Part shown: positions 1-49,173 of the stretch, piece by piece
How the letters are laid out: each line of letters begins with the position of its first letter
Position numbering within the stretch: position 1 is the stretch's first letter
DNA from: an uncultured Rickettsiales bacterium
GTDB taxonomy: Bacteria; Pseudomonadota; Alphaproteobacteria; Rickettsiales; UBA8987
Direction: 5' to 3'
Assembly (NCBI GenBank): GCA_964424715.1
Contig: CAYRJW010000003.1
Coordinates: 1-49,173 of the forward strand
Length of the DNA: 49,173 nucleotides
The notes under the pieces: model-generated
Told to the model about the DNA's origin: nothing
The model's database searches: none
The model's input: the letters and a program-made list of their open reading frames with translations, nothing else
Translations under genes and position numbers: made by a program

Positions 1-383
1 CCACCAAACATGGCAGATAATGCGATACCAATATTTGCCTGAACCTCTTTTGCCTCTTCTTCTTTTTTCTTCAGGTGCTCGTTAACATCTTCCTGAGTAA
101 CCTCCTCGGGTTTTTTCTTATATCTTTCTGCGGCATCTAAAATATCCTGAGGAAATTTTTTATTACTATCATTTTTTAACTGAGGGGAATCATCCGATAG
201 TTTTTCTATAATTTCCTCTGCACCCAGAGAATTATTTACATCAGCAATTATCTCACCAGCAGGGACCAGAGAAGTTTCTAAGGCTGTTCTGATATTAACG
301 GACCCAGCCTCAGTGAACTGGTTCAACCTGTTCATCGTGAGGAAGTCTTTTAATATCTCTTCGAATTTATCTGTTTCTGTCAT
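1..383 (-). CDS. hypothetical Glu/Lys-rich protein, N-terminal part (CDS runs off the left edge)
   Basis: A reverse-strand ATG at 383-381 opens a stop-free frame down to position 1 (MTETDKFEEILKDFLTMNRLNQFTEAGSVN...KKKEEEAKEVQANIGIALSAMFGG). It is absent from the ORF track because it has no stop in the window. No family recognised. Confidence 0.5.
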   Translation of the reverse strand, partial: MTETDKFEEILKDFLTMNRLNQFTEAGSVNIRTALETSLVPAGEIIADVNNSLGAEEIIEKLSDDSPQLKNDSNKKFPQDILDAAERYKKKPEEVTQEDVNEHLKKKEEEAKEVQANIGIALSAMFG

Positions 384-485
384 AATTATTTATACCATAT
401 CTATATGTATTATAACAGAAAAAGGTTAAGAAAAGGTTAATGGGTCCAATTATTTAATCTATTGATTTTAATCATTATTTCCTCC

Positions 486-601
486 GTCATTCTGGCGAAG
501 GCCAGAATCCAATCGGCTTTGCCTGCCCGCAGGCGCTACAAATTATACCAGAAGCAGCAAGTTTTACTGTCAGGATGGATTCTGGCCTTCGCCAGAATGA
601 C
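486..601. repeat. 116-bp nested palindromic (REP/MITE-like) element
   Basis: Perfect 25-bp inverted repeat: gtcattctggcgaaggccagaatcc (486-510) and ggattctggccttcgccagaatgac (577-601). Each arm is itself a hairpin (tctggc-gaag-gccaga). The spacer holds another palindrome (gcctgc-cc-gcaggc). The element lies 16 nt downstream of the argH stop. Confidence 0.8.
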
Positions 602-617
602 ATGGGTGGGTGAAGGG

Positions 618-2000
618 TTAACGCGCATCCGGACTTGTTCCGCCATGGCTTTTGCGGGATTTTACGGAATTCTCAACCGAGAGGACATCGAAAATATTTT
701 TGGTTATTTTCTTTTCGACGCTTTGCAGTTCTTTCAGTGATAACTGATCGAGGCGGCATTTTTTTGCCTCGGCGATCTTTACTATTCTGCCGGTGATGTG
801 GTGGGCATCGCGGAATGGGGTGCCGAGATTCTTTACCAGCCAGTCGGCGATGTCGGTTGCGGTGGAGTAGCCGGATTTTGCAAGGGTGTGCATATTTTCC
901 TTATGTACTTTCATATCATCCACCATTCCGGCAGTAGCGCGGATGCACAGGATAATATTTTCAATAGCATCAAAGGTCGGTTCCTTATCTTCCTGCATAT
1001 CTTTGCTGTAAGCCAGCGGTAGGCCTTTTAATATTATGGTGAGTGTGGTGAGGGAGCCGAATATCCTTCCGACCTTGGCGCGCACTAATTCTGCGGCATC
1101 CGGGTTGCGCTTCTGCGGCATGATGGAGGAACCGGTGGTGAATTTATCAGAAAGGGTGATAAATTTGAATGGCTGGGAGCACCAGATAACTATTTCCTCA
1201 GCAAAACGGGAAAGATGGATGGCGAGGATATTGAGGTCTGAAACAAGCTCCAGAGCAAAATCACGATCGGAAACGGAATCGAGGGAATTTTTTGTAGGGG
1301 CACGGAAGCCTAGTTCCCTTGCGACCATATGGCGATCTATCGGGAAGCTGGTTCCGGCAAGCGCGGCGGAACCGAGCGGCAATTCATTGGCACGATCACG
1401 ACAATCCTGCAGGCGGCTGATATCGCGGCTTATCATTTCAACATACGCCTTTAAGTGGTGCGCAAGAGTTATCGGCTGCGCCACCTGTAAGTGAGTGAAG
1501 CCTGGCATTATAGTGTTTTTATTCGCCGTAGCTTTTTTGGAGAATGCGGTTTTTAATTTGTTAAGTTCTGTAATTATCAGATCAGTAGCGTCACGGCAGT
1601 AAAGTTTAAAATCGGTGGCCACCTGATCGTTGCGGGAACGGGCCGTGTGCAGTTTACCGGCGACATCACCGATCATCTCACGCAGGCGGGATTCAACATT
1701 CATGTGGATATCTTCAAGCTCGGTTTTGAATCTGAATTTGCCGGAATCTATCTCGATCAATATCTTTTGCAGGCCGGATATTATCTTTTCAACTTCCGCA
1801 TTTTTTAATATTTTTGTTTTACCAAGCATTCTGGCATGGGCGATAGAGGCGCGGATATCCTGCTTATATAGTTTTTTATCGAAATCTATCGAGGCGTTTA
1901 TCTTCTGCATTATCTCGGCAGGACCGTACTCAAAGTGCCCTCCCCACATTTTGTTGGAGCCTTTAGAAGATGAATTTTTGGTGAATTTTTTTGTTGCCAT
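618..2000 (-). CDS. argH: argininosuccinate lyase
   Basis: 460 aa. N-terminus [42 protein letters not shown] and the fumarate-lyase signature [12 protein letters not shown]. Confidence 0.95.
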
Positions 2001-2068
2001 TTTCCCTCAGTTGTAAATGCGATGATTAACTATTATATCAATAATCTGAATCGAGCAAAAGGTTTGTT

Positions 2069-2770
2069 ATGATGTACCTAAGAAAATCCGAAGAACGTGG
2101 CCATAACCATATAGACTGGCTGGAAAGCTACCATAGCTTTTCCTTCGGCCATTATTATGATCCGGAGCATGTGGGGTTCGGTAACCTTGTGGTGATAAAT
2201 GATGATATCATTGCCCCCGCTGGCGGCTTTGGCGAACATGGCCATAAGGATATGGAGATTGTAACTTATGTTATAGATGGCGAACTTGCGCACAAGGATA
2301 GTATTGGCAATGTCGCAACTATAAGATCCGGCGAGGTGCAGCGTATGAGCGCCGGTTCCGGCATAAGGCACAGTGAGTTCAATGCTTCCAAAACCAATGC
2401 ATGCAGGTTACTGCAAATATGGTTCCTGCCGAAAAATAATAATGATAAACCATCATATGAACAAAAATATTTCTCGGCGGAAGATAAAATGAACCGGCTA
2501 AAACTGGTGGTCTCAAGCGGCGGCAGGGATGGCTCGCTGGATATTCATCAGGATATTGAAATTTATGCAAGCGTGCTGGAGAAAGATAAAACCGTTTCAT
2601 ACGAACTTAATAATCGCTATATCTGGCTGCAGGTAGCAACCGGAGAAGTTGAAGTGAACGGCCAAAAACTAAAGCAGGGCGATGGTCTGGCGGTGGAGGA
2701 TGAAAAGACAGTGACTATAAAAGCTTTGAGTGGTAAAAGTGAATTCGTGATTTTTTCAATGGGTAAATAA
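2069..2770 (+). CDS. pirin family protein (bicupin)
   Basis: 233 aa. RGHNHIDWLESYHSFSFGHYYDPEHVGFGNLVVINDD and GFGEHGHKDMEIVTYVIDGEL are typical of the pirin N-terminal cupin. Confidence 0.85.
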   Translation: MMYLRKSEERGHNHIDWLESYHSFSFGHYYDPEHVGFGNLVVINDDIIAPAGGFGEHGHKDMEIVTYVIDGELAHKDSIGNVATIRSGEVQRMSAGSGIRHSEFNASKTNACRLLQIWFLPKNNNDKPSYEQKYFSAEDKMNRLKLVVSSGGRDGSLDIHQDIEIYASVLEKDKTVSYELNNRYIWLQVATGEVEVNGQKLKQGDGLAVEDEKTVTIKALSGKSEFVIFSMGK

Positions 2771-2780
2771 GGAGAATAAA

Positions 2781-3350
2781 ATGTCCAAATTAATATTTTT
2801 ATCAGGTTCGGCGCGCAAGGAATCAGTAAATAAAAAACTTGCGAAGCAGGCTTATGAATTTGCGAAGGAACTTGGCGCCGAGGCAAAATTCATTGATCTG
2901 AAAGATTATGATATGCCAATATATAATGGCGACCTTGAAGCTGAAAAGGGCATGCCGGAAAATGGTAAAAAACTGAAACAGGAATTTTTAAATGCCGATG
3001 GTTTTCTTATCGCATCGCCGGAATATAACAGCTCGTTCTCATCCCTGCTCAAAAATTCGCTGGACTGGATAAGCCGAAAAGAAGATGGCACAGGCGGCGA
3101 TCTTAGCGCTTTCAAAGGCAAGGTTGCTGCGCTTTCTGCCGCATCTCCCGGTGGTTATGGCGGTTTACGCGGGCTTGTTCCACTTCGCATGATGCTTGGA
3201 AATATCGGCGTTATAGTTCTGCCTGATCAGGTTGCTATACCACAGGCACATAATGCGTTTGATGATAGCGGAAAGTTCAAGGAAGAAAAAACCGCGGTGC
3301 AGGTCAAGAACCTTGTGAAAAGTCTTATTGAATATACGGATTGCAAGTAA
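2781..3350 (+). CDS. NAD(P)H-dependent FMN reductase family oxidoreductase
   Basis: 189 aa. N-terminal flavodoxin-like motif LIFLSGSARKESVNKKLA and SPEYNSSFSSLLKNSLDWISR. Confidence 0.75.
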   Translation: MSKLIFLSGSARKESVNKKLAKQAYEFAKELGAEAKFIDLKDYDMPIYNGDLEAEKGMPENGKKLKQEFLNADGFLIASPEYNSSFSSLLKNSLDWISRKEDGTGGDLSAFKGKVAALSAASPGGYGGLRGLVPLRMMLGNIGVIVLPDQVAIPQAHNAFDDSGKFKEEKTAVQVKNLVKSLIEYTDCK

Positions 3351-3884
3351 TCACTTCAGATATTTTTCGGGAATACTGGAGAACATTTGTTTCTCCTCTA
3401 TTTCCTTATCTATCTTTTCGGCCATTGAATCGAATTTGAAACCTTGTTTCTTTAATTCGCAGCGGGCATTGGAAAGATGCTCAAGATTTTCCTTCCATTC
3501 CGCACCGAAAAGATTTTCCAGTATCCTTTTTATACGCCGTGCAAGACGCGGACCTTTGCCAGCGGTGGAAACGGTCAGTAGCAGATCGCCACGGCGGACT
3601 ATGGCCGGAGCATGGAAATTGCAGAACTGGATCTTATCTTCGGTATTTATCAGTAATTTCCTTGCCTCGGCCATATGGAATATTTTTTCAGAGACCTCAT
3701 CATCAAAATCGGCGACATAAACTATATTTATATTTTCAAAATCCGATTCGACAGGAAAACTTTCTATATATCTCACATTTTGAACTCTAGCCGCCGCAAT
3801 CATTTCCAGACGGCGCGTCGTGGCAGGCCCCTTGCCTATTACAAGGGTTTTAAGATATTGCGGCGCTAGTATGATTGGCAGCAT
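3351..3884 (-). CDS. siroheme synthase N-terminal-domain-like protein (precorrin-2 dehydrogenase / sirohydrochlorin ferrochelatase)
   Basis: 177 aa. Rossmann-like LVIGKGPATTRRLEMI, then FCNFHAPAIVRRGDLLLTVSTAGKGPRLARRIKRILE, which matches the CysG-N/Met8 pattern. Confidence 0.65.
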   Translation of the reverse strand: MLPIILAPQYLKTLVIGKGPATTRRLEMIAAARVQNVRYIESFPVESDFENINIVYVADFDDEVSEKIFHMAEARKLLINTEDKIQFCNFHAPAIVRRGDLLLTVSTAGKGPRLARRIKRILENLFGAEWKENLEHLSNARCELKKQGFKFDSMAEKIDKEIEEKQMFSSIPEKYLK

Positions 3885-3887
3885 AAA

Positions 3888-5039
3888 TTATGCGAAGTAA
3901 TTTTCGATGATCTTTTTATAAATATTTTTCAGATTCACCAGATCTTCAACTGAAGTTTTTTCATCAATTTTGTGGGCGGTGGTATTGATAAGTCCGAACT
4001 CTACTACCTCGGCATAATCCTTGATGAACCTTGCATCAGAAGTGCCACCGGTGGTGCTGCGCACGGGCTTCCTGCCTATAACTTCCTTGACCGAACTCTC
4101 AACCACATCAGCCAGTATTCCTGGTTTGCTAAGGAAGGCTTCACATTCGCCTTTACGGGCTTCAAGCTCGAATTTTTCAGAATGTTTATTGCAGATATGC
4201 ATTACATGCTTACGAACGGATTTTGATGAATGAAGATTATTGAAACGGATATTGAAACGCGCCGATGCCTTCTCAGGAACAAGGTTTGCGGTGGTGTTGG
4301 CGACATCTATCGAAGTAACTTCAAGGTTGGAAGGCTGGAAGAATTTATTGCCTTTATCTATCCTTTCGGAGATCAGTTCGCTTAATATTTTTATTATTAT
4401 CTTGTTCGGATTTTTTACTTTTTCCGGATATGCCACATGGCCCTGAAGGCCGTGAACTGTAAGCGTGAAACTGATACTGCCACGGCGGCCTATCTTCATC
4501 ATATCGCCAAGAATTTCGGCATTGGTAGGTTCACCGACTATACAGGAATCTATTTTTATGCCTTTTTCAGAAATGAATTTTAACATTTTCACGGTGCCGT
4601 TTATGGAATCCGCTTCCTCATCGCCAGTGATCAGAAATGATAATTTACCTTTATTGAAACCGGGGTTCTCTTCCAGAAATTCGGAAGTAGCGGCAACCCA
4701 TGCGGCAATGGAGCCTTTCATATCGACCGCGCCGCGGCCGATAAGATTTCCGTTAACTATCTTCGGGGAAAAAGGCGGCACTGACCATAATTTATCATCC
4801 CCGCCCGGTACAACATCAGTATGGCCGGCAAAGCATAGATTCTTTCCTGATGTGCCGAAACTGGCATAAAGATTACCCACTTCATAGGATTCATCACCGG
4901 AGAAATTATGCGTGTGACATTCAAAGTCGAGTTTTCCGAGAGTTTCCGAGACCAGCGCTATAGCGCCATTATCAGCCTCACCGGAGATACTTTTCCGGGC
5001 TATTAATTCAAGGGCGAAATCTACAACTTCAATTGCCAT
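3888..5039 (-). CDS. dapE: succinyl-diaminopimelate desuccinylase
   Basis: 383 aa M20 peptidase. CFAGHTDVVPGG, GRGAVDMKGSIAAW and ITGDEE motifs; length and layout typical of DapE. Confidence 0.9.
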   Translation of the reverse strand: MAIEVVDFALELIARKSISGEADNGAIALVSETLGKLDFECHTHNFSGDESYEVGNLYASFGTSGKNLCFAGHTDVVPGGDDKLWSVPPFSPKIVNGNLIGRGAVDMKGSIAAWVAATSEFLEENPGFNKGKLSFLITGDEEADSINGTVKMLKFISEKGIKIDSCIVGEPTNAEILGDMMKIGRRGSISFTLTVHGLQGHVAYPEKVKNPNKIIIKILSELISERIDKGNKFFQPSNLEVTSIDVANTTANLVPEKASARFNIRFNNLHSSKSVRKHVMHICNKHSEKFELEARKGECEAFLSKPGILADVVESSVKEVIGRKPVRSTTGGTSDARFIKDYAEVVEFGLINTTAHKIDEKTSVEDLVNLKNIYKKIIENYFA

Positions 5040-5054
5040 GATATTAATTTTTGG

Positions 5055-6629
5055 TTACAGCTTCAATGTTTTAGGTTTGGTCTTTCTCATCCAGATCATG
5101 ATGAATAATTTCGTAAGCGTTATCGCCGCGAACATTGAACTTAATATACCGACTGTAAGCGTTACAGCAAATCCTTTCACCGGCCCTGCACCATAAGTAT
5201 ATAGCAGGAAGGCCGCTATCAGCGTTGTTATGTTAGAATCTACCACTGTACGGAAGGCCATGGTGAAACCGCTATCAATACCGGATATCGGGCTTTTGCC
5301 GTTGCGGTATTCTTCCTTGATACGCTCGAACACCAGAACGTTCGCATCAACACCCATGCCCATTGTAAGCACCAGACCGGCTATACCAGGCATGGTGAGC
5401 GTTGCACCGAACACCGAAAGTATCGCAAGGATTATTATCATGTGCATTATAAGTGCAAGGTCGGCAAACAGGCCGAACAGGCCATAGACGGCGATCATTA
5501 ATATAGTGATGAACAGGAACCCGACCAGCGTCGCACGCTTGCCAGCATCAATGGAATCCTGACCGAGTGAAGGGCCGACTGTGCGTTCTTCTACAATGGT
5601 AAGTGGCGCAGGCAGCGCGCCGGAGCGCAGAAGCAGACCTAATTCATTGGCTTCAGGAACGGTGAAATTACCGGTGATTATACCGGATCCGCCAAGTATC
5701 GCGGAATTGATGCGCGGCGCGGTTATCAACTTGCCATCCAGAACTACAGCGAATGGTTTACCGATATTTTCTGAAGTGGTCTGGGCGAATTTCTTGCCGC
5801 CGAGATTATTGAATTTGAAACTCACCACCGGCTGCGCCTGATCGAAGGTAGCGCGGGCATCGATAAGCATATCACCGCTTATCTCGACATTCTTCTTCAC
5901 CAGATATTTCTGCTGTGATGCCGGATCCATGTCAGGAACTATCATCTCATCAGCCTGCGGAAATTTGGTGGTGATGGCAAAAGGATCATCATTATTCATT
6001 AAGTGGAATGTCATTTTCGCGGTCTTGCCGAGGAGTTTTTTCAGTTCATCAGGATTCTGTAATCCGGGAACTTGTAATAAGATACGTTCTTTGCCCTGCA
6101 TCTGGATTATCGGCTCACGCGTGCCTGTTTCATCAACACGGCGGCGGACTATCTCGATGGATTTTTCAATGACATCGCGCTGCATTGAGGCAAGCACATC
6201 ATCAGAATAGGATATTTTAAAATTATTATTATCATCAGTATCCACCGAAAGATCGCGGGAGATAGATTTAAGCTTCTCAATAGCAGCGTCTCTGGCTTTG
6301 CTATCACGCAGGGTCAGCGTGATATACGGGTTCTTATTTTCATCCTGCTTAATGCCGAGATTTATATAGCCTATCTTTTCCTTGCGGAAATTTTTACGTA
6401 TATCATCCAACACCGAAGCGAAATGCTCCTTCAGATAATGATTGAAATCCACCTTTAGCAGAAGATGTGAACCGCCCTGCAGATCAAGCCCCAGCTTTAC
6501 CGTGCCAGATGGCAGAAAACTATATTCAGCGCGCTGCTGCTCGCTCAGGAAATTCGGCGCAGATTGCAGCACAGCCCAGATACAAACGCCGATCGCTACA
6601 AATATCTTCCATTTTGGGAAATTCATCAT
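5055..6629 (-). CDS. secD: protein translocase subunit SecD
   Basis: 524 aa. LGLDLQGGSHLLLKVD near the N-terminus and a C-terminal 6-TM block with GIAGLVLTMGMGVDANVLVFERIKEE. It sits directly downstream of yajC. Confidence 0.92.
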   Translation of the reverse strand: MMNFPKWKIFVAIGVCIWAVLQSAPNFLSEQQRAEYSFLPSGTVKLGLDLQGGSHLLLKVDFNHYLKEHFASVLDDIRKNFRKEKIGYINLGIKQDENKNPYITLTLRDSKARDAAIEKLKSISRDLSVDTDDNNNFKISYSDDVLASMQRDVIEKSIEIVRRRVDETGTREPIIQMQGKERILLQVPGLQNPDELKKLLGKTAKMTFHLMNNDDPFAITTKFPQADEMIVPDMDPASQQKYLVKKNVEISGDMLIDARATFDQAQPVVSFKFNNLGGKKFAQTTSENIGKPFAVVLDGKLITAPRINSAILGGSGIITGNFTVPEANELGLLLRSGALPAPLTIVEERTVGPSLGQDSIDAGKRATLVGFLFITILMIAVYGLFGLFADLALIMHMIIILAILSVFGATLTMPGIAGLVLTMGMGVDANVLVFERIKEEYRNGKSPISGIDSGFTMAFRTVVDSNITTLIAAFLLYTYGAGPVKGFAVTLTVGILSSMFAAITLTKLFIMIWMRKTKPKTLKL

Positions 6630-6631
6630 GA

Positions 6632-7039
6632 TTATTTTTTCTCTTCTTTTTTGTCAGCTTTTTTGTCGGACACAAGTTCAGTAACTGATGAGCGCAGAAC
6701 TTTGACCTCAACGCCGCTGGCTATTTCAACCTCGATGATCTTCTCACCTTCAGGCGCTTTGGTCACCGTACCAACGAAACCTGCTCCGGTTATTACCTTA
6801 TCGCCTTTTTTAAGAGCGGATACCAGTTTTGCATGGTCCTTGAACTTTTTTTGCTGCGGGCGGATAAGCAGGAAATAGAATATCACGAATATTATGCCAA
6901 GCTGAACCACCAGCCCTTCAACACCACCCGGTGCAGCAGGCGCACCGGCAGCAGCCGGGCTTGTGCCGATAGCGGCGGTATCCTGAGCAATACTTATTAC
7001 AGGGAGCAGATAGGCGATAAGGGCGAATATATATTTCAT
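6632..7039 (-). CDS. yajC: preprotein translocase subunit YajC
   Basis: 135 aa. IIFVIFYFLLIRPQQKKFKDHAKLVSALKKGDKVITGAGFVGTV is the YajC core. There is an extended Ala/Pro-rich N-terminus and a Lys/Glu tail. Confidence 0.88.
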   Translation of the reverse strand: MKYIFALIAYLLPVISIAQDTAAIGTSPAAAGAPAAPGGVEGLVVQLGIIFVIFYFLLIRPQQKKFKDHAKLVSALKKGDKVITGAGFVGTVTKAPEGEKIIEVEIASGVEVKVLRSSVTELVSDKKADKKEEKK

Positions 7040-7182
7040 TGGTTTTATCCTTTATTTTCTAGGCCCTTATATTGCAAGCAAAGCCGCAGATGTAAATAAA
7101 TTTTTTCAATATTTTGTATTTACATTCCGGCGTGAGATACTATTTTCACTTTTAGTTATTAAATAAATCATGAGTTTTAGAC

Positions 7183-7686
7183 ATGTTACGACCTTTAATT
7201 CTGACACTTGCCATATTACTGCTGGCCCCGGCCACATTCGCACAAACATTAGGCGGAACCTTCAAGAACTGGGCGTTCTTCACCTCTACGGAAGATGGCC
7301 GGAAGGTCTGTTATATAACCTCTAACCCGATCAGGAAAACCGGCACTTACAGGATCCGCGGCGATGTCTATATGATAATCACCTATCGCGGCGCTGGCTC
7401 TACGCCTGAGGTCAGCATCGATACCGGCTTCCCTTACAAGAGCGGCAGCGAGGTCGATTTTGTGATAGATGGCAGGAAATCCTTCAAGTTCTTCACCTCT
7501 GCCCAGACTCCGCAAATGGCATGGGCCAAAGATGAACAGGCTGACAGAACAATAATTGAAGCAATGAAGCGTGGCGGCAGGGTTAACACCAAAGGCACTT
7601 CCACCCGCGGAACTGTTGCGCAGGATACTTATTCCCTTTCAGGAATTTCAGCGGCATACAGCAAAATGGTTGCTGCCTGCCAGTAA
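7183..7686 (+). CDS. exported protein, invasion-associated locus B (IalB)-like
   Basis: 167 aa. Signal peptide MLRPLILTLAILLLAPATFAQ. WAFFTSTEDGRKVCYITSNP and a C-terminal Cys resemble IalB-family proteins as I recall them; not verified. Confidence 0.45.
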   Translation: MLRPLILTLAILLLAPATFAQTLGGTFKNWAFFTSTEDGRKVCYITSNPIRKTGTYRIRGDVYMIITYRGAGSTPEVSIDTGFPYKSGSEVDFVIDGRKSFKFFTSAQTPQMAWAKDEQADRTIIEAMKRGGRVNTKGTSTRGTVAQDTYSLSGISAAYSKMVAACQ

Positions 7687-7695
7687 AATATATTT

Positions 7696-8301
7696 ATGAT
7701 AATTCTTGCAGTTGATACCGCACTTGGCCAGGAAAGCGTCGCTATCCTGCGCGATGGCGAGGTGATCGCATTCTCGCAAGGCACCGAAAACTCCCTTCAG
7801 GCTGAACGGCTTTTTGAACATATCAGCAATGTTTTTGCCAAGACGAAAATGGGATATGAGAATATAGACCATTTCGCGGTCGATATCGGCCCGGGAAGTT
7901 TCACCGGTATCAGGATAGGCCTGAGCGCCATACTTGGGATATGTCTGGCACAGGGCAAGGAAATGCTGGGCATCAGCAGCCTTGAGGCGCTCGCATATAA
8001 AAGTGGTAAAAATAAAGTTCATACAGTTCTTAATGCCGGCAGGAATGAATTATATTCGCAGGAATTCGAGATCAATAACAGTATAATAAAAAATATCTCA
8101 AAAGCGGAACTGCTGAGGCTTGATTCACTTACTTCCGCCGATATAGGTAATCTGGCGTTCTGCGCCGTTCAAACTCTTCCTGATGCAAGGGATATCGGTA
8201 TTGCGGCTAACCTCATGATAAAAAATAATATAGCTGATTTTTCCAGAAAAAGCCCTATATATATAAGGCAACCTGATGCAAAAATAAAAGTTAAGAATTA
8301 A
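7696..8301 (+). CDS. tsaB: tRNA threonylcarbamoyladenosine biosynthesis protein TsaB
   Basis: 201 aa. ILAVDTALGQESVAIL and FAVDIGPGSFTGIRIGLS motifs (YeaZ family). Confidence 0.88.
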   Translation: MIILAVDTALGQESVAILRDGEVIAFSQGTENSLQAERLFEHISNVFAKTKMGYENIDHFAVDIGPGSFTGIRIGLSAILGICLAQGKEMLGISSLEALAYKSGKNKVHTVLNAGRNELYSQEFEINNSIIKNISKAELLRLDSLTSADIGNLAFCAVQTLPDARDIGIAANLMIKNNIADFSRKSPIYIRQPDAKIKVKN

Positions 8302-9659
8302 TGTTCGATAGGCTTACACAATCAATTTCCAACTCTTTCTCCAAACTCCGGGGCAAAGGGTTATTGAAGGAAGAGGACATCAGCGAAGCCATGCGCGAGA
8401 TACGCATCGCCCTGCTGGAGGCCGATGTGGCACTGCCGGTGGCAAAGGAATTCATTGAAAAGGTAAAGGCAAAATCACTGGGTGAGGAGATCGTAAGGTC
8501 CATTTCCCCGGCGCAGATGATAGTGAAGATAGTTCACGATGAACTCACAGAAATTCTGGGCGGCGAGGAAATAAATGATGTTAACTTGAACACCAACCCA
8601 CCAGTTGTGATATTGGTGGCTGGCCTTCAGGGCTCCGGCAAAACCACAAGCTGCGGCAAGCTTGCGCATTATCTCAAAAGTAAGAAACATAAAAAGGTCT
8701 TGCTTGCATCGCTGGATATTTACCGCCCGGCCGCACAGCAGCAGCTGGAAATTCTCGGCAAGCAGATAGGCGTTGAAAGCGCAGAGATAATCGCCGGGCA
8801 GAAACCTAAAGATATAACCGAGCGCGCCCTCAAAAAGGCCCGCACTGAGGGTTTTGATGTTGTTATACTCGATACCGCCGGCAGGCTCCACATCGATAGT
8901 GAGCTGATGGATGAACTGAAGGAAATTGAAAAAATCTCTAATCCGACTGAAACATTTTTAGTTGGCGATGCGATGACCGGGCAGGATGCGGTGAACATCG
9001 CCCGCGAATTTGCCGCGCAGATAAAACTCACCGGGATAATACTTACCCGTATGGATGGTGATGCAAGGGGTGGGGCGGCACTCAGCATGAGGTCCATCAC
9101 CGGCTGCCCGATAAAATTCGTGGGGCTAGGCGAAAAAATATCCGAGTTCGAACCGTTCCACGCCAAGCGTATAGCAGGCAGGATACTGGATATGGGCGAT
9201 GTGGTCGCCTTGGTTGAAAAAGCGCAGGAAAATTTTGATCAGGACGAAGCGGAAAAAATGATGAAGAAACTGCAAAAAGGCGGTTTTGACCTTAACGATC
9301 TCTATAAACAAATTAAAATGATCCAGAAAATGGGCGGCGTTTCAGGCATGGCGAGTTTTATCCCCGGCCTCGCAAAAGTAAAAAGCCAGATCGAAGATGC
9401 CAATATCGACAAAAATGTTTTAAAGAAACAGCTTGCCATAATAGAATCCATGACCACGCAGGAGCGCCGCTTCCCCAAGGTTTTGAGTGGCTCCCGCAAG
9501 CGCAGGATAGCAAAAGGTTCCGGCACCACCGTTCAGGAAATAAACCAGCTCATCAAACAGCACATGCAGATGAGCAAGATGATGGGCAAGATGAAAGGCC
9601 TGAACCCCGCAAAACTCGGCAATATGGCCGCAATGAAAAATCTGTTCAACGGAATGTAA
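8301..9659 (+). CDS. ffh: signal recognition particle protein Ffh
   Basis: 452 aa. N-domain, SRP54 GTPase (GLQGSGKTTSCGKLA, DTAGRL, TRMDGDARGG) and a Met-rich M domain. The start overlaps the tsaB stop (TAATG). Confidence 0.95.
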   Translation: MFDRLTQSISNSFSKLRGKGLLKEEDISEAMREIRIALLEADVALPVAKEFIEKVKAKSLGEEIVRSISPAQMIVKIVHDELTEILGGEEINDVNLNTNPPVVILVAGLQGSGKTTSCGKLAHYLKSKKHKKVLLASLDIYRPAAQQQLEILGKQIGVESAEIIAGQKPKDITERALKKARTEGFDVVILDTAGRLHIDSELMDELKEIEKISNPTETFLVGDAMTGQDAVNIAREFAAQIKLTGIILTRMDGDARGGAALSMRSITGCPIKFVGLGEKISEFEPFHAKRIAGRILDMGDVVALVEKAQENFDQDEAEKMMKKLQKGGFDLNDLYKQIKMIQKMGGVSGMASFIPGLAKVKSQIEDANIDKNVLKKQLAIIESMTTQERRFPKVLSGSRKRRIAKGSGTTVQEINQLIKQHMQMSKMMGKMKGLNPAKLGNMAAMKNLFNGM

Positions 9660-10093
9660 TGAAAAATATTTTTATCATTTCCATTTTATTTTTAATTTCA
9701 GCCTGCGCTGGCGGCAACCAGTTCGCCTATGACCGCAAGACCTCCTGTGAGATAAATTACGGCCATAACGGCATTTCAATAATCGTCGATAAAGATAATA
9801 TACTGATAAAAAATAACCGACAGGATGGATTTGGCAGCGTCTTAAGCGCCCGCACGGCTGATAGGGTATATTATACTTCCTCAAGATATTTCAGTAACGG
9901 AGACATTGATGATATCATAAATAGCCTGAGAAATTCCCAAAAACTTTACCTGCAATGGAAACTCCCCGGCACTAATTATTCTTCTGGAGATATCCGCACC
10001 AATATTATTGATGTAGCGGATTTCGGTAAAGAATTGGATCAGTGCCTGACAGCACAGCATCATTCATATACCGGCAAAGAACCCGTTCAATAG
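9659..10093 (+). CDS. hypothetical lipoprotein
   Basis: 144 aa. Lipobox LFLISAC-AGG. The start overlaps the ffh stop (TAATG). The 3' end overlaps the convergent DUF2063 gene by 30 nt. Confidence 0.6.
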   Translation: MKNIFIISILFLISACAGGNQFAYDRKTSCEINYGHNGISIIVDKDNILIKNNRQDGFGSVLSARTADRVYYTSSRYFSNGDIDDIINSLRNSQKLYLQWKLPGTNYSSGDIRTNIIDVADFGKELDQCLTAQHHSYTGKEPVQ

Positions 10094-10804
10094 CCATTTT
10101 TGCAGGAACTGCGGCAGCATTTCACTTGCGAGAGCGGAATTTAATTCCTCAACAGCTTCATCAACTGATCTACCTTCAAACAGCTTTTTAAGCAACATGA
10201 ACTCTTCTTCTATCAGATAATGCCTTTTAACTTCGTTATTATGGCGGACTATGAAAATATAATTTTTTTTCTTTGCTATCTTTTTAGGGTTTTGCTCTTT
10301 ACGGAATTCCTGCAGATATTTTTCTACATCATACTCAAATGCCAGCATGTTGGATGCTATCCTTGGTTTAAAACGGAATTTGTCTAACTCAGCTTCGCCA
10401 AAGGTTGTAAGGGCTTGCGCTTCAAGGCTTGTGCTGTCTGGCTTCAGAAATATCTCTGCGATATTGGATTCAAGGACGGCTAGTTCTTTTGCCTCCTTAT
10501 CGATGTTTTTTGCCTGCAGATATTTTTCGAATTTGAACGGGTAGAAATCCAGACTGTAAAATTCTGAATTATTATTTTCAACGAAATCAGCAATTATCTT
10601 TTCAGACTTTTTAGCACCCAGATAATTGCATAATGCCGGGTAATCGATGCGGACAGCACCCGAAAGCCTGATACGGTAACCATCTATATAAACTGCAAGC
10701 TGCTTCTCCCGTGATATTCGCGGGTTATTTTTAAGCAGCGGCAGCATTTCTTTGGGCTTATTTTTTATTATGGAATCGTTAAGTCTTTTCATGGTTTCTT
10801 TCAT
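10064..10804 (-). CDS. bufC: DUF2063-domain protein (BufC-like RiPP partner protein)
   Basis: 246 aa. N-terminal QLAVYIDGYRIRLSGAVRIDYPALCNYLG pattern typical of DUF2063. The start overlaps the stop of the upstream DUF692 gene by 4 nt. Confidence 0.75.
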   Translation of the reverse strand: MKETMKRLNDSIIKNKPKEMLPLLKNNPRISREKQLAVYIDGYRIRLSGAVRIDYPALCNYLGAKKSEKIIADFVENNNSEFYSLDFYPFKFEKYLQAKNIDKEAKELAVLESNIAEIFLKPDSTSLEAQALTTFGEAELDKFRFKPRIASNMLAFEYDVEKYLQEFRKEQNPKKIAKKKNYIFIVRHNNEVKRHYLIEEEFMLLKKLFEGRSVDEAVEELNSALASEMLPQFLQKWLLNGFFAGI

Positions 10805-11616
10805 ACAAAACTCCGGGCTTTTTCTATTTCAGCCTGTAATACGCTGAAATCTGGGATGTTATCGTCCCATTCCACCATGGTGGAAATTTTACCCTTGGTA
10901 GAAATGGCGTATTTATATAGCTGCCACACTTCATCTATCACATGGTCGGAATGGGTATCTATTATTATATCGCCCTTGTTAGTATGTCCGGCCAGATGTA
11001 TCTGGACTATCCTTTCAGCCGGAATGGAATCTATATATTTCTTTGCATCGAAATTATGGTTGAAGGCGCTCACATAAATATTATTTATATCCAGCAATAT
11101 ACCACAATTGGCTTTTTCGGCCATTTGCACCATGAATTCATTCTCACTCATATGCGAGCTTTCAAACTCTAAATATGATGAGGGATTCTCCAGTATTATA
11201 TTTCGCCCTAAAATATCCTGAACTTTTTTTATCCGTGTAACAATATGTTCAAGCATTTTGCCCGTATAGGGAACCGGCAGCAGATCATGTGTATTAGCCC
11301 CACCAACGCCTGTATAGCACAGATGATCCGATATCCATGGCGTATTTATATGTTCAGCAAGCTTTTTTACTTTTTGCAGGTAGTTTGTATTTAGTTCATC
11401 GGTAGAACCTATGGAAAGAGAAACGCCGTGCATCACTATCGGGTAGGTCTTCCTCAGCTCGGCGAGGAATTCCCAGTAGCCCTGATGGGTATCTATATAA
11501 TTTTCGGTGATTATCTCGAACCAGTCCACGGCCGGGGTGTTATCAAGTATATAATCATAGTGGGGCGAACGCAGCCCCAGCCCGAAACCTAAATTTTTAT
11601 ATCCGAATTTATTCAT
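10801..11616 (-). CDS. bufB: DUF692 / multinuclear non-heme iron oxidase (MNIO, MbnB/BufB-like)
   Basis: 271 aa. GLGLRSPHYDYIL, VDWFEIITENY, VMHGVSLSIGS, WISDHLC, LLDINNIYVSAFNH and IHLAGHT are the UPF0276/DUF692 signature blocks. Confidence 0.9.
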   Translation of the reverse strand: MNKFGYKNLGFGLGLRSPHYDYILDNTPAVDWFEIITENYIDTHQGYWEFLAELRKTYPIVMHGVSLSIGSTDELNTNYLQKVKKLAEHINTPWISDHLCYTGVGGANTHDLLPVPYTGKMLEHIVTRIKKVQDILGRNIILENPSSYLEFESSHMSENEFMVQMAEKANCGILLDINNIYVSAFNHNFDAKKYIDSIPAERIVQIHLAGHTNKGDIIIDTHSDHVIDEVWQLYKYAISTKGKISTMVEWDDNIPDFSVLQAEIEKARSFV

Positions 11617-11655
11617 AAAAAAAGCCTGACCATTTGATAATAGCCAGGCTTTTTA
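11617..11655 (-). terminator. intrinsic-terminator-like attenuator hairpin between precursor gene and MNIO gene
   Basis: Minus-strand RNA reads AAAAAGCCUG-16 nt-CAGGCUUUUUUU and is followed directly by the bufB ATG. The only purine-rich SD-like sequence (CAGG) lies in the 3' arm of the stem. Confidence 0.6.
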
Positions 11656-11677
11656 AAAATATAATAATTATTTAAAA

Positions 11678-11956
11678 TTACATTTTTACTTCAGCTTCTA
11701 CAACCTTGCCACCTTCTTTGGTGCAGACTTCAGCAGATTCAGCGAAAGCCCACTCATTGGCATCGTTATCAGCTTTAGACTGCCCGGCACATGAGTGAGA
11801 GCCATTCGCAGATTTGCAATCATTCTTGCCGGCCTTTGCTATACCAAGGCATTTTACTTTCGCCTCTGCTGCTGCAGGTGCCGCTGCATCCTGTGCAATT
11901 GCAGAAGTTGCCGCTAAAATGCTTATTACCGCCGCTGATGCTAATAATTTATTCAT
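11678..11956 (-). CDS. bufA: DUF2282-family Cys-containing RiPP precursor (bufferin BufA1-like)
   Basis: 92 aa. Sec signal peptide (MNKLLASAAVISILAATSAIAQ). The core has four Cys in DUF2282-type contexts (KCLGIAKAGKNDC...HSCAGQSK...EVCTK). It sits immediately upstream of the DUF692 and DUF2063 genes. Confidence 0.85.
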   Translation of the reverse strand: MNKLLASAAVISILAATSAIAQDAAAPAAAEAKVKCLGIAKAGKNDCKSANGSHSCAGQSKADNDANEWAFAESAEVCTKEGGKVVEAEVKM

Positions 11957-12063
11957 ATCCTCTCCTTATTGTTAATAGACAGCATCTATTATCAAATACT
12001 GCCTTATCAAGTCCTATAGATATTTATTTTAAGTACAATATGTTTTTGAAAGCAGAGCAATAA

Positions 12064-14013
12064 TTATATCCCAAAACCCGGATGGCCTATCTCATCACTG
12101 ATCTCTTTCACCGGCTCAACGAGGTTCTTTTCTATATATCTTACTAGTTGGGCAACCGCATCATCAACCGAAAGCTTGCCGGTATCTATGACCAGATCGG
12201 CGTTCTTCGGTTCCTCAAACGGTGCAGAGATACCTGTAAAATCCTTGATCTCACCGGATATCGCTTTTTTGTACAGACCTTTCGGGTCGCGTTTTTTGCA
12301 GACCTCCACATCAGCCTTGATGAAAATACTGTGATAGGCATCGCCGGCGGCAACGCGCGCACGGTCCCTGTCCTGCTTATAAGGCGAGATAAATGCGGTG
12401 ATGACTATGACACCGGCATGCGCAAATAATGATGCCACCTCACCAACGCGGCGGATATTCTCGCTTCTGTCCTTTTGCTCAAAGCCGAGATCGGAATTCA
12501 GGCCGGTGCGGATATTATCGCCATCCAGCACATATACCTGATAACCTTTTTCAAAAAGCTTGGTCTGCAGCGCGTAAGCAATAGTGGTCTTGCCGGAGCC
12601 AGAAAGCCCGGAGAACCACATTACGCCACCCTTATGACCATTCGCAAGTGCGCGGCGGTTTACATCTATCTTAGATTCAAACGGGTGAAGATTGGTTCCT
12701 TTCGGATGTGTTTTTGTGCGCTGGTCAGAAAAACATTTTAGGTAAATTATGCCACCGCATAAAGTGCGGTAATTCTCAACTATCACAAAACGGCCGGTCT
12801 GCACATTGGAGGAATATGCGTCCAGAGTTGCGATACCGCGTATCCTGAATACAACCTCCGCAACGGAATTTTTAGCAACTTCCTTAACATCACCGGAAAT
12901 TTTCAGATCGCTGGTATCGACAACTTTTTCGATCTTCTTAACTTCCGCCTGATATTCGGAGGTGTTGAGCTTGATAAGATATTTATTACCCTCACGGATA
13001 GGCTCATCACCCAGCCAGAATATCTTGCCGCGGAAAATATTGGTGAGTACTGGCGCATCCTTGATATGAGAGACCACCTGCCCGCGCTCGGCAAATATCT
13101 GTTCCGACAATGTTATCCCGACAGATTCACCGGAGACCGCCTGCGATCTCTTAGATTCCGGCCATGTTTCGATCGATGAAACTTTTACTACACGGTTAGA
13201 TGGCGAGAACACGATATCATCACCAACTTTTATCGTTCCAGATTCTATACGGCCTGCGATTATCCTGCGCTCATCGAATTTGTAAACATCCTGCACCGGC
13301 ATGCGCAGCGGCAGTTTCTCAAGCGTTTGGCGGACCTTGAATTCATCAAGTGCTGCAAGTATGGTAGGCCCTTTATACCATTTCATATTCTCAGATCTAG
13401 CAGTCACGTTATCACCATCACGACCGGAAATAGGGATTATGAATGTAGGCTCAACACCTATCTCTTTCAGATATGCACGATATTCTTTTTCAATTTTATT
13501 GAATTCCTCTTCGGAATAACCGACAAGGTCCATCTTGTTGACTGCTACCGTTATCTGCGGAACGCCGAGCAGGGAAAGTAAATATCCGTGACGCTTGGAC
13601 TGCTCTTTCACACCTTCTTTTGCATCTATCACCAGAACCGCGGCTTCACTCTGCGCCGCGCCGGATATCATGTTCTTCAGAAATTCCTTATGGCCCGGAG
13701 CATCTATTATTACATAATTTCTTTTATCAGTTTTGAACCATAACTGCGTTGTATCAATTGTAATGCCCTGATCGCGCTCTGCCTGTAATGCATCAAGCAG
13801 GAATGAATATTCAAAAGGCATTCCGCGCTTTATACAGCTTTGTTTTATCTGCTCCACCTTGCCATCCGGCAGGGAATCCGTATCATAGAACAGGCGCCCG
13901 ATAAGGGTTGATTTACCGTGGTCAACATGTCCTACTATCACTATTTTCATCTGCTCTTTAGAATCGGAGTTGAGTGATGAGAGTTGAGAGTTGAGTTTTT
14001 TATTTGCAGGCAT
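12064..14013 (-). CDS. cysNC: bifunctional sulfate adenylyltransferase subunit 1 / adenylylsulfate kinase (CysN-CysC fusion)
   Basis: 649 aa. N-terminal translational-GTPase domain ([23 protein letters not shown]). C-terminal APS kinase domain ([21 protein letters not shown]). Confidence 0.93.
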
Positions 14014-14034
14014 TTTATTTCCTATTAATTCAAA

Positions 14035-14709
14035 TTACTTTAAAGCTTCCAGTATAAGCTCCGCGCATTTTTTTGAGGATTGCGGGTTCTGGCCGGTTAT
14101 TAAATTAGCATCCCTGATTGCAAATTCTGAAAAATCCGCGCCGCAGGAAAATTTCCCGCCGAGCTGTTTTAATTTTGTTTCAAGCAGGAAGGGAACTTTC
14201 TTATCTCCTCCGGCCTTCACTTCTTCGCTATCGGTGAAACCGGTTATTTTCCTGCCGCTTATAATTGAGGTTCCATCAGCTTTTATGGCAGGAACAAGGG
14301 CCGCAGGACCATGGCATACGGCGGCAATTATCTTTCCGCTTTCAAAGAAGCGGCCAAGATTCTCTTTTAAATATTCATCTTCTGGCAGATCTACCATTGC
14401 GCCGTGGCCGCCGGGGAAGAATATTGCATCATACTTGCTGAATTCCATACGCGATAATATCTTTGTGCGCCCGATCTTTTTCATGGCAAGCAGGTCCTTC
14501 TGGAATTTCCTCACTGACTCCGGCAATTTTTCATTATCCAGAGAAAGTGGCTCTATTGGCATCTTACCGCCCTTTGGCGATGCTATATCCACCTGAATCT
14601 TTTTTTCACTCAGCAGATAATAAGGCGTGGAAAGTTCTTCAAACCATACTCCGGTCTTTTTCTTTCCCAGCTTTTTTGCTGATGTAACTATGAATAATAT
14701 TTTTTTCAT
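14035..14709 (-). CDS. DJ-1/PfpI (type 1 glutamine amidotransferase-like) family protein
   Basis: 224 aa. FFPGGHGAMVDL and the nucleophile-elbow-like IAAVCHGPAAL motif. The start codon overlaps the cysD stop (TAATG). Confidence 0.8.
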   Translation of the reverse strand: MKKILFIVTSAKKLGKKKTGVWFEELSTPYYLLSEKKIQVDIASPKGGKMPIEPLSLDNEKLPESVRKFQKDLLAMKKIGRTKILSRMEFSKYDAIFFPGGHGAMVDLPEDEYLKENLGRFFESGKIIAAVCHGPAALVPAIKADGTSIISGRKITGFTDSEEVKAGGDKKVPFLLETKLKQLGGKFSCGADFSEFAIRDANLITGQNPQSSKKCAELILEALK

Positions 14710-15560
14710 TACATGTATCCATCTGCCCTTAAACGCTCGAAGGATGATTCATCCTCATCAGCACCCATAGGGCGTCCTGAACGTTCTGAAACTTTTGTAA
14801 CGCGAAGCTCAGCGATTATCTCTTCAATGGTTGAGGCTGGACTTTCAAGCGGCCATGTTATTCCTTTTTCACCAAGTGAGCGGAAGCGCATTATCTTGCC
14901 GCCGAAATCACGGCCTTCAAGCACCTCATATTTTCTTGCCAGATATAACGGCACGATAGGGATATTCTCGCGCTGTATGTAAAGCCATACATCAAGCTCC
15001 GTCCAGTGCAGAAGCGGGTGGATGCGAACATGGGTGTTAGGCGGAAAATCGGTCATGAACTGGTCCCAGAATTCAGGTGGCTGGTCTTTCACATCCCACG
15101 CACCTTCGGAATCGCGTGGCGAAAAATAACGTTCCTTGGCACGAGTACCTTCCTCATCGCGGCGGATACCTGCAACTATCGCATTGAAACCATTCTTACG
15201 GATAACATTTTTCAAGCCACCGGTCTTACGCGCTGCAACACGGGCAGAATGCGGCAATGAAGCATCGGTAGTTTCAATGGCCGGGCAGACCTCTGAGATA
15301 AAATCTATGCCCCATTCTTTTACATATTTATCACGGAAGGCATATACTTCATCAAATTCCAGTTCAGTATCACAATGAATAAGTGGGAACGGAACCTTTC
15401 CAAAAAAGGCCTTACGCGCCAGATGTATCATCACGTTAGAATCCTTCCCGAAACTCCATAACATTGCCATGTTATTTATTTTATTGAATGCCTCACGGAA
15501 AATATAGATGCTTTGTGCTTCTAATTTATCCAGATGGTCCATATGTTTCTTTTCAGCCAT
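14709..15560 (-). CDS. cysD: sulfate adenylyltransferase subunit 2
   Basis: 283 aa. PAPS-reductase-fold N-terminus (LEAQSIYIFREA, WSFGKDSNVMIHLARKAF) and the typical CysD C-terminus (RADGYM). Confidence 0.93.
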   Translation of the reverse strand: MAEKKHMDHLDKLEAQSIYIFREAFNKINNMAMLWSFGKDSNVMIHLARKAFFGKVPFPLIHCDTELEFDEVYAFRDKYVKEWGIDFISEVCPAIETTDASLPHSARVAARKTGGLKNVIRKNGFNAIVAGIRRDEEGTRAKERYFSPRDSEGAWDVKDQPPEFWDQFMTDFPPNTHVRIHPLLHWTELDVWLYIQRENIPIVPLYLARKYEVLEGRDFGGKIMRFRSLGEKGITWPLESPASTIEEIIAELRVTKVSERSGRPMGADEDESSFERLRADGYM

Positions 15561-15570
15561 TTTATCTCCA

Positions 15571-16320
15571 TTATATCGAAAAATCTTTTATATCTTCCCT
15601 GTTAAGGTGAATACCGCATTCGGTCTTCTGCTCAGCTTCGGGTTTCAGATCAACTATATGCGCCCATCTGCCGGAGCGCTCATCTTCGCCGGGATGGACC
15701 TGGCGTGTACATGGCGCGCAGCCGATGGAAGGATAGCCTTTTATTACCAGAGGATGCTGCGGAAGTTGAAGCTCTGCAAAATCCTGCTTTATCTTATCCT
15801 TACTCCAGAATGCTATAGGATTTATACGTATCCTGCCCTGATCATCAAGTTCAATCTTGCTCATCCCCGAACGCTCTTTGGTCTGGTAGGCGCGCCTGCC
15901 CGTGATTATGGCCTCATACCCGGCATCGGCAAGGTGCCTGTCGAGCGGTTCTACCTTGCGGAGCCAGCAGCAGCGGTCGACATTGGCGCTCCAGAGATTA
16001 CCGTGAGGATCTGCGTGCTTCAGCATTTTTTCATCTGGTTTAAGCGCGATTATATTCTTTAAACCAAGACCAGTTTTAATATCTTCAACATATTGCAGTG
16101 TCTCGGCAAAATGCTTGCCTGTCTCTAAAAACAATACAGGGATATCCTTATTTACATCAGCCACCATCTTAAGCATCAGCGCGGAATACGAGCCGAATGA
16201 AGAAAAGCACGCCATCTTGCTTCCAAAGAACTCATAGGTGGCTTTTATTAGCTCTGTGCCTTCCAGTGAATTATTTTGAGAATCAAAATCCGCAAACTTG
16301 CTTTGTAGGTTCAATTCCAA
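15571..16320 (-). CDS. cysH: adenylylsulfate (APS)/PAPS reductase, Fe-S-type CysH
   Basis: 249 aa. CysH fold with a C-terminal ECGIH motif. The extra Cys pairs RCCWLRKVEPL and GCAPCT are characteristic of [4Fe-4S] APS reductases. Confidence 0.88.
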   Translation of the reverse strand: MELNLQSKFADFDSQNNSLEGTELIKATYEFFGSKMACFSSFGSYSALMLKMVADVNKDIPVLFLETGKHFAETLQYVEDIKTGLGLKNIIALKPDEKMLKHADPHGNLWSANVDRCCWLRKVEPLDRHLADAGYEAIITGRRAYQTKERSGMSKIELDDQGRIRINPIAFWSKDKIKQDFAELQLPQHPLVIKGYPSIGCAPCTRQVHPGEDERSGRWAHIVDLKPEAEQKTECGIHLNREDIKDFSI

Positions 16321-16331
16321 CTTTTACCTTG

Positions 16332-16874
16332 TTATAATTTCTCAGGCCCATTACTATTGCCATAAGACTTAATAACACTGGTTTGCAGTCGTGAGAAGAA
16401 ATTATATTTATCTTCGATAATAGAAAGCAATTCTTTTTTCCCCTGTTGGCCAAGCTCCTCAAAAGATTGAAGGAGCTTTTGCTCGTCTTCCGAGAATTTT
16501 ATCAGAGGAAATGACTTTCCATTAACAAGCTGCTCTATATTTGAATAAGTTACCTTTATCCCTTTAGTACTAAGCAACTCATGTATGGACTCAAGCTGTG
16601 GTGCATAAACTGGATTCTGCTCGTATACATTATCACTGGTCATATGGGCTGCCCAATATTCCAGCGCCTTTCCTTCCAGAGGTGGGCCGTTCACTGCCGT
16701 GGTTACGGTCAGCAATTTTACATTACTATCCGGGAAATTTAATTCCTTGATAAGTTTTTTTGTGAATTGTTCTAAAGTTATATTTGTTGTTGGTTTTGCC
16801 ATTGCTGCACTCATTTTATTTACCTGTTTATGAAATTTATTTATTGATATATCCGAACCGTTAAACTTAGCCAC
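16332..16874 (-). CDS. hypothetical protein, first gene of the cys operon
   Basis: 180-aa ORF with a GTG start at 16874; an in-frame ATG lies 20 codons downstream (MSAAMAKPTT). It ends 11 nt upstream of cysH on the same strand. No family recognised. Confidence 0.5.
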   Translation of the reverse strand: MAKFNGSDISINKFHKQVNKMSAAMAKPTTNITLEQFTKKLIKELNFPDSNVKLLTVTTAVNGPPLEGKALEYWAAHMTSDNVYEQNPVYAPQLESIHELLSTKGIKVTYSNIEQLVNGKSFPLIKFSEDEQKLLQSFEELGQQGKKELLSIIEDKYNFFSRLQTSVIKSYGNSNGPEKL

Positions 16875-17007
16875 GACAACGCATTCGCATAGAGGTCTGG
16901 CCTTTATATCCGATCAGTGAGTTTTTGCTTTTTTCTGCCATAAAAATATGTACCCCAAAATAATAGTGACATATTTATAGCATATTTGATACTAATAACA
17001 AGGGAAA

Positions 17008-17032
17008 ATGTATATTATTTTATAATATACAT
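17008..17032. promoter_or_regulatory. perfect AT-rich palindrome between aroE 3' end and cys operon (candidate operator or terminator)
   Basis: atgtatattat-ttt-ataatatacat: 11-bp perfect arms. Confidence 0.35.
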
Positions 17033-17058
17033 GAAGATTTGCGGATTAAGCGCATATA

Positions 17059-17940
17059 TTACTTTGTTTTCAAATAATTAAGCACTTCACTGCGCAGTTT
17101 ATCATCAACTTCCGGCTTTTTGCCGAACCATGCTTCGAAGCCGGGGGCGGCCTGATGTAATAACATACCAAGACCATCAACTATTATAGCACCGGAGGCG
17201 CGGGCTTTTTTCAGGAAGTCGGTTTCAAGCGGATTATATACGATATCTGTTACCAGCGAATTTTCAGGCAGGCCGGTGAAGTTTACATCCAGCTCCGGCT
17301 GATTTTTCATTCCCAGTGAAGTGGCGTTCACCACTATATTACAGTTCCTGAAAACATCATTGCGGTTTTCCCATGCCACCACATCGAATTTATTTTCCGG
17401 GAAGTTGAAATTATTCACCATCATGTCCTTCACTTCAAACGCTTTAGAAATGGTACGGTTGGTGATTATGATATGTGAAACATTCAGAGATGCCAGAGCG
17501 AACGCCACCGCTTTCGCTGCACCTCCCGCACCTATTATATAAGCGATGGAATTCTTATAATCATAATCCGGCTGTGCTTCCAGCAGGTTGCGGGCAAAGC
17601 CGAGGAAATCAGTATTGGTGGCGATATAATTATTATTCTCATCAATAACTATCGTGTTTATCGCCTGCATGAAATTTGCCACATGGGATGGAAGTGTGTC
17701 CTGTGGGGTCTGGTTGAATTTTGAGATTATCTCCCATGCTTTTTCTTTATGGGGAACAGTAATGTTACAGCCTTTAAAGCCACTTTTGCCTAAATTCGTA
17801 ATGAATATTTCCAGATCTTCCGGCTTAACTTCAATAGCGGAATATTCGCCTTCTATATCATATTTCTTCAGCCAGTAATTATGGATCACCGGGGAAAGTG
17901 AGTGGGAAATGGGATATCCTATGACACAGGCTTTTTTCAT
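17059..17940 (-). CDS. aroE: shikimate dehydrogenase
   Basis: 293 aa. GYPISHSLSPVIHN, NITVPHKE, TNTD and GAGGAAKAV motifs. Confidence 0.92.
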   Translation of the reverse strand: MKKACVIGYPISHSLSPVIHNYWLKKYDIEGEYSAIEVKPEDLEIFITNLGKSGFKGCNITVPHKEKAWEIISKFNQTPQDTLPSHVANFMQAINTIVIDENNNYIATNTDFLGFARNLLEAQPDYDYKNSIAYIIGAGGAAKAVAFALASLNVSHIIITNRTISKAFEVKDMMVNNFNFPENKFDVVAWENRNDVFRNCNIVVNATSLGMKNQPELDVNFTGLPENSLVTDIVYNPLETDFLKKARASGAIIVDGLGMLLHQAAPGFEAWFGKKPEVDDKLRSEVLNYLKTK

Positions 17941-17946
17941 AGTTTA

Positions 17947-18210
17947 TCAGCCACCGGCTATTTTTTTGAATAATTCAATGGTAAAATCCCGCAGCGTATC
18001 GAGCATGAAAGGCATCGCAAGTATCAGCACCAGAAATATACATACTATCTTCGGCACAAAGGAAAGCGTCATCTCCTGAATTTGAGTTAGTGCCTGGAAC
18101 AGCGATATTATAACACCAATGACCAACGCCACCAGCATAAGCGGTACCGCCGCTTTCAGTAGAACGAAAATGGCCTGCCGGGATATTTCAAGTACTTCTG
18201 CTGATTCCAT
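17947..18210 (-). CDS. fliQ: flagellar/type III export apparatus protein FliQ
   Basis: 87 aa, two TM segments. LLKAAVPLMLVALVIGVIISLFQALTQIQEMTLSFVPKI is the FliQ/SctS signature. Confidence 0.85.
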   Translation of the reverse strand: MESAEVLEISRQAIFVLLKAAVPLMLVALVIGVIISLFQALTQIQEMTLSFVPKIVCIFLVLILAMPFMLDTLRDFTIELFKKIAGG

Positions 18211-18255
18211 TTTTAATGATGCTAGATAATAGTGATACGATAATAGGATTTTATT

Positions 18256-19617
18256 TTACAGCAATAAAATTGTTGCGGTACCGAGGAAGAAAAAGAACGA
18301 CACCACATCTGTAATAGCTGTAACAAATACCGGTGAAGTAACTGCCGGGTCATAGCCGAATTTCTGCATCAGCATTGGGATGAGTGAACCGAGTATCACA
18401 CCAACCATGAATGTTACTATCATGGAAATAAACATTATAAAGCTGATCTGGCTGTTCTGGAAAATAACGAATGATACCACGAATGCTGCTGCACCAACGA
18501 ATATACCACTTAAAGCCGCCGCAAATATTTCCTTACGCAGCACTCCCACATAATTAAAGAATGTAAGCTCCTGCGATGCCAGCGCCCTTACAGTGACCGT
18601 TAAGGCTTGAGTTCCTACATTGCCGCTTAGAGCCGATACAACTGGCATCAGTGCCGCAAGCGCGATAACTTTTGCGATGACCTCGTTGAAATGCGCAACG
18701 ATGAAAGTGGAGAGAATGGAGGTAAACAGATTTATCATCAGCCACGGCGAGCGGCTGGTGAATCTTTTCAGAGAACTGGAGAATATATCAGCACTACGGC
18801 CCATACCGGCAAGTGCTAGCATATCCTCGCCCGCCTCTTCCTCGATAACATAGGTTATATCATCCACGGTTATCTCACCGATCATTTTACCTTCGCCATC
18901 AACCACCGGAGTTGATATTAGGTTATATTTTTTGAATATATTTGCTACTTCTTCCTGATCCGTAACAGCAGGGATCGGATATTCCACCGGACGCATAAGA
19001 TCAGCCACTTTTATCTCGCGCTTACTGCGCATTATGCGGCTGAGCGGCACGGAATGGGTCGGGCGGCCTTCGTCATCGATAACGAATATAGTATAAAAAT
19101 CATGCGGCAGATTCTCGGTACCGCGCAGAAAATCTATCACGTCACCAACATCAGATTTCATCTGCACTGACACGAAATCCTTGTTAGCGAGGCGCGCAGC
19201 AGAATCTTCCGGATAAGCGAGCGCATCCTCAACCTCAAGCCTTTTCTCAGTGGAAAGCTGCTCAAGTATCTCTTCGCGCTTTTCCTCCGGCAGATCCTCG
19301 ACGAACTGCACCGCATCGTTGGATTCCAGCTTGCCGATAGCTTCTGCGGAAACTGCGATACCAAGCAATGATGTTACCTGCTCCTTAACCTCGTGATCAA
19401 GATAATTTAAAATATCAGAATCCACATCGCCCAGCAATGCAATGATCTTTTCGCGATCATCATAATCGCAAAGATTCAGAAGTTCGGCGACATCAGACGG
19501 ATGCTGTTTTGTAAGCAGCTGGCCGAGCGTTTTGAAATCCTCTTCCTTAAGCGCAACAAGTAGCGGCAGCAGAATATCTTCCTGCGAGTAATAATCTGTT
19601 TTAGGTGCTTCGCTCAT
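18256..19617 (-). CDS. mgtE: magnesium transporter MgtE
   Basis: 453 aa. N-domain (HPSDVAELL), tandem CBS region and a C-terminal 5-TM domain with ALMPVVSALSGNVGTQ. Confidence 0.93.
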   Translation of the reverse strand: MSEAPKTDYYSQEDILLPLLVALKEEDFKTLGQLLTKQHPSDVAELLNLCDYDDREKIIALLGDVDSDILNYLDHEVKEQVTSLLGIAVSAEAIGKLESNDAVQFVEDLPEEKREEILEQLSTEKRLEVEDALAYPEDSAARLANKDFVSVQMKSDVGDVIDFLRGTENLPHDFYTIFVIDDEGRPTHSVPLSRIMRSKREIKVADLMRPVEYPIPAVTDQEEVANIFKKYNLISTPVVDGEGKMIGEITVDDITYVIEEEAGEDMLALAGMGRSADIFSSSLKRFTSRSPWLMINLFTSILSTFIVAHFNEVIAKVIALAALMPVVSALSGNVGTQALTVTVRALASQELTFFNYVGVLRKEIFAAALSGIFVGAAAFVVSFVIFQNSQISFIMFISMIVTFMVGVILGSLIPMLMQKFGYDPAVTSPVFVTAITDVVSFFFFLGTATILLL

Positions 19618-19634
19618 CTCCAGCCCATCCGTTA

Positions 19635-19702
19635 GGCGGTAGAACTCAGACGGTAGACGATAGTAAAATATCCTACCGTCTATCGTCTACAAACTACCGT
19701 CT
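19635..19702 (-). promoter_or_regulatory. repeat/hairpin cluster in the fabD-mgtE spacer (leader or terminator)
   Basis: The 9-mer CTACCGTCT occurs at 19673 and 19694 (21-bp phasing). Its complement AGACGGTAG is at 19648, and a degenerate copy GGCGGTAGA is at 19635. TAGACGATAG (19654) and CTATCGTCTA (19679) are also complementary, so mutually exclusive stems are possible. Confidence 0.4.
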
Positions 19703-19725
19703 TTCATAAAATATCTAAAAATCGA

Positions 19726-20679
19726 TCACAGTCCTTTATTTTTTAGGAACTGTTCAATATCGGCAGGCTTTTCTATATTCGATGTTTCAATATTAGCAAC
19801 AATTCGTTTCACTAAACCTGAAAGTACCTTCCCTGCGCCAATTTCGGTTGCAGAGGTAATATCATATCTTTCAGACATATTAATAACAGATTCCCTCCAG
19901 CGTACCCTGCCGGTTACCTGTTCTACCAATAATTCCCGAATTTCATCCGGGCCGGAAGTAGCGGCCGCAGAAATATTCGCAATGACCGGAATTACCGGGA
20001 TCTTTATAGTCTCAGCTTCCAGCGCCGCACGCATCTTTTCCTGCGCCGGTTTCATCAGAGATGAATGGAACGGTGCCGATACCGGTAGTTTCAGGTAACG
20101 CTTTGCTCCCATTTCCTTTGCGATACTTTCAGCCTTATCGATACCAGCAGCTGAACCGGAGATCACTACCTGCCCATCCGAATTATCGTTGGCAAGTTCG
20201 CATGGCTCGCTTTCGCTATGGGCTTTGGTGCATAATTCTTCCACCTGAGCAAAACTTAAACCAATAACAGCCGCCATGCCGCCTTTACCTTTAGGCACCG
20301 CATCCTGCATGGAAAGCCCGCGGAGTTTTAACAGCTTCGCTGTTTGTGATATATTGAAACTGCCCGCCGCGCAAAGCGCCGAATATTCACCCAGAGAGTG
20401 ACCAGCTACATAATCCGCAAAGAAAGAAATATCTTTTCCTGATTGTTTCAGCAGAACCTTTAACACCGCCATAGATGTAGCCATTAAAGCAGGCTGCGCG
20501 TTCTCAGTAAGGGTAAGTTCCTCCTGCGGGCCTTCAAATATTATCTTTGAAAGATTCTGGCCCAATGCATTATCAACCTCCTGAAATACTTCTTTTGCCT
20601 CAGCGAAAGAATCAAACAGTTCCTTCCCCATTCCAACCGTTTGTGAGCCTTGTCCTGGAAATATAAATATCTTTTTCAT
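19726..20679 (-). CDS. fabD: malonyl-CoA:ACP transacylase
   Basis: 317 aa. FIFPGQGSQTVGMG and the active-site GHSLGEYSAL motif. Confidence 0.94.
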   Translation of the reverse strand: MKKIFIFPGQGSQTVGMGKELFDSFAEAKEVFQEVDNALGQNLSKIIFEGPQEELTLTENAQPALMATSMAVLKVLLKQSGKDISFFADYVAGHSLGEYSALCAAGSFNISQTAKLLKLRGLSMQDAVPKGKGGMAAVIGLSFAQVEELCTKAHSESEPCELANDNSDGQVVISGSAAGIDKAESIAKEMGAKRYLKLPVSAPFHSSLMKPAQEKMRAALEAETIKIPVIPVIANISAAATSGPDEIRELLVEQVTGRVRWRESVINMSERYDITSATEIGAGKVLSGLVKRIVANIETSNIEKPADIEQFLKNKGL

Positions 20680-20700
20680 AAATTTCTTTTTGTTAAATGG

Positions 20701-21144
20701 TTAATGTTTAATCTCAGGAACATGGCCTGATAAAATCTCTTTCATTATCTTCACCAAGGCCCTGCCATTTGGCTTTTCTACAAAATAAACATTCTGCAGG
20801 GTTTTGATATGCTCTCCCAGATCTGATCTTGAATAAAGTATTATAGGCGGATGCTTTATCCCGTTCTGTCTCAGATCCCGCGCCCACCATATGCCGTCTT
20901 CTGAATAGGGATCCTTACTTGTATTATTATCGGATATTATTATATCGAACTTATCCAGCATTAATTCTTTCTTTGTAATGGCTTTCTTAACTTCCTCATG
21001 GCTTTCATAAAGTTTTGACTCGAATTTATTATTGTGAATATATTCTGCGATTTCCTCATATTCCGCTTTTTTATGATGATCCTCTATTATCAGTATATGT
21101 ACCGATATCATTTTTTTCACATTTCCTGATATGATATCTGTCAT
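20701..21144 (-). CDS. single-domain CheY-like receiver protein
   Basis: 147 aa. ILIIEDH (acidic pocket), FDIIISDNN (candidate phospho-Asp), ILYSRS and VEKP (conserved Lys) fit receiver-domain spacing. There is no output domain. The true start may be the internal Met (MISVHIL). Confidence 0.5.
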   Translation of the reverse strand: MTDIISGNVKKMISVHILIIEDHHKKAEYEEIAEYIHNNKFESKLYESHEEVKKAITKKELMLDKFDIIISDNNTSKDPYSEDGIWWARDLRQNGIKHPPIILYSRSDLGEHIKTLQNVYFVEKPNGRALVKIMKEILSGHVPEIKH

Positions 21145-21145
21145 A

Positions 21146-21847
21146 TTATTCCGCCAGTTTTTTGATTAGCAAGTGCCACTCCGGATGAGAATTTATAGTA
21201 TATATATCGCCTTTTTCAAGATATTTACTTACATCGGCATGGCCGAATAATACCGGTATAACGCCAGTATTGAAGGCGGCCTCGATATCGGTCGCAGAAT
21301 CGCCTATCATCCATACCTCTCCGAAATCTTTTTCCTTTATCAAAGTTTTTTCCAGAGAAAACAGCAACGGCTCCTTAAAAGGCTTATCTTTTGCGGCATC
21401 CGTTGCACCTACCACTACATCAAAATACTGGTCGATGCCCAGATGTTTCAATTCGTTACGCAAATGTATGCCGGTCTTGTTGCTCACCACTGCTATATGC
21501 ACATCCAGCTTCCGCAAACCTTTTATGGTCTCAAGCGCACCGGGTAGCAGGCATATTTCCTGCAAATGGCAATCAAGGAAGGCGCTGAAATACAGATTTT
21601 TAGCCTTTTGCCAGTCGGCACCGAATATTTTCGGGAATGATTCGCGTAGAGACTGGTGTATCCCTTCCCTGCCCTTTATCACCTCTTCCATGCTCCATTC
21701 CTCACGGCCCATCTCGCGGAAGGCGACATTCAGGCATTTATGGATTATCTTCCATGAGTCTGCCAGCGTATTGTCCCAGTCCAGCAATATCGCCTTTGGT
21801 TTCGGCAATTTATCAGAGTTCTGGTATATGTTTATGAATTTTCCCAT
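21146..21847 (-). CDS. HAD-superfamily hydrolase (phosphoglycolate-phosphatase-like)
   Basis: 233 aa. Motif I ILLDWDNTLADS, motif II VVSNKT, motif III/IV K...MIGDSATDIEAA. Confidence 0.8.
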   Translation of the reverse strand: MGKFINIYQNSDKLPKPKAILLDWDNTLADSWKIIHKCLNVAFREMGREEWSMEEVIKGREGIHQSLRESFPKIFGADWQKAKNLYFSAFLDCHLQEICLLPGALETIKGLRKLDVHIAVVSNKTGIHLRNELKHLGIDQYFDVVVGATDAAKDKPFKEPLLFSLEKTLIKEKDFGEVWMIGDSATDIEAAFNTGVIPVLFGHADVSKYLEKGDIYTINSHPEWHLLIKKLAE

Positions 21848-21931
21848 TCCGGCGCAAAATAAGGGTTTAAAATTTTTAAATCAAACTTATATTGATTCCC
21901 GTTAGTAAAATTTTAATTTTTAAAAAGCAAG

Positions 21932-22870
21932 ATGTCAAAACACAGTAAAGTTATAATAATAGGTTCCGGCGCCGCAGGCGCAACAGCAGCAATTTACACG
22001 GCCCGCGCTGGTTTGAAACCAGTAATGATCCGCGGCATGCAGCCCGGCGGCCAGATGACCATCACCACCGATGTTGAGAATTACCCCGGCTTTGCTGAAG
22101 TGATACAAGGCCCATGGCTTATGGAACAGATGGAAAAACAGGCAGCCCATGTCGGCACTGATATAATCAGCGACCATATTGCTAAAATCGATTTCTCCAA
22201 AAAACCTTTTACCCTTACCGGCGAAAGCGGCGACACCTACACCGCAGATACTCTGGTTCTTGCAACAGGTGCTTCGGCAAAATGGCTGGGCCTTCCGAGC
22301 GAGAAAAAATTCCAGGGCTATGGTGTTTCCGGCTGTGCTACCTGCGATGGATTCTTCTTCCGCAATAAACCGGTAATGGTAATAGGCGGCGGAAATACTG
22401 CGGTTGAAGAGGCTTTATACCTCACTAACCATGCCAGCAAAGTTACACTTATGCACCGCCGCGATACCCTGCGCGCTGAAAAAATAGCACAGGAAAGATT
22501 ATTCAAACATCCGAAGGTTGAAGTTATCTGGGATAGTGAGCTTGAAGAGGTCATCGGCACTGAAGGCCCGCTTTCCGTAACAGGCGCAAAAATCAAGAAC
22601 CTAAAAACAGGTAAATCCCAGACCATCGACCTTGAAGGAATATTCGTTGCCATCGGCCACAAACCGAACACAGATATTTTCAAAGGTCAGATAGAACTTG
22701 ATTCCGATGGTTATATAATCACCGCACCTGACTCCACAAAAACCAATATTGATGGCGTTTTTGCCGCAGGAGATGTGCAGGACAAAATTTTCCGTCAGGC
22801 AGTAACTGCCGCCGGGACCGGCTGTATGGCAGCGCTTGAGGCTGCAAGATATTTGGAATCATCTCATTGA
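21932..22870 (+). CDS. trxB: thioredoxin-disulfide reductase
   Basis: 312 aa. FAD motif IIIGSGAAGATAA, redox-active CATCDG, NADPH motif VIGGGNTAVEEA. Confidence 0.95.
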   Translation: MSKHSKVIIIGSGAAGATAAIYTARAGLKPVMIRGMQPGGQMTITTDVENYPGFAEVIQGPWLMEQMEKQAAHVGTDIISDHIAKIDFSKKPFTLTGESGDTYTADTLVLATGASAKWLGLPSEKKFQGYGVSGCATCDGFFFRNKPVMVIGGGNTAVEEALYLTNHASKVTLMHRRDTLRAEKIAQERLFKHPKVEVIWDSELEEVIGTEGPLSVTGAKIKNLKTGKSQTIDLEGIFVAIGHKPNTDIFKGQIELDSDGYIITAPDSTKTNIDGVFAAGDVQDKIFRQAVTAAGTGCMAALEAARYLESSH

Positions 22871-22879
22871 GATAAATTT

Positions 22880-23473
22880 ATGTTACTGGTGGGTCTAGGA
22901 AATCCGGGGAAAAAACACGAAGGCACCCGCCACAATATCGGCTTTGATGTCATCAATAAGATAATGAGCGACTATAATTTTTCTTCCCCTCTCTCAAAAT
23001 TTCAGGGCCTGTATTCAGAAGGTGAGATAATGCATAATAAAGTTCGCGTGCTTATGCCGCAGACCTTCATGAATCTCTCCGGGCAATCAGTAATTGAAAC
23101 GGTGAATTTCTATAAAGAAAAACTGAACCATGTAATAGTTATCCATGACGAGCTTGATCTCCCCCTTGGTAAACTGCGCCTTAAGACCGGCGGCGGCGAT
23201 GGCGGGCATAATGGCCTGCGCTCCATAGATTCAATGCTCGGAACGGAATATAAAAGGATACGCGTCGGCATCGGCCATCCCGGCGATAAGAATCTGGTAA
23301 GCAGTTATGTACTTTCAAAATTCACCAACCCGGAAAGGCCTATCGTCGGTGAACTGGTGGATATAATAAGCAAACATATCGGCTGTATGGTAGAAGGGCG
23401 CGATGACCTTTTCGCCACCCGCTTTGCCGAAGATGCCGCAAAAATAGAAGAATTAAAAGAAACCCCGGAATGA
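22880..23473 (+). CDS. pth: peptidyl-tRNA hydrolase
   Basis: 197 aa. LLVGLGNPGKKHEGTRHNIGF and HDELDLPLGKLRLKTGGGDGGHNGLRS motifs. Confidence 0.93.
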   Translation: MLLVGLGNPGKKHEGTRHNIGFDVINKIMSDYNFSSPLSKFQGLYSEGEIMHNKVRVLMPQTFMNLSGQSVIETVNFYKEKLNHVIVIHDELDLPLGKLRLKTGGGDGGHNGLRSIDSMLGTEYKRIRVGIGHPGDKNLVSSYVLSKFTNPERPIVGELVDIISKHIGCMVEGRDDLFATRFAEDAAKIEELKETPE

Positions 23474-24924
23474 AATTCTCAGAGCTCACAGAAAATCTGG
23501 AAGTACACGTCAAAAAGGATTTTGAAGTTGCAGGCCTCACACTTGATTCACGCGAGGTGAAAGAGAATTATATTTTCTTCGCACTGAAAGGCGAAAAGAC
23601 CGATGGCGCTGACCACATTGAAACTGCCGTGAAAAACGGTGCAAAAGCAGTATTTACCGAAAGTCCGATAAAATCGGATAATATAGATATAAATATTTTT
23701 CACCTTTCAAAATCAAAGAAAGAATTAAATGTAATAGCGCAGAATTTTTATTATCCTGTACCGCAGGACCTGATAGCGGTAACTGGCACGAACGGCAAAA
23801 CCTCAGTGGCGAATTTTACCGCAAACCTGCTTAGTATGTTAGGTAAAAGATCCGCTTCGATCGGAACACTTGGAACTTTGCTTAATGGTGATTTTGAAAA
23901 ACAATTTTCATATTCCGGTCTTACATCACCAGATATAATATCCTTAATGAAAGACCTGAACGACTTGCAAAAACAGGGCATTGAAGATGTCGCCATGGAA
24001 ACTTCCAGCCATGGCCTGCACCAGAACCGGATAGGGAATTTAAAATTCCGGACTGGTTCCTTCACCAATTTTACGCAGGACCACCTTGATTACCATGAGA
24101 CGATGGAAAAATATTTCGATGCTAAAATGGTATTGTTCCGCTGGCATATAGAAAAGGAGGGTAATGCAGTTCTGAATGCCGATACAGCTGAGTTTGAAAA
24201 AATAAAACATCTCTGCCACGAGATAGGCCTGAAAGTAATTTCATATGGCGAGAACGGCCATCACCTAAAAATAAAGAATATCCGCCCGCATGATAAAGGG
24301 CTTGATATCGAAGCAGAGATATTCGGAAAAAATAAAACCATAAGTACAAGTCTGATAGGCGGATTCCAGGCATATAATGTTATCTGCGCCATCGCCAATG
24401 TGCTAAGCCTTGGTTTTACGGTTGATGAGGTTTGTGCGGTTGCGGCCAACCTGAAACCGGTAAAAGGCAGAATGGATATTATCCTTTCTCCGAAACAGAA
24501 TGCGAAGATAGTTATCGATTATGCCCACACGCCAGATGCGCTGGAAAAAGCGATAGATAGTTTACGCGTCCATACGCAAGGGAAATTAATTACATTACTA
24601 GGTTGCGGCGGTGACAGGGATAAAAGCAAACGCCCGCTAATGGGTAAGATCGCCAGCGACAAAAGTGATGTTGTAATAGTTACCGATGATAACCCACGCA
24701 CCGAAAACGCTGCACAGATAAGAAAGGAAATTATGGCGGCAACCGGCAACGCTCAAGAAATAGCTGGTAGAAAAGAGGCTATAGCACATGCTATCTCTTT
24801 ACTTAAAAGCGGCGATAGTTTACTGCTCGCCGGCAAGGGACATGAGGATTACCAGATCATAGGCAAGGAAAAATCACCATTCGATGAATTCAAAATAGTC
24901 ACAGATATCCTAGAGAAAATATAA
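23470..24924 (+). CDS. murE: UDP-N-acetylmuramoyl-L-alanyl-D-glutamate--2,6-diaminopimelate ligase
   Basis: 484 aa Mur ligase. VTGTNGKTS P-loop, and a DNPR motif (VTDDNPRTE) typical of meso-DAP-adding MurE. The start overlaps the pth stop (ATGA). Confidence 0.92.
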   Translation: MKFSELTENLEVHVKKDFEVAGLTLDSREVKENYIFFALKGEKTDGADHIETAVKNGAKAVFTESPIKSDNIDINIFHLSKSKKELNVIAQNFYYPVPQDLIAVTGTNGKTSVANFTANLLSMLGKRSASIGTLGTLLNGDFEKQFSYSGLTSPDIISLMKDLNDLQKQGIEDVAMETSSHGLHQNRIGNLKFRTGSFTNFTQDHLDYHETMEKYFDAKMVLFRWHIEKEGNAVLNADTAEFEKIKHLCHEIGLKVISYGENGHHLKIKNIRPHDKGLDIEAEIFGKNKTISTSLIGGFQAYNVICAIANVLSLGFTVDEVCAVAANLKPVKGRMDIILSPKQNAKIVIDYAHTPDALEKAIDSLRVHTQGKLITLLGCGGDRDKSKRPLMGKIASDKSDVVIVTDDNPRTENAAQIRKEIMAATGNAQEIAGRKEAIAHAISLLKSGDSLLLAGKGHEDYQIIGKEKSPFDEFKIVTDILEKI

Positions 24925-26267
24925 TGAAAAAAAACGGCGAATATATTTGGGACAATAAAAAACTCAGCAAAGCGCTGGGGCTGGAAATAGATACTACCTT
25001 CAAGGCAAAACGGGTAAATACCGACTCAAGGACCATTACCAAAGGTGATATATTCGTAGCCCTTAAAGGCGACAATTTCGATGGTAATAAATTCGCCGCC
25101 GATGCTATAAAAAAAGGCGCGGTCGCCGCGATAGTCCGTAATAAAAAACTAAAGAACGATAAATTCATTTATGTTGATGATACTTTAAAATCCTTACAGA
25201 AAATAGGCCGTTACCGCCGCAAGCATAGCAAGGCGAAATTCATCGCCATCACCGGCAGCGTCGGGAAGACCGGCACTAAGGAGATGATATATAATACGCT
25301 TAATACAAAATATATAACCTACAAGACCGAAGGCAATCTCAACAATCATATCGGCCTGCCGCTTACCCTTGCCAATATGCCGGATGATATTGAATATGCC
25401 GTAATAGAACTGGGCATGAACCATAGCGGCGAAATTTCCGGGCTGGTGAAAATATGCCAGCCGGATATTGCCGCCATCACATGGGTTGGTGAGGCACATA
25501 TTGAGAATCTCGGTTCTGAAAATAATATCGCACGCGCCAAGGCGGAGATATTTGAATGGATGACGACCAACTCTACAGCCATTATCCCCGCTGATAGTGC
25601 ATTTCACGAATTACTGAACGGCATCGCGGTGAAGAATGGCGTTTCAAATATATATTCTTTCGGCCGCAAAATAAATTCAGTTACAAAAACCACTGGTGGG
25701 GTAAAGGCGACCATTCTCAGCAAAAAAACCATCATACCTAATTCAATTCTTGATAATCAGGTGCTTAATAATGTTCTGCTTGCCCTCACGGTTGCGACCA
25801 TCTGCAAGATAGATATCAAGAAAGCGGTCAGCGCCCTTACCCGTATGAAAGCGCTTAAAGGCCGCGGTAAAAAGATAGTTTTGAAGAACGGCGCGATAAT
25901 AATAGATGACAGCTACAATGCCAGCCCAACCAGCATGAAGCTTGCGCTTAAGAACCTTAACCGGGAACAGGCCACCAGAAAGATAGCCATCCTTGGCGAT
26001 ATGAAGGAGCTTGGCCGTTTCAGCAGAAAATATCATGAGGAGATATTTGATGATATCACTGATATAGACCTGCTTATCACCTGCGGCAAGGATATGAGAT
26101 TCCTGTACAACAAGGCCAGAAAAGAGCTGGATGCAAAGCATTTTGATAATATTGAGGATGTCCGGAAATTCATCATCAAAGAGCTGAAAAAGGACGATGT
26201 GGCCTTAATCAAGGGCTCCCACGGCAGCAACATGTATAAAATTGTTGATATGATTTCCGGTAAATGA
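24924..26267 (+). CDS. murF: UDP-N-acetylmuramoyl-tripeptide--D-alanyl-D-alanine ligase
   Basis: 447 aa Mur ligase. ITGSVGKTGTKEM P-loop and IDDSYNASPTSM. Lies immediately after murE. Confidence 0.92.
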   Translation: MKKNGEYIWDNKKLSKALGLEIDTTFKAKRVNTDSRTITKGDIFVALKGDNFDGNKFAADAIKKGAVAAIVRNKKLKNDKFIYVDDTLKSLQKIGRYRRKHSKAKFIAITGSVGKTGTKEMIYNTLNTKYITYKTEGNLNNHIGLPLTLANMPDDIEYAVIELGMNHSGEISGLVKICQPDIAAITWVGEAHIENLGSENNIARAKAEIFEWMTTNSTAIIPADSAFHELLNGIAVKNGVSNIYSFGRKINSVTKTTGGVKATILSKKTIIPNSILDNQVLNNVLLALTVATICKIDIKKAVSALTRMKALKGRGKKIVLKNGAIIIDDSYNASPTSMKLALKNLNREQATRKIAILGDMKELGRFSRKYHEEIFDDITDIDLLITCGKDMRFLYNKARKELDAKHFDNIEDVRKFIIKELKKDDVALIKGSHGSNMYKIVDMISGK

Positions 26268-26304
26268 TAGCTAATTGATATCAATAATCTTATTTGTTTC
26301 AAAA

Positions 26305-27393
26305 ATGCTTCATTATTTTTTCTTACAGCTGGTTGATCAATATCCTTTCCTGAATCTTTTCAGATACATCACATTCCGTACTGGCGGGGCTATATTCACC
26401 TCGCTCTTCTTCTGTTTTATCTTTGGCGGCAGGATAATAAACTGGCTGAAATCCAAACAGGCCAGCGGTCAGCCTATCCGCGAATGCGGCCCTGAAAGCC
26501 ACCTGCTCACAAAAAAGGGAACCCCTACAATGGGTGGTATAATGATATTGCTTTCCATCGTTATCTCCTCTCTGCTCTGGGCAGATATCAGCAACCCGTT
26601 CGTGTGGGTGATATTATTCGTGACCTGCGGATTTGGCGTTATCGGCTTCCTTGATGATTATGCTAAACTCACCAAAAAAAGCCATATCGGCGTACGCGGG
26701 AAGGTTAAGCTATTGCTTGAGATATTCATCGGCATCGTCGCAGTTTACTGGATAACCGTTCATACACCCGGAGATCGTTCAACTTACCTCGCCTTGCCGT
26801 TCTTCAAGAACCTACTGATAAATCTGTTCGTTATTTATTATATTTTTGCGGCATTGGTTATAGTTGGTGCCTCCAATTCCGTTAACCTGACCGATGGGCT
26901 GGATGGACTTGCGATAGTACCGGTGATAATTGCCATATGCTGTTTTGGGCTGATCTCATATTTAGTGGGAAATATAAGATACAGCGATTATCTGCAGCTT
27001 CACCATGTACCGGGAAGCGGCGAGATAGCCGTTATCTGCGGTGCGATACTCGGAGCGGGGCTTGGGTTCCTGTGGTTCAATGCACCACCGGCACAGGTTT
27101 TCATGGGCGATACCGGCTCGTTAAGCCTTGGCGCGACCCTCGGCACAATGGCAGTTATAACCAAACATGAACTGGTGCTGGCAATAATAGGCGGGCTGTT
27201 CGTTATGGAAACATTATCGGTGATGATACAGGTAAGCTACTTCAAGCGCACCGGCAAACGAGTATTCCTGATGTCGCCGATCCATCATCATTTTGAAAAG
27301 AAAGGCTGGAGCGAGCCGAAAATAGTGATAAGGTTCTGGATAATATCAGTGATCTTCGCGCTTATTGGTTTAAGCACCCTGAAACTCCGTTAA
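26305..27393 (+). CDS. mraY: phospho-N-acetylmuramoyl-pentapeptide transferase
   Basis: The ORF track opens at a TTG (26275). The ATG at 26305 gives [29 protein letters not shown], which matches canonical MraY N-termini. [10 protein letters not shown] and PIHHHFE motifs are present. Confidence 0.92.
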
Positions 27394-27404
27394 TAGATTC
27401 ATTT

Positions 27405-28385
27405 ATGATCCGCGTTTATCTAAAGAATAAGGAATTCATAGAACTCAAGGATATTGAGGAAATATTACCGCTGCTTGAAAGCATTATCTGGATAGATCTG
27501 CATAACCCTGAGATCACCGAGATCGCAAATATCCAGAAGATCTTTAATCTCCTGCTGCCAACAAAAGATGAGATGTACGGCCTGGAAATATCAAACCGCC
27601 TCTATCAGGAAAAAGACAGTTACTTTATGACCAGCTTTGTACTGGTCGGTGCTGATACCAAGGATCCGGCAATAGAACCTGTAACCTTTATCATAATGGG
27701 TGATAAGTTACTGACCCTGCGCTATGTTGACCCACAACCGTTCAGAAGTTTTATCTCGCGCAAGGAAAAGATCACTACGCTTAACCTAGATGGCAAGGAT
27801 ATAATGTTCAGCCTGCTTGAGAATGTATCCGAAAGGGTTGCAGATATTTTAGAAAAACACGGACACGAGGTAGACAGTCTTTCCAAGAAGGTTTTCAAGC
27901 CGTATAAACTTACCAACAGGGGAAAAAGCGGCACTAATTATGAAAAGATATTAAAGGATATCGGCCATTATGGTGATGTCATAGCAAAATCGCGCGAGAG
28001 TCTGGCAAGTATCTCAAGGCTTGTTTCCTACCTGAAACAGAACAGCAAATTCAAGCAGGATGAAGAGGAAAAGATAAGCCTTGATATAATTGAATCCGAT
28101 ATAAAATCGCTGATAGACCATGCAAAATTCGTCGCCAGTAAAATAAATTTCCTGCTGGAAGCCACTCTGGGCATGATAAGTATACAGCAGAACAGCATCA
28201 TAAAAATATTTACCGTTGCCACCATGATGTTCCTGCCACCTACCCTCATTGCCAGCGTTTACGGCATGAATTTCGAGTTCATGCCTGAACTCCATGTTAA
28301 GCATGGTTATTATCTTGCCCTGCTACTTATGATACTCAGCGCTTATCTGCCGTTTAAATATTTCAAGAAAAAAGGCTGGCTGTAA
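27405..28385 (+). CDS. corA: CorA-family magnesium/cobalt transporter
   Basis: 326 aa. Two C-terminal TM segments with the YGMNF signature (ASVYGMNFEFMPEL). Confidence 0.88.
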   Translation: MIRVYLKNKEFIELKDIEEILPLLESIIWIDLHNPEITEIANIQKIFNLLLPTKDEMYGLEISNRLYQEKDSYFMTSFVLVGADTKDPAIEPVTFIIMGDKLLTLRYVDPQPFRSFISRKEKITTLNLDGKDIMFSLLENVSERVADILEKHGHEVDSLSKKVFKPYKLTNRGKSGTNYEKILKDIGHYGDVIAKSRESLASISRLVSYLKQNSKFKQDEEEKISLDIIESDIKSLIDHAKFVASKINFLLEATLGMISIQQNSIIKIFTVATMMFLPPTLIASVYGMNFEFMPELHVKHGYYLALLLMILSAYLPFKYFKKKGWL

Positions 28386-28389
28386 TATC

Positions 28390-30249
28390 ATGCTACTTAC
28401 ACCACAGAACGAGGCAGAATTCTATTTATACTCCATCACCAAAAGCCGTGATTTCTGGCGCAGTTCCTGCGAGGCATTAGGAATAGTATTTAAAAACGAT
28501 TTTAAACTGACCAACGAAAATATAGTAGATGCCACTAACCCAAAACACCCAAAATGGTTCACCGGAGCAGCACTCAATATCGCCGATAGCTTTCTTAAAA
28601 AAGCAAAAACAAATCCTGATAAGATAGCTATAATTTACGAAGATGAATCCACTAAGAAAAAAAATATAACCTACCGCGAACTTGATGAATTAAGCAATAA
28701 ATTCGCCAATGCACTGCAAGATAGCGGCATTAAGAAAGGCGATCACATCGGGCTATGCACTGCAGGTATGAATGTGGAATCAATCGCCGCATATCTGGGT
28801 GCAATGAAGTTCGGTGCAACCATAGTATGCCTTCTGCCAACCTCCCAGAAAAGTGAATTGCAGTTGCGCATAGACCAGTTGCCTGCAAAACCAAAACTCA
28901 TGGTAACGCAGGATTACGGTAATAAAAATAACAACCGGCTGCACCCTTTATATGAGAATATCCGTGAACTCGGAATTCCCTCTATCGTGATAAATGATAA
29001 TTCTCTAAAACCAGTGACCATTCGTGAAAATGATAAGACCTTCAATGAATTCATTAATGCTGCTTCGGAAAAATTTGAATCTGCTTCCTTATCACCGGAA
29101 CATCATGTGGCGGTACTATTCTCCTCTGGAACAACCGGAACACCCAAAGCCATCCCGTGGTTTGCCGATTGTTATATAAAAAGCGCCAATGATGGCAGGC
29201 TGCACCATCTGATGAACGACAATGATATTCTCTGCTGGCCAAGCAATTTCGGCTGGATGATGGGTTCTTTTGATATCGCTTCGGCATTTATTAATGATGC
29301 AACCCTTGCAGTGTTTGAGGGCAACCCGGTAAGCAGGAATTTTGCTGCCTTCATCGAAAAGAACGAGATCACGAAATTCGGCATCATACCCGCCTTCGCC
29401 GAAGCGTGGGAAAGAACCGGCCTGTTCAGAAAACGTGATATCACTACAGTAAAGATATTCATGTCGACCTCAGCCGCATCGAACCCGGAAAATTACAGAT
29501 ATATACAAAAACTTCTTAACAATGCGCATCCATGCGAATATTCCGGCGGCACAGAAATTGCAGGCGCTCTGAATACATGCCTGCCTTACTCTCCGGTCGG
29601 CGCTTCAGAATTCAACACTCCCGCCTTCGGTACAAAACTACATTTTATCCCGCATGCAGAAAATAATAACCTTGCCGACCTGTTCATAGTTGTTTCCAAT
29701 AAGGGTGGATATACTCCGCCAATGGGCCTTTCAAGGATTCTGCTGAACAAAGACCATGAAAAAGAATATTTCACCGGTGAAACAAACAGTAATGGCGAAG
29801 CGCTGAGAAAGCACGGCGATACAGTAAATTTCACCGGCAAAATTTTCTCCGGCGATATTGAAGATATAAATGATCTGAGATTCACCTCCTCCGGCAGAGC
29901 CGATGACATAATAAATATAAACGGCAATAAAGTTGGGGCGGATATTCTGGAAGGCTGGATAAGAACAGGTATAAAAGGAAAATCTTCCGAATCCATGATC
30001 GCAGATCTCGCCGTTTTCCAGACCGAGCCTGCATTTGGAAATAAGGTAATATTCTATGTAATGATCAATAAAACCCCCGGAACTGAAAACCCGAAGGACA
30101 TAATCACCAGAGAATTCAAGGATGCCATAAAGGTCAATAATGCCTTATTCGCCGCTATCGATGATATTGTATTTGTCGATAAGATCTCTAAAATGGGTTC
30201 CAAGGTACAAAGAAAGGAAATGAGAAAGAATTACAACCCAAGATCATAG
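28390..30249 (+). CDS. AMP-dependent synthetase/ligase (acetyl-/acetoacetyl-CoA-synthetase-like)
   Basis: 619 aa. WFTGAALNIADSFL N-terminal block, AMP-binding motif LFSSGTTGTPKAI, YSGGTEIAG, SSGRADD. Substrate not inferable. Confidence 0.75.
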   Translation: MLLTPQNEAEFYLYSITKSRDFWRSSCEALGIVFKNDFKLTNENIVDATNPKHPKWFTGAALNIADSFLKKAKTNPDKIAIIYEDESTKKKNITYRELDELSNKFANALQDSGIKKGDHIGLCTAGMNVESIAAYLGAMKFGATIVCLLPTSQKSELQLRIDQLPAKPKLMVTQDYGNKNNNRLHPLYENIRELGIPSIVINDNSLKPVTIRENDKTFNEFINAASEKFESASLSPEHHVAVLFSSGTTGTPKAIPWFADCYIKSANDGRLHHLMNDNDILCWPSNFGWMMGSFDIASAFINDATLAVFEGNPVSRNFAAFIEKNEITKFGIIPAFAEAWERTGLFRKRDITTVKIFMSTSAASNPENYRYIQKLLNNAHPCEYSGGTEIAGALNTCLPYSPVGASEFNTPAFGTKLHFIPHAENNNLADLFIVVSNKGGYTPPMGLSRILLNKDHEKEYFTGETNSNGEALRKHGDTVNFTGKIFSGDIEDINDLRFTSSGRADDIININGNKVGADILEGWIRTGIKGKSSESMIADLAVFQTEPAFGNKVIFYVMINKTPGTENPKDIITREFKDAIKVNNALFAAIDDIVFVDKISKMGSKVQRKEMRKNYNPRS

Positions 30250-30401
30250 AAATCCTATCTCCCCATAACCCTCATGGTACGCGCATTAGGCACCCGCTTT
30301 AAGCCTTAGCGAACTAATTGATGTTCAAAACGATAAAAAATAAATAGTCTAACTTTAGGCTTCCAAATTCCGCTCTTTATCCTTATAACAAACTAACTTC
30401 C

Positions 30402-30441
30402 GGGGACGTAGCTCAGCTGGATAGAGCAAGTGATTCCTAAT
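30402..30441 (+). pseudogene. 5' half of tRNA-Arg(CCU), truncated after the anticodon loop (attL side)
   Basis: ggggacgtagctcagctggatagagcaagtgattcctaat is identical to nt 1-40 of the intact copy at 31701-31777. Similarity ends at 30442. Confidence 0.9.
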
Positions 30442-30602
30442 GGGCGGGTCTAAAACTTGTATCTAGTTGTTTTTATATAAGAATTTAGATGCAGTTATAA
30501 GCCCAAGATGTAAAAGTAAGGTAATGGTAAGGTTTATTGTCGGAAGGTTTGCAGTATTAAAAATACTACACCAGAATGTTAATCTTACCAGTAACGATGA
30601 GG

Positions 30603-31652
30603 TTATATAACAATTTCAGGAGGTTCTCCTACTGGCAAATTTAGTTCCTCAGAATTTGTATATTGTATTCTACCATCATCAAAAACTTTCTTGATAGATG
30701 CTAACTTAACCTTAAAGCCATGTCGCAATATATACTTACCAAATTCCCTTAAATAATTATCATTAGATTTGGCTTTACACAAGTTAATGAGCTCTTTTCC
30801 AACGCCTGTTAAATTAAAAGATTGTATCTCTAATTTTTTAGAAGGATCATCATCTTCAATAATTAAAACTCTGTCTTTACTTGTTAAAGAGCTTAGAAAC
30901 CTATCACTAGCCAAAGAGATAAATTCATTGTTCAATGCTATAGACTCTACCCCAACTAAAACTCCTATTTCTTGCATTTTTAATAATAAACTATAGGGGA
31001 TTCCATTTGAAGCTAACCATTTATCATCTCGATAAACTATTCCAGACACAGCAAAAGGGGCAAGTCGGGCAACATCTTCGGCATCTTTTTGTGATGCATT
31101 TTTTAAAAATTCTAGAGTTCTCAGTGAAAAACTGCCAGGGACTTTTGTTTCTCCCGCCAACACTTTACCCCAAAGACTTTGAAGGTCTTCGGAAGATACC
31201 TTGCTTGCACAATCCCGCCAACGATGAATCCAATCATCATTAATCGGCATTTCTGAGGGCTCCTCTTGGTCATTCTCAAGCTCTGCCTCAGCTACTAATA
31301 TAGCCTTAGCAACATTAACTTCTTTTCGTATTTCATTAATAATATTTTGAGAATTTATAGCTTTAGTCAAAAAATCTCTTTCCATAATTTGTTCTGGTAT
31401 TTTATCTGATGGTAAAACTTTTTTTGATTTATCAGATAATAGTCTAATACTTAAATCATTTTCTAAAACAGCTTTACCTTGCCTTATATCTTCAGCAATT
31501 TTTTCAGCCTGAGCTATTCTAAGTGTATTCTCTACCTGGACATCAGTTATAGCTTCGCCTACTCGACGTATTTGTCTAGGCTCTAACCAGCCACCAATGC
31601 CATTATCAACACAAGAGCGCCACATTTTAATCATTAATTTCTGACCAAGCAT
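30603..31652 (-). CDS. DUF2806-like hypothetical protein (island cargo)
   Basis: 349 aa. The block PINDDWIHRWRDCASKVSSEDLQSLWGKVLAGETKVPGSFSLRTLEFLKNASQKDAEDVARLAPF matches my recollection of the DUF2806 core. The N-terminal half looks coiled-coil. It starts 48 nt downstream of, and is co-oriented with, the intact tRNA. Confidence 0.55.
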   Translation of the reverse strand: MLGQKLMIKMWRSCVDNGIGGWLEPRQIRRVGEAITDVQVENTLRIAQAEKIAEDIRQGKAVLENDLSIRLLSDKSKKVLPSDKIPEQIMERDFLTKAINSQNIINEIRKEVNVAKAILVAEAELENDQEEPSEMPINDDWIHRWRDCASKVSSEDLQSLWGKVLAGETKVPGSFSLRTLEFLKNASQKDAEDVARLAPFAVSGIVYRDDKWLASNGIPYSLLLKMQEIGVLVGVESIALNNEFISLASDRFLSSLTSKDRVLIIEDDDPSKKLEIQSFNLTGVGKELINLCKAKSNDNYLREFGKYILRHGFKVKLASIKKVFDDGRIQYTNSEELNLPVGEPPEIVI

Positions 31653-31700
31653 AATATTAACCTTAATTACGAAGTAATAATAAATAATATATTATTGAAA

Positions 31701-31777
31701 TGGTGGGAACGAGATGATTCGAACATCCGACCTAGTGATTAGGAATCACTTGCTCTATCCAGCTGAGCTACGTCCCC
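31701..31777 (-). tRNA. tRNA-Arg (anticodon CCU), intact, CCA-encoded, inside the element
   Basis: The reverse complement folds as a 77-nt cloverleaf: acceptor ggggacg/cgttccc (one G-U pair), D arm gctc/gagc, anticodon arm agtga-ttCCTaa-tcact, variable aggtc, T arm ggatg-ttcgaat-catct, discriminator a, then cca. Confidence 0.93.
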
Positions 31778-31967
31778 AGAGACTTAGTTTCGCGAAGCTA
31801 TACCAAATATTATAAAATGCAATTTTAAACTTAGTAATTTTTTCTTTTATACCTGCATTTATGGCAGTTTTTAGCGATATTTCTTATAAAATCATCTATA
31901 AGAACAAACCCCTTTAACTTTCAAAAATTTCAAACTATGGTTGAAACCGAAGCGTATTATGCGCTTT

Positions 31968-32138
31968 GGGGCGTAAGAACCTCACTTAGTTCGGCAGTAG
32001 CATCTGCCGTTATCAAACTGCCATCTCAACCTTGGTTGGGGTGGTGGCGTTATATAATAGGCTCGCGCTGAAAGCGTCACGGTCATGACTAAGTGACTTC
32101 TTAACACCCCGGCACCATTGCGAAAAAGCACTGGTGCT
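31968..32138 (+). ncRNA. candidate structured RNA or 5' leader upstream of the island lipoprotein gene
   Basis: A long closing helix of about 21 bp (31968-31990 with 32088-32110) encloses hairpins CGGCAG-tagcat-CTGCCG (31992-32009) and CCATCTCAAC-cttg-GTTGGGGTGG (32021-32044). The latter has two G-U pairs that are valid only on the + strand. A further hairpin GCACCATTGC-gaaaaa-GCACTGGTGC (32112-32137) follows. Class unknown. Confidence 0.45.
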
Positions 32139-32167
32139 GATTGTTATAAACAATAAGGGAGTTCGAG

Positions 32168-32788
32168 ATGATCATTACAAAAAAATTAGTTCCTACAATT
32201 ATATTAACAGTTGCCCTTTCTGGTTGCGTGAGCAAAGGCTGGAATGTTTCGCATCTCCATGACGAATTTACCAATGATAATATTTGTAGGGTAGAGCGGA
32301 ATAGTCCTGAAATGCGCGAGTTTGCAAGAAATTGGACTAGGACATTTTTTTCTTCCTACTTTTTTGCTGAAAAATATAACGATCAGGTGCGGGCTGGTAT
32401 AAGATCCGAGCCGCAAATACCGATAGCTGGCGATGTGCAGATAAAAATTGGCAGTAAGCTGGTAACACTGACATCAGATGATACGCCGATAGATGTAGCA
32501 CCTCATATACCTCAATACAAAATGAGTAAAGAGGTTGAGAAAACCTTGGGTGCTGGTTTTAATACCAGCATGAAACAAATGACCGATAGCATCCAAAAAT
32601 TAGGATCACCCTATAGAGCCTTGACCGGACAGAAAGCGATAAACCTGTTACGGGATATGGCAAATACCCAAGGGGAAATAAAATATAGAACCGTGGGGTT
32701 CAATTCCGCGCTATCGACCACTGGTACTATAACCACTGGTCCGGAATTCGTTAAGGCGTTAAACGAATGTGGTATAGATATTAACTAG
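32168..32788 (+). CDS. hypothetical lipoprotein (island cargo)
   Basis: 206 aa. Lipobox LTVALSGC-VSKG and an AAGGGAG RBS 7 nt upstream of the ATG. No family recognised. Confidence 0.6.
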   Translation: MIITKKLVPTIILTVALSGCVSKGWNVSHLHDEFTNDNICRVERNSPEMREFARNWTRTFFSSYFFAEKYNDQVRAGIRSEPQIPIAGDVQIKIGSKLVTLTSDDTPIDVAPHIPQYKMSKEVEKTLGAGFNTSMKQMTDSIQKLGSPYRALTGQKAINLLRDMANTQGEIKYRTVGFNSALSTTGTITTGPEFVKALNECGIDIN

Positions 32789-32969
32789 CACATTCTTATT
32801 TTAACGGCGCTACAGCTATGGTTTTTGCTTTTTACAACCCACCCTACTGGAAGATAGATAAAGTTAGCCAGCGAGGAGAAAAGCCTGCCATTAACTTTAT
32901 CCAACTCTCACGCGCGCGTATAGTAAAAACCCCTAAGTATATAAAGTTAGTTTATCTGGTTGATACACC

Positions 32970-33041
32970 TAGTGCCCCTCAATTTCTTAAAAATTTTTTA
33001 AAGATTAAGAATTAAAATTAATTTAATATTGAGGGGCACTA
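32970..33041. repeat. 14-bp perfect inverted repeat with AT-rich 44-nt spacer between convergent genes
   Basis: tagtgcccctcaat (32970-32983) and attgaggggcacta (33028-33041). Lies between the lipoprotein stop and the primase stop. Confidence 0.6.
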
Positions 33042-33055
33042 AAATTAGGGGGTAC

Positions 33056-35257
33056 TTAAAAAACTTCAGGGTCACGCAGTTCCTGATTTTGTTCTTCTTT
33101 GTTACCTTTAACATATGCCCATTCAGGCTTACCCCCAAATCTTTTCTTCTCTCTGGTCCAACCTAATTCTCTCATAATATCGCCGATACGTTTATTATGT
33201 TCGTAATTCCTGTGTGATATTGGTATTTCAAGGATATCCCAAATATTTTGAGTTCTGATTTTACCAGTTCTATCACCTAATTTATCAGATAATATTTGTA
33301 GATATGGATCTTCAATTCTTCTTGCTGCCTGTTCTTCAGCGGCCATTGAATATAATGATGGATCAAGCCTAATAGAATACCCTTGGGCTTCTAGATGAAC
33401 TGCTTCAGCCCATAGTTGATCCCTGTCTTGCTTTAACATTTCAATATCAAATTTACCAACTTTAACTGGCCAAAACCTCCTATTACCTGTATTATCAGTC
33501 AGGTATTTATCACTATTTGTTGTACCTACTATTATACACTGCCTTGGCATCTCAGTTGTTAATCTGGCATATGCAAGCCGAGATTTATCTACACTTCTGG
33601 ATAAAAATGATTTTAAGCTTTCAGTATCAGCTTTTCTTAGGCCCTGTAGTTCGCCCGCCTCGATAATCCAGTGCCCTGCCATAGACTCCATTAAGCGTTT
33701 TGTATCCATATTAAAGGGAAGATCATCACTAAACCATTCTGGGTTTACTGCTAAAATTCTAAGAGCTGTAGATTTTAATTGACCCTGCTTACTTTCCAAA
33801 ATCACCATTTCATCAAACTTACACCCAGGTCGTTTTATGCGCCTTACAGCAGCTACCAAAAGAATTTGTCCTATCTTTCTATTAAGCTCTGTGTCTTCCG
33901 CTCCAGCATATTTAACCAACCAATTATCAGTTCTATTTACTCCATCCCAATTCAAAGTTTGGAAATAGTCTTCTACAGGGTGAAAACTGTTTGCCCTAGC
34001 CTGATCTTCAATAATCATCCAAAAAAAGTTTTTATCTAATTTAAAACCAAACTCTTTTTCAATTTTTAAATATATTCTAGCAACTGCTGCATCATCCAGA
34101 TAATTACCAAATCCCTCTAATCCTTCAATTAGCTGCCTATTAGAAAATTTATCATAGCTAAGCTTAATACCTAGTTTTCTAAGAGCTATTAAAACATTTT
34201 CCTGATTTTTAACTATCTTACCACCTCTATCAACAATGAAAGATTGGGTATCTATTAAGATTTTTTCTTTAGCTCGCTGTATCTGCCTGATTGCGTATTT
34301 TTCATGGTTTTTATTTTCTAACACACTCTCTGATATAGCATATCTTTTATCTGTAATAATCGAATATACAACATTATCAGGTACATTGCCCCTAACCAAG
34401 TTGCAAACCACATCAAATAACCAAGCCGATCTTGAACTGTCGTTTTCTTTTGGATTATCAGGATCATGTCCCTGTACTATTATGACTTTTATTCTATCAT
34501 CTATATTCCATTTATTTAGATCATCAATAGAATTTAATATGTGAATTTCAAGATCGCTTGAGATAGATATTTTTTCCTCTGAAGACTTGTTTTCTGTAGC
34601 CTTTGAAAATTGTTCTAGGCCATAAACATTATTTTCATTAAAGTGAACCAATGAAGCAACGCGAGGTAATCTGCCTCTTTTAATTTTCTTTGCGTCGGGT
34701 ATATTTAAAGTTCCAGGTAACCGCATAAGGCGGTCTACATTGTGGCAGTTATCAGCATTGAACACTTTTTCTATGTACTTGTTATAAAGTTTTGTCTCTT
34801 CAGCCAACTTTATATTACCGTTAATTGGTATTGGTTCCTTTAACTCCCAGAAAGCCTGATATCCACCCCCTGAAAAAATAATATAAGTTGGCTCAGGAAT
34901 TCCTTGAGGCCTTTTATCAGTTAAGAGTGAATATATCCTTTTAATTTCTGATTCAAGATCAGCGCCCGCTTTGGCATCAATATCAACATGTAAATAGTCA
35001 ACTTGTTTAATGTCTTCACGGCTTGCTTTACTGTATAAATTCCTGAGAACAGTATTAACATGATAATATAGATTATCTTTACCATTATGCCTATCTAACC
35101 AACTATTACATTTATCATAATCTTTTGGATAAAAAGTTTCGGTTGTAATTTTCTTTTTATCTAACTGTATAGCACTTAAAACCCAAGGGCCATTGGGGTG
35201 AAATATTTTTAAGAAATCTATAACTTGTTTATTATCTGGTTTTAAAGAATTATTCAT
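33056..35257 (-). CDS. AEP-type primase-polymerase fused to a VirE/VapE-family (P-loop) domain
   Basis: 733 aa. N-terminal AEP motifs YLHVDIDA (DxD), FSGGGYQAFW and DRLMRLPGTLN. C-terminal VirE-like block CIIVGTTNSDKYLTDNTGNRRFWPVKV. Confidence 0.85.
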   Translation of the reverse strand: MNNSLKPDNKQVIDFLKIFHPNGPWVLSAIQLDKKKITTETFYPKDYDKCNSWLDRHNGKDNLYYHVNTVLRNLYSKASREDIKQVDYLHVDIDAKAGADLESEIKRIYSLLTDKRPQGIPEPTYIIFSGGGYQAFWELKEPIPINGNIKLAEETKLYNKYIEKVFNADNCHNVDRLMRLPGTLNIPDAKKIKRGRLPRVASLVHFNENNVYGLEQFSKATENKSSEEKISISSDLEIHILNSIDDLNKWNIDDRIKVIIVQGHDPDNPKENDSSRSAWLFDVVCNLVRGNVPDNVVYSIITDKRYAISESVLENKNHEKYAIRQIQRAKEKILIDTQSFIVDRGGKIVKNQENVLIALRKLGIKLSYDKFSNRQLIEGLEGFGNYLDDAAVARIYLKIEKEFGFKLDKNFFWMIIEDQARANSFHPVEDYFQTLNWDGVNRTDNWLVKYAGAEDTELNRKIGQILLVAAVRRIKRPGCKFDEMVILESKQGQLKSTALRILAVNPEWFSDDLPFNMDTKRLMESMAGHWIIEAGELQGLRKADTESLKSFLSRSVDKSRLAYARLTTEMPRQCIIVGTTNSDKYLTDNTGNRRFWPVKVGKFDIEMLKQDRDQLWAEAVHLEAQGYSIRLDPSLYSMAAEEQAARRIEDPYLQILSDKLGDRTGKIRTQNIWDILEIPISHRNYEHNKRIGDIMRELGWTREKKRFGGKPEWAYVKGNKEEQNQELRDPEVF

Positions 35258-35258
35258 A

Positions 35259-35558
35259 TTAGTTACCTTTTATTTTTTGATTAATTGTGTTGGTTTTTGA
35301 ATTTTTAAGCATGAATTCATCGAGGTGCTCGCGCTTGTAACGAACCGCCTGACCACAATTAATTTTTATAAATTGCGGTCCTTGTCCTGTAATGCGCCAG
35401 CTTTCAAGGCGCTGTTTGCTTAAATTAAGATACTTTGCAGCTTGTTCTGTATTGAGATATTCAGTTTGAGAAAAAGAATTATCTTGTATCCTCTTTACTG
35501 CTTCCTCAATTGATCTTTGAATGAACTTTTCAATTATTGAATAATCGATACTTTGCAT
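35259..35558 (-). CDS. AlpA/excisionase-family helix-turn-helix DNA-binding protein
   Basis: 99 aa. YLNTEQAAKYLNLSKQRLESWRITGQGPQFIKINCGQAVRYKREHLDEFM is the excisionase-type HTH pattern. Located 1 nt upstream of the primase gene. Confidence 0.75.
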   Translation of the reverse strand: MQSIDYSIIEKFIQRSIEEAVKRIQDNSFSQTEYLNTEQAAKYLNLSKQRLESWRITGQGPQFIKINCGQAVRYKREHLDEFMLKNSKTNTINQKIKGN

Positions 35559-35841
35559 ACACTACTCCTACTAACTTTATTAGACCATTGTCGCGGGTCT
35601 GTTAGTAGCAGAGGTAGATAGTATGCTATTCACATAGTGAACTATCTCGTTACGCTTTTTCAGTAACAAAGGGTCAGGATTCCTCTCTTCTTATGACATG
35701 AAGTTGCCGATACATGCAGTGCCTGCCATGCAGCTCGGGTTATTAGCCTATGTACATCGGCATTTAGAATACCATCACTATCGTGTAAAGAAGTTTTTTA
35801 ATCATTTGAATTTTATTTTTCTGACGAATCAGAAATGCATC

Positions 35842-37035
35842 TTATACTGTTGTAAACTGTATTATGCCCATCTTCTGCTTCAAATAATCCGCCACTTTTT
35901 GCTGTTGCACGGCAAGGTGCTGAATGTCTTGCTTGATGTAGCCAGCGGTAACGGTGCTCTTTGCAGGGCGGTGATTCGTTAGCACTTCTATGTCATATGG
36001 TGACAGTCCTGCGCTGTTAGCAGCAGTGGTGTATGTATCGCGCAGCCTGTGCGGTGATGGCAAGCCACGCTTATTTTCTTTTGGCTCTCGAAGATGCGTT
36101 ATATTACCGTTAATATCGCGCGTAGGAAATAGCCACTCACAATCTTTGCCAAACAATATTTCGTTTTCTACTCTTCTGCGTTTTAATATCTCAATGCATA
36201 TATCTGGTAATGGTATTGTAAAAGCGCGCTCCTTGCCGCCCTTAGGATTTGGGCGGTGTAGCGTACCTGCTTCAATATTTACATCCTTCCAGTTTATTGT
36301 GCAGGTATCCGTTCTTCTAAGCCCAGTGAAGATAAGGAAAAACTGAAAATCCCTTCTAAGGATGTTAGGCATCTTCATCACTTTTGTGTACCATTCTTGT
36401 AATTTATCAGCTTCTATTGGTTCTTGCTTGCGATATTCTTTGTACCACTGAACCGCTATAGATGGATTTGGTGGCAGCAGTTCATCTTCTTTCATGGCGG
36501 TGTTGTACACGGCACGAAATAACCTCATTGCATGGTTGGCAACATAATGCCCGTGATTAGTGCCAATATAACTATGCAGTTGTCTAATTTCTGCTCTGGT
36601 TAAACTTGCTAGACTTCTGTTTTTTATTTTCTGCAAATAATCTTTTATAAGTTTTTCGTAACCGAAAATTGTTCTGGCAGATGCATTCTTGCGCTTCATC
36701 GCTTCCTTGTGCATTTCCCAAGCTTCATCAAATGTAATTTGCTTAACTTCAATTTCTTTCTCTTTTTTCTTAGCTGCTATGTCTATGCCTTTGTCTAAAA
36801 ACAGCAGCCTTTCTCTTGCTTCTCTTTTTGCTTCGTCAACTGTCCATACACCATAACGGCCAATTTTATTTCTGATTGTTTTGCCGTTAATATCGCGTTG
36901 CACAATAAAAGTTTTAGAATCTTTGCCAGCCTTCAACCCAAAGCCTTTGAGCTCAGTATCCCAATACAAAAGGTATCTAGCATTGCCCAAAGAAATGCTA
37001 TCTATGTTCTTTTTTGTAAGTTTCAGCAGCGGCAT
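35842..37035 (-). CDS. int: tyrosine-type site-specific integrase (P4-like, DUF4102 arm-binding N-terminus)
   Basis: 397 aa. N-terminal LYWDTELKGFGLKAGKDSKTFIVQ (DUF4102-like). Catalytic residues in GLRRTD (R), HRLRDTY (HxxR) and HRPAKSTVTAGYI (H...Y). Confidence 0.9.
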   Translation of the reverse strand: MPLLKLTKKNIDSISLGNARYLLYWDTELKGFGLKAGKDSKTFIVQRDINGKTIRNKIGRYGVWTVDEAKREARERLLFLDKGIDIAAKKKEKEIEVKQITFDEAWEMHKEAMKRKNASARTIFGYEKLIKDYLQKIKNRSLASLTRAEIRQLHSYIGTNHGHYVANHAMRLFRAVYNTAMKEDELLPPNPSIAVQWYKEYRKQEPIEADKLQEWYTKVMKMPNILRRDFQFFLIFTGLRRTDTCTINWKDVNIEAGTLHRPNPKGGKERAFTIPLPDICIEILKRRRVENEILFGKDCEWLFPTRDINGNITHLREPKENKRGLPSPHRLRDTYTTAANSAGLSPYDIEVLTNHRPAKSTVTAGYIKQDIQHLAVQQQKVADYLKQKMGIIQFTTV

Positions 37036-37413
37036 GTATTTCTCCTTTTCTGAACAAAATTATTGTTCAGAGGTCGAGGAAAGCAATGAAAACCGGAGAG
37101 TTCACAACTTCCTTCAGCCAAAACTTTTTAATATACATGTTTTTAACCCAATCAACATGTTTTTTGTTCATCAGGATTTAAGAATTAGTGACAAATGGAA
37201 GGGTAAGATATTGTTATAGAATGGTTTTAAAATTCGGCGACTTTGACACAGTTAAACTTTAGAAGCGGATTTTTTTAGTTAACTTATGTTTATAAGAAGG
37301 TACTTTTTCATTATTAGGGCTTGTATGCTCAAAGTACTTCTGACTTTTGTTATATTCTATTGGAATTTGCAACTTGGGAGGGTATTATCAAGCGAATAGG
37401 GTGAGGGAAAATT

Positions 37414-39450
37414 ATGAAAAAGATTACATTAATTATTTTAGTCTATTTAATTACTTCTACTAATTGTAAGGCAGCAAATTTATTTGATAATGCAGACGAA
37501 AAGTTAGAAATACAAAAATATAACGCACAAGTACAAGATAGTTTTAATTCTATTTCAAAAACATTAAATCAGATAGACAGTCTGCAAGCAACGATGACTG
37601 TTAGCAGCAAATACAATGAAATTAAAAGTAGTTGTGCAGAATATGAAAAACTATACCAGAGTGCTAACGAGGGCAATGCAGAAGACCAATATGTTTTATC
37701 TTTATTATATTTTGAAGGTATATGTTCTGAAAAAGATTCAAAAAAAGCTTTAGAATTTATGGAGCAATCGGCAGACAATGGCTATATTCTTGCCATTAAA
37801 GACGTTGCTCGCGCATATTATTCTGGTGAAGTTGTAGAACAAAATACGAATAAAGCCATTCAATATCTTGAAAAAGGGGATAAAATTAATGACCCAGAGT
37901 CTCAACAGCTATTAGCTGAAATATATCTTGATGCAAAAAATATAGTCAAAGATTTTAAGAAATCCGAAGAATATTTTATAAAATCATATGATAACGGGAA
38001 TAAAGAAGCTTCTGTTATACTTGCAGGAAATTACATAAAAGGGGCTTTTGGTAATACTGATTACAATAAAGCGTATAAATGGGCTCTGAAAGGGGCTGAA
38101 AATAATCTACAGCAAGCTTATTACCTTTTATCAGCCATGACATATGATCCTACATATAAAGTAGATGCTGTAGAAAGCCTAAAGTGGGCATACTTGTCGG
38201 CACAAGGTACAAATGAAAAAATTAGTGAGGAAGCTAAAAAACGTATTACAATTTTTGAAAAGAATTTTACATCTGAACAAATTTTAGTAGCTCAAAAGTT
38301 AAGTAAAAAATGGATTAATAAATTTGACATTACAGCAAATATTGAAGATGAAAATCCTCTGCCAAATATTAATGGCGTTTCAATAGAAAATCTAAATCAA
38401 GAATCTGCCAGAGCATTGTTATTAAATAATAATATTAAGTTAACCTCAAAGAACTTCGGCAAGAGTGTATCTGAAAATAATCTTAAAGTTTTTAAAGTTT
38501 TCGAAATTGCAGGCGCGGATATATCTATGCCAATCCCAACTAATTGGTACGCAACCCCATTATTAATTGCTGTTGATTATAACTCTAAAGAAGTTTTTGA
38601 TTATTTAATAAATAAAGTTGATAAAAAATCTATTGATTCAAAAAATCAAAGTGGTTTCACAGCTCTTCACAGAGCTGTTGCGCATCGTAGAATTGAAATG
38701 ATAGACAAATTACTAGAACGTGGGGCAGACGTTAATAATCAATCTGTAGGTCTTATAAACGAATCTATACTATCTTATGCCATCTCTGACAAAGACGAAG
38801 ATGAATTGGTAAAAAAACTTTTAGATGCTGGAGCAAAACCAAATACTTTTGGTAGTACAGGTAATACACCAGCAATATCTGCTATTAGTGCAGGAGCTCC
38901 AAAAAGCTTATCATTACTTATAAAAGCGGGTGCTGATTTAAATAAAGTGAAAGAAAAGAATACAATAATAAATGCTTTGAAAGATACAAAAAGTAATTTA
39001 CCTGAGATTATTGCAGTTATAAAACAAAGCAACTACCAACCGACTAAGCAATTAAAATGTGAAGATCTATTTTACTCAATATTCAAGAATAATGGCGTAC
39101 TTTCAAACTATTTTATAAATAATGCTAATGATGTTGACTGTAAATTTACTGATACAGGCTCAACAGTACCAACGAATGAACAATCTAATGCTGAATTAAT
39201 GGATATAGCTAGGAATGAAGGTACTCCTTTATTTTTAGCAATATATAAAGATAATTTGGCTACTGTTAAAGAAATATTAAAACATAACCCGAGCCTTACA
39301 CATAAAGTATCTATTCTGGGCAAAAAGTTAAACGCGCTAGAGTATGCTAAGATAAAAAATAATAAATTTATTATTCAAAATATCGAAGAAGTTTCCAAGA
39401 AACCGTGGAATAGGTTAAAGGCTTTAAAGAGCAGTCTATTCAACAATTAA
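37414..39450 (+). CDS. secreted Sel1-like-repeat plus ankyrin-repeat protein (eukaryote-like repeat effector candidate)
   Basis: 678 aa. Signal peptide MKKITLIILVYLITSTNCKA. Several Sel1/SLR units (e.g. NAEDQYVLSLLYFEGICSEKDSKKALEFMEQSADNG). C-terminal ankyrin units (GFTALHRAVAHRRIEMIDKLLERGADVNN; GNTPAISAISAGAPKSLSLLIKAGADLN). Confidence 0.8.
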   Translation: MKKITLIILVYLITSTNCKAANLFDNADEKLEIQKYNAQVQDSFNSISKTLNQIDSLQATMTVSSKYNEIKSSCAEYEKLYQSANEGNAEDQYVLSLLYFEGICSEKDSKKALEFMEQSADNGYILAIKDVARAYYSGEVVEQNTNKAIQYLEKGDKINDPESQQLLAEIYLDAKNIVKDFKKSEEYFIKSYDNGNKEASVILAGNYIKGAFGNTDYNKAYKWALKGAENNLQQAYYLLSAMTYDPTYKVDAVESLKWAYLSAQGTNEKISEEAKKRITIFEKNFTSEQILVAQKLSKKWINKFDITANIEDENPLPNINGVSIENLNQESARALLLNNNIKLTSKNFGKSVSENNLKVFKVFEIAGADISMPIPTNWYATPLLIAVDYNSKEVFDYLINKVDKKSIDSKNQSGFTALHRAVAHRRIEMIDKLLERGADVNNQSVGLINESILSYAISDKDEDELVKKLLDAGAKPNTFGSTGNTPAISAISAGAPKSLSLLIKAGADLNKVKEKNTIINALKDTKSNLPEIIAVIKQSNYQPTKQLKCEDLFYSIFKNNGVLSNYFINNANDVDCKFTDTGSTVPTNEQSNAELMDIARNEGTPLFLAIYKDNLATVKEILKHNPSLTHKVSILGKKLNALEYAKIKNNKFIIQNIEEVSKKPWNRLKALKSSLFNN

Positions 39451-39458
39451 ACTGATTT

Positions 39459-39752
39459 ATGACACAGAAAAAGCAAAACGAGTATGTAGATGTTTATTAT
39501 GGGATACATATGGGCACATTTGAAGTCATGTCTGTATGGGTAACTAGAGGCGGCAAAATGTCTTGCGGAGCACATACTCATACTATTATGCCAGGACGTA
39601 ATATAGTAAGTGAGCTTATTATAGTTTTTAATATCGCCGATGCAGTTAGTATTCGTCCTGAAGATTTACAAAAAGACTTTGCAAAGCAGATAAAAGCTGA
39701 CCTTGAAATTAAAGCTCAGGAAATGAAAAAAGCAAAGCTTGGTAAAAAGTAA
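39459..39752 (+). CDS. hypothetical small protein (island cargo)
   Basis: 97-aa ORF starting 8 nt after the Sel1/ankyrin gene stop, on the same strand. Lys-rich C-terminus. No family recognised. Confidence 0.45.
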   Translation: MTQKKQNEYVDVYYGIHMGTFEVMSVWVTRGGKMSCGAHTHTIMPGRNIVSELIIVFNIADAVSIRPEDLQKDFAKQIKADLEIKAQEMKKAKLGKK

Positions 39753-39770
39753 GGTAATGGTAAGGTTGCG

Positions 39771-39873
39771 GTTTAAAAGATGGGGTGTATAGTTTAAAAC
39801 GGTAACTGAGAGATTTTGGATAAAAACCTTGTTTTGAATGGTGGTTTAAAAGTGAGCTATGCCAGTTTAAAAG
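39771..39873 (+). promoter_or_regulatory. four phased GTTTAAAA(G/C) repeats next to attR (candidate recombinase/Xis arm-type sites)
   Basis: Copies at 39771, 39792, 39844 and 39865, forming two pairs with exact 21-bp spacing. The last copy ends 12 nt before the att core. Confidence 0.4.
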
Positions 39874-39885
39874 CCGAATACAGCC

Positions 39886-39931
39886 ATTCCTAATCACTAG
39901 GTCGGATGTTCGAATCATCTCGTTCCCACCA
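39886..39931 (+). pseudogene. 3' half of tRNA-Arg(CCU), from the anticodon loop to CCA (attR side)
   Basis: attcctaatcactaggtcggatgttcgaatcatctcgttcccacca is identical to nt 32-77 of the intact copy. Its first 9 nt repeat the last 9 nt of the 5' half at 30433-30441. Confidence 0.9.
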
Positions 39932-40000
39932 TTTCAGTAACCTTACCGGTCAATCTTCATATTTGCGGGCTATAGGAATTGATACCCTGTTTCACCAAAC

Positions 40001-40146
40001 AGTATAAAATTCTAAATTTTGAACTTCAAACCAATACCAGTTTCAGTGATGATATATTTTGGTTTTAACGGGTCATCATTAAGTTTTTACGAAGATGTTG
40101 GGTGTGAATACGCAGGTAGTTATTATTCTCTGGGGTGTATCTATTG
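40001..40146 (-). pseudogene. decayed duplicate of the kdpE 3' end (last ~45 codons plus ~13 nt downstream)
   Basis: Aligns by eye with 44231-44377. It translates as NRYTPENNNYLRIHTQHLRKNL, then after a 1-nt deletion reads ...KPKYIITETGIGLKFKI, against DRYTPENNNYLRIHTQHLRKKLNDDPLKPKYIITETGIGLRFKI in kdpE. The stop codon is lost. Confidence 0.8.
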
Positions 40147-40377
40147 TAGTTTGTTATGAAGATATGTTTCTGGAGTTTTTGTGGACTGTGTTGGATTGAT
40201 ATTTTGGTGACCCAACGTTGTAAATCAATATACTGTAAGCGGTTGAACTAGATTAACTTTTTAGCGCTTTTAAATAATCCCTAGCCGTTGTTATAATGAC
40301 TTGAAACATAGGTTGCAAGCCGACTATAACGAATACACATGAACTTTATCGTTAATTTATAAAAAGTATATGAACTA

Positions 40378-40413
40378 TTGACATACTAAAATATATCTAT
40401 ATATCTAGATATA
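40378..40413 (+). promoter_or_regulatory. putative ars promoter with palindromic ArsR operator
   Basis: TTGACA at 40378-40383. The 14-bp perfect palindrome TATATCTAGATATA at 40400-40413 abuts and overlaps the arsR ATG, so there is no obvious SD (short or leaderless 5' UTR). Confidence 0.4.
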
Positions 40414-40751
40414 TGGATATAAATAAAGCAATAACATCATTTTCGGCATTATCACAGGAAACCAGACTTAGAGTATTCAAGGCGCTTGTTGAATATGGTG
40501 AATCTGGGGCTGCCGCTGGTGTGCTTAGTAAGCATTTGGGTATAGTTCAAAATACACTTTCATTCCATTTATCATATCTTAGCCATGCCGGGTTAATATC
40601 ATCCCGTAAGGATGGCAGATCTATTATCTACAAAGCTAACTATAAGGTTATTGAAAACCTTATTGGCTACTTACAGGAAAACTGCTGCGTTCTTGAACCG
40701 TCAAAAGATTGCTGCCCACCAATTAAAACAACGAAAAGGAGAAAGAAATGA
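40413..40751 (+). CDS. arsR: ArsR/SmtB-family metalloregulator
   Basis: 112 aa. LSQETRLRVFKALV...LSKHLGIVQNTLSFHLSYLSHAGLISSRKDGRSIIY winged helix. C-terminal vicinal cysteines ENCCVLEPSKDCCPP. Confidence 0.88.
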   Translation: MDINKAITSFSALSQETRLRVFKALVEYGESGAAAGVLSKHLGIVQNTLSFHLSYLSHAGLISSRKDGRSIIYKANYKVIENLIGYLQENCCVLEPSKDCCPPIKTTKRRKK

Positions 40752-41203
40752 AACTTTCAGATGTTAAAAAAGCATTACCACAATTGTCCGCCGTGAATTT
40801 CAAATTACCAGATGGATCACATGTTCCGCAACATTTCCATGTTACAGAGGTTGGACTGGTTACAAAGCATTTTATCGATTGTGGTGGCGTGGAACGCAAA
40901 GAAACGGTTGTAAATTTCCAGTTATGGGAAGCAGGTGACTATGACCACCGTCTGGCACCGCAGAAATTTCTCAAAATACTGGATATTTCTAAGAAAGTTT
41001 TGGGTGAAGCCGAAGATTTGAATATTGAAGTTGAATACCAGCAAAGCACTATTGGTAAGTTTGATCTTGAATTTGATGGTAAGGATTTTATTTTGAGATC
41101 CAAGCAAACATCTTGTTTAGCTCAAGATGCCTGCGGTATCCCCCCAGAAAAAATGCCTAAAAAGGCGGCCACCAATTGTTCACCTAAAACCGGATGTTGC
41201 TGA
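40748..41203 (+). CDS. DUF6428-family protein (ars-operon associated)
   Basis: 151 aa. PDGSHVPQHFHVTEVGLVTKHFIDCGGVERKETVVNFQLW matches my recollection of DUF6428 proteins found between arsR and arsC. Cys-rich tail CSPKTGCC. The start overlaps the arsR stop. Confidence 0.6.
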   Translation: MKLSDVKKALPQLSAVNFKLPDGSHVPQHFHVTEVGLVTKHFIDCGGVERKETVVNFQLWEAGDYDHRLAPQKFLKILDISKKVLGEAEDLNIEVEYQQSTIGKFDLEFDGKDFILRSKQTSCLAQDACGIPPEKMPKKAATNCSPKTGCC

Positions 41204-41682
41204 TGAACATTCTAGTACTTTGTACTCACAACTCTTGCCGCAGTGTCATGGCAGAAGGATTGTTGCAACATTATGGCAAGGGCAAGTTTAAAGCTTATTC
41301 CGCAGGTAGTTTCCCATCTGGGAAAATAAACCCAAAGGCCTTAGAAATCCTACGAAAAAATAATATATGTGCTGACTATAACAATTTCAAAAGCCAGAGC
41401 TGGGATGATTTCGAAAATATTAAAATGGATATTGTTATAACCGTTTGTGATCAAGCTGCAGGTGAAAGCTGTCCATTATTTTTAGGTTCTGCTATAAAAG
41501 CACATTGGGGAGTTGAAGACCCATCAGCAATAAAGGGCAGTAAAACTCAAGTTGATATGGCATTTCAGAAAGTGTTTAAGATATTGGAAAAAAGAGTAAT
41601 TACTCTAACAAACTTAGATATTAAAAACTTAGATAAAGAAGAGCTTAAGTCCAGGCTTAATAAAATAGGTAAAGAGATATAG
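41194..41682 (+). CDS. arsC: arsenate reductase, LMW-PTP/thioredoxin-coupled type
   Basis: CX5R P-loop LCTHNSCRS plus downstream Cys pair VCDQAAGESCP. The alternative in-frame ATG at 41203 overlaps the upstream stop (TGATG) and may be the true start. Confidence 0.88.
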   Translation: MLLMNILVLCTHNSCRSVMAEGLLQHYGKGKFKAYSAGSFPSGKINPKALEILRKNNICADYNNFKSQSWDDFENIKMDIVITVCDQAAGESCPLFLGSAIKAHWGVEDPSAIKGSKTQVDMAFQKVFKILEKRVITLTNLDIKNLDKEELKSRLNKIGKEI

Positions 41683-41685
41683 TTT

Positions 41686-42711
41686 ATGACCAATAACAAT
41701 TCACCGCTTGGTTTTTTTGAGAGATATTTATCAGTTTGGGTTGGTTTATGCATTCTGGCTGGCGTTTTTCTAGGACATTTACTGCCTTCTGTCTTTCAGG
41801 CCATTGCACATCTTGAGTATGCAAATGTAAATTTCGTTATCGCTGTTTTTATATGGTTGATGATATATCCAATGATGGTGAATGTCGACTTTTCTAACCT
41901 GAAAGAAGTTACAAAAAAGCCAAAAGCGTTCCTAATAAGTTTTATAGTTACTTGGTTAATTATGCCGTTTAGCATGGCAGCACTTGGGGTTTTATTCCTA
42001 CAGCATATTTTTGCGGACTTGATACCAGCTGATGATGCAAAACAATATATTGCAGGTCTGATACTTTTAGGTGCCGCACCTTGTACAGCTATGGTATTTG
42101 TATGGAGTAGGCTTGTAAATGGTAACGCCAATTATACATTGGTTCAGGTTGCGCTTAATAATGTTATCATGATTTTTGCTTATGCGCCAATAGTTGCCTT
42201 TCTTCTTGGTGCCGCAGATATAATAATTCCTTGGAATACCCTTATTCTATCGGTAGTTTTATATGTTTTAATTCCGATGCTTACAGGCTATTTTACTCGA
42301 AAGAACCTACCAGAACAAAAACTAAAATCGTTTTTACACCATTTAAAACCTTATTCGGTTATTGGTCTACTTGCCACGGTTGTTTTACTGTTTGGTTTTC
42401 AGGCGGAAACTTTATTACAAAAACCGCTTGTTATAGCAATGATAGGTGCTCCTATAGTACTTCAAAGCTTCCTGATGTTTGGGCTAGCATACTTTTTAAT
42501 GTACAAAGCAAAGATACCTCATAACATTGCAGCTCCAGCGTCTTTTATTAGTGCCTCTAACTTCTTTGAACTTGCAGTTGCGGTAGCTATCAGCCTGTTC
42601 GGTCTTAATTCTGGCGCAGCACTTGCAACAGTTGTTGGTGTTTTAGTTGAGGTTCCTGCTATGCTATGGCTGGTTGGTATTGCTAATAAAACTAATAAAC
42701 ATTTCAAATAA
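41686..42711 (+). CDS. acr3: ACR3-family arsenite efflux transporter
   Basis: 341 aa, about 10 TM segments. Conserved GLILLGAAPCTAMVFVWS motif containing the essential Cys. Confidence 0.9.
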   Translation: MTNNNSPLGFFERYLSVWVGLCILAGVFLGHLLPSVFQAIAHLEYANVNFVIAVFIWLMIYPMMVNVDFSNLKEVTKKPKAFLISFIVTWLIMPFSMAALGVLFLQHIFADLIPADDAKQYIAGLILLGAAPCTAMVFVWSRLVNGNANYTLVQVALNNVIMIFAYAPIVAFLLGAADIIIPWNTLILSVVLYVLIPMLTGYFTRKNLPEQKLKSFLHHLKPYSVIGLLATVVLLFGFQAETLLQKPLVIAMIGAPIVLQSFLMFGLAYFLMYKAKIPHNIAAPASFISASNFFELAVAVAISLFGLNSGAALATVVGVLVEVPAMLWLVGIANKTNKHFK

Positions 42712-43412
42712 TGAGAAATCTTGGTTTACACAAAGAAATGCATCTTGTTGCAAGAGTTGGCTGGCTAAGAGCAGCTGTGCTTGGTGCTAATGATGGACTG
42801 ATCTCTACTGCAAGCTTGATAATGGGTGTTGCTGCAGCATCCGCAAGTAAAGGTGATATAGTTATCGCTGGTGTTGCGGGACTATTCGCCGGAGCACTTT
42901 CAATGGCGGCGGGAGAATATGTCTCTGTCAGCTCGCAGTCTGACACTGAAACAGCAGATATAGCCCGAGAGACAAAGGAACTAAAAGATAATCATGAGTT
43001 TGAAATGAATGAGCTTACGGATATCTATGAAAAACGCGGATTAGATAAAGAGCTTGCAAGAAAAGTGGCTGAGCAGCTAATGAAAAAAGATGCCCTACTT
43101 ACTCATGCACGTGATGAACTTGGAATAACAGATTTTAGTAAGGCGAACCCCATACAAGCGGCCATTACCTCTGCCATAACATTTACTGTTGGGGCGGCCC
43201 TACCTTTGCTAATGGTGGTAATATCTCCATTAGATATGATAACAACCACTGTTTCTGTAGCATCTCTGTTTTTTCTCTCGGTACTCGGTGCGGTTGGTGC
43301 AAAAGCAGGAAAGGCAAATATCTTAAAGGCTACCATTCGTGTTACATTCTGGGGAGCATTTGCTATGGCTGTTACAGCGATTATTGGTAAATTATTTGGT
43401 GCGGTCGTTTAG
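42711..43412 (+). CDS. VIT1/CCC1-family iron/manganese transporter
   Basis: 233 aa. AAVLGANDGLISTASLIMGVAAA, GEYVSVSSQSD and a C-terminal TM bundle. The start overlaps the acr3 stop (TAATG). Confidence 0.8.
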   Translation: MRNLGLHKEMHLVARVGWLRAAVLGANDGLISTASLIMGVAAASASKGDIVIAGVAGLFAGALSMAAGEYVSVSSQSDTETADIARETKELKDNHEFEMNELTDIYEKRGLDKELARKVAEQLMKKDALLTHARDELGITDFSKANPIQAAITSAITFTVGAALPLLMVVISPLDMITTTVSVASLFFLSVLGAVGAKAGKANILKATIRVTFWGAFAMAVTAIIGKLFGAVV

Positions 43413-43488
43413 CTTAATTATAAAAAGCATAATACGATTAATTGATAAAAATCAATGAAATAACAATATTATAAAATATAATTACAAT

Positions 43489-44037
43489 ATGAACATCATG
43501 AATCGCATACGCCTCTATCACGCAACCCTCGCTAGTTTATCTATACTCGCATATGTTACGGGAGAAGTTGGCATCATTCACTCTTGGCTTGGTTATGGGG
43601 TTGCCTTAGTTATAGGTTTCCGTTTGCTATGGGCATTAAGTGGCGAGCGTCAGGTTGGGCTTATGCGTTTCTATCCTTCCTTTGAAGGTCTGCGTTTTGA
43701 TAATGCTTTCACCCATCCATCAGTTAGCAAGTGCCTGATGCTTGGCATTGCAATAAGTGTGATCGCGGTAACATCAACCGGTATAGCTATAGATAAGGGA
43801 AAGGCAATTGGTATAAGTAATGCAGAATTAGTTAAAAGTGCTTATGCGGATGATAATGAGCACAAAAATAAAAAGAAACACAAAGATTTTTTAGATGAAG
43901 TTTTAGAAGAAACCCATGAGCTTTTTGCAAATCTGATGTTACTTTTTGTGGGTATGCATATCACTTATATTATTTTATTTAAGCGCCCATTGGCAAAATT
44001 TATGTTGTTTATGCCAAAAAGAAAGGACCAGAACTAA
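43489..44037 (+). CDS. small membrane protein, possibly cytochrome b561/Ni-hydrogenase b-type family
   Basis: 182 aa, about 4 TM segments with His residues in TM1/TM2 (IIHSWLGYG) and TM4 (FVGMHITY). Family assignment tentative. Confidence 0.35.
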   Translation: MNIMNRIRLYHATLASLSILAYVTGEVGIIHSWLGYGVALVIGFRLLWALSGERQVGLMRFYPSFEGLRFDNAFTHPSVSKCLMLGIAISVIAVTSTGIAIDKGKAIGISNAELVKSAYADDNEHKNKKKHKDFLDEVLEETHELFANLMLLFVGMHITYIILFKRPLAKFMLFMPKRKDQN

Positions 44038-44243
44038 AAAATATTTTTGTATTTACTTTAGCTTCCGTATCTGTTCATAAGAACCTTCTGGCGTTCGTAC
44101 ACGTTCGTATGGCCCAACGGGATTTGCCAGATTGGGCTATCTATTTGTAATATAACGAAAATAAGGTCCTAAAATTTAGGTCTATTCCCCGTTTTTACCC
44201 TGACTAGAGTCGGACATTTCAGGACTCACATTCGTATAAAAAC

Positions 44244-44927
44244 TCAAATTTTAAACCTTAAACCAATACCAGTTTCAGTAATAATATATTTTGGTTTAAG
44301 AGGATCGTCATTAAGTTTTTTTCTTAAATGTTGAGTATGAATACGGAGATAATTATTATTCTCTGGCGTATATCTATCCCATATTTCATTCAGCAACTGT
44401 TTTTGGGTAATTATCTTGCCAGCATTCTTCATTAATATTGAAAGCAGTTTGTATTCTTTTGGGGTAAGGCCAAGCTCTTCATTATTTAAGAACGCTATAC
44501 CTGCATCTAGGTCAATTCTAACACCGTTAATTTCAACTTTATGGGATTTTTCTTTGAGTTCTGAATGTCTGAGAGCAACTTTAATTCTGGCAATAAGCTC
44601 TGCATTGCTGAATGGCTTTGTAAGGTAATCATCAGCACCATTTTCCAGCGCTTTTACTTTATCCGCTTCCTGGCCTCTGGCGGATAGCACTATGATAGGA
44701 ACATTACTGAAACTTCTTATCTTATCTATCACTTCCGTGCCATCTATATCTGGCAAGCCCAGATCAAGCAGAACAATGTGAGGTTCTTCATCTTTTAGTT
44801 TCTTGATACCACCTCGGCCTGTTTCTTCTTCAACAACTTTAAATCCAGCCTGAGTGAGAGTGGAATTGAGAAATCTTCTGATCTCCAATTCATCATCAAT
44901 AACCAGTATTAATTTATCGTTACTCAT
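44244..44927 (-). CDS. kdpE: OmpR-family response regulator KdpE
   Basis: 227 aa. Receiver domain (VIDDE..., LLDLGLPDIDG, LSARG, TKPF) plus winged-helix output domain. The start overlaps the kdpD stop. Confidence 0.9.
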   Translation of the reverse strand: MSNDKLILVIDDELEIRRFLNSTLTQAGFKVVEEETGRGGIKKLKDEEPHIVLLDLGLPDIDGTEVIDKIRSFSNVPIIVLSARGQEADKVKALENGADDYLTKPFSNAELIARIKVALRHSELKEKSHKVEINGVRIDLDAGIAFLNNEELGLTPKEYKLLSILMKNAGKIITQKQLLNEIWDRYTPENNNYLRIHTQHLRKKLNDDPLKPKYIITETGIGLRFKI

Positions 44928-47595
44928 TTATCTCGCTTTCCTTCAACACAGGTAGGGTAAAGGTGATCTTAGCCCCGCCTTCCTTGCTGCTTTCAGCCCA
45001 TATCCTGCCTTTGTGGGTTAGAATAATACCCCTGCAAATAGTCAGGCCAAGCCCTGTGTTCTGTGAGCCTATATTGGCGCTGGTATAGAATTTATCAAAT
45101 ATCTTTTTCTCATCACCTCTTTTAATTCCAGGGCCATTATCTGTTATTGAAAAGAATATCTCATCACCAGACTTATTAACCTCTATCTCTATCATCCCAT
45201 CAGTTTCAGGGGCGAACCTGATAGCATTCTCAAGCAGGTTAGTAATTACCTGTTCAATCAATATACCATCAACATTAATAAGTGGAAGCTCAGGCTCAAC
45301 CAGCACATTTATATGCCTGTCGCTTTTCAGCTCTTCCACACGAAGCAGGCAACTGCCTATCAGCTCATCAATGAAATAAGGCTGCTTGTTGAGATTGATG
45401 TTTCCTGATTCAAGGCTGGTAACATCCAGCAGGTTAGTAACCAGTTTTGAAAGCCTTGCTGTTTGGGTGTGGATTGATTTAAGCAGCTCACCACCTTCTT
45501 TTGAATTACGCTCTTTCATCGTTATAAGGCTGCTTGCCGCACCGCTTATGGAAGCGAGTGGAGTTCTCAAATCATGCGAAACAGAACTTAAAAGCACATT
45601 CTTTAACTTAACGGTTTCGGTTTCTACTTTTGATCTCTCGGCATAATCAGCCGAGCTTGCCCTGCCAAAAGCAGCGGAGATAATGGCGGTATAAGTTTCC
45701 AGTAAAGCTATATCATCGGGTAAAAAATTCTCTTTATCCTTTTCAGATAAAACACCAAGCACACCAAAACTTTTCTGATCTATGGAAGTCAGCGGCATAT
45801 ATAATCTTGAAGAGCTGGGCATGGTATTGGTTGAACGGCCAGCAGGTTTGCCGTTATTCCTACACCATTCAAGCACACTTTTTTCTTTTATCTCATAATC
45901 TGGCGCTATGCCTGCAATATCGTTCAGCTCGCCTTTTTCATCCACCAGCCAGATAGTTGAAGAAACATTGAATATGTTATCTATATGCTTGACCGCAGCT
46001 TCTGCAATATTCTGATAACCTCTTATGGAAGCCATTTCACGGGCAAGTGCATATAGTCCTTCTGTTTCCTTCTCTTTTTTGCGGGAAAATGTCGCCTGCA
46101 ACCTTAACTTTGCTGCCAGCGCCGATATTACAAGGCTGGTTAAAAGCATCACGGTCAGTGTTGTCCAGTTTGAGCTGTCATACATGGTGAAGGTATGGCG
46201 TGGCTCAATGAAGAACCAGTTTATTGCAAGAACACTTATAATAGAGAAAAAGGCAGAAGCACCTCGGCCAAATTTGGAAGCAAGGGCTACAACGCCTATT
46301 ATGTAGACCATTATAATATCTGTCAGATTAAAATAAGGATCAAAAAGCGCAGAAATTATTGTGCAAAAAAACACGCTGGCAAAGCTCACAAGATAAGGCA
46401 CAAATTCAAACTCTTTTTTAGTCTTTATTGGCTGTGGCCTATTTTCCTTATCAATCTCGCCTGTAACAACATAAACATCAATATCACCGCTTCTTCTGAT
46501 TATCTTTTCGGCCAGTGTTCCGTAAACCAGCTCTTTCCATTTAGCCTTATTCAACTTACCCAGCATTATCTTGGTAATGCCATTAGCTCTTGCATAATTC
46601 AAAATCTCATCTGCTGCATTCTCGCCCTGCAAGGTAACTGTTTTAGCTCCATTCCTTTGAGCCATTGTTAATACGGATTCCAGCGATGCCAGCGCTTCCT
46701 TATTTAATTCAAAATGCCTTTTATTCTCTATATAAACCGCAACCCATTGCGCTTTTAATGAGATTGCCATGCGCTTGGCTGAGCGTACCAGTTTAGGTGA
46801 AAGCGGATCAGGGCCTACGCATACTAATATTTTTTCCAGTATAGGGGCTGGATCATTTATACCCTCTCTTATCTTATATGCATCTCTTTGTGCATCAACA
46901 CGCTCTGCGGTTCTGCGAAGAGCTATTTCCCTCAACGCAAATAAATTGGTTTTCTTGAAGAAATTCTCGGCGGCACGGGCTTTGGCAGTTTTATCTAAAT
47001 AAACTTTGCCCTCTTTAAGCCTTTTGAGCAATTCTTCTGCTGATACATCAACCAGCTCAAGTTCCTCTGCCTTATCAAAGATAGAATCAGGAATGGTTTC
47101 CCTGACCTCTATGCCTGTTATTTCTTCTACAAGATTATTCAGGCTTTCAAGGTGCTGAACATTAAGAGTGGTGAAAACATCAATGCCGTTATCAAGCAAT
47201 TCCTCAACATCATTCCACCGTTTAGGATGACGGCTGCCAGGTGCATTAGTGTGGGCCAGTTCATCAATCAATATCAACTGCGGTTTTCTGGCTAGTGCCG
47301 CATCAATATCAAATTCTTTTATGACAACATCACGATGTTTTATCTCAAGAAGGGGTATGGAAGGCAAGCCTTCAATCAGATTCTGGGTTTCGGTTCTGCC
47401 GTGATGTTCAACAACACCTATAACAACATCCCTACCTTCTTTCAAATGCTGCTGGGCCTCTGAAAGCATGGCGAAGGTTTTTCCTACGCCAGCACTGCTG
47501 CCAAAGAATATTTTCAACTTACCTTTCTTAGACCTCTCCTGTTCCTGATTTATCAGGTTCAATAATTCATCAGGATTTGGTCTCTCAAAGTTCAT
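44920..47595 (-). CDS. kdpD: sensor histidine kinase KdpD
   Basis: 891 aa. N-terminal KdpD domain with P-loop GSSAGVGKT, Usp-like domain, 4 TM segments, GAF-like region, H-box SHDLRTPL and an HATPase domain (DNGPGI, GLGLTICRGI). Confidence 0.93.
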   Translation of the reverse strand: MNFERPNPDELLNLINQEQERSKKGKLKIFFGSSAGVGKTFAMLSEAQQHLKEGRDVVIGVVEHHGRTETQNLIEGLPSIPLLEIKHRDVVIKEFDIDAALARKPQLILIDELAHTNAPGSRHPKRWNDVEELLDNGIDVFTTLNVQHLESLNNLVEEITGIEVRETIPDSIFDKAEELELVDVSAEELLKRLKEGKVYLDKTAKARAAENFFKKTNLFALREIALRRTAERVDAQRDAYKIREGINDPAPILEKILVCVGPDPLSPKLVRSAKRMAISLKAQWVAVYIENKRHFELNKEALASLESVLTMAQRNGAKTVTLQGENAADEILNYARANGITKIMLGKLNKAKWKELVYGTLAEKIIRRSGDIDVYVVTGEIDKENRPQPIKTKKEFEFVPYLVSFASVFFCTIISALFDPYFNLTDIIMVYIIGVVALASKFGRGASAFFSIISVLAINWFFIEPRHTFTMYDSSNWTTLTVMLLTSLVISALAAKLRLQATFSRKKEKETEGLYALAREMASIRGYQNIAEAAVKHIDNIFNVSSTIWLVDEKGELNDIAGIAPDYEIKEKSVLEWCRNNGKPAGRSTNTMPSSSRLYMPLTSIDQKSFGVLGVLSEKDKENFLPDDIALLETYTAIISAAFGRASSADYAERSKVETETVKLKNVLLSSVSHDLRTPLASISGAASSLITMKERNSKEGGELLKSIHTQTARLSKLVTNLLDVTSLESGNINLNKQPYFIDELIGSCLLRVEELKSDRHINVLVEPELPLINVDGILIEQVITNLLENAIRFAPETDGMIEIEVNKSGDEIFFSITDNGPGIKRGDEKKIFDKFYTSANIGSQNTGLGLTICRGIILTHKGRIWAESSKEGGAKITFTLPVLKESEINE

Positions 47596-48149
47596 GGGTA
47601 TAATCTATCCAGGGCCAGATTTAATTCCAGTACATTAACCCTTTGTTCTCCTAATATAGTAAGTTCTTTTCCTTCTGTATACTTCTGCACAAGCTCTTGA
47701 ATTTTAGACTTTTCTATATCTCTGGTGGTTGCCACCCTGTCAATCTGGTATTCTGCTGCCTCTGGCGATATATGCGGGTCTAAACCGCTGGCTGATGAGG
47801 TAACAAGATCAACTGGTACGGGCTTGTTGTTCACTCTTCCTTTAACGGCATCAAGTAACGCAGGATTATTAACACCCTGATTAGTACCCGATGAAGCAGA
47901 GGCATTATAAGCTGGTGATGTACCAGAAGCTCTGCCCCAGAAATATTTATCAGAAGTAAAATTCTGCCCAATGAGTTCCGAACCAATTACTTCACCCTTA
48001 TTATTTTTTATCAGGCTGCCATTGGCCTTATCACTGAAAAAAACTTCTGCAAATAAAGTAACTACTAATGGATAAACTACACATAGCAATATTGTTGAAC
48101 TTAATGTCAGCAAGATCGCTGGTTTTAAATTTGAGATCATTTTGTTCAT
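47592..48149 (-). CDS. kdpC: potassium-transporting ATPase subunit KdpC
   Basis: 185 aa. Single N-terminal TM segment and the [18 protein letters not shown] motif. Confidence 0.9.
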
Positions 48150-49173
48150 ACCATACCTACTGATGTAATTATTAAATCTATGACTTTGATACCAATAAAC
48201 GGTATTATTATTCCGCCCACACCGTAGATCGCAAAGTTGCGTTGCAGTACAGCAGATGCTCCTAATGGGCGGTATTTGACACCTTTCAGGGCAAGTGGGA
48301 TAAGTGCAATTATTATGAGTGCATTAAATATCACCGCCGAAACTATTGCAGATAATGGTGAGGAAAGCCCCATAACATTTAATATACCAAGTTGCGGGTA
48401 AGTGCTTACGAACACCGCAGGAATTATGGCGAAGTATTTTGCTATATCATTAGAGATACTGAAAGTTGTAAGCGCACCTCGTGTCATTAGAAGCTGCTTG
48501 CCTATCTCCACTACCTCAATAAGTTTCGTAGGGTCGGAATCAAGGTCAACCATGTTACCAGCTTCTTTTGCAGCCTGTGTTCCACTATTCATCGCAACTG
48601 CAACATCGGCCTGGGCTAGCGCTGGTGCATCATTAGTGCCATCGCCTACCATTGCAACAAGCTGCCCACCTTCCTGCATCTTGCGAATGAATTTCAGTTT
48701 TGCCTCTGGGGTTGCCTCGGCAATAAAATCATCCACGCCTGCTTCTGCCGCTATCGCTGCCGCAGTTAACGGGTTATCACCAGTTATCATTACAGATTTA
48801 ATACCCATTTTGCGAAGTTCAGCCAAACGCTGTTTAATATCTGGTTTGATAACATCCTTTAAATAGATAACTCCCAAAACTCTATTACCATCAGCAACCA
48901 GCAACGGGGTACCACCCTTTTTAGCTATCTCATCAACCTTAGCTTTCACTTCTACTGGAACAGAACCGCCTAGCTTAGTAACTATTTTTTCTATTGAATC
49001 ACTTGCGCCTTTAAGAATTTTCCTACTTCCTATCAATGCACCACTGGTTCTGGTTTCTGCTGTGAAAGGCACAAATTCTATCTTATCTTTATTAACATCA
49101 TCACTTACTGAATATTTAGCTTTTGTAAGCGAAACTATGCTTCTACCTTCTGGCGTATCATCTGCTATTGAGG
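48146..49173 (-). CDS. kdpB: potassium-transporting P-type ATPase subunit KdpB, C-terminal part (CDS continues beyond the right edge)
   Basis: The frame is open from 49173 (...[22 protein letters not shown]...[12 protein letters not shown]). [14 protein letters not shown] and [19 protein letters not shown] are P-type ATPase motifs. The ORF-track start at 49072 is an internal GTG. Confidence 0.92.

Follow-up and report, generated by a model that had tools for sequence, protein, structure and literature searches.

A Buf1-type bufferin operon with a terminator-like hairpin between the precursor and maturase genes in an uncultured alphaproteobacterium

Three genes on the minus strand of the window, as we call the whole 49-kb stretch of DNA analysed here, form, as judged from their sequences, a bufferin operon of the ordinary Buf1 type with the order bufA-bufB-bufC. 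The host is an uncultured member of the Alphaproteobacteria, placed by NCBI in the Rickettsiales. The first gene, bufA (11678-11956), encodes a 92-aa bufferin precursor of the DUF2282/BufA1 family, bufB (10801-11616) a 271-aa bufferin maturase of the MNIO (DUF692) family, and bufC (10064-10804) a 246-aa DUF2063 (HvfC_N/PME1) partner protein whose C-terminal domain is RRE-like; bufB and bufC overlap in the sequence ATGA. A sequence-only reading of this DNA had proposed just such a trio, and all three proteins pass HMM or fold tests, the DUF2282, DUF692 and DUF2063 models each being matched above their cut-offs. The Pfam accession it gave for DUF2282 ('PF09996-like') was wrong, and the correct one is PF10048.

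The operon lies, as had been described, between an ffh region (ffh, 8301-9659) and a sulfate-assimilation operon, represented by cysNC (12064-14013), in which Pfam recognizes APS kinase and EF-Tu GTPase domains. Downstream, bufC converges with a lipoprotein ORF on the plus strand (9659-10093, lipobox LISAC), and the two share the 30 nt at 10064-10093 that had been pointed out earlier. The lipoprotein ORF is 44% identical to the gene next to ffh in a related locus, L039 (related loci carry the prefix L throughout), and is, from sequence comparison, a real conserved gene; the C-terminus of BufC is conserved even within the shared stretch. We considered and rejected the idea that bufA is functionally tied to the sulphate-assimilation operon: cysNC also adjoins bufA in L042, but in L039 no cysNC is found between DJ-1 and bufA, and we treat the adjacency as synteny rather than coupling. 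Four proteins of the window were singletons in a protein-cluster look-up.

BufA matches PF10048 with 60.1 bits (cut-off 22.4), and the same family is carried by all 120 of the BufA homologues listed, some of which bear the NCBI name 'BufA1 family periplasmic bufferin-type metallophore'. With the NCBIfam BufA2 model the protein reaches only 33 bits, which is under the cut-off of 60. In an alignment of 18 DUF2282 homologues, Cys36, Cys47, Cys56 and Cys78 are invariant, as is the motif KC.G..KAG.N.C...H.CAG...D..W...C..GG in which they are embedded. Residues 1-21 correspond to a Sec-type signal peptide, judged by eye, with cleavage expected between SAIA and QD; the underlying pattern, consisting of MNK, the hydrophobic stretch LLASAAVISILAATSAIA and an A-x-A site followed by Q, is conserved in the same alignment. 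The roles ascribed below to the central cysteines and to the disulphide follow PMC12452194, and stand-alone DUF2282 genes are common (PMC12452194); locus L045 is an example of the latter.

BufB scores 360 bits against PF05114 (MbnB_TglH_ChrH) and 361.7 bits against the NCBIfam equivalog model NF050167 for MNIO_BufB (cut-off 310), and it aligns with PDB entry 3BWW (E = 1.4e-45) across the HG, DH, EN, D..N, AGH, DTH and E.D motifs; by sequence it is homologous to 3BWW, TglH and MbnB. BufC matches PF09836 (DUF2063) with 37.4 bits (cut-off 27.2), and a sequence search of the PDB with BufC gave no meaningful match. Its AlphaFold2 model (mean pLDDT 89.2), when compared by Foldseek, best matched 3DEE (E = 1.1e-6, TM 0.63/0.76) and TglI (8HI7/8HCI), with alignments of 219 and 276 columns that span nearly its full length, while the C-terminal beta3/alpha3 part gave weak matches to the RRE protein TbiB1. 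Both best matches are MNIO partner proteins, 3DEE being NGO1945, the gonophorin PME1 partner; the BufC model superposes on both, whereas sequence identity to them is only 12-16%.

The sequence-only reading had remarked that no DoxX gene follows bufC. This is borne out, since five DoxX proteins taken from relatives, all confirmed as such by Pfam, uncovered no DoxX gene anywhere in the 49-kb window when used as tblastn queries. The absence is, however, no true peculiarity. In Caulobacter, bufferin 1 requires BufB and BufC but not DoxX, which is dispensable for both its modification and its function, and buf2 lacks DoxX altogether (PMC11626156). An adjacent copy is present in 15 and missing in 17 of 32 related loci (first set); among DUF2282-type operons the count is seven with and five without out of 12, the window included. 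Although DoxX is frequent in Buf1 clusters, it is accessory and often missing, and its lack therefore does not exclude membership in the Buf1 class. As the search covered the 49-kb window, out of a contig of about 56 kb, DoxX and sigF-nrsF could also sit elsewhere in the genome.

A second absence, which had not been remarked on earlier, concerns regulation. The sigF-nrsF genes and a SigF-type promoter, accessory features that only some Buf1 clusters possess, are frequent in relatives, and the SigF motif precedes bufA in L002, L004-6, L039b, L040 and L041. In the 49-kb window, we found neither ECF sigma nor NrsF homologues, and the SigF-type promoter GTAACC-N16-CGAA was not found within 200 nt upstream of bufA; the only match window-wide, at 25659, is at chance level. 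Sigma-70-like matches for a bufA promoter were weak and occurred at chance frequency, and an alignment with L001, L039 and L042 revealed no conserved bufA promoter. Transcription of bufA may proceed by read-through from cysNC. Immediately upstream of the bufA Shine-Dalgarno (SD) sequence lies an 11-5-11 palindrome, TTGATAATAGA-TGCTG-TCTATTAACAA (11969-11995, minus strand, inverted repeat I10), whose role may be that of an operator or of a hairpin in the 5' UTR. Without DoxX and the SigF/NrsF module, the locus as a whole resembles a pared-down version of the L039 arrangement, presumably reached by deletion. The same reduced arrangement is found in the same genomic context in L042, and because it is kept in so distant a relative (BufA only 57% identical), it appears to be under purifying selection.

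The most conspicuous feature of the operon is an intrinsic-terminator-like element in the bufA-bufB junction (11617-11654, minus strand), as the sequence-only reading had noted. It comprises a 16-bp stem (A5-GCCUGGCUAUU pairing with AAUGGUCAGGC-U5; inverted repeat I2, arms at 11619-11634 and 11639-11654), a 4-nt loop and a U7 tract at 11623-11617, directly next to which stands the bufB ATG (11616). The hairpin has an energy of -18.3 kcal/mol, and the region an MFE of -26.2 kcal/mol, corresponding to z = -5.4 against shuffled sequences. It was missed by a simple terminator scan and detected with a second, purpose-made hairpin-terminator detector. No known RNA family in Rfam matched the region. 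A dispersed REP-like repeat was ruled out, the hairpin being present in a single copy in the 49-kb window.

Terminator-like hairpins unrelated in sequence were found upstream of bufB in 17 of 30 related loci, compared with 50 of 583 control windows (8.6%). Where the junctions are homologous, the structure itself is kept: six of them (from the window, L001, L002, the two copies in L039, and L042) share a consensus structure with four compensatory pairs among 15 and an invariant U tract, which is the most invariant part of the alignment. Terminator-like hairpins are also present in L039, L042, L034 and L043, operons of Sphingobium and Chitinimonas are among those that have them, and they accompany DUF2282 and Cys-Lys precursors alike. 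In this lineage the MNIO start codon lies 0-4 nt from the hairpin-U tract, a close spacing that recurs in L002, L004-6, L039b and L042. In L039, a near-identical hairpin closes a bufA that stands alone ahead of a sigma-factor gene, which argues that the hairpin behaves as a bufA terminator whatever gene comes next. The element is not universal: operons on plasmids of enterobacteria, Burkholderia and Methylomagnum, and those of Hydrogenophaga, have short spacers with no hairpin, and about a third of the alphaproteobacterial loci sampled also lack it.

Translation initiation signals differ between bufA and bufB. The bufA SD, AAGGAGAGG (11959-11967, minus strand), pairs with the anti-SD at -9.3 kcal/mol and is tied for the strongest of 46 window genes, and the bufA start region is open, with an opening cost of 4.0 kcal/mol (rank 38 of 45). 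For bufB, the only SD-like sequence, CAGG, pairs at -3.6 kcal/mol, the median of the window (rank 24 of 46), and the gene is effectively without an SD. The proposal that the hairpin sequesters the bufB SD is thus rejected as stated, because there is essentially no SD to sequester, complementarity being near-absent. The wider proposal that bufB translation is occluded fares better: although SD sequestration has to be dropped from it, opening the region from -20 to +12 of bufB costs 17.4 kcal/mol, the second highest value among 45 genes.

We conclude, with good though not complete confidence, that the locus is a functional Buf1-type bufferin operon (the class name 'captophorins' has been proposed; PMC13097082) with graded expression brought about by an internal terminator. 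Reasoning from bufferin 1 of Caulobacter, we expect the multinuclear iron oxidase BufB, working with BufC, to turn Cys47 and Cys56 of BufA into 5-thiooxazoles, while Cys36 and Cys78 would be joined in a disulphide; BufA would be exported by Sec with removal of its signal peptide, and the mature protein-like peptide would sequester periplasmic copper. At the level of expression, ribosomes would load onto bufA at the best binding site in the window, the hairpin-U7 terminator would then end transcription, and bufBC would be reached by read-through transcripts only. On those transcripts the hairpin would in addition occlude the SD-less bufB start, and bufC would be translated by coupling to bufB through the ATGA overlap. 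The predicted outcome is a large excess of BufA, a stoichiometric substrate, over its catalytic maturase, and we infer that the intercistronic hairpin probably serves to keep the peptide more abundant than the enzyme. With so strong a stem, nearly every transcript might even end at the hairpin, and bufBC would hardly be expressed.

The excess of precursor might also be reached by another route, in which the hairpin is mainly an RNA-stability element. A full bufABC transcript would then be processed and its bufA segment shielded from 3' exonucleases, as happens with REP elements and with the hairpins between the genes of the puf operon in Rhodobacter, and differential decay would do the rest. 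The length of the stem (16 bp) and its location 3' of bufA are in keeping with this, and some relatives, L028 and the Legionella plasmid L033 among them, have strong hairpins with a poor U tract, which fit stabilisation better than termination. Most of the conserved hairpins, however, carry a run of at least five U directly 3' of the stem, and in the aligned junctions nothing varies less than the U tract, the signature of intrinsic termination. We therefore consider stabilisation unlikely as the main role, bearing in mind that the two activities are compatible and lead to the same outcome. Alternatively, the hairpin could be a complete terminator that divides bufA and bufBC into separate transcription units, with a bufBC promoter concealed towards the 3' end of bufA or within the hairpin region. 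The stand-alone bufA of L039, ended by a near-identical hairpin, and stand-alone DUF2282 genes such as that of L045 give this idea some substance, but with the U tract running right up to the bufB ATG, neither a promoter nor a 5' UTR fits after the terminator, and the same tight arrangement recurs in the relatives named above. Moreover, a consensus scan of the minus strand from 11946 to 10990, which covers the interior of bufA, found no sigma-70-like site, and the SigF motif is absent near the cluster. Two separate units are accordingly quite improbable.

It might be asked whether the cluster is expressed at all. The absence of DoxX, the sigma factor, NrsF and the SigF-type promoter from the window, together with the lack of a recognisable promoter, would be expected of a decaying or silent remnant that no longer yields a functional metallophore. 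Against this, the three ORFs are intact and retain the family-invariant residues, the BufC C-terminus is conserved despite the overlap with the lipoprotein gene, the reduced arrangement persists in the same context in the distant L042, and DoxX is dispensable in any case (PMC11626156). We give very little credence to a remnant and retain the reading of a functional operon graded by its internal terminator.

A broader reading, which joins these observations and which we put forward tentatively, being not quite persuaded of it ourselves, is that the hairpin-U tract between the precursor and MNIO genes is a conserved and so far undescribed device of many bufferin/captophorin operons. A single RNA element would set the precursor:enzyme ratio twice, through termination and through occlusion of an SD-less start, and the present operon would have escaped SigF/NrsF metal-stress control when the DNA between two such terminators was deleted. 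If this holds, the bufferin here would be constitutive or differently regulated.

The locus is a further member of a known family, with neither new chemistry nor novel gene content. The bufferins, first described as recently as 2024, rank among the largest RiPP families, and the operon contributes a representative of a little-known group of uncultured alphaproteobacteria. Minimal bufABC clusters that appear to be under selection in a conserved context without DoxX or sigF-nrsF support the three genes as the functional core. An intercistronic terminator would also offer a simple explanation of how a stoichiometric metal-binding product comes to exceed its maturase. For heterologous expression, the terminator is to be considered, since native DNA may give poor bufBC levels.

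The closest characterized system is the bufferin 1 operon buf1ABCD of Caulobacter vibrioides (CCNA_03363-03366; Leprevost et al. 2024, PMC11626156). Both loci encode a four-Cys DUF2282 precursor that bears a Sec signal peptide, the MNIO BufB and the DUF2063 protein BufC, in the order A-B-C. The window locus differs in having no bufD (DoxX), no neighbouring sigF-nrsF and no GTAACC-N16-CGAA promoter, and in having the strong hairpin-U7 terminator between bufA and bufB, an element of which we found no mention in the bufferin literature searched. The three-gene plan of precursor, MNIO and DUF2063 protein is shared with C. vibrioides buf2 and other DoxX-less clusters (PMC11626156), although the buf2 precursor is of the six-Cys type and that of the window is of the four-Cys DUF2282 (Buf1) type. 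As an attenuator design the arrangement is familiar from other RiPP operons; no report of it was found for bufferins.

Partial terminators separate precursor and modification genes in the nisin (nisA-nisB) and microcin C (mccA-mccB) operons. There, as here, a stem-loop and a U tract come after a precursor gene that has a strong RBS, and the enzymes are made by read-through with the substrate in excess; for the window this last step is predicted. Bufferins belong to another RiPP class with a periplasmic product. The window locus also differs from both operons in that its U tract reaches directly to the following start codon, and the same hairpin should therefore hinder initiation at bufB as well.

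ORF calling in the window yielded three consecutive minus-strand genes. The first, bufA (11956-11678, 92 aa), matched Pfam DUF2282 with 60.1 bits (cut-off 22.4); its accession is PF10048, not the 'PF09996-like' family named in the sequence-only reading, whose description of the locus was otherwise accurate throughout. It is followed by bufB (11616-10801, 271 aa), which matched Pfam PF05114 (MbnB_TglH_ChrH, MNIO) with 360 bits and lies above the NCBIfam equivalog cut-off for MNIO_BufB (NF050167, 361.7 versus 310 bits), and by bufC (10804-10064, 246 aa), a match to DUF2063 (PF09836) with 37.4 bits (cut-off 27.2). With these Pfam and NCBIfam cut-offs passed, the earlier recognition of the trio as a bufferin cluster is upheld. 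By inspection, the BufA N-terminus is a typical Sec signal peptide, MNKLLASAAVISILAATSAIA, followed by QD. An alignment of BufA to 17 homologues, several of them bearing the NCBI name 'BufA1 family periplasmic bufferin-type metallophore', showed that C36, C47, C56 and C78 are invariant, as is the motif KC.G..KAG.N.C...H.CAG...D..W...C..GG, in agreement with the signal peptide and four Cys initially noted. In Buf1, the DUF2282-type bufferins, modification falls on the two central Cys and a disulphide joins the outer pair (PMC12452194); by analogy, C47 and C56 are the predicted modified pair of BufA and C36-C78 the predicted disulphide.

BufB could be aligned to 3BWW, a DUF692 protein of known structure (E = 1.4e-45), as well as to TglH and MbnB, and the conserved His/Asp/Glu motifs of these alignments are present. 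A search of PDB sequences found no relative for BufC. Its AlphaFold2 model (12 homologues as input, mean pLDDT 89) superposed best on NGO1945 (3DEE; E = 1e-6, TM 0.63/0.76), the DUF2063 partner in the gonophorin cluster, and also on TglI, and the C-terminal beta3/alpha3 part gave weak matches to the RRE protein TbiB1. On the basis of the HMM, Cys-alignment, 3BWW and BufC-model results, the three proteins show the hallmarks of a Buf1 cluster, a class for which the name 'captophorins' has recently been proposed (PMC13097082).

The bufB and bufC frames overlap by ATGA, which indicates probable translational coupling. At its other end, bufC shares 30 nt with a convergent plus-strand lipoprotein ORF (9659-10093, 144 aa), an overlap present just as first described. 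This ORF has a lipobox, matched no Pfam or NCBIfam family, and its start codon overlaps the stop codon of ffh (TAATG); since it is 44% identical to the gene at the same position in the related locus L039, we regard it as a real gene. It was found beside ffh in L039, not in the related loci L001 or L042. The overlap is due to nine non-conserved residues at the C-terminus of the lipoprotein; the BufC C-terminus, encoded on the opposite strand, is conserved. Next to bufA on its 5' side, and likewise on the minus strand, is cysNC (12064-14013; EF-Tu GTPase and APS kinase domains in Pfam), preceded by a DJ-1/PfpI gene (14035-14709, minus strand) and cysD (14709-15560); a scan of the 107-nt cysNC-bufA spacer gave no recognisable terminator. 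The same context occurs in L042 (cysD, DJ-1, cysNC, bufABC, then convergent ffh and tsaB), including the DJ-1/PfpI insertion within the sulphate-assimilation operon. In a cluster look-up, BufA, BufB, BufC and the lipoprotein were singletons at 90% identity, all on a single NCBI contig of 55.9 kb; the nearest genomes, in which BufB identity does not exceed 79%, are MAGs filed under Rickettsiales or Alphaproteobacteria. Farther along the window, G+C is 0.33-0.36 at about 30000-42000 versus about 0.45 elsewhere; this stretch starts beside tRNA-Arg(CCT) (31701-31777) and may be a genomic island.

In the spacer that separates the bufA stop (11678) from the bufB ATG (11616), the minus-strand RNA can fold into a hairpin of 16 pairs (arms 11654-11639 and 11634-11619, loop of 4 nt), followed by a U7 tract (11623-11617) that touches the ATG. 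The region's predicted folding energy of -26.2 kcal/mol (z = -5.4 versus dinucleotide shuffles) bears out the terminator-like element proposed here, which is unique in the window; a generic terminator scan did not list it and a separate custom detector did. RNAalifold on six homologous junctions (window, L001, L002, L042 and those of the first and second bufA copies of L039, L039a and L039b) returned a common 15-pair stem with both-side changes in four pairs and an almost invariant U tract. The tract lies 0-4 nt from the bufB ATG also in L002, L004-6, L039b and L042, and more distant loci, Cys-Lys-type precursors included, have hairpins of unrelated sequence in the same place. With one detector throughout (hairpin of -10 kcal/mol or lower plus a U run, at most 140 nt upstream of bufB), 17 of 30 loci scored, compared with 50 of 583 windows drawn at random from those loci. 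The hairpin is not found everywhere: roughly a third of these loci have 4-22-nt spacers without one, and it is absent from plasmid operons of Salmonella, E. coli, Burkholderia and Methylomagnum and from a Hydrogenophaga operon; terminator-like versions are seen in Sphingobium and Chitinimonas. We conclude that the terminator-like element between bufA and bufB is real and conserved.

Regulatory layout appears to follow precursor subtype, with two arrangements seen. Cys-Lys-rich precursors ending ...(Y/F)ND (L007-L009, L016, L032) have bufB 9-21 nt on and no hairpin; most shorter Cys-Lys precursors, ending ...GSKK or similar, have a strong terminator. A Legionella pneumophila plasmid (L033, NZ_CP021280, 2137-4397) shows an unusual order, with an unannotated small precursor, MNIO, DUF2063 and only then the DUF2282 gene, with YceI and cytochrome b genes beyond; the hairpin that follows its first precursor lacks a U tract.

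The hairpin had also been proposed to block bufB initiation by sequestering its only Shine-Dalgarno (SD) sequence. This was overstated, since that sequence is just CAGG and the bufB SD is at the median (-3.6 kcal/mol, rank 24 of 46 window genes, about half of which lack a recognisable SD); the bufA SD is the strongest (-9.3 kcal/mol). The general idea of an occluded start fares better: opening -20 to +12 costs 17.4 kcal/mol for bufB, second highest of 45 genes, versus 4.0 kcal/mol for bufA (rank 38), which gives computational support to a bufB start that is occluded on read-through RNA.

A tblastn search of the 49 kb with Pfam-verified proteins from relatives turned up no homologue of DoxX, of an ECF sigma factor or of NrsF. 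The DoxX gene is thus absent as reported, but this is no peculiarity. Because modification and copper protection proceed without DoxX in Caulobacter, whose buf2 operon lacks it (PMC11626156), and because 17 of 32 related loci have no adjacent DoxX (15 do), its absence is ordinary; among 12 DUF2282-type operons (window, L001, L002, L004-6, L039-L044, L046) it is adjacent in seven and missing in five.

More telling is the promoter. Using the published SigF promoter GTAACC-N16-CGAA (PMC3511200), with spacers of 15-16 nt and at most one mismatch, SigF-type promoters were found 79-98 nt 5' of bufA in L002, L004-6, L040, L041 and the second L039 copy, and none in front of bufA in the window, L001, L042 or the first L039 copy; the sole match in a window-wide scan is no more than chance predicts. 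In L039 (ENA ERZ26165887 contig) the stretch 5001-8514 runs bufA(a), terminator, sigF (an ECF sigma), nrsF, SigF promoter, bufA(b), hairpin and bufBC; beyond it come the convergent lipoprotein gene and ffh. Window BufA shares 82% identity with copy (a), with nearly the same hairpin, and downstream of the U tract the window resembles the L039(b)-bufB junction. We infer that the window arrangement is a reduced form of an L039-like layout, from which sigF-nrsF-bufA(b) was possibly lost by deletion or recombination between the two terminators. Directly 5' of the bufA SD lies an 11-5-11 palindrome, TTGATAATAGA-TGCTG-TCTATTAACAA (11969-11995, minus strand), which could be an operator in place of SigF control or a 5'-UTR hairpin; L042 and L039a carry small, different palindromes at the equivalent site. 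L040 (GCA_041396965.1) has GTAACT-N16-CGAA before bufA (about 4903-4928) despite having no sigF or nrsF gene within 5 kb. Its divergent neighbours are msrA and msrB, and in L046 DoxX is followed by msrA, msrB and a thioredoxin-like gene, neighbourhoods that suggest a link to oxidative-damage repair.

That this is a bufferin operon by identity is very probable, and the overall reading, a functional minimal bufferin operon, is likely; attenuation at the hairpin is favoured with more reserve. Under attenuation, bufA would be efficiently transcribed and translated, the hairpin would be the end point for the majority of transcripts and a read-through fraction would reach bufBC. On read-through RNA, bufB initiation would be impeded and bufC made via coupling, leaving the stoichiometric copper-binding product in large excess over its maturase. 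The same stem could instead be a stabiliser working via differential decay, which we consider unlikely; transcription of bufBC independently of bufA is less probable still, and a locus in decay, with its Cys residues and BufC C-terminus conserved, is hardly credible.

A literature search found no paper combining 'bufferins' with 'terminator', and the terminator-like element deserves a brief mention in that literature, although it comes as no surprise. The attenuating design is known in other RiPP operons, such as those of nisin and microcin C, and the locus is a further member of the known bufferin kind.

Follow-up and report, generated by a model that had tools for sequence, protein, structure and literature searches.

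Canonical tRNA-targeting genomic islands, their P4-type integrases, and the anticodon-loop sublocation were reportedly described by Williams in 2002. By the Islander definition, the island sequence restores the gene that was split, which gives one intact tRNA and a displaced 3′ fragment (PMC4383910). tRNA-dependent lysogeny was described for the actinobacteriophages Fionnbharth, LeBron, Gaia, and others by Guerrero-Bustamante and Hatfull (mBio 2024; PMC10865867), and its logic of disrupting a host tRNA gene and supplying a replacement was proven experimentally in mycobacteriophages (PMC10865867). Earlier cases, recognized from sequence, are Lj965 of Lactobacillus johnsonii and the rhizobiophage vTRX32-1 (PMC8631192). 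The authors of the 2024 study left open how prevalent the mechanism is elsewhere (PMC10865867).

Here, we describe a locus in the window, by which we mean the whole 49,173-nucleotide stretch of DNA analyzed, taken from a single MAG contig. A tRNA-Arg(CCU) gene is split by a 9.45-kb insert (30442–39885 plus one copy of a 9-bp core), and, to judge from the sequence, disruptive integration through this core combined with an element-borne replacement tRNA-Arg(CCU) very likely explains the whole locus. The initial annotation of this DNA had weighed that reading against a secondary rearrangement and called either one unusual, a judgment that we revise because a precedent, tRNA-dependent lysogeny, is published (PMC10865867).

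As in the systems of the 2024 study (PMC10865867), we found a tyrosine integrase with an arm-binding domain, an attB inside a host tRNA gene, a short core (8–17 bp there, 9 bp here) with no tRNA rebuilt, putative arm-type sites flanking the core, and an element tRNA with the same anticodon; here too, the same integrase family includes long-core, tRNA-rebuilding relatives (L026 and probably L001). The differences are that our vehicle, at ~9.45 kb, is no phage, so that the term "lysogeny" is out of place even though the mechanism agrees, and that the host is a Rickettsiales-like alphaproteobacterial MAG rather than an actinobacterium, with tRNA-Arg(CCU) as the target. The element tRNA retains all of the attB sequence and does not differ from the host gene, whereas the phage tRNA of vTRX32-1 is without the core.

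With canonical P4-type islands, the element shares an Arm-DNA-bind_3 plus catalytic domain, a predicted crossover in the symmetric anticodon stem-loop, a xis gene adjoining int, and arm sites. Unlike them, it has no end with an intact gene, both 5′ and 3′ fragments being displaced (compare PMC4383910), and the identity between its ends is 9 bp rather than about 40 to 50 bp. P4-like and PICI-like satellites and tycheposons are similar in size (~10 kb), in combining a tyrosine recombinase, an excisionase, and a primase/helicase, and in targeting tRNA (bioRxiv 10.1101/2020.12.28.424599), as well as in having a free circular form, seen here for L046, a relative of the element. Tycheposons, in contrast, use ~40-nt att sites and leave partial tRNAs beside a full-length one (bioRxiv 10.1101/2020.12.28.424599). 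An integrase and its own primase are also what phage satellites (P4-like, PICI-like) have, and satellite status of the element is putative only.

Results

The host tRNA gene is interrupted and a complete copy lies inside the insert

The initial annotation had proposed that two pieces of a 77-nt tRNA-Arg(CCU) gene flank the insert, that they overlap only in a short anticodon-loop string, and that an identical, complete copy lies between them. All of this was borne out. The match to nt 1 to 40 stops at position 30442, the match to nt 32 to 77 begins at 39886, the pieces overlap in ATTCCTAAT (nt 32–40) only, and the internal copy is 100% identical to both. The last 9 nt of the orphan 5′ part (30433–30441) and the first 9 nt of the orphan 3′ part are the two copies of the common core (Table 1). 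Exact tRNA matches of 40 and 46 nt cannot be chance. The sequence past the left core is not the tRNA 3′ half, in agreement with the initial annotation, by which the host gene appears truly interrupted.

Table 1. Features of the split tRNA-Arg(CCU) locus and of the insert
Feature	Coordinates	Strand	Evidence and remarks
Orphan 5′ part, host tRNA-Arg(CCU) nt 1–40	30402..30441	+	Host side of attL; exact match, nhmmer 5′ fragment match
attL element side (putative P′ arm)	30442..30534	+	70 nt non-tRNA spacer, then arm motif; 23-nt motif AAAAGTAAGGTAATGGTAAGGTT at 30512–30534
DUF2806 protein, 349 aa, cargo	30603..31652	-	Between attL and element tRNA; Pfam PF10987, E=1e-29
Complete element-borne tRNA-Arg(CCU), proposed replacement copy	31701..31777	-	ARAGORN; Rfam RF00005, 66.2 bits
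206-aa protein of unknown function	32168..32788	+	Adjoins tRNA; phrog_20142, E=9e-28
VapE-type primase/helicase, 733 aa	33056..35257	-	Pfam VapE-like_dom, E=6e-75; PHROG DNA helicase/primase families
Excisionase / HTH_17 protein, 99 aa	35259..35558	-	Pfam HTH_17 and Tn916-Xis; PHROG excisionase family
P4-type tyrosine integrase, 397 aa	35842..37035	-	Pfam Phage_integrase (E=7e-13) and N-terminal Arm-DNA-bind_3 (E=6.5e-10)
Ankyrin and Sel1 repeat protein, 678 aa, cargo	37414..39450	+	Pfam Ank and Sel1; phrog_8741
97-aa ORF of unknown function, cargo	39459..39752	+	No Pfam or PHROG match
attR element side (putative P arm)	39745..39885	+	Second copy of 23-nt arm motif at 39745–39767, then 118 nt to core
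Orphan 3′ part, host tRNA-Arg(CCU) nt 32–77	39886..39931	+	Host side of attR; exact match, nhmmer 3′ fragment match

The internal tRNA-Arg(CCT), whose orientation is opposite to that of the split host gene and which pairs at 7/7 acceptor and 5/5 anticodon-stem positions, is the sole tRNA in the window by ARAGORN and Rfam, in keeping with the earlier claim that no other intact copy of the gene is present there. Neither program called a tRNA at either junction, and nhmmer detected no further tRNA-Arg(CCU) fragments in the window. The flank similarity noted earlier between the internal copy and the split locus is also present, as the repeats run beyond the tRNA: an inverted repeat of 55 nt (31692–31746 and 39886–39940; 98%) consists of nt 32 to 77 plus a 9-nt trailer with one mismatch, and a second repeat, of 43 nt (30399–30441 and 31738–31780), is likewise 98% identical. 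Host AGG usage is 6.2 per 1000 codons, so an AGG decoder is needed. A promoter scan called no sigma-70 consensus upstream of either tRNA. By eye only, an exact TATAAT could be spotted 31 nt ahead of the element tRNA.

The syntenic site is unsplit in host relatives

For the host site, we compared relatives chosen by MraY (L108–L111); L112 has a different context. The initial annotation had proposed a comparison with relatives that lack the element, and in L108, L109, and L111, an uninterrupted tRNA-Arg(CCU), 75/77 identical, lies at the syntenic site, on the same strand and downstream of corA. Their MraY is 87% identical, and they share the order trxB-pth-murE-murF-mraY-corA. One T-stem base pair of the element/host tRNA differs in the two nearest host relatives. 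We also considered L001 as an empty site and rejected it; it has only mraY-corA-acs in common with the window, and its tRNA locus is rearranged.

Both junctions have the layout of att sites

The 23-nt arm motif occurs in exactly two copies in the 49-kb window, in direct orientation, against 0.01 expected. The attL arm lies 76 nt inside the left core and the attR arm 120 nt inside the right core, and the corresponding spacings in the intact attP of L046 are 77 and 119 nt. The arm-to-loop distance is 119 nt in L045 and 120 nt in L001, and the attR arm shares ~90% identity with the relic arm of L001. L002 and L004 have shared arm motifs of their own, 73 to 74 nt past the attL core and 139 nt ahead of the attR core. 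As far as sequence can tell, both window junctions are genuine att sites. The tRNA and attP have in common only the loop and one flanking base per side, and because their identity is so limited, neither junction rebuilds the gene.

The empty site would be an intact tRNA between ...AACTAACTTCC and TTTCAGTAACC..., and the circle junction is predicted to read ...GCCGAATACAGCC-ATTCCTAAT-GGGCGGGTCTAAAAC.... An exact search with tRNA nt 1 to 74 gave 0 matches in species-representative genomes, the predicted attP junction (AATACAGCCATTCCTAATGGGCGGGTC) was absent from viral contigs, and these two collections yielded neither an empty site nor a circular junction for the element itself.

The insert carries an integrase, an excisionase, and a primase/helicase

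The insert is a non-phage integrative element, with an int-xis-primase/helicase backbone and cargo genes. Its GC content is 31.6 to 39.3% by segment and 35.1% overall, and the left host flank is at 43 to 44%. Homologs of the integrase are 50 to 68% identical, and every contig of theirs that we fetched has tRNA-Arg(CCU) genes or fragments; the viral contig collection held no real relative of this integrase clade. Excisionase homologs adjoin int in the related loci, and a primase follows xis in L002, L004, L005, and L046. The VapE primase/helicase is presumed to be the replication module of the excised circle. The 206-aa protein, which is 39% identical to a 200-aa ORF at the corresponding position of L004, is possibly part of the backbone as well.

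Among the cargo, the DUF2806 gene has a GC content of 34.4% versus 43% for the host, and its product had no PHROG match and no homolog in any related locus. The 97-aa ORF was without a Pfam or PHROG match and without a homolog in the related loci. The ankyrin/Sel1 protein shares its match to phrog_8741 with the Sel1 cargo protein of the circular relative L046. Pfam and PHROGs revealed no structural, packaging, or lysis genes in the element, nor did we recognize with them any genes for capsid-size redirection, terminase, or other helper exploitation, several ORFs being without annotation.

Related elements carry complete tRNA-Arg(CCU) genes and leave orphan halves

L046 is a related element recovered as a 9.9-kb circular contig (127-nt terminal overlap) with an intact attP and its own tRNA-Arg(CCU), and it contains int, xis, primase, and cargo only, with no structural, packaging, or lysis genes. 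A complete tRNA-Arg(CCU) lies inside L002, L004, and L005 as well. Three related elements have both of their ends on the contig (L002/L003/L008, L004, and L005), and each of them has orphan 5′ and 3′ halves as well as a complete internal tRNA-Arg(CCU). One element is represented by two assemblies, L002 and L003, from NCBI and Logan; JGI is the source of L004 and L005.

The orphan halves of L002 pair with each other at 7/7 acceptor and 5/5 anticodon-stem positions and with the internal tRNA at only 5–6/7 and 4–5/5; those of L005 likewise pair 7/7 and 5/5 mutually and 4–5/7 and 3/5 with the internal tRNA. In L019, L020, L054, and L068, the orphan halves misfit the anticodon stem of the adjacent full tRNA (2–3/5). 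We had also considered a "mirrored canonical" model, in which the 5′ fragment lies upstream of int and the element gives the 5′ half plus a promoter, and rejected it on these 2–3/5 pairings of orphan 5′ halves with the anticodon stem of the full tRNA.

The relic L001, whose arm is the most similar to that of our element, has a complete tRNA at attL and a real 3′ half past the core, so close relatives of the element may rebuild the gene. The canonical relative L026 behaves as expected of a rebuilt hybrid gene. We note a G1·U72 wobble in L026.

Discussion

In the mechanism that we propose, the P4-type tyrosine integrase would act on the anticodon loop of the host tRNA-Arg(CCU) gene and recombine it with an attP that reads arm, 120 nt, ATTCCTAAT, 76 nt, arm. 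The host gene would be left as two orphan pieces, nt 1 to 40 and nt 32 to 77, and the element tRNA would take over AGG decoding. Excision at the core by Int plus Xis would restore the host gene and free a circle, which the primase-helicase could replicate. We infer strand exchange inside the 7-nt loop, expression of and need for the element tRNA, and, for the element itself, current mobility and a route of transfer between cells.

Disruptive integration with a replacement tRNA, the first of the two readings in the initial annotation, is the one that we retain. It is favored by arm-type sites at both junctions, in direct orientation and with spacings as in the attP of the circular relative; by the host halves in relatives, which covary mutually and differ from the internal tRNA; and by the unsplit host gene in relatives. 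The annotation had added that this reading would tie AGG decoding to retention of the element. "Addiction" overstates the case, because the host gene would be whole again once Int and Xis had excised the element precisely at the core. What speaks against disruptive integration with replacement is the 100% identity of the element tRNA and the split host gene, which includes the T-stem base pair in which the two nearest host relatives differ, together with homology that continues 9 nt past the 3′ end. A tRNA brought in from elsewhere should differ, as those of L002, L005, and L068 do, so this identity needs a side assumption: capture from this host lineage, a narrow host range, or gene conversion.

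The same identity bears on the other reading in the annotation, that a canonical, tRNA-rebuilding island was later inverted, either by the integrase at the quasi-palindromic anticodon stem-loop or by RecA at the 43- and 55-nt inverted repeats. These repeats, derived from the tRNA pieces, could support such an event; the internal copy equals the host gene including a 9-nt trailer, a block that resembles a canonical 55-bp attP identity block, and the tRNA at attL of the relic L001 is intact. However, canonical integration gives one 5′ half and two 3′ halves, whereas the window contains two 5′ and two 3′ halves. One inversion of the canonical state therefore does not suffice; the single-inversion derivations that we tried were unable to give two 5′ halves. 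Only in the observed isomer are both arms directly oriented and spaced at 76/120 nt as an intact attP requires, and L068 has the inverted layout yet a tRNA unlike its orphan half. Nor is an inversion needed, since the tRNA of L046 is antisense to the attP core already in the free circle, before integration. We therefore regard a secondary inversion as highly improbable. Another route, which we consider very unlikely, begins with a canonical integration by which attL received a rebuilt tRNA; after either host or element had acquired a second tRNA-Arg(CCU), the 3′ half there degenerated in place. The 37 nt past the core match tRNA nt 41 to 77 at 15/37 positions (p=0.023), which is marginal support, a real 3′ half occupies the same place in L001, and loss of a long core after tRNA acquisition has been discussed as an evolutionary route (PMC10865867). 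Against this, the 5′ part is intact at 40/40 and identity is at background directly past the core, an abrupt drop that fits recombination and not in-place decay, and the short-core attP is present as such in the free circle L046. Decay is a possible route by which attP evolved rather than an account of this locus.

That the contig is chimeric or mis-joined at repeated tRNA sequence would be suggested by its origin in one 55.9-kb contig from an uncultured organism, by exact look-ups of the acs and integrase proteins, which gave no record and no second assembly, and by the inverted repeats of 43 to 55 nt that it contains. Mis-joins, however, leave a repeat intact and would not yield a pair of complementary truncations whose overlap is precisely the anticodon loop. 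Each junction is also backed by an arm motif at the expected distance, and the same architecture recurs in independent assemblies from other samples (L002/L003, L004, and L005). We consider an assembly artefact extremely unlikely.

What is new here is the non-phage vehicle, the targeted tRNA, and the cross-phylum spread. The mechanism has so far been shown only in temperate phages, mainly of Actinobacteria, whereas the elements described here are small, non-phage, and from other phyla; we found no match for the same design in non-phage genomic islands in the literature searched, where absence is no proof of absence. Hosts seen were Rickettsiales-like Alphaproteobacteria, Planctomycetota, and Myxococcota. 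Whether a cross-phylum clade of P4-type integrases, in ~10-kb non-phage int-xis-primase elements, practices "disrupt and replace" on tRNA-Arg(CCU) as its normal life style is a proposition for which we see the chances as evenly balanced. If it is true, an element would need only the near-universal anticodon loop and would thereby be freed from matching the host acceptor and anticodon stems, the attP core could flip relative to the arms (as between the window and L045/L046), and the element tRNA could lie in either orientation.

A possible reason for carrying a whole tRNA is that a foreign 3′ half joined to the 5′ half of the host gene may fail to pair, a limit on host range that a complete gene lifts. 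Island finders that search for an intact tRNA together with a displaced 3′ fragment would probably overlook these elements or set their limits wrongly, and integrases with the anticodon loop alone as attB could serve as genetic tools. If the proposed life style holds, an imported tRNA would also become the next attB, with serial nesting (L004) as one outcome, and the design implies that horizontal replacement of a core tRNA gene is possible; the tRNA-Arg(CCU) at work in L002, L005, and L068 is not the same as the gene that the host originally had.

Structure of the split tRNA-Arg(CCU) locus

The locus is known from one 55.9-kb NCBI contig, and the sole tRNA called in the window, by ARAGORN and Rfam, is a tRNA-Arg(CCT) scoring 66.2 bits. 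The initial annotation had described this gene as an intact, opposite-strand copy of a tRNA-Arg(CCU) gene that is itself split in two, and direct sequence comparison bore out both parts of that description: the fragments and the internal copy are 100% identical, and the fragments overlap only in ATTCCTAAT, made up of the anticodon loop TTCCTAA and a single base to each side of it. The flank similarity it had remarked on is also real, the internal copy forming a 55-nt inverted repeat (98%) with the right fragment, which spans nt 32-77 and a 9-nt trailer, and sharing a 43-nt repeat with the left one. No further tRNA-Arg(CCU) fragments were found elsewhere in the window.

Features of the split locus and its surroundings
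Feature	Position	Strand	Remarks
Acyl-CoA synthetase gene (acs)	28390-30249		between corA and the tRNA region
tRNA 5' fragment	30402-30441	+	nt 1-40 of the 77-nt tRNA; match breaks at 30442
Left arm motif	30512-30534	+
DUF2806 protein		-	first gene inside the insert, from the left
Intact tRNA-Arg(CCU)	31701-31777	-	second, after the DUF2806 gene
206-aa protein		+	third, after the tRNA
VapE-type primase/helicase		-	fourth
HTH_17 excisionase		-	fifth
Tyrosine integrase with Arm-DNA-bind_3 domain		-	sixth
Ankyrin/Sel1 repeat protein		+	seventh
97-aa ORF		+	eighth, rightmost
Right arm motif	39745-39767	+
tRNA 3' fragment	39886-39931	+	nt 32-77 of the tRNA; match begins at 39886
Right-flank genes	39932-44037		arsR, DUF6428, arsC, ACR3, VIT1, cytochrome b561

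No phage structural, packaging or lysis genes were recognised in the insert by Pfam or PHROGs. Its GC content is 35.1% overall (31.6-39.3% by segment, 33.5% in the DUF2806-tRNA part), and that of the left flank is 43-44%. The AGG codon is used 6.2 times per 1000 codons in the host and 10.6 times in the element, so its decoder matters; tRNA-Arg(UCU), too, has some capacity to read AGG.

The 23-nt arm-type motif AAAAGTAAGGTAATGGTAAGGTT occurs exactly twice in the 49 kb (0.01 expected by chance), 76 nt beyond the 7-nt loop at the left junction and 120 nt before it at the right. The right arm is ~90% identical over ~190 nt to the att arm of L001, a contig from a related host, where the spacing is likewise 120 nt. 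We conclude that both junctions are att sites made by the integrase. No tRNA is encoded at either of them, and the window's one intact tRNA-Arg(CCU) lies inside the element that they bound.

The host site in related genomes

Left of the insert are the housekeeping genes murE, murF, mraY, corA and acs, and right of it is an ars operon. By its MraY, the host groups with uncultured alphaproteobacterial lineages allied to Rickettsiales (named matches 65-68% identical, other relatives up to 87%). In the three contigs whose MraY is 87% identical (L108, L109, L111), the trxB-pth-murE-murF-mraY-corA order is as in the window, at 65-90% amino-acid identity, and an uninterrupted tRNA-Arg(CCU) on the plus strand, 75/77 identical to the window's, follows corA at a distance of 62 nt; another, L110, ends within the same gene. 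Because these relatives hold the unsplit gene there, the split gene occupies this lineage's usual tRNA-Arg(CCU) site, a match by synteny with immediate flanks that are not alignable.

What follows corA varies within this lineage, acs being present in the window and L001 and absent from L108-L111. The acyl-CoA synthetases of the window and L001 are just 56% identical, whereas neighbouring genes reach 81-86%. The right-flank genes (GC 37.7%, versus 43% on the left) have no counterpart beside the tRNA in L108; no further tRNA fragment marks the end of their region within the window, and they may stem from an earlier island at this tRNA.

Across three related hosts (window; L108:13252-13328; L001:13968-14044), the tRNA-Arg(CCU) genes differ only at one compensatory T-stem pair, 52:62, and the element tRNA equals its host gene even there (U-A here, G-C in L108, A-U in L001), with homology continuing 9 nt past the 3' end. 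L004, a related element, shows the same kind of identity, between its internal tRNA and one orphan 5' half. Most likely, either the tRNA was captured from this host lineage by an element of narrow host range, or the inverted copies underwent gene conversion.

Related elements and the integrase clade

Among homologs of the window integrase (50-68% identity), the design recurs in every related element whose two ends both lie on its contig: L002/L003/L008, which are one element in two independent assemblies, and the additional elements L004 and L005. Each carries an int-xis-primase module and a complete tRNA-Arg(CCU) between orphan halves, the 5' half stopping at nt 40-49 and the 3' half beginning at nt 32-33. 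In L002 the orphans pair with each other at 7/7 acceptor and 5/5 anticodon-stem positions, and either orphan pairs with the internal tRNA at 5-6/7 and 4-5/5; the values in L005 are 7/7 and 5/5, and 4-5/7 and 3/5. This stem complementarity shows that the orphans together made up the host's original gene and that the internal tRNA is a distinct, self-consistent gene which arrived with the element.

Integrases at 36-43% identity, from Planctomycetota and Myxococcota MAGs, also have orphan 5' or 3' halves beside int. In L019, L020, L054 and L068 a full tRNA-Arg(CCU) directly follows int, and the orphan misfits its anticodon stem (2-3/5). L026 is a canonical relative, whose displaced 3' fragment pairs with the 5' half of the intact gene (G1-C72) better than does that gene's own 3' part (G1·U72).

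Several relatives showed further peculiarities. L004 has two differing orphan 5' halves in tandem on the minus strand (16727-16952), ~130 nt apart, with two GGGTAGCA arm repeats between them; its motif AGCAAGGCTATAGCAAGGT, common to the distal attR (74 nt after the core, 139 nt before), goes with the second half. The distal 3' half (1491-1535) is chimeric, its anticodon stem suiting the second 5' half and its acceptor the first. This looks as if a second element had integrated into the tRNA imported by an earlier one, whose body was then deleted. In L004, too, an RVT_1 reverse transcriptase ORF (11844-13352) separates the element tRNA from the 200-aa backbone gene; it could be a group II intron or retron-type insertion inside the element.

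In L001 (10185-14044), a relic without integrase comprises an intact tRNA-Arg(CCU), six tandem copies of AAAAAGTAAGG 57 nt past the CCA end, 3.7 kb encoding FUR, an ABC transporter, FtsX and DUF3299, and then the arm resembling the window's right arm, a core and a 3' half. The attL tRNA being complete here, an element closely related to the window's may have used a canonical attP, one that restores the tRNA.

Integrases that are still more distant (32-37% identity) have, ~250 nt upstream, an orphan tRNA-Gly(CCC)-like 5' half (GCGGGCGTAGTTCAGTGGTAGAACG.CAGCTTCCCAA|) that ends in the anticodon loop: L024 (~9820-9860), L028 (~9743-9782), L032 (~9745-9781) and L039 (~9690-9726). The flanks examined held no intact tRNA-Gly(CCC), and these contigs may use the disrupt-and-replace design on another tRNA. 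In L060 an integrase (39% identity) lies between a 3' fragment (563-609, -) and a full tRNA (2029-2103, +) with anticodon TAC and loop TTTACAC, presumably Val, which hints at the inverted layout at other tRNAs too.

A free circular relative and the alternative explanations

Contig L046, whose integrase is 54% identical to the window's, is circular (127-nt exact terminal overlap, ~9.93 kb). Its genes include int, xis, a D5_N/DUF5906 primase gene and one for a Sel1-repeat protein that shares its PHROG match with the Ank/Sel1 protein of the window; structural genes are absent. Its uninterrupted attP reads arm-119 nt-loop-77 nt-arm, the architecture obtained by joining the window junctions (120/76); the core shares only ATTCCTAAT with a tRNA, and a complete tRNA-Arg(CCU) lies ~190 nt beyond one arm. 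The attL of L045, an integrated relative, aligns with this attP from the core onward.

The initial annotation had weighed disruptive integration compensated by a replacement tRNA against a secondary inversion or rearrangement. The latter is unlikely: the element tRNA is antisense to the attP core in both L046 and the window, so the inverted orientation is native to the free element and a later inversion is unnecessary. Decay of a once complete gene in place is also unlikely. The 37 nt after the left core match tRNA nt 41-77 at just 15 of 37 positions (p=0.023) and are not a tRNA 3' half. An assembly artefact, too, we consider unlikely. Disruptive integration with a replacement tRNA is supported by the att sites, the orphan pairing in relatives and the unsplit gene of related hosts.

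Relative to the arms, the core of L046 and L045 has the opposite orientation to that in the window, L002 and L004 (L046:6860-7096 and L045:5589-5731 versus window 30434-30533 and 39750-39893). Despite this, arm-core spacings are kept within 1 nt between L045/L046 and the window (integrases 54-58% identical to the window's). The flip may be permitted by the near-palindromic anticodon stem-loop and by there being no need to rebuild the tRNA.

Proposed mechanism and known systems

What we observe is an att-bounded element in the anticodon loop of a host tRNA-Arg(CCU). From the family and established integrase biology, strand exchange would occur inside the loop, between the symmetric stem arms; excision by Int and Xis would reunite the two pieces, nt 1-40 and nt 32-77, as an intact host gene; and the excised circle would be replicated by the primase-helicase. 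Since excision would restore the host gene, the element is, strictly speaking, no addiction module; dependence on it would come only with its imprecise loss or once the orphan halves had decayed.

The design is that of tRNA-dependent lysogeny, proven in mycobacteriophages, in which 8-17-bp cores do not rebuild the tRNA and viable lysogens need the cognate phage tRNA, whereas close relatives with 43-49-bp cores do rebuild it (PMC10865867). Sequence-based cases include rhizobiophage vTRX32-1, with a 12-bp core in tRNA-Leu (PMC8631192), Lj965 and Sinorhizobium prophages. Tycheposons have a similar int-xis-primase vehicle but canonical att sites of ~40 nt, unlike the 9-bp core here. In the literature searched, whose coverage is incomplete, we found the design reported neither for non-phage islands nor for P4-type integrases nor for tRNA-Arg(CCU) as the target. 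Our data extend the mechanism beyond phages and beyond Actinobacteria and provide evidence for an entire integrase clade using disrupt-and-replace across phyla; core flipping and nested integration into an imported tRNA are side observations of interest.
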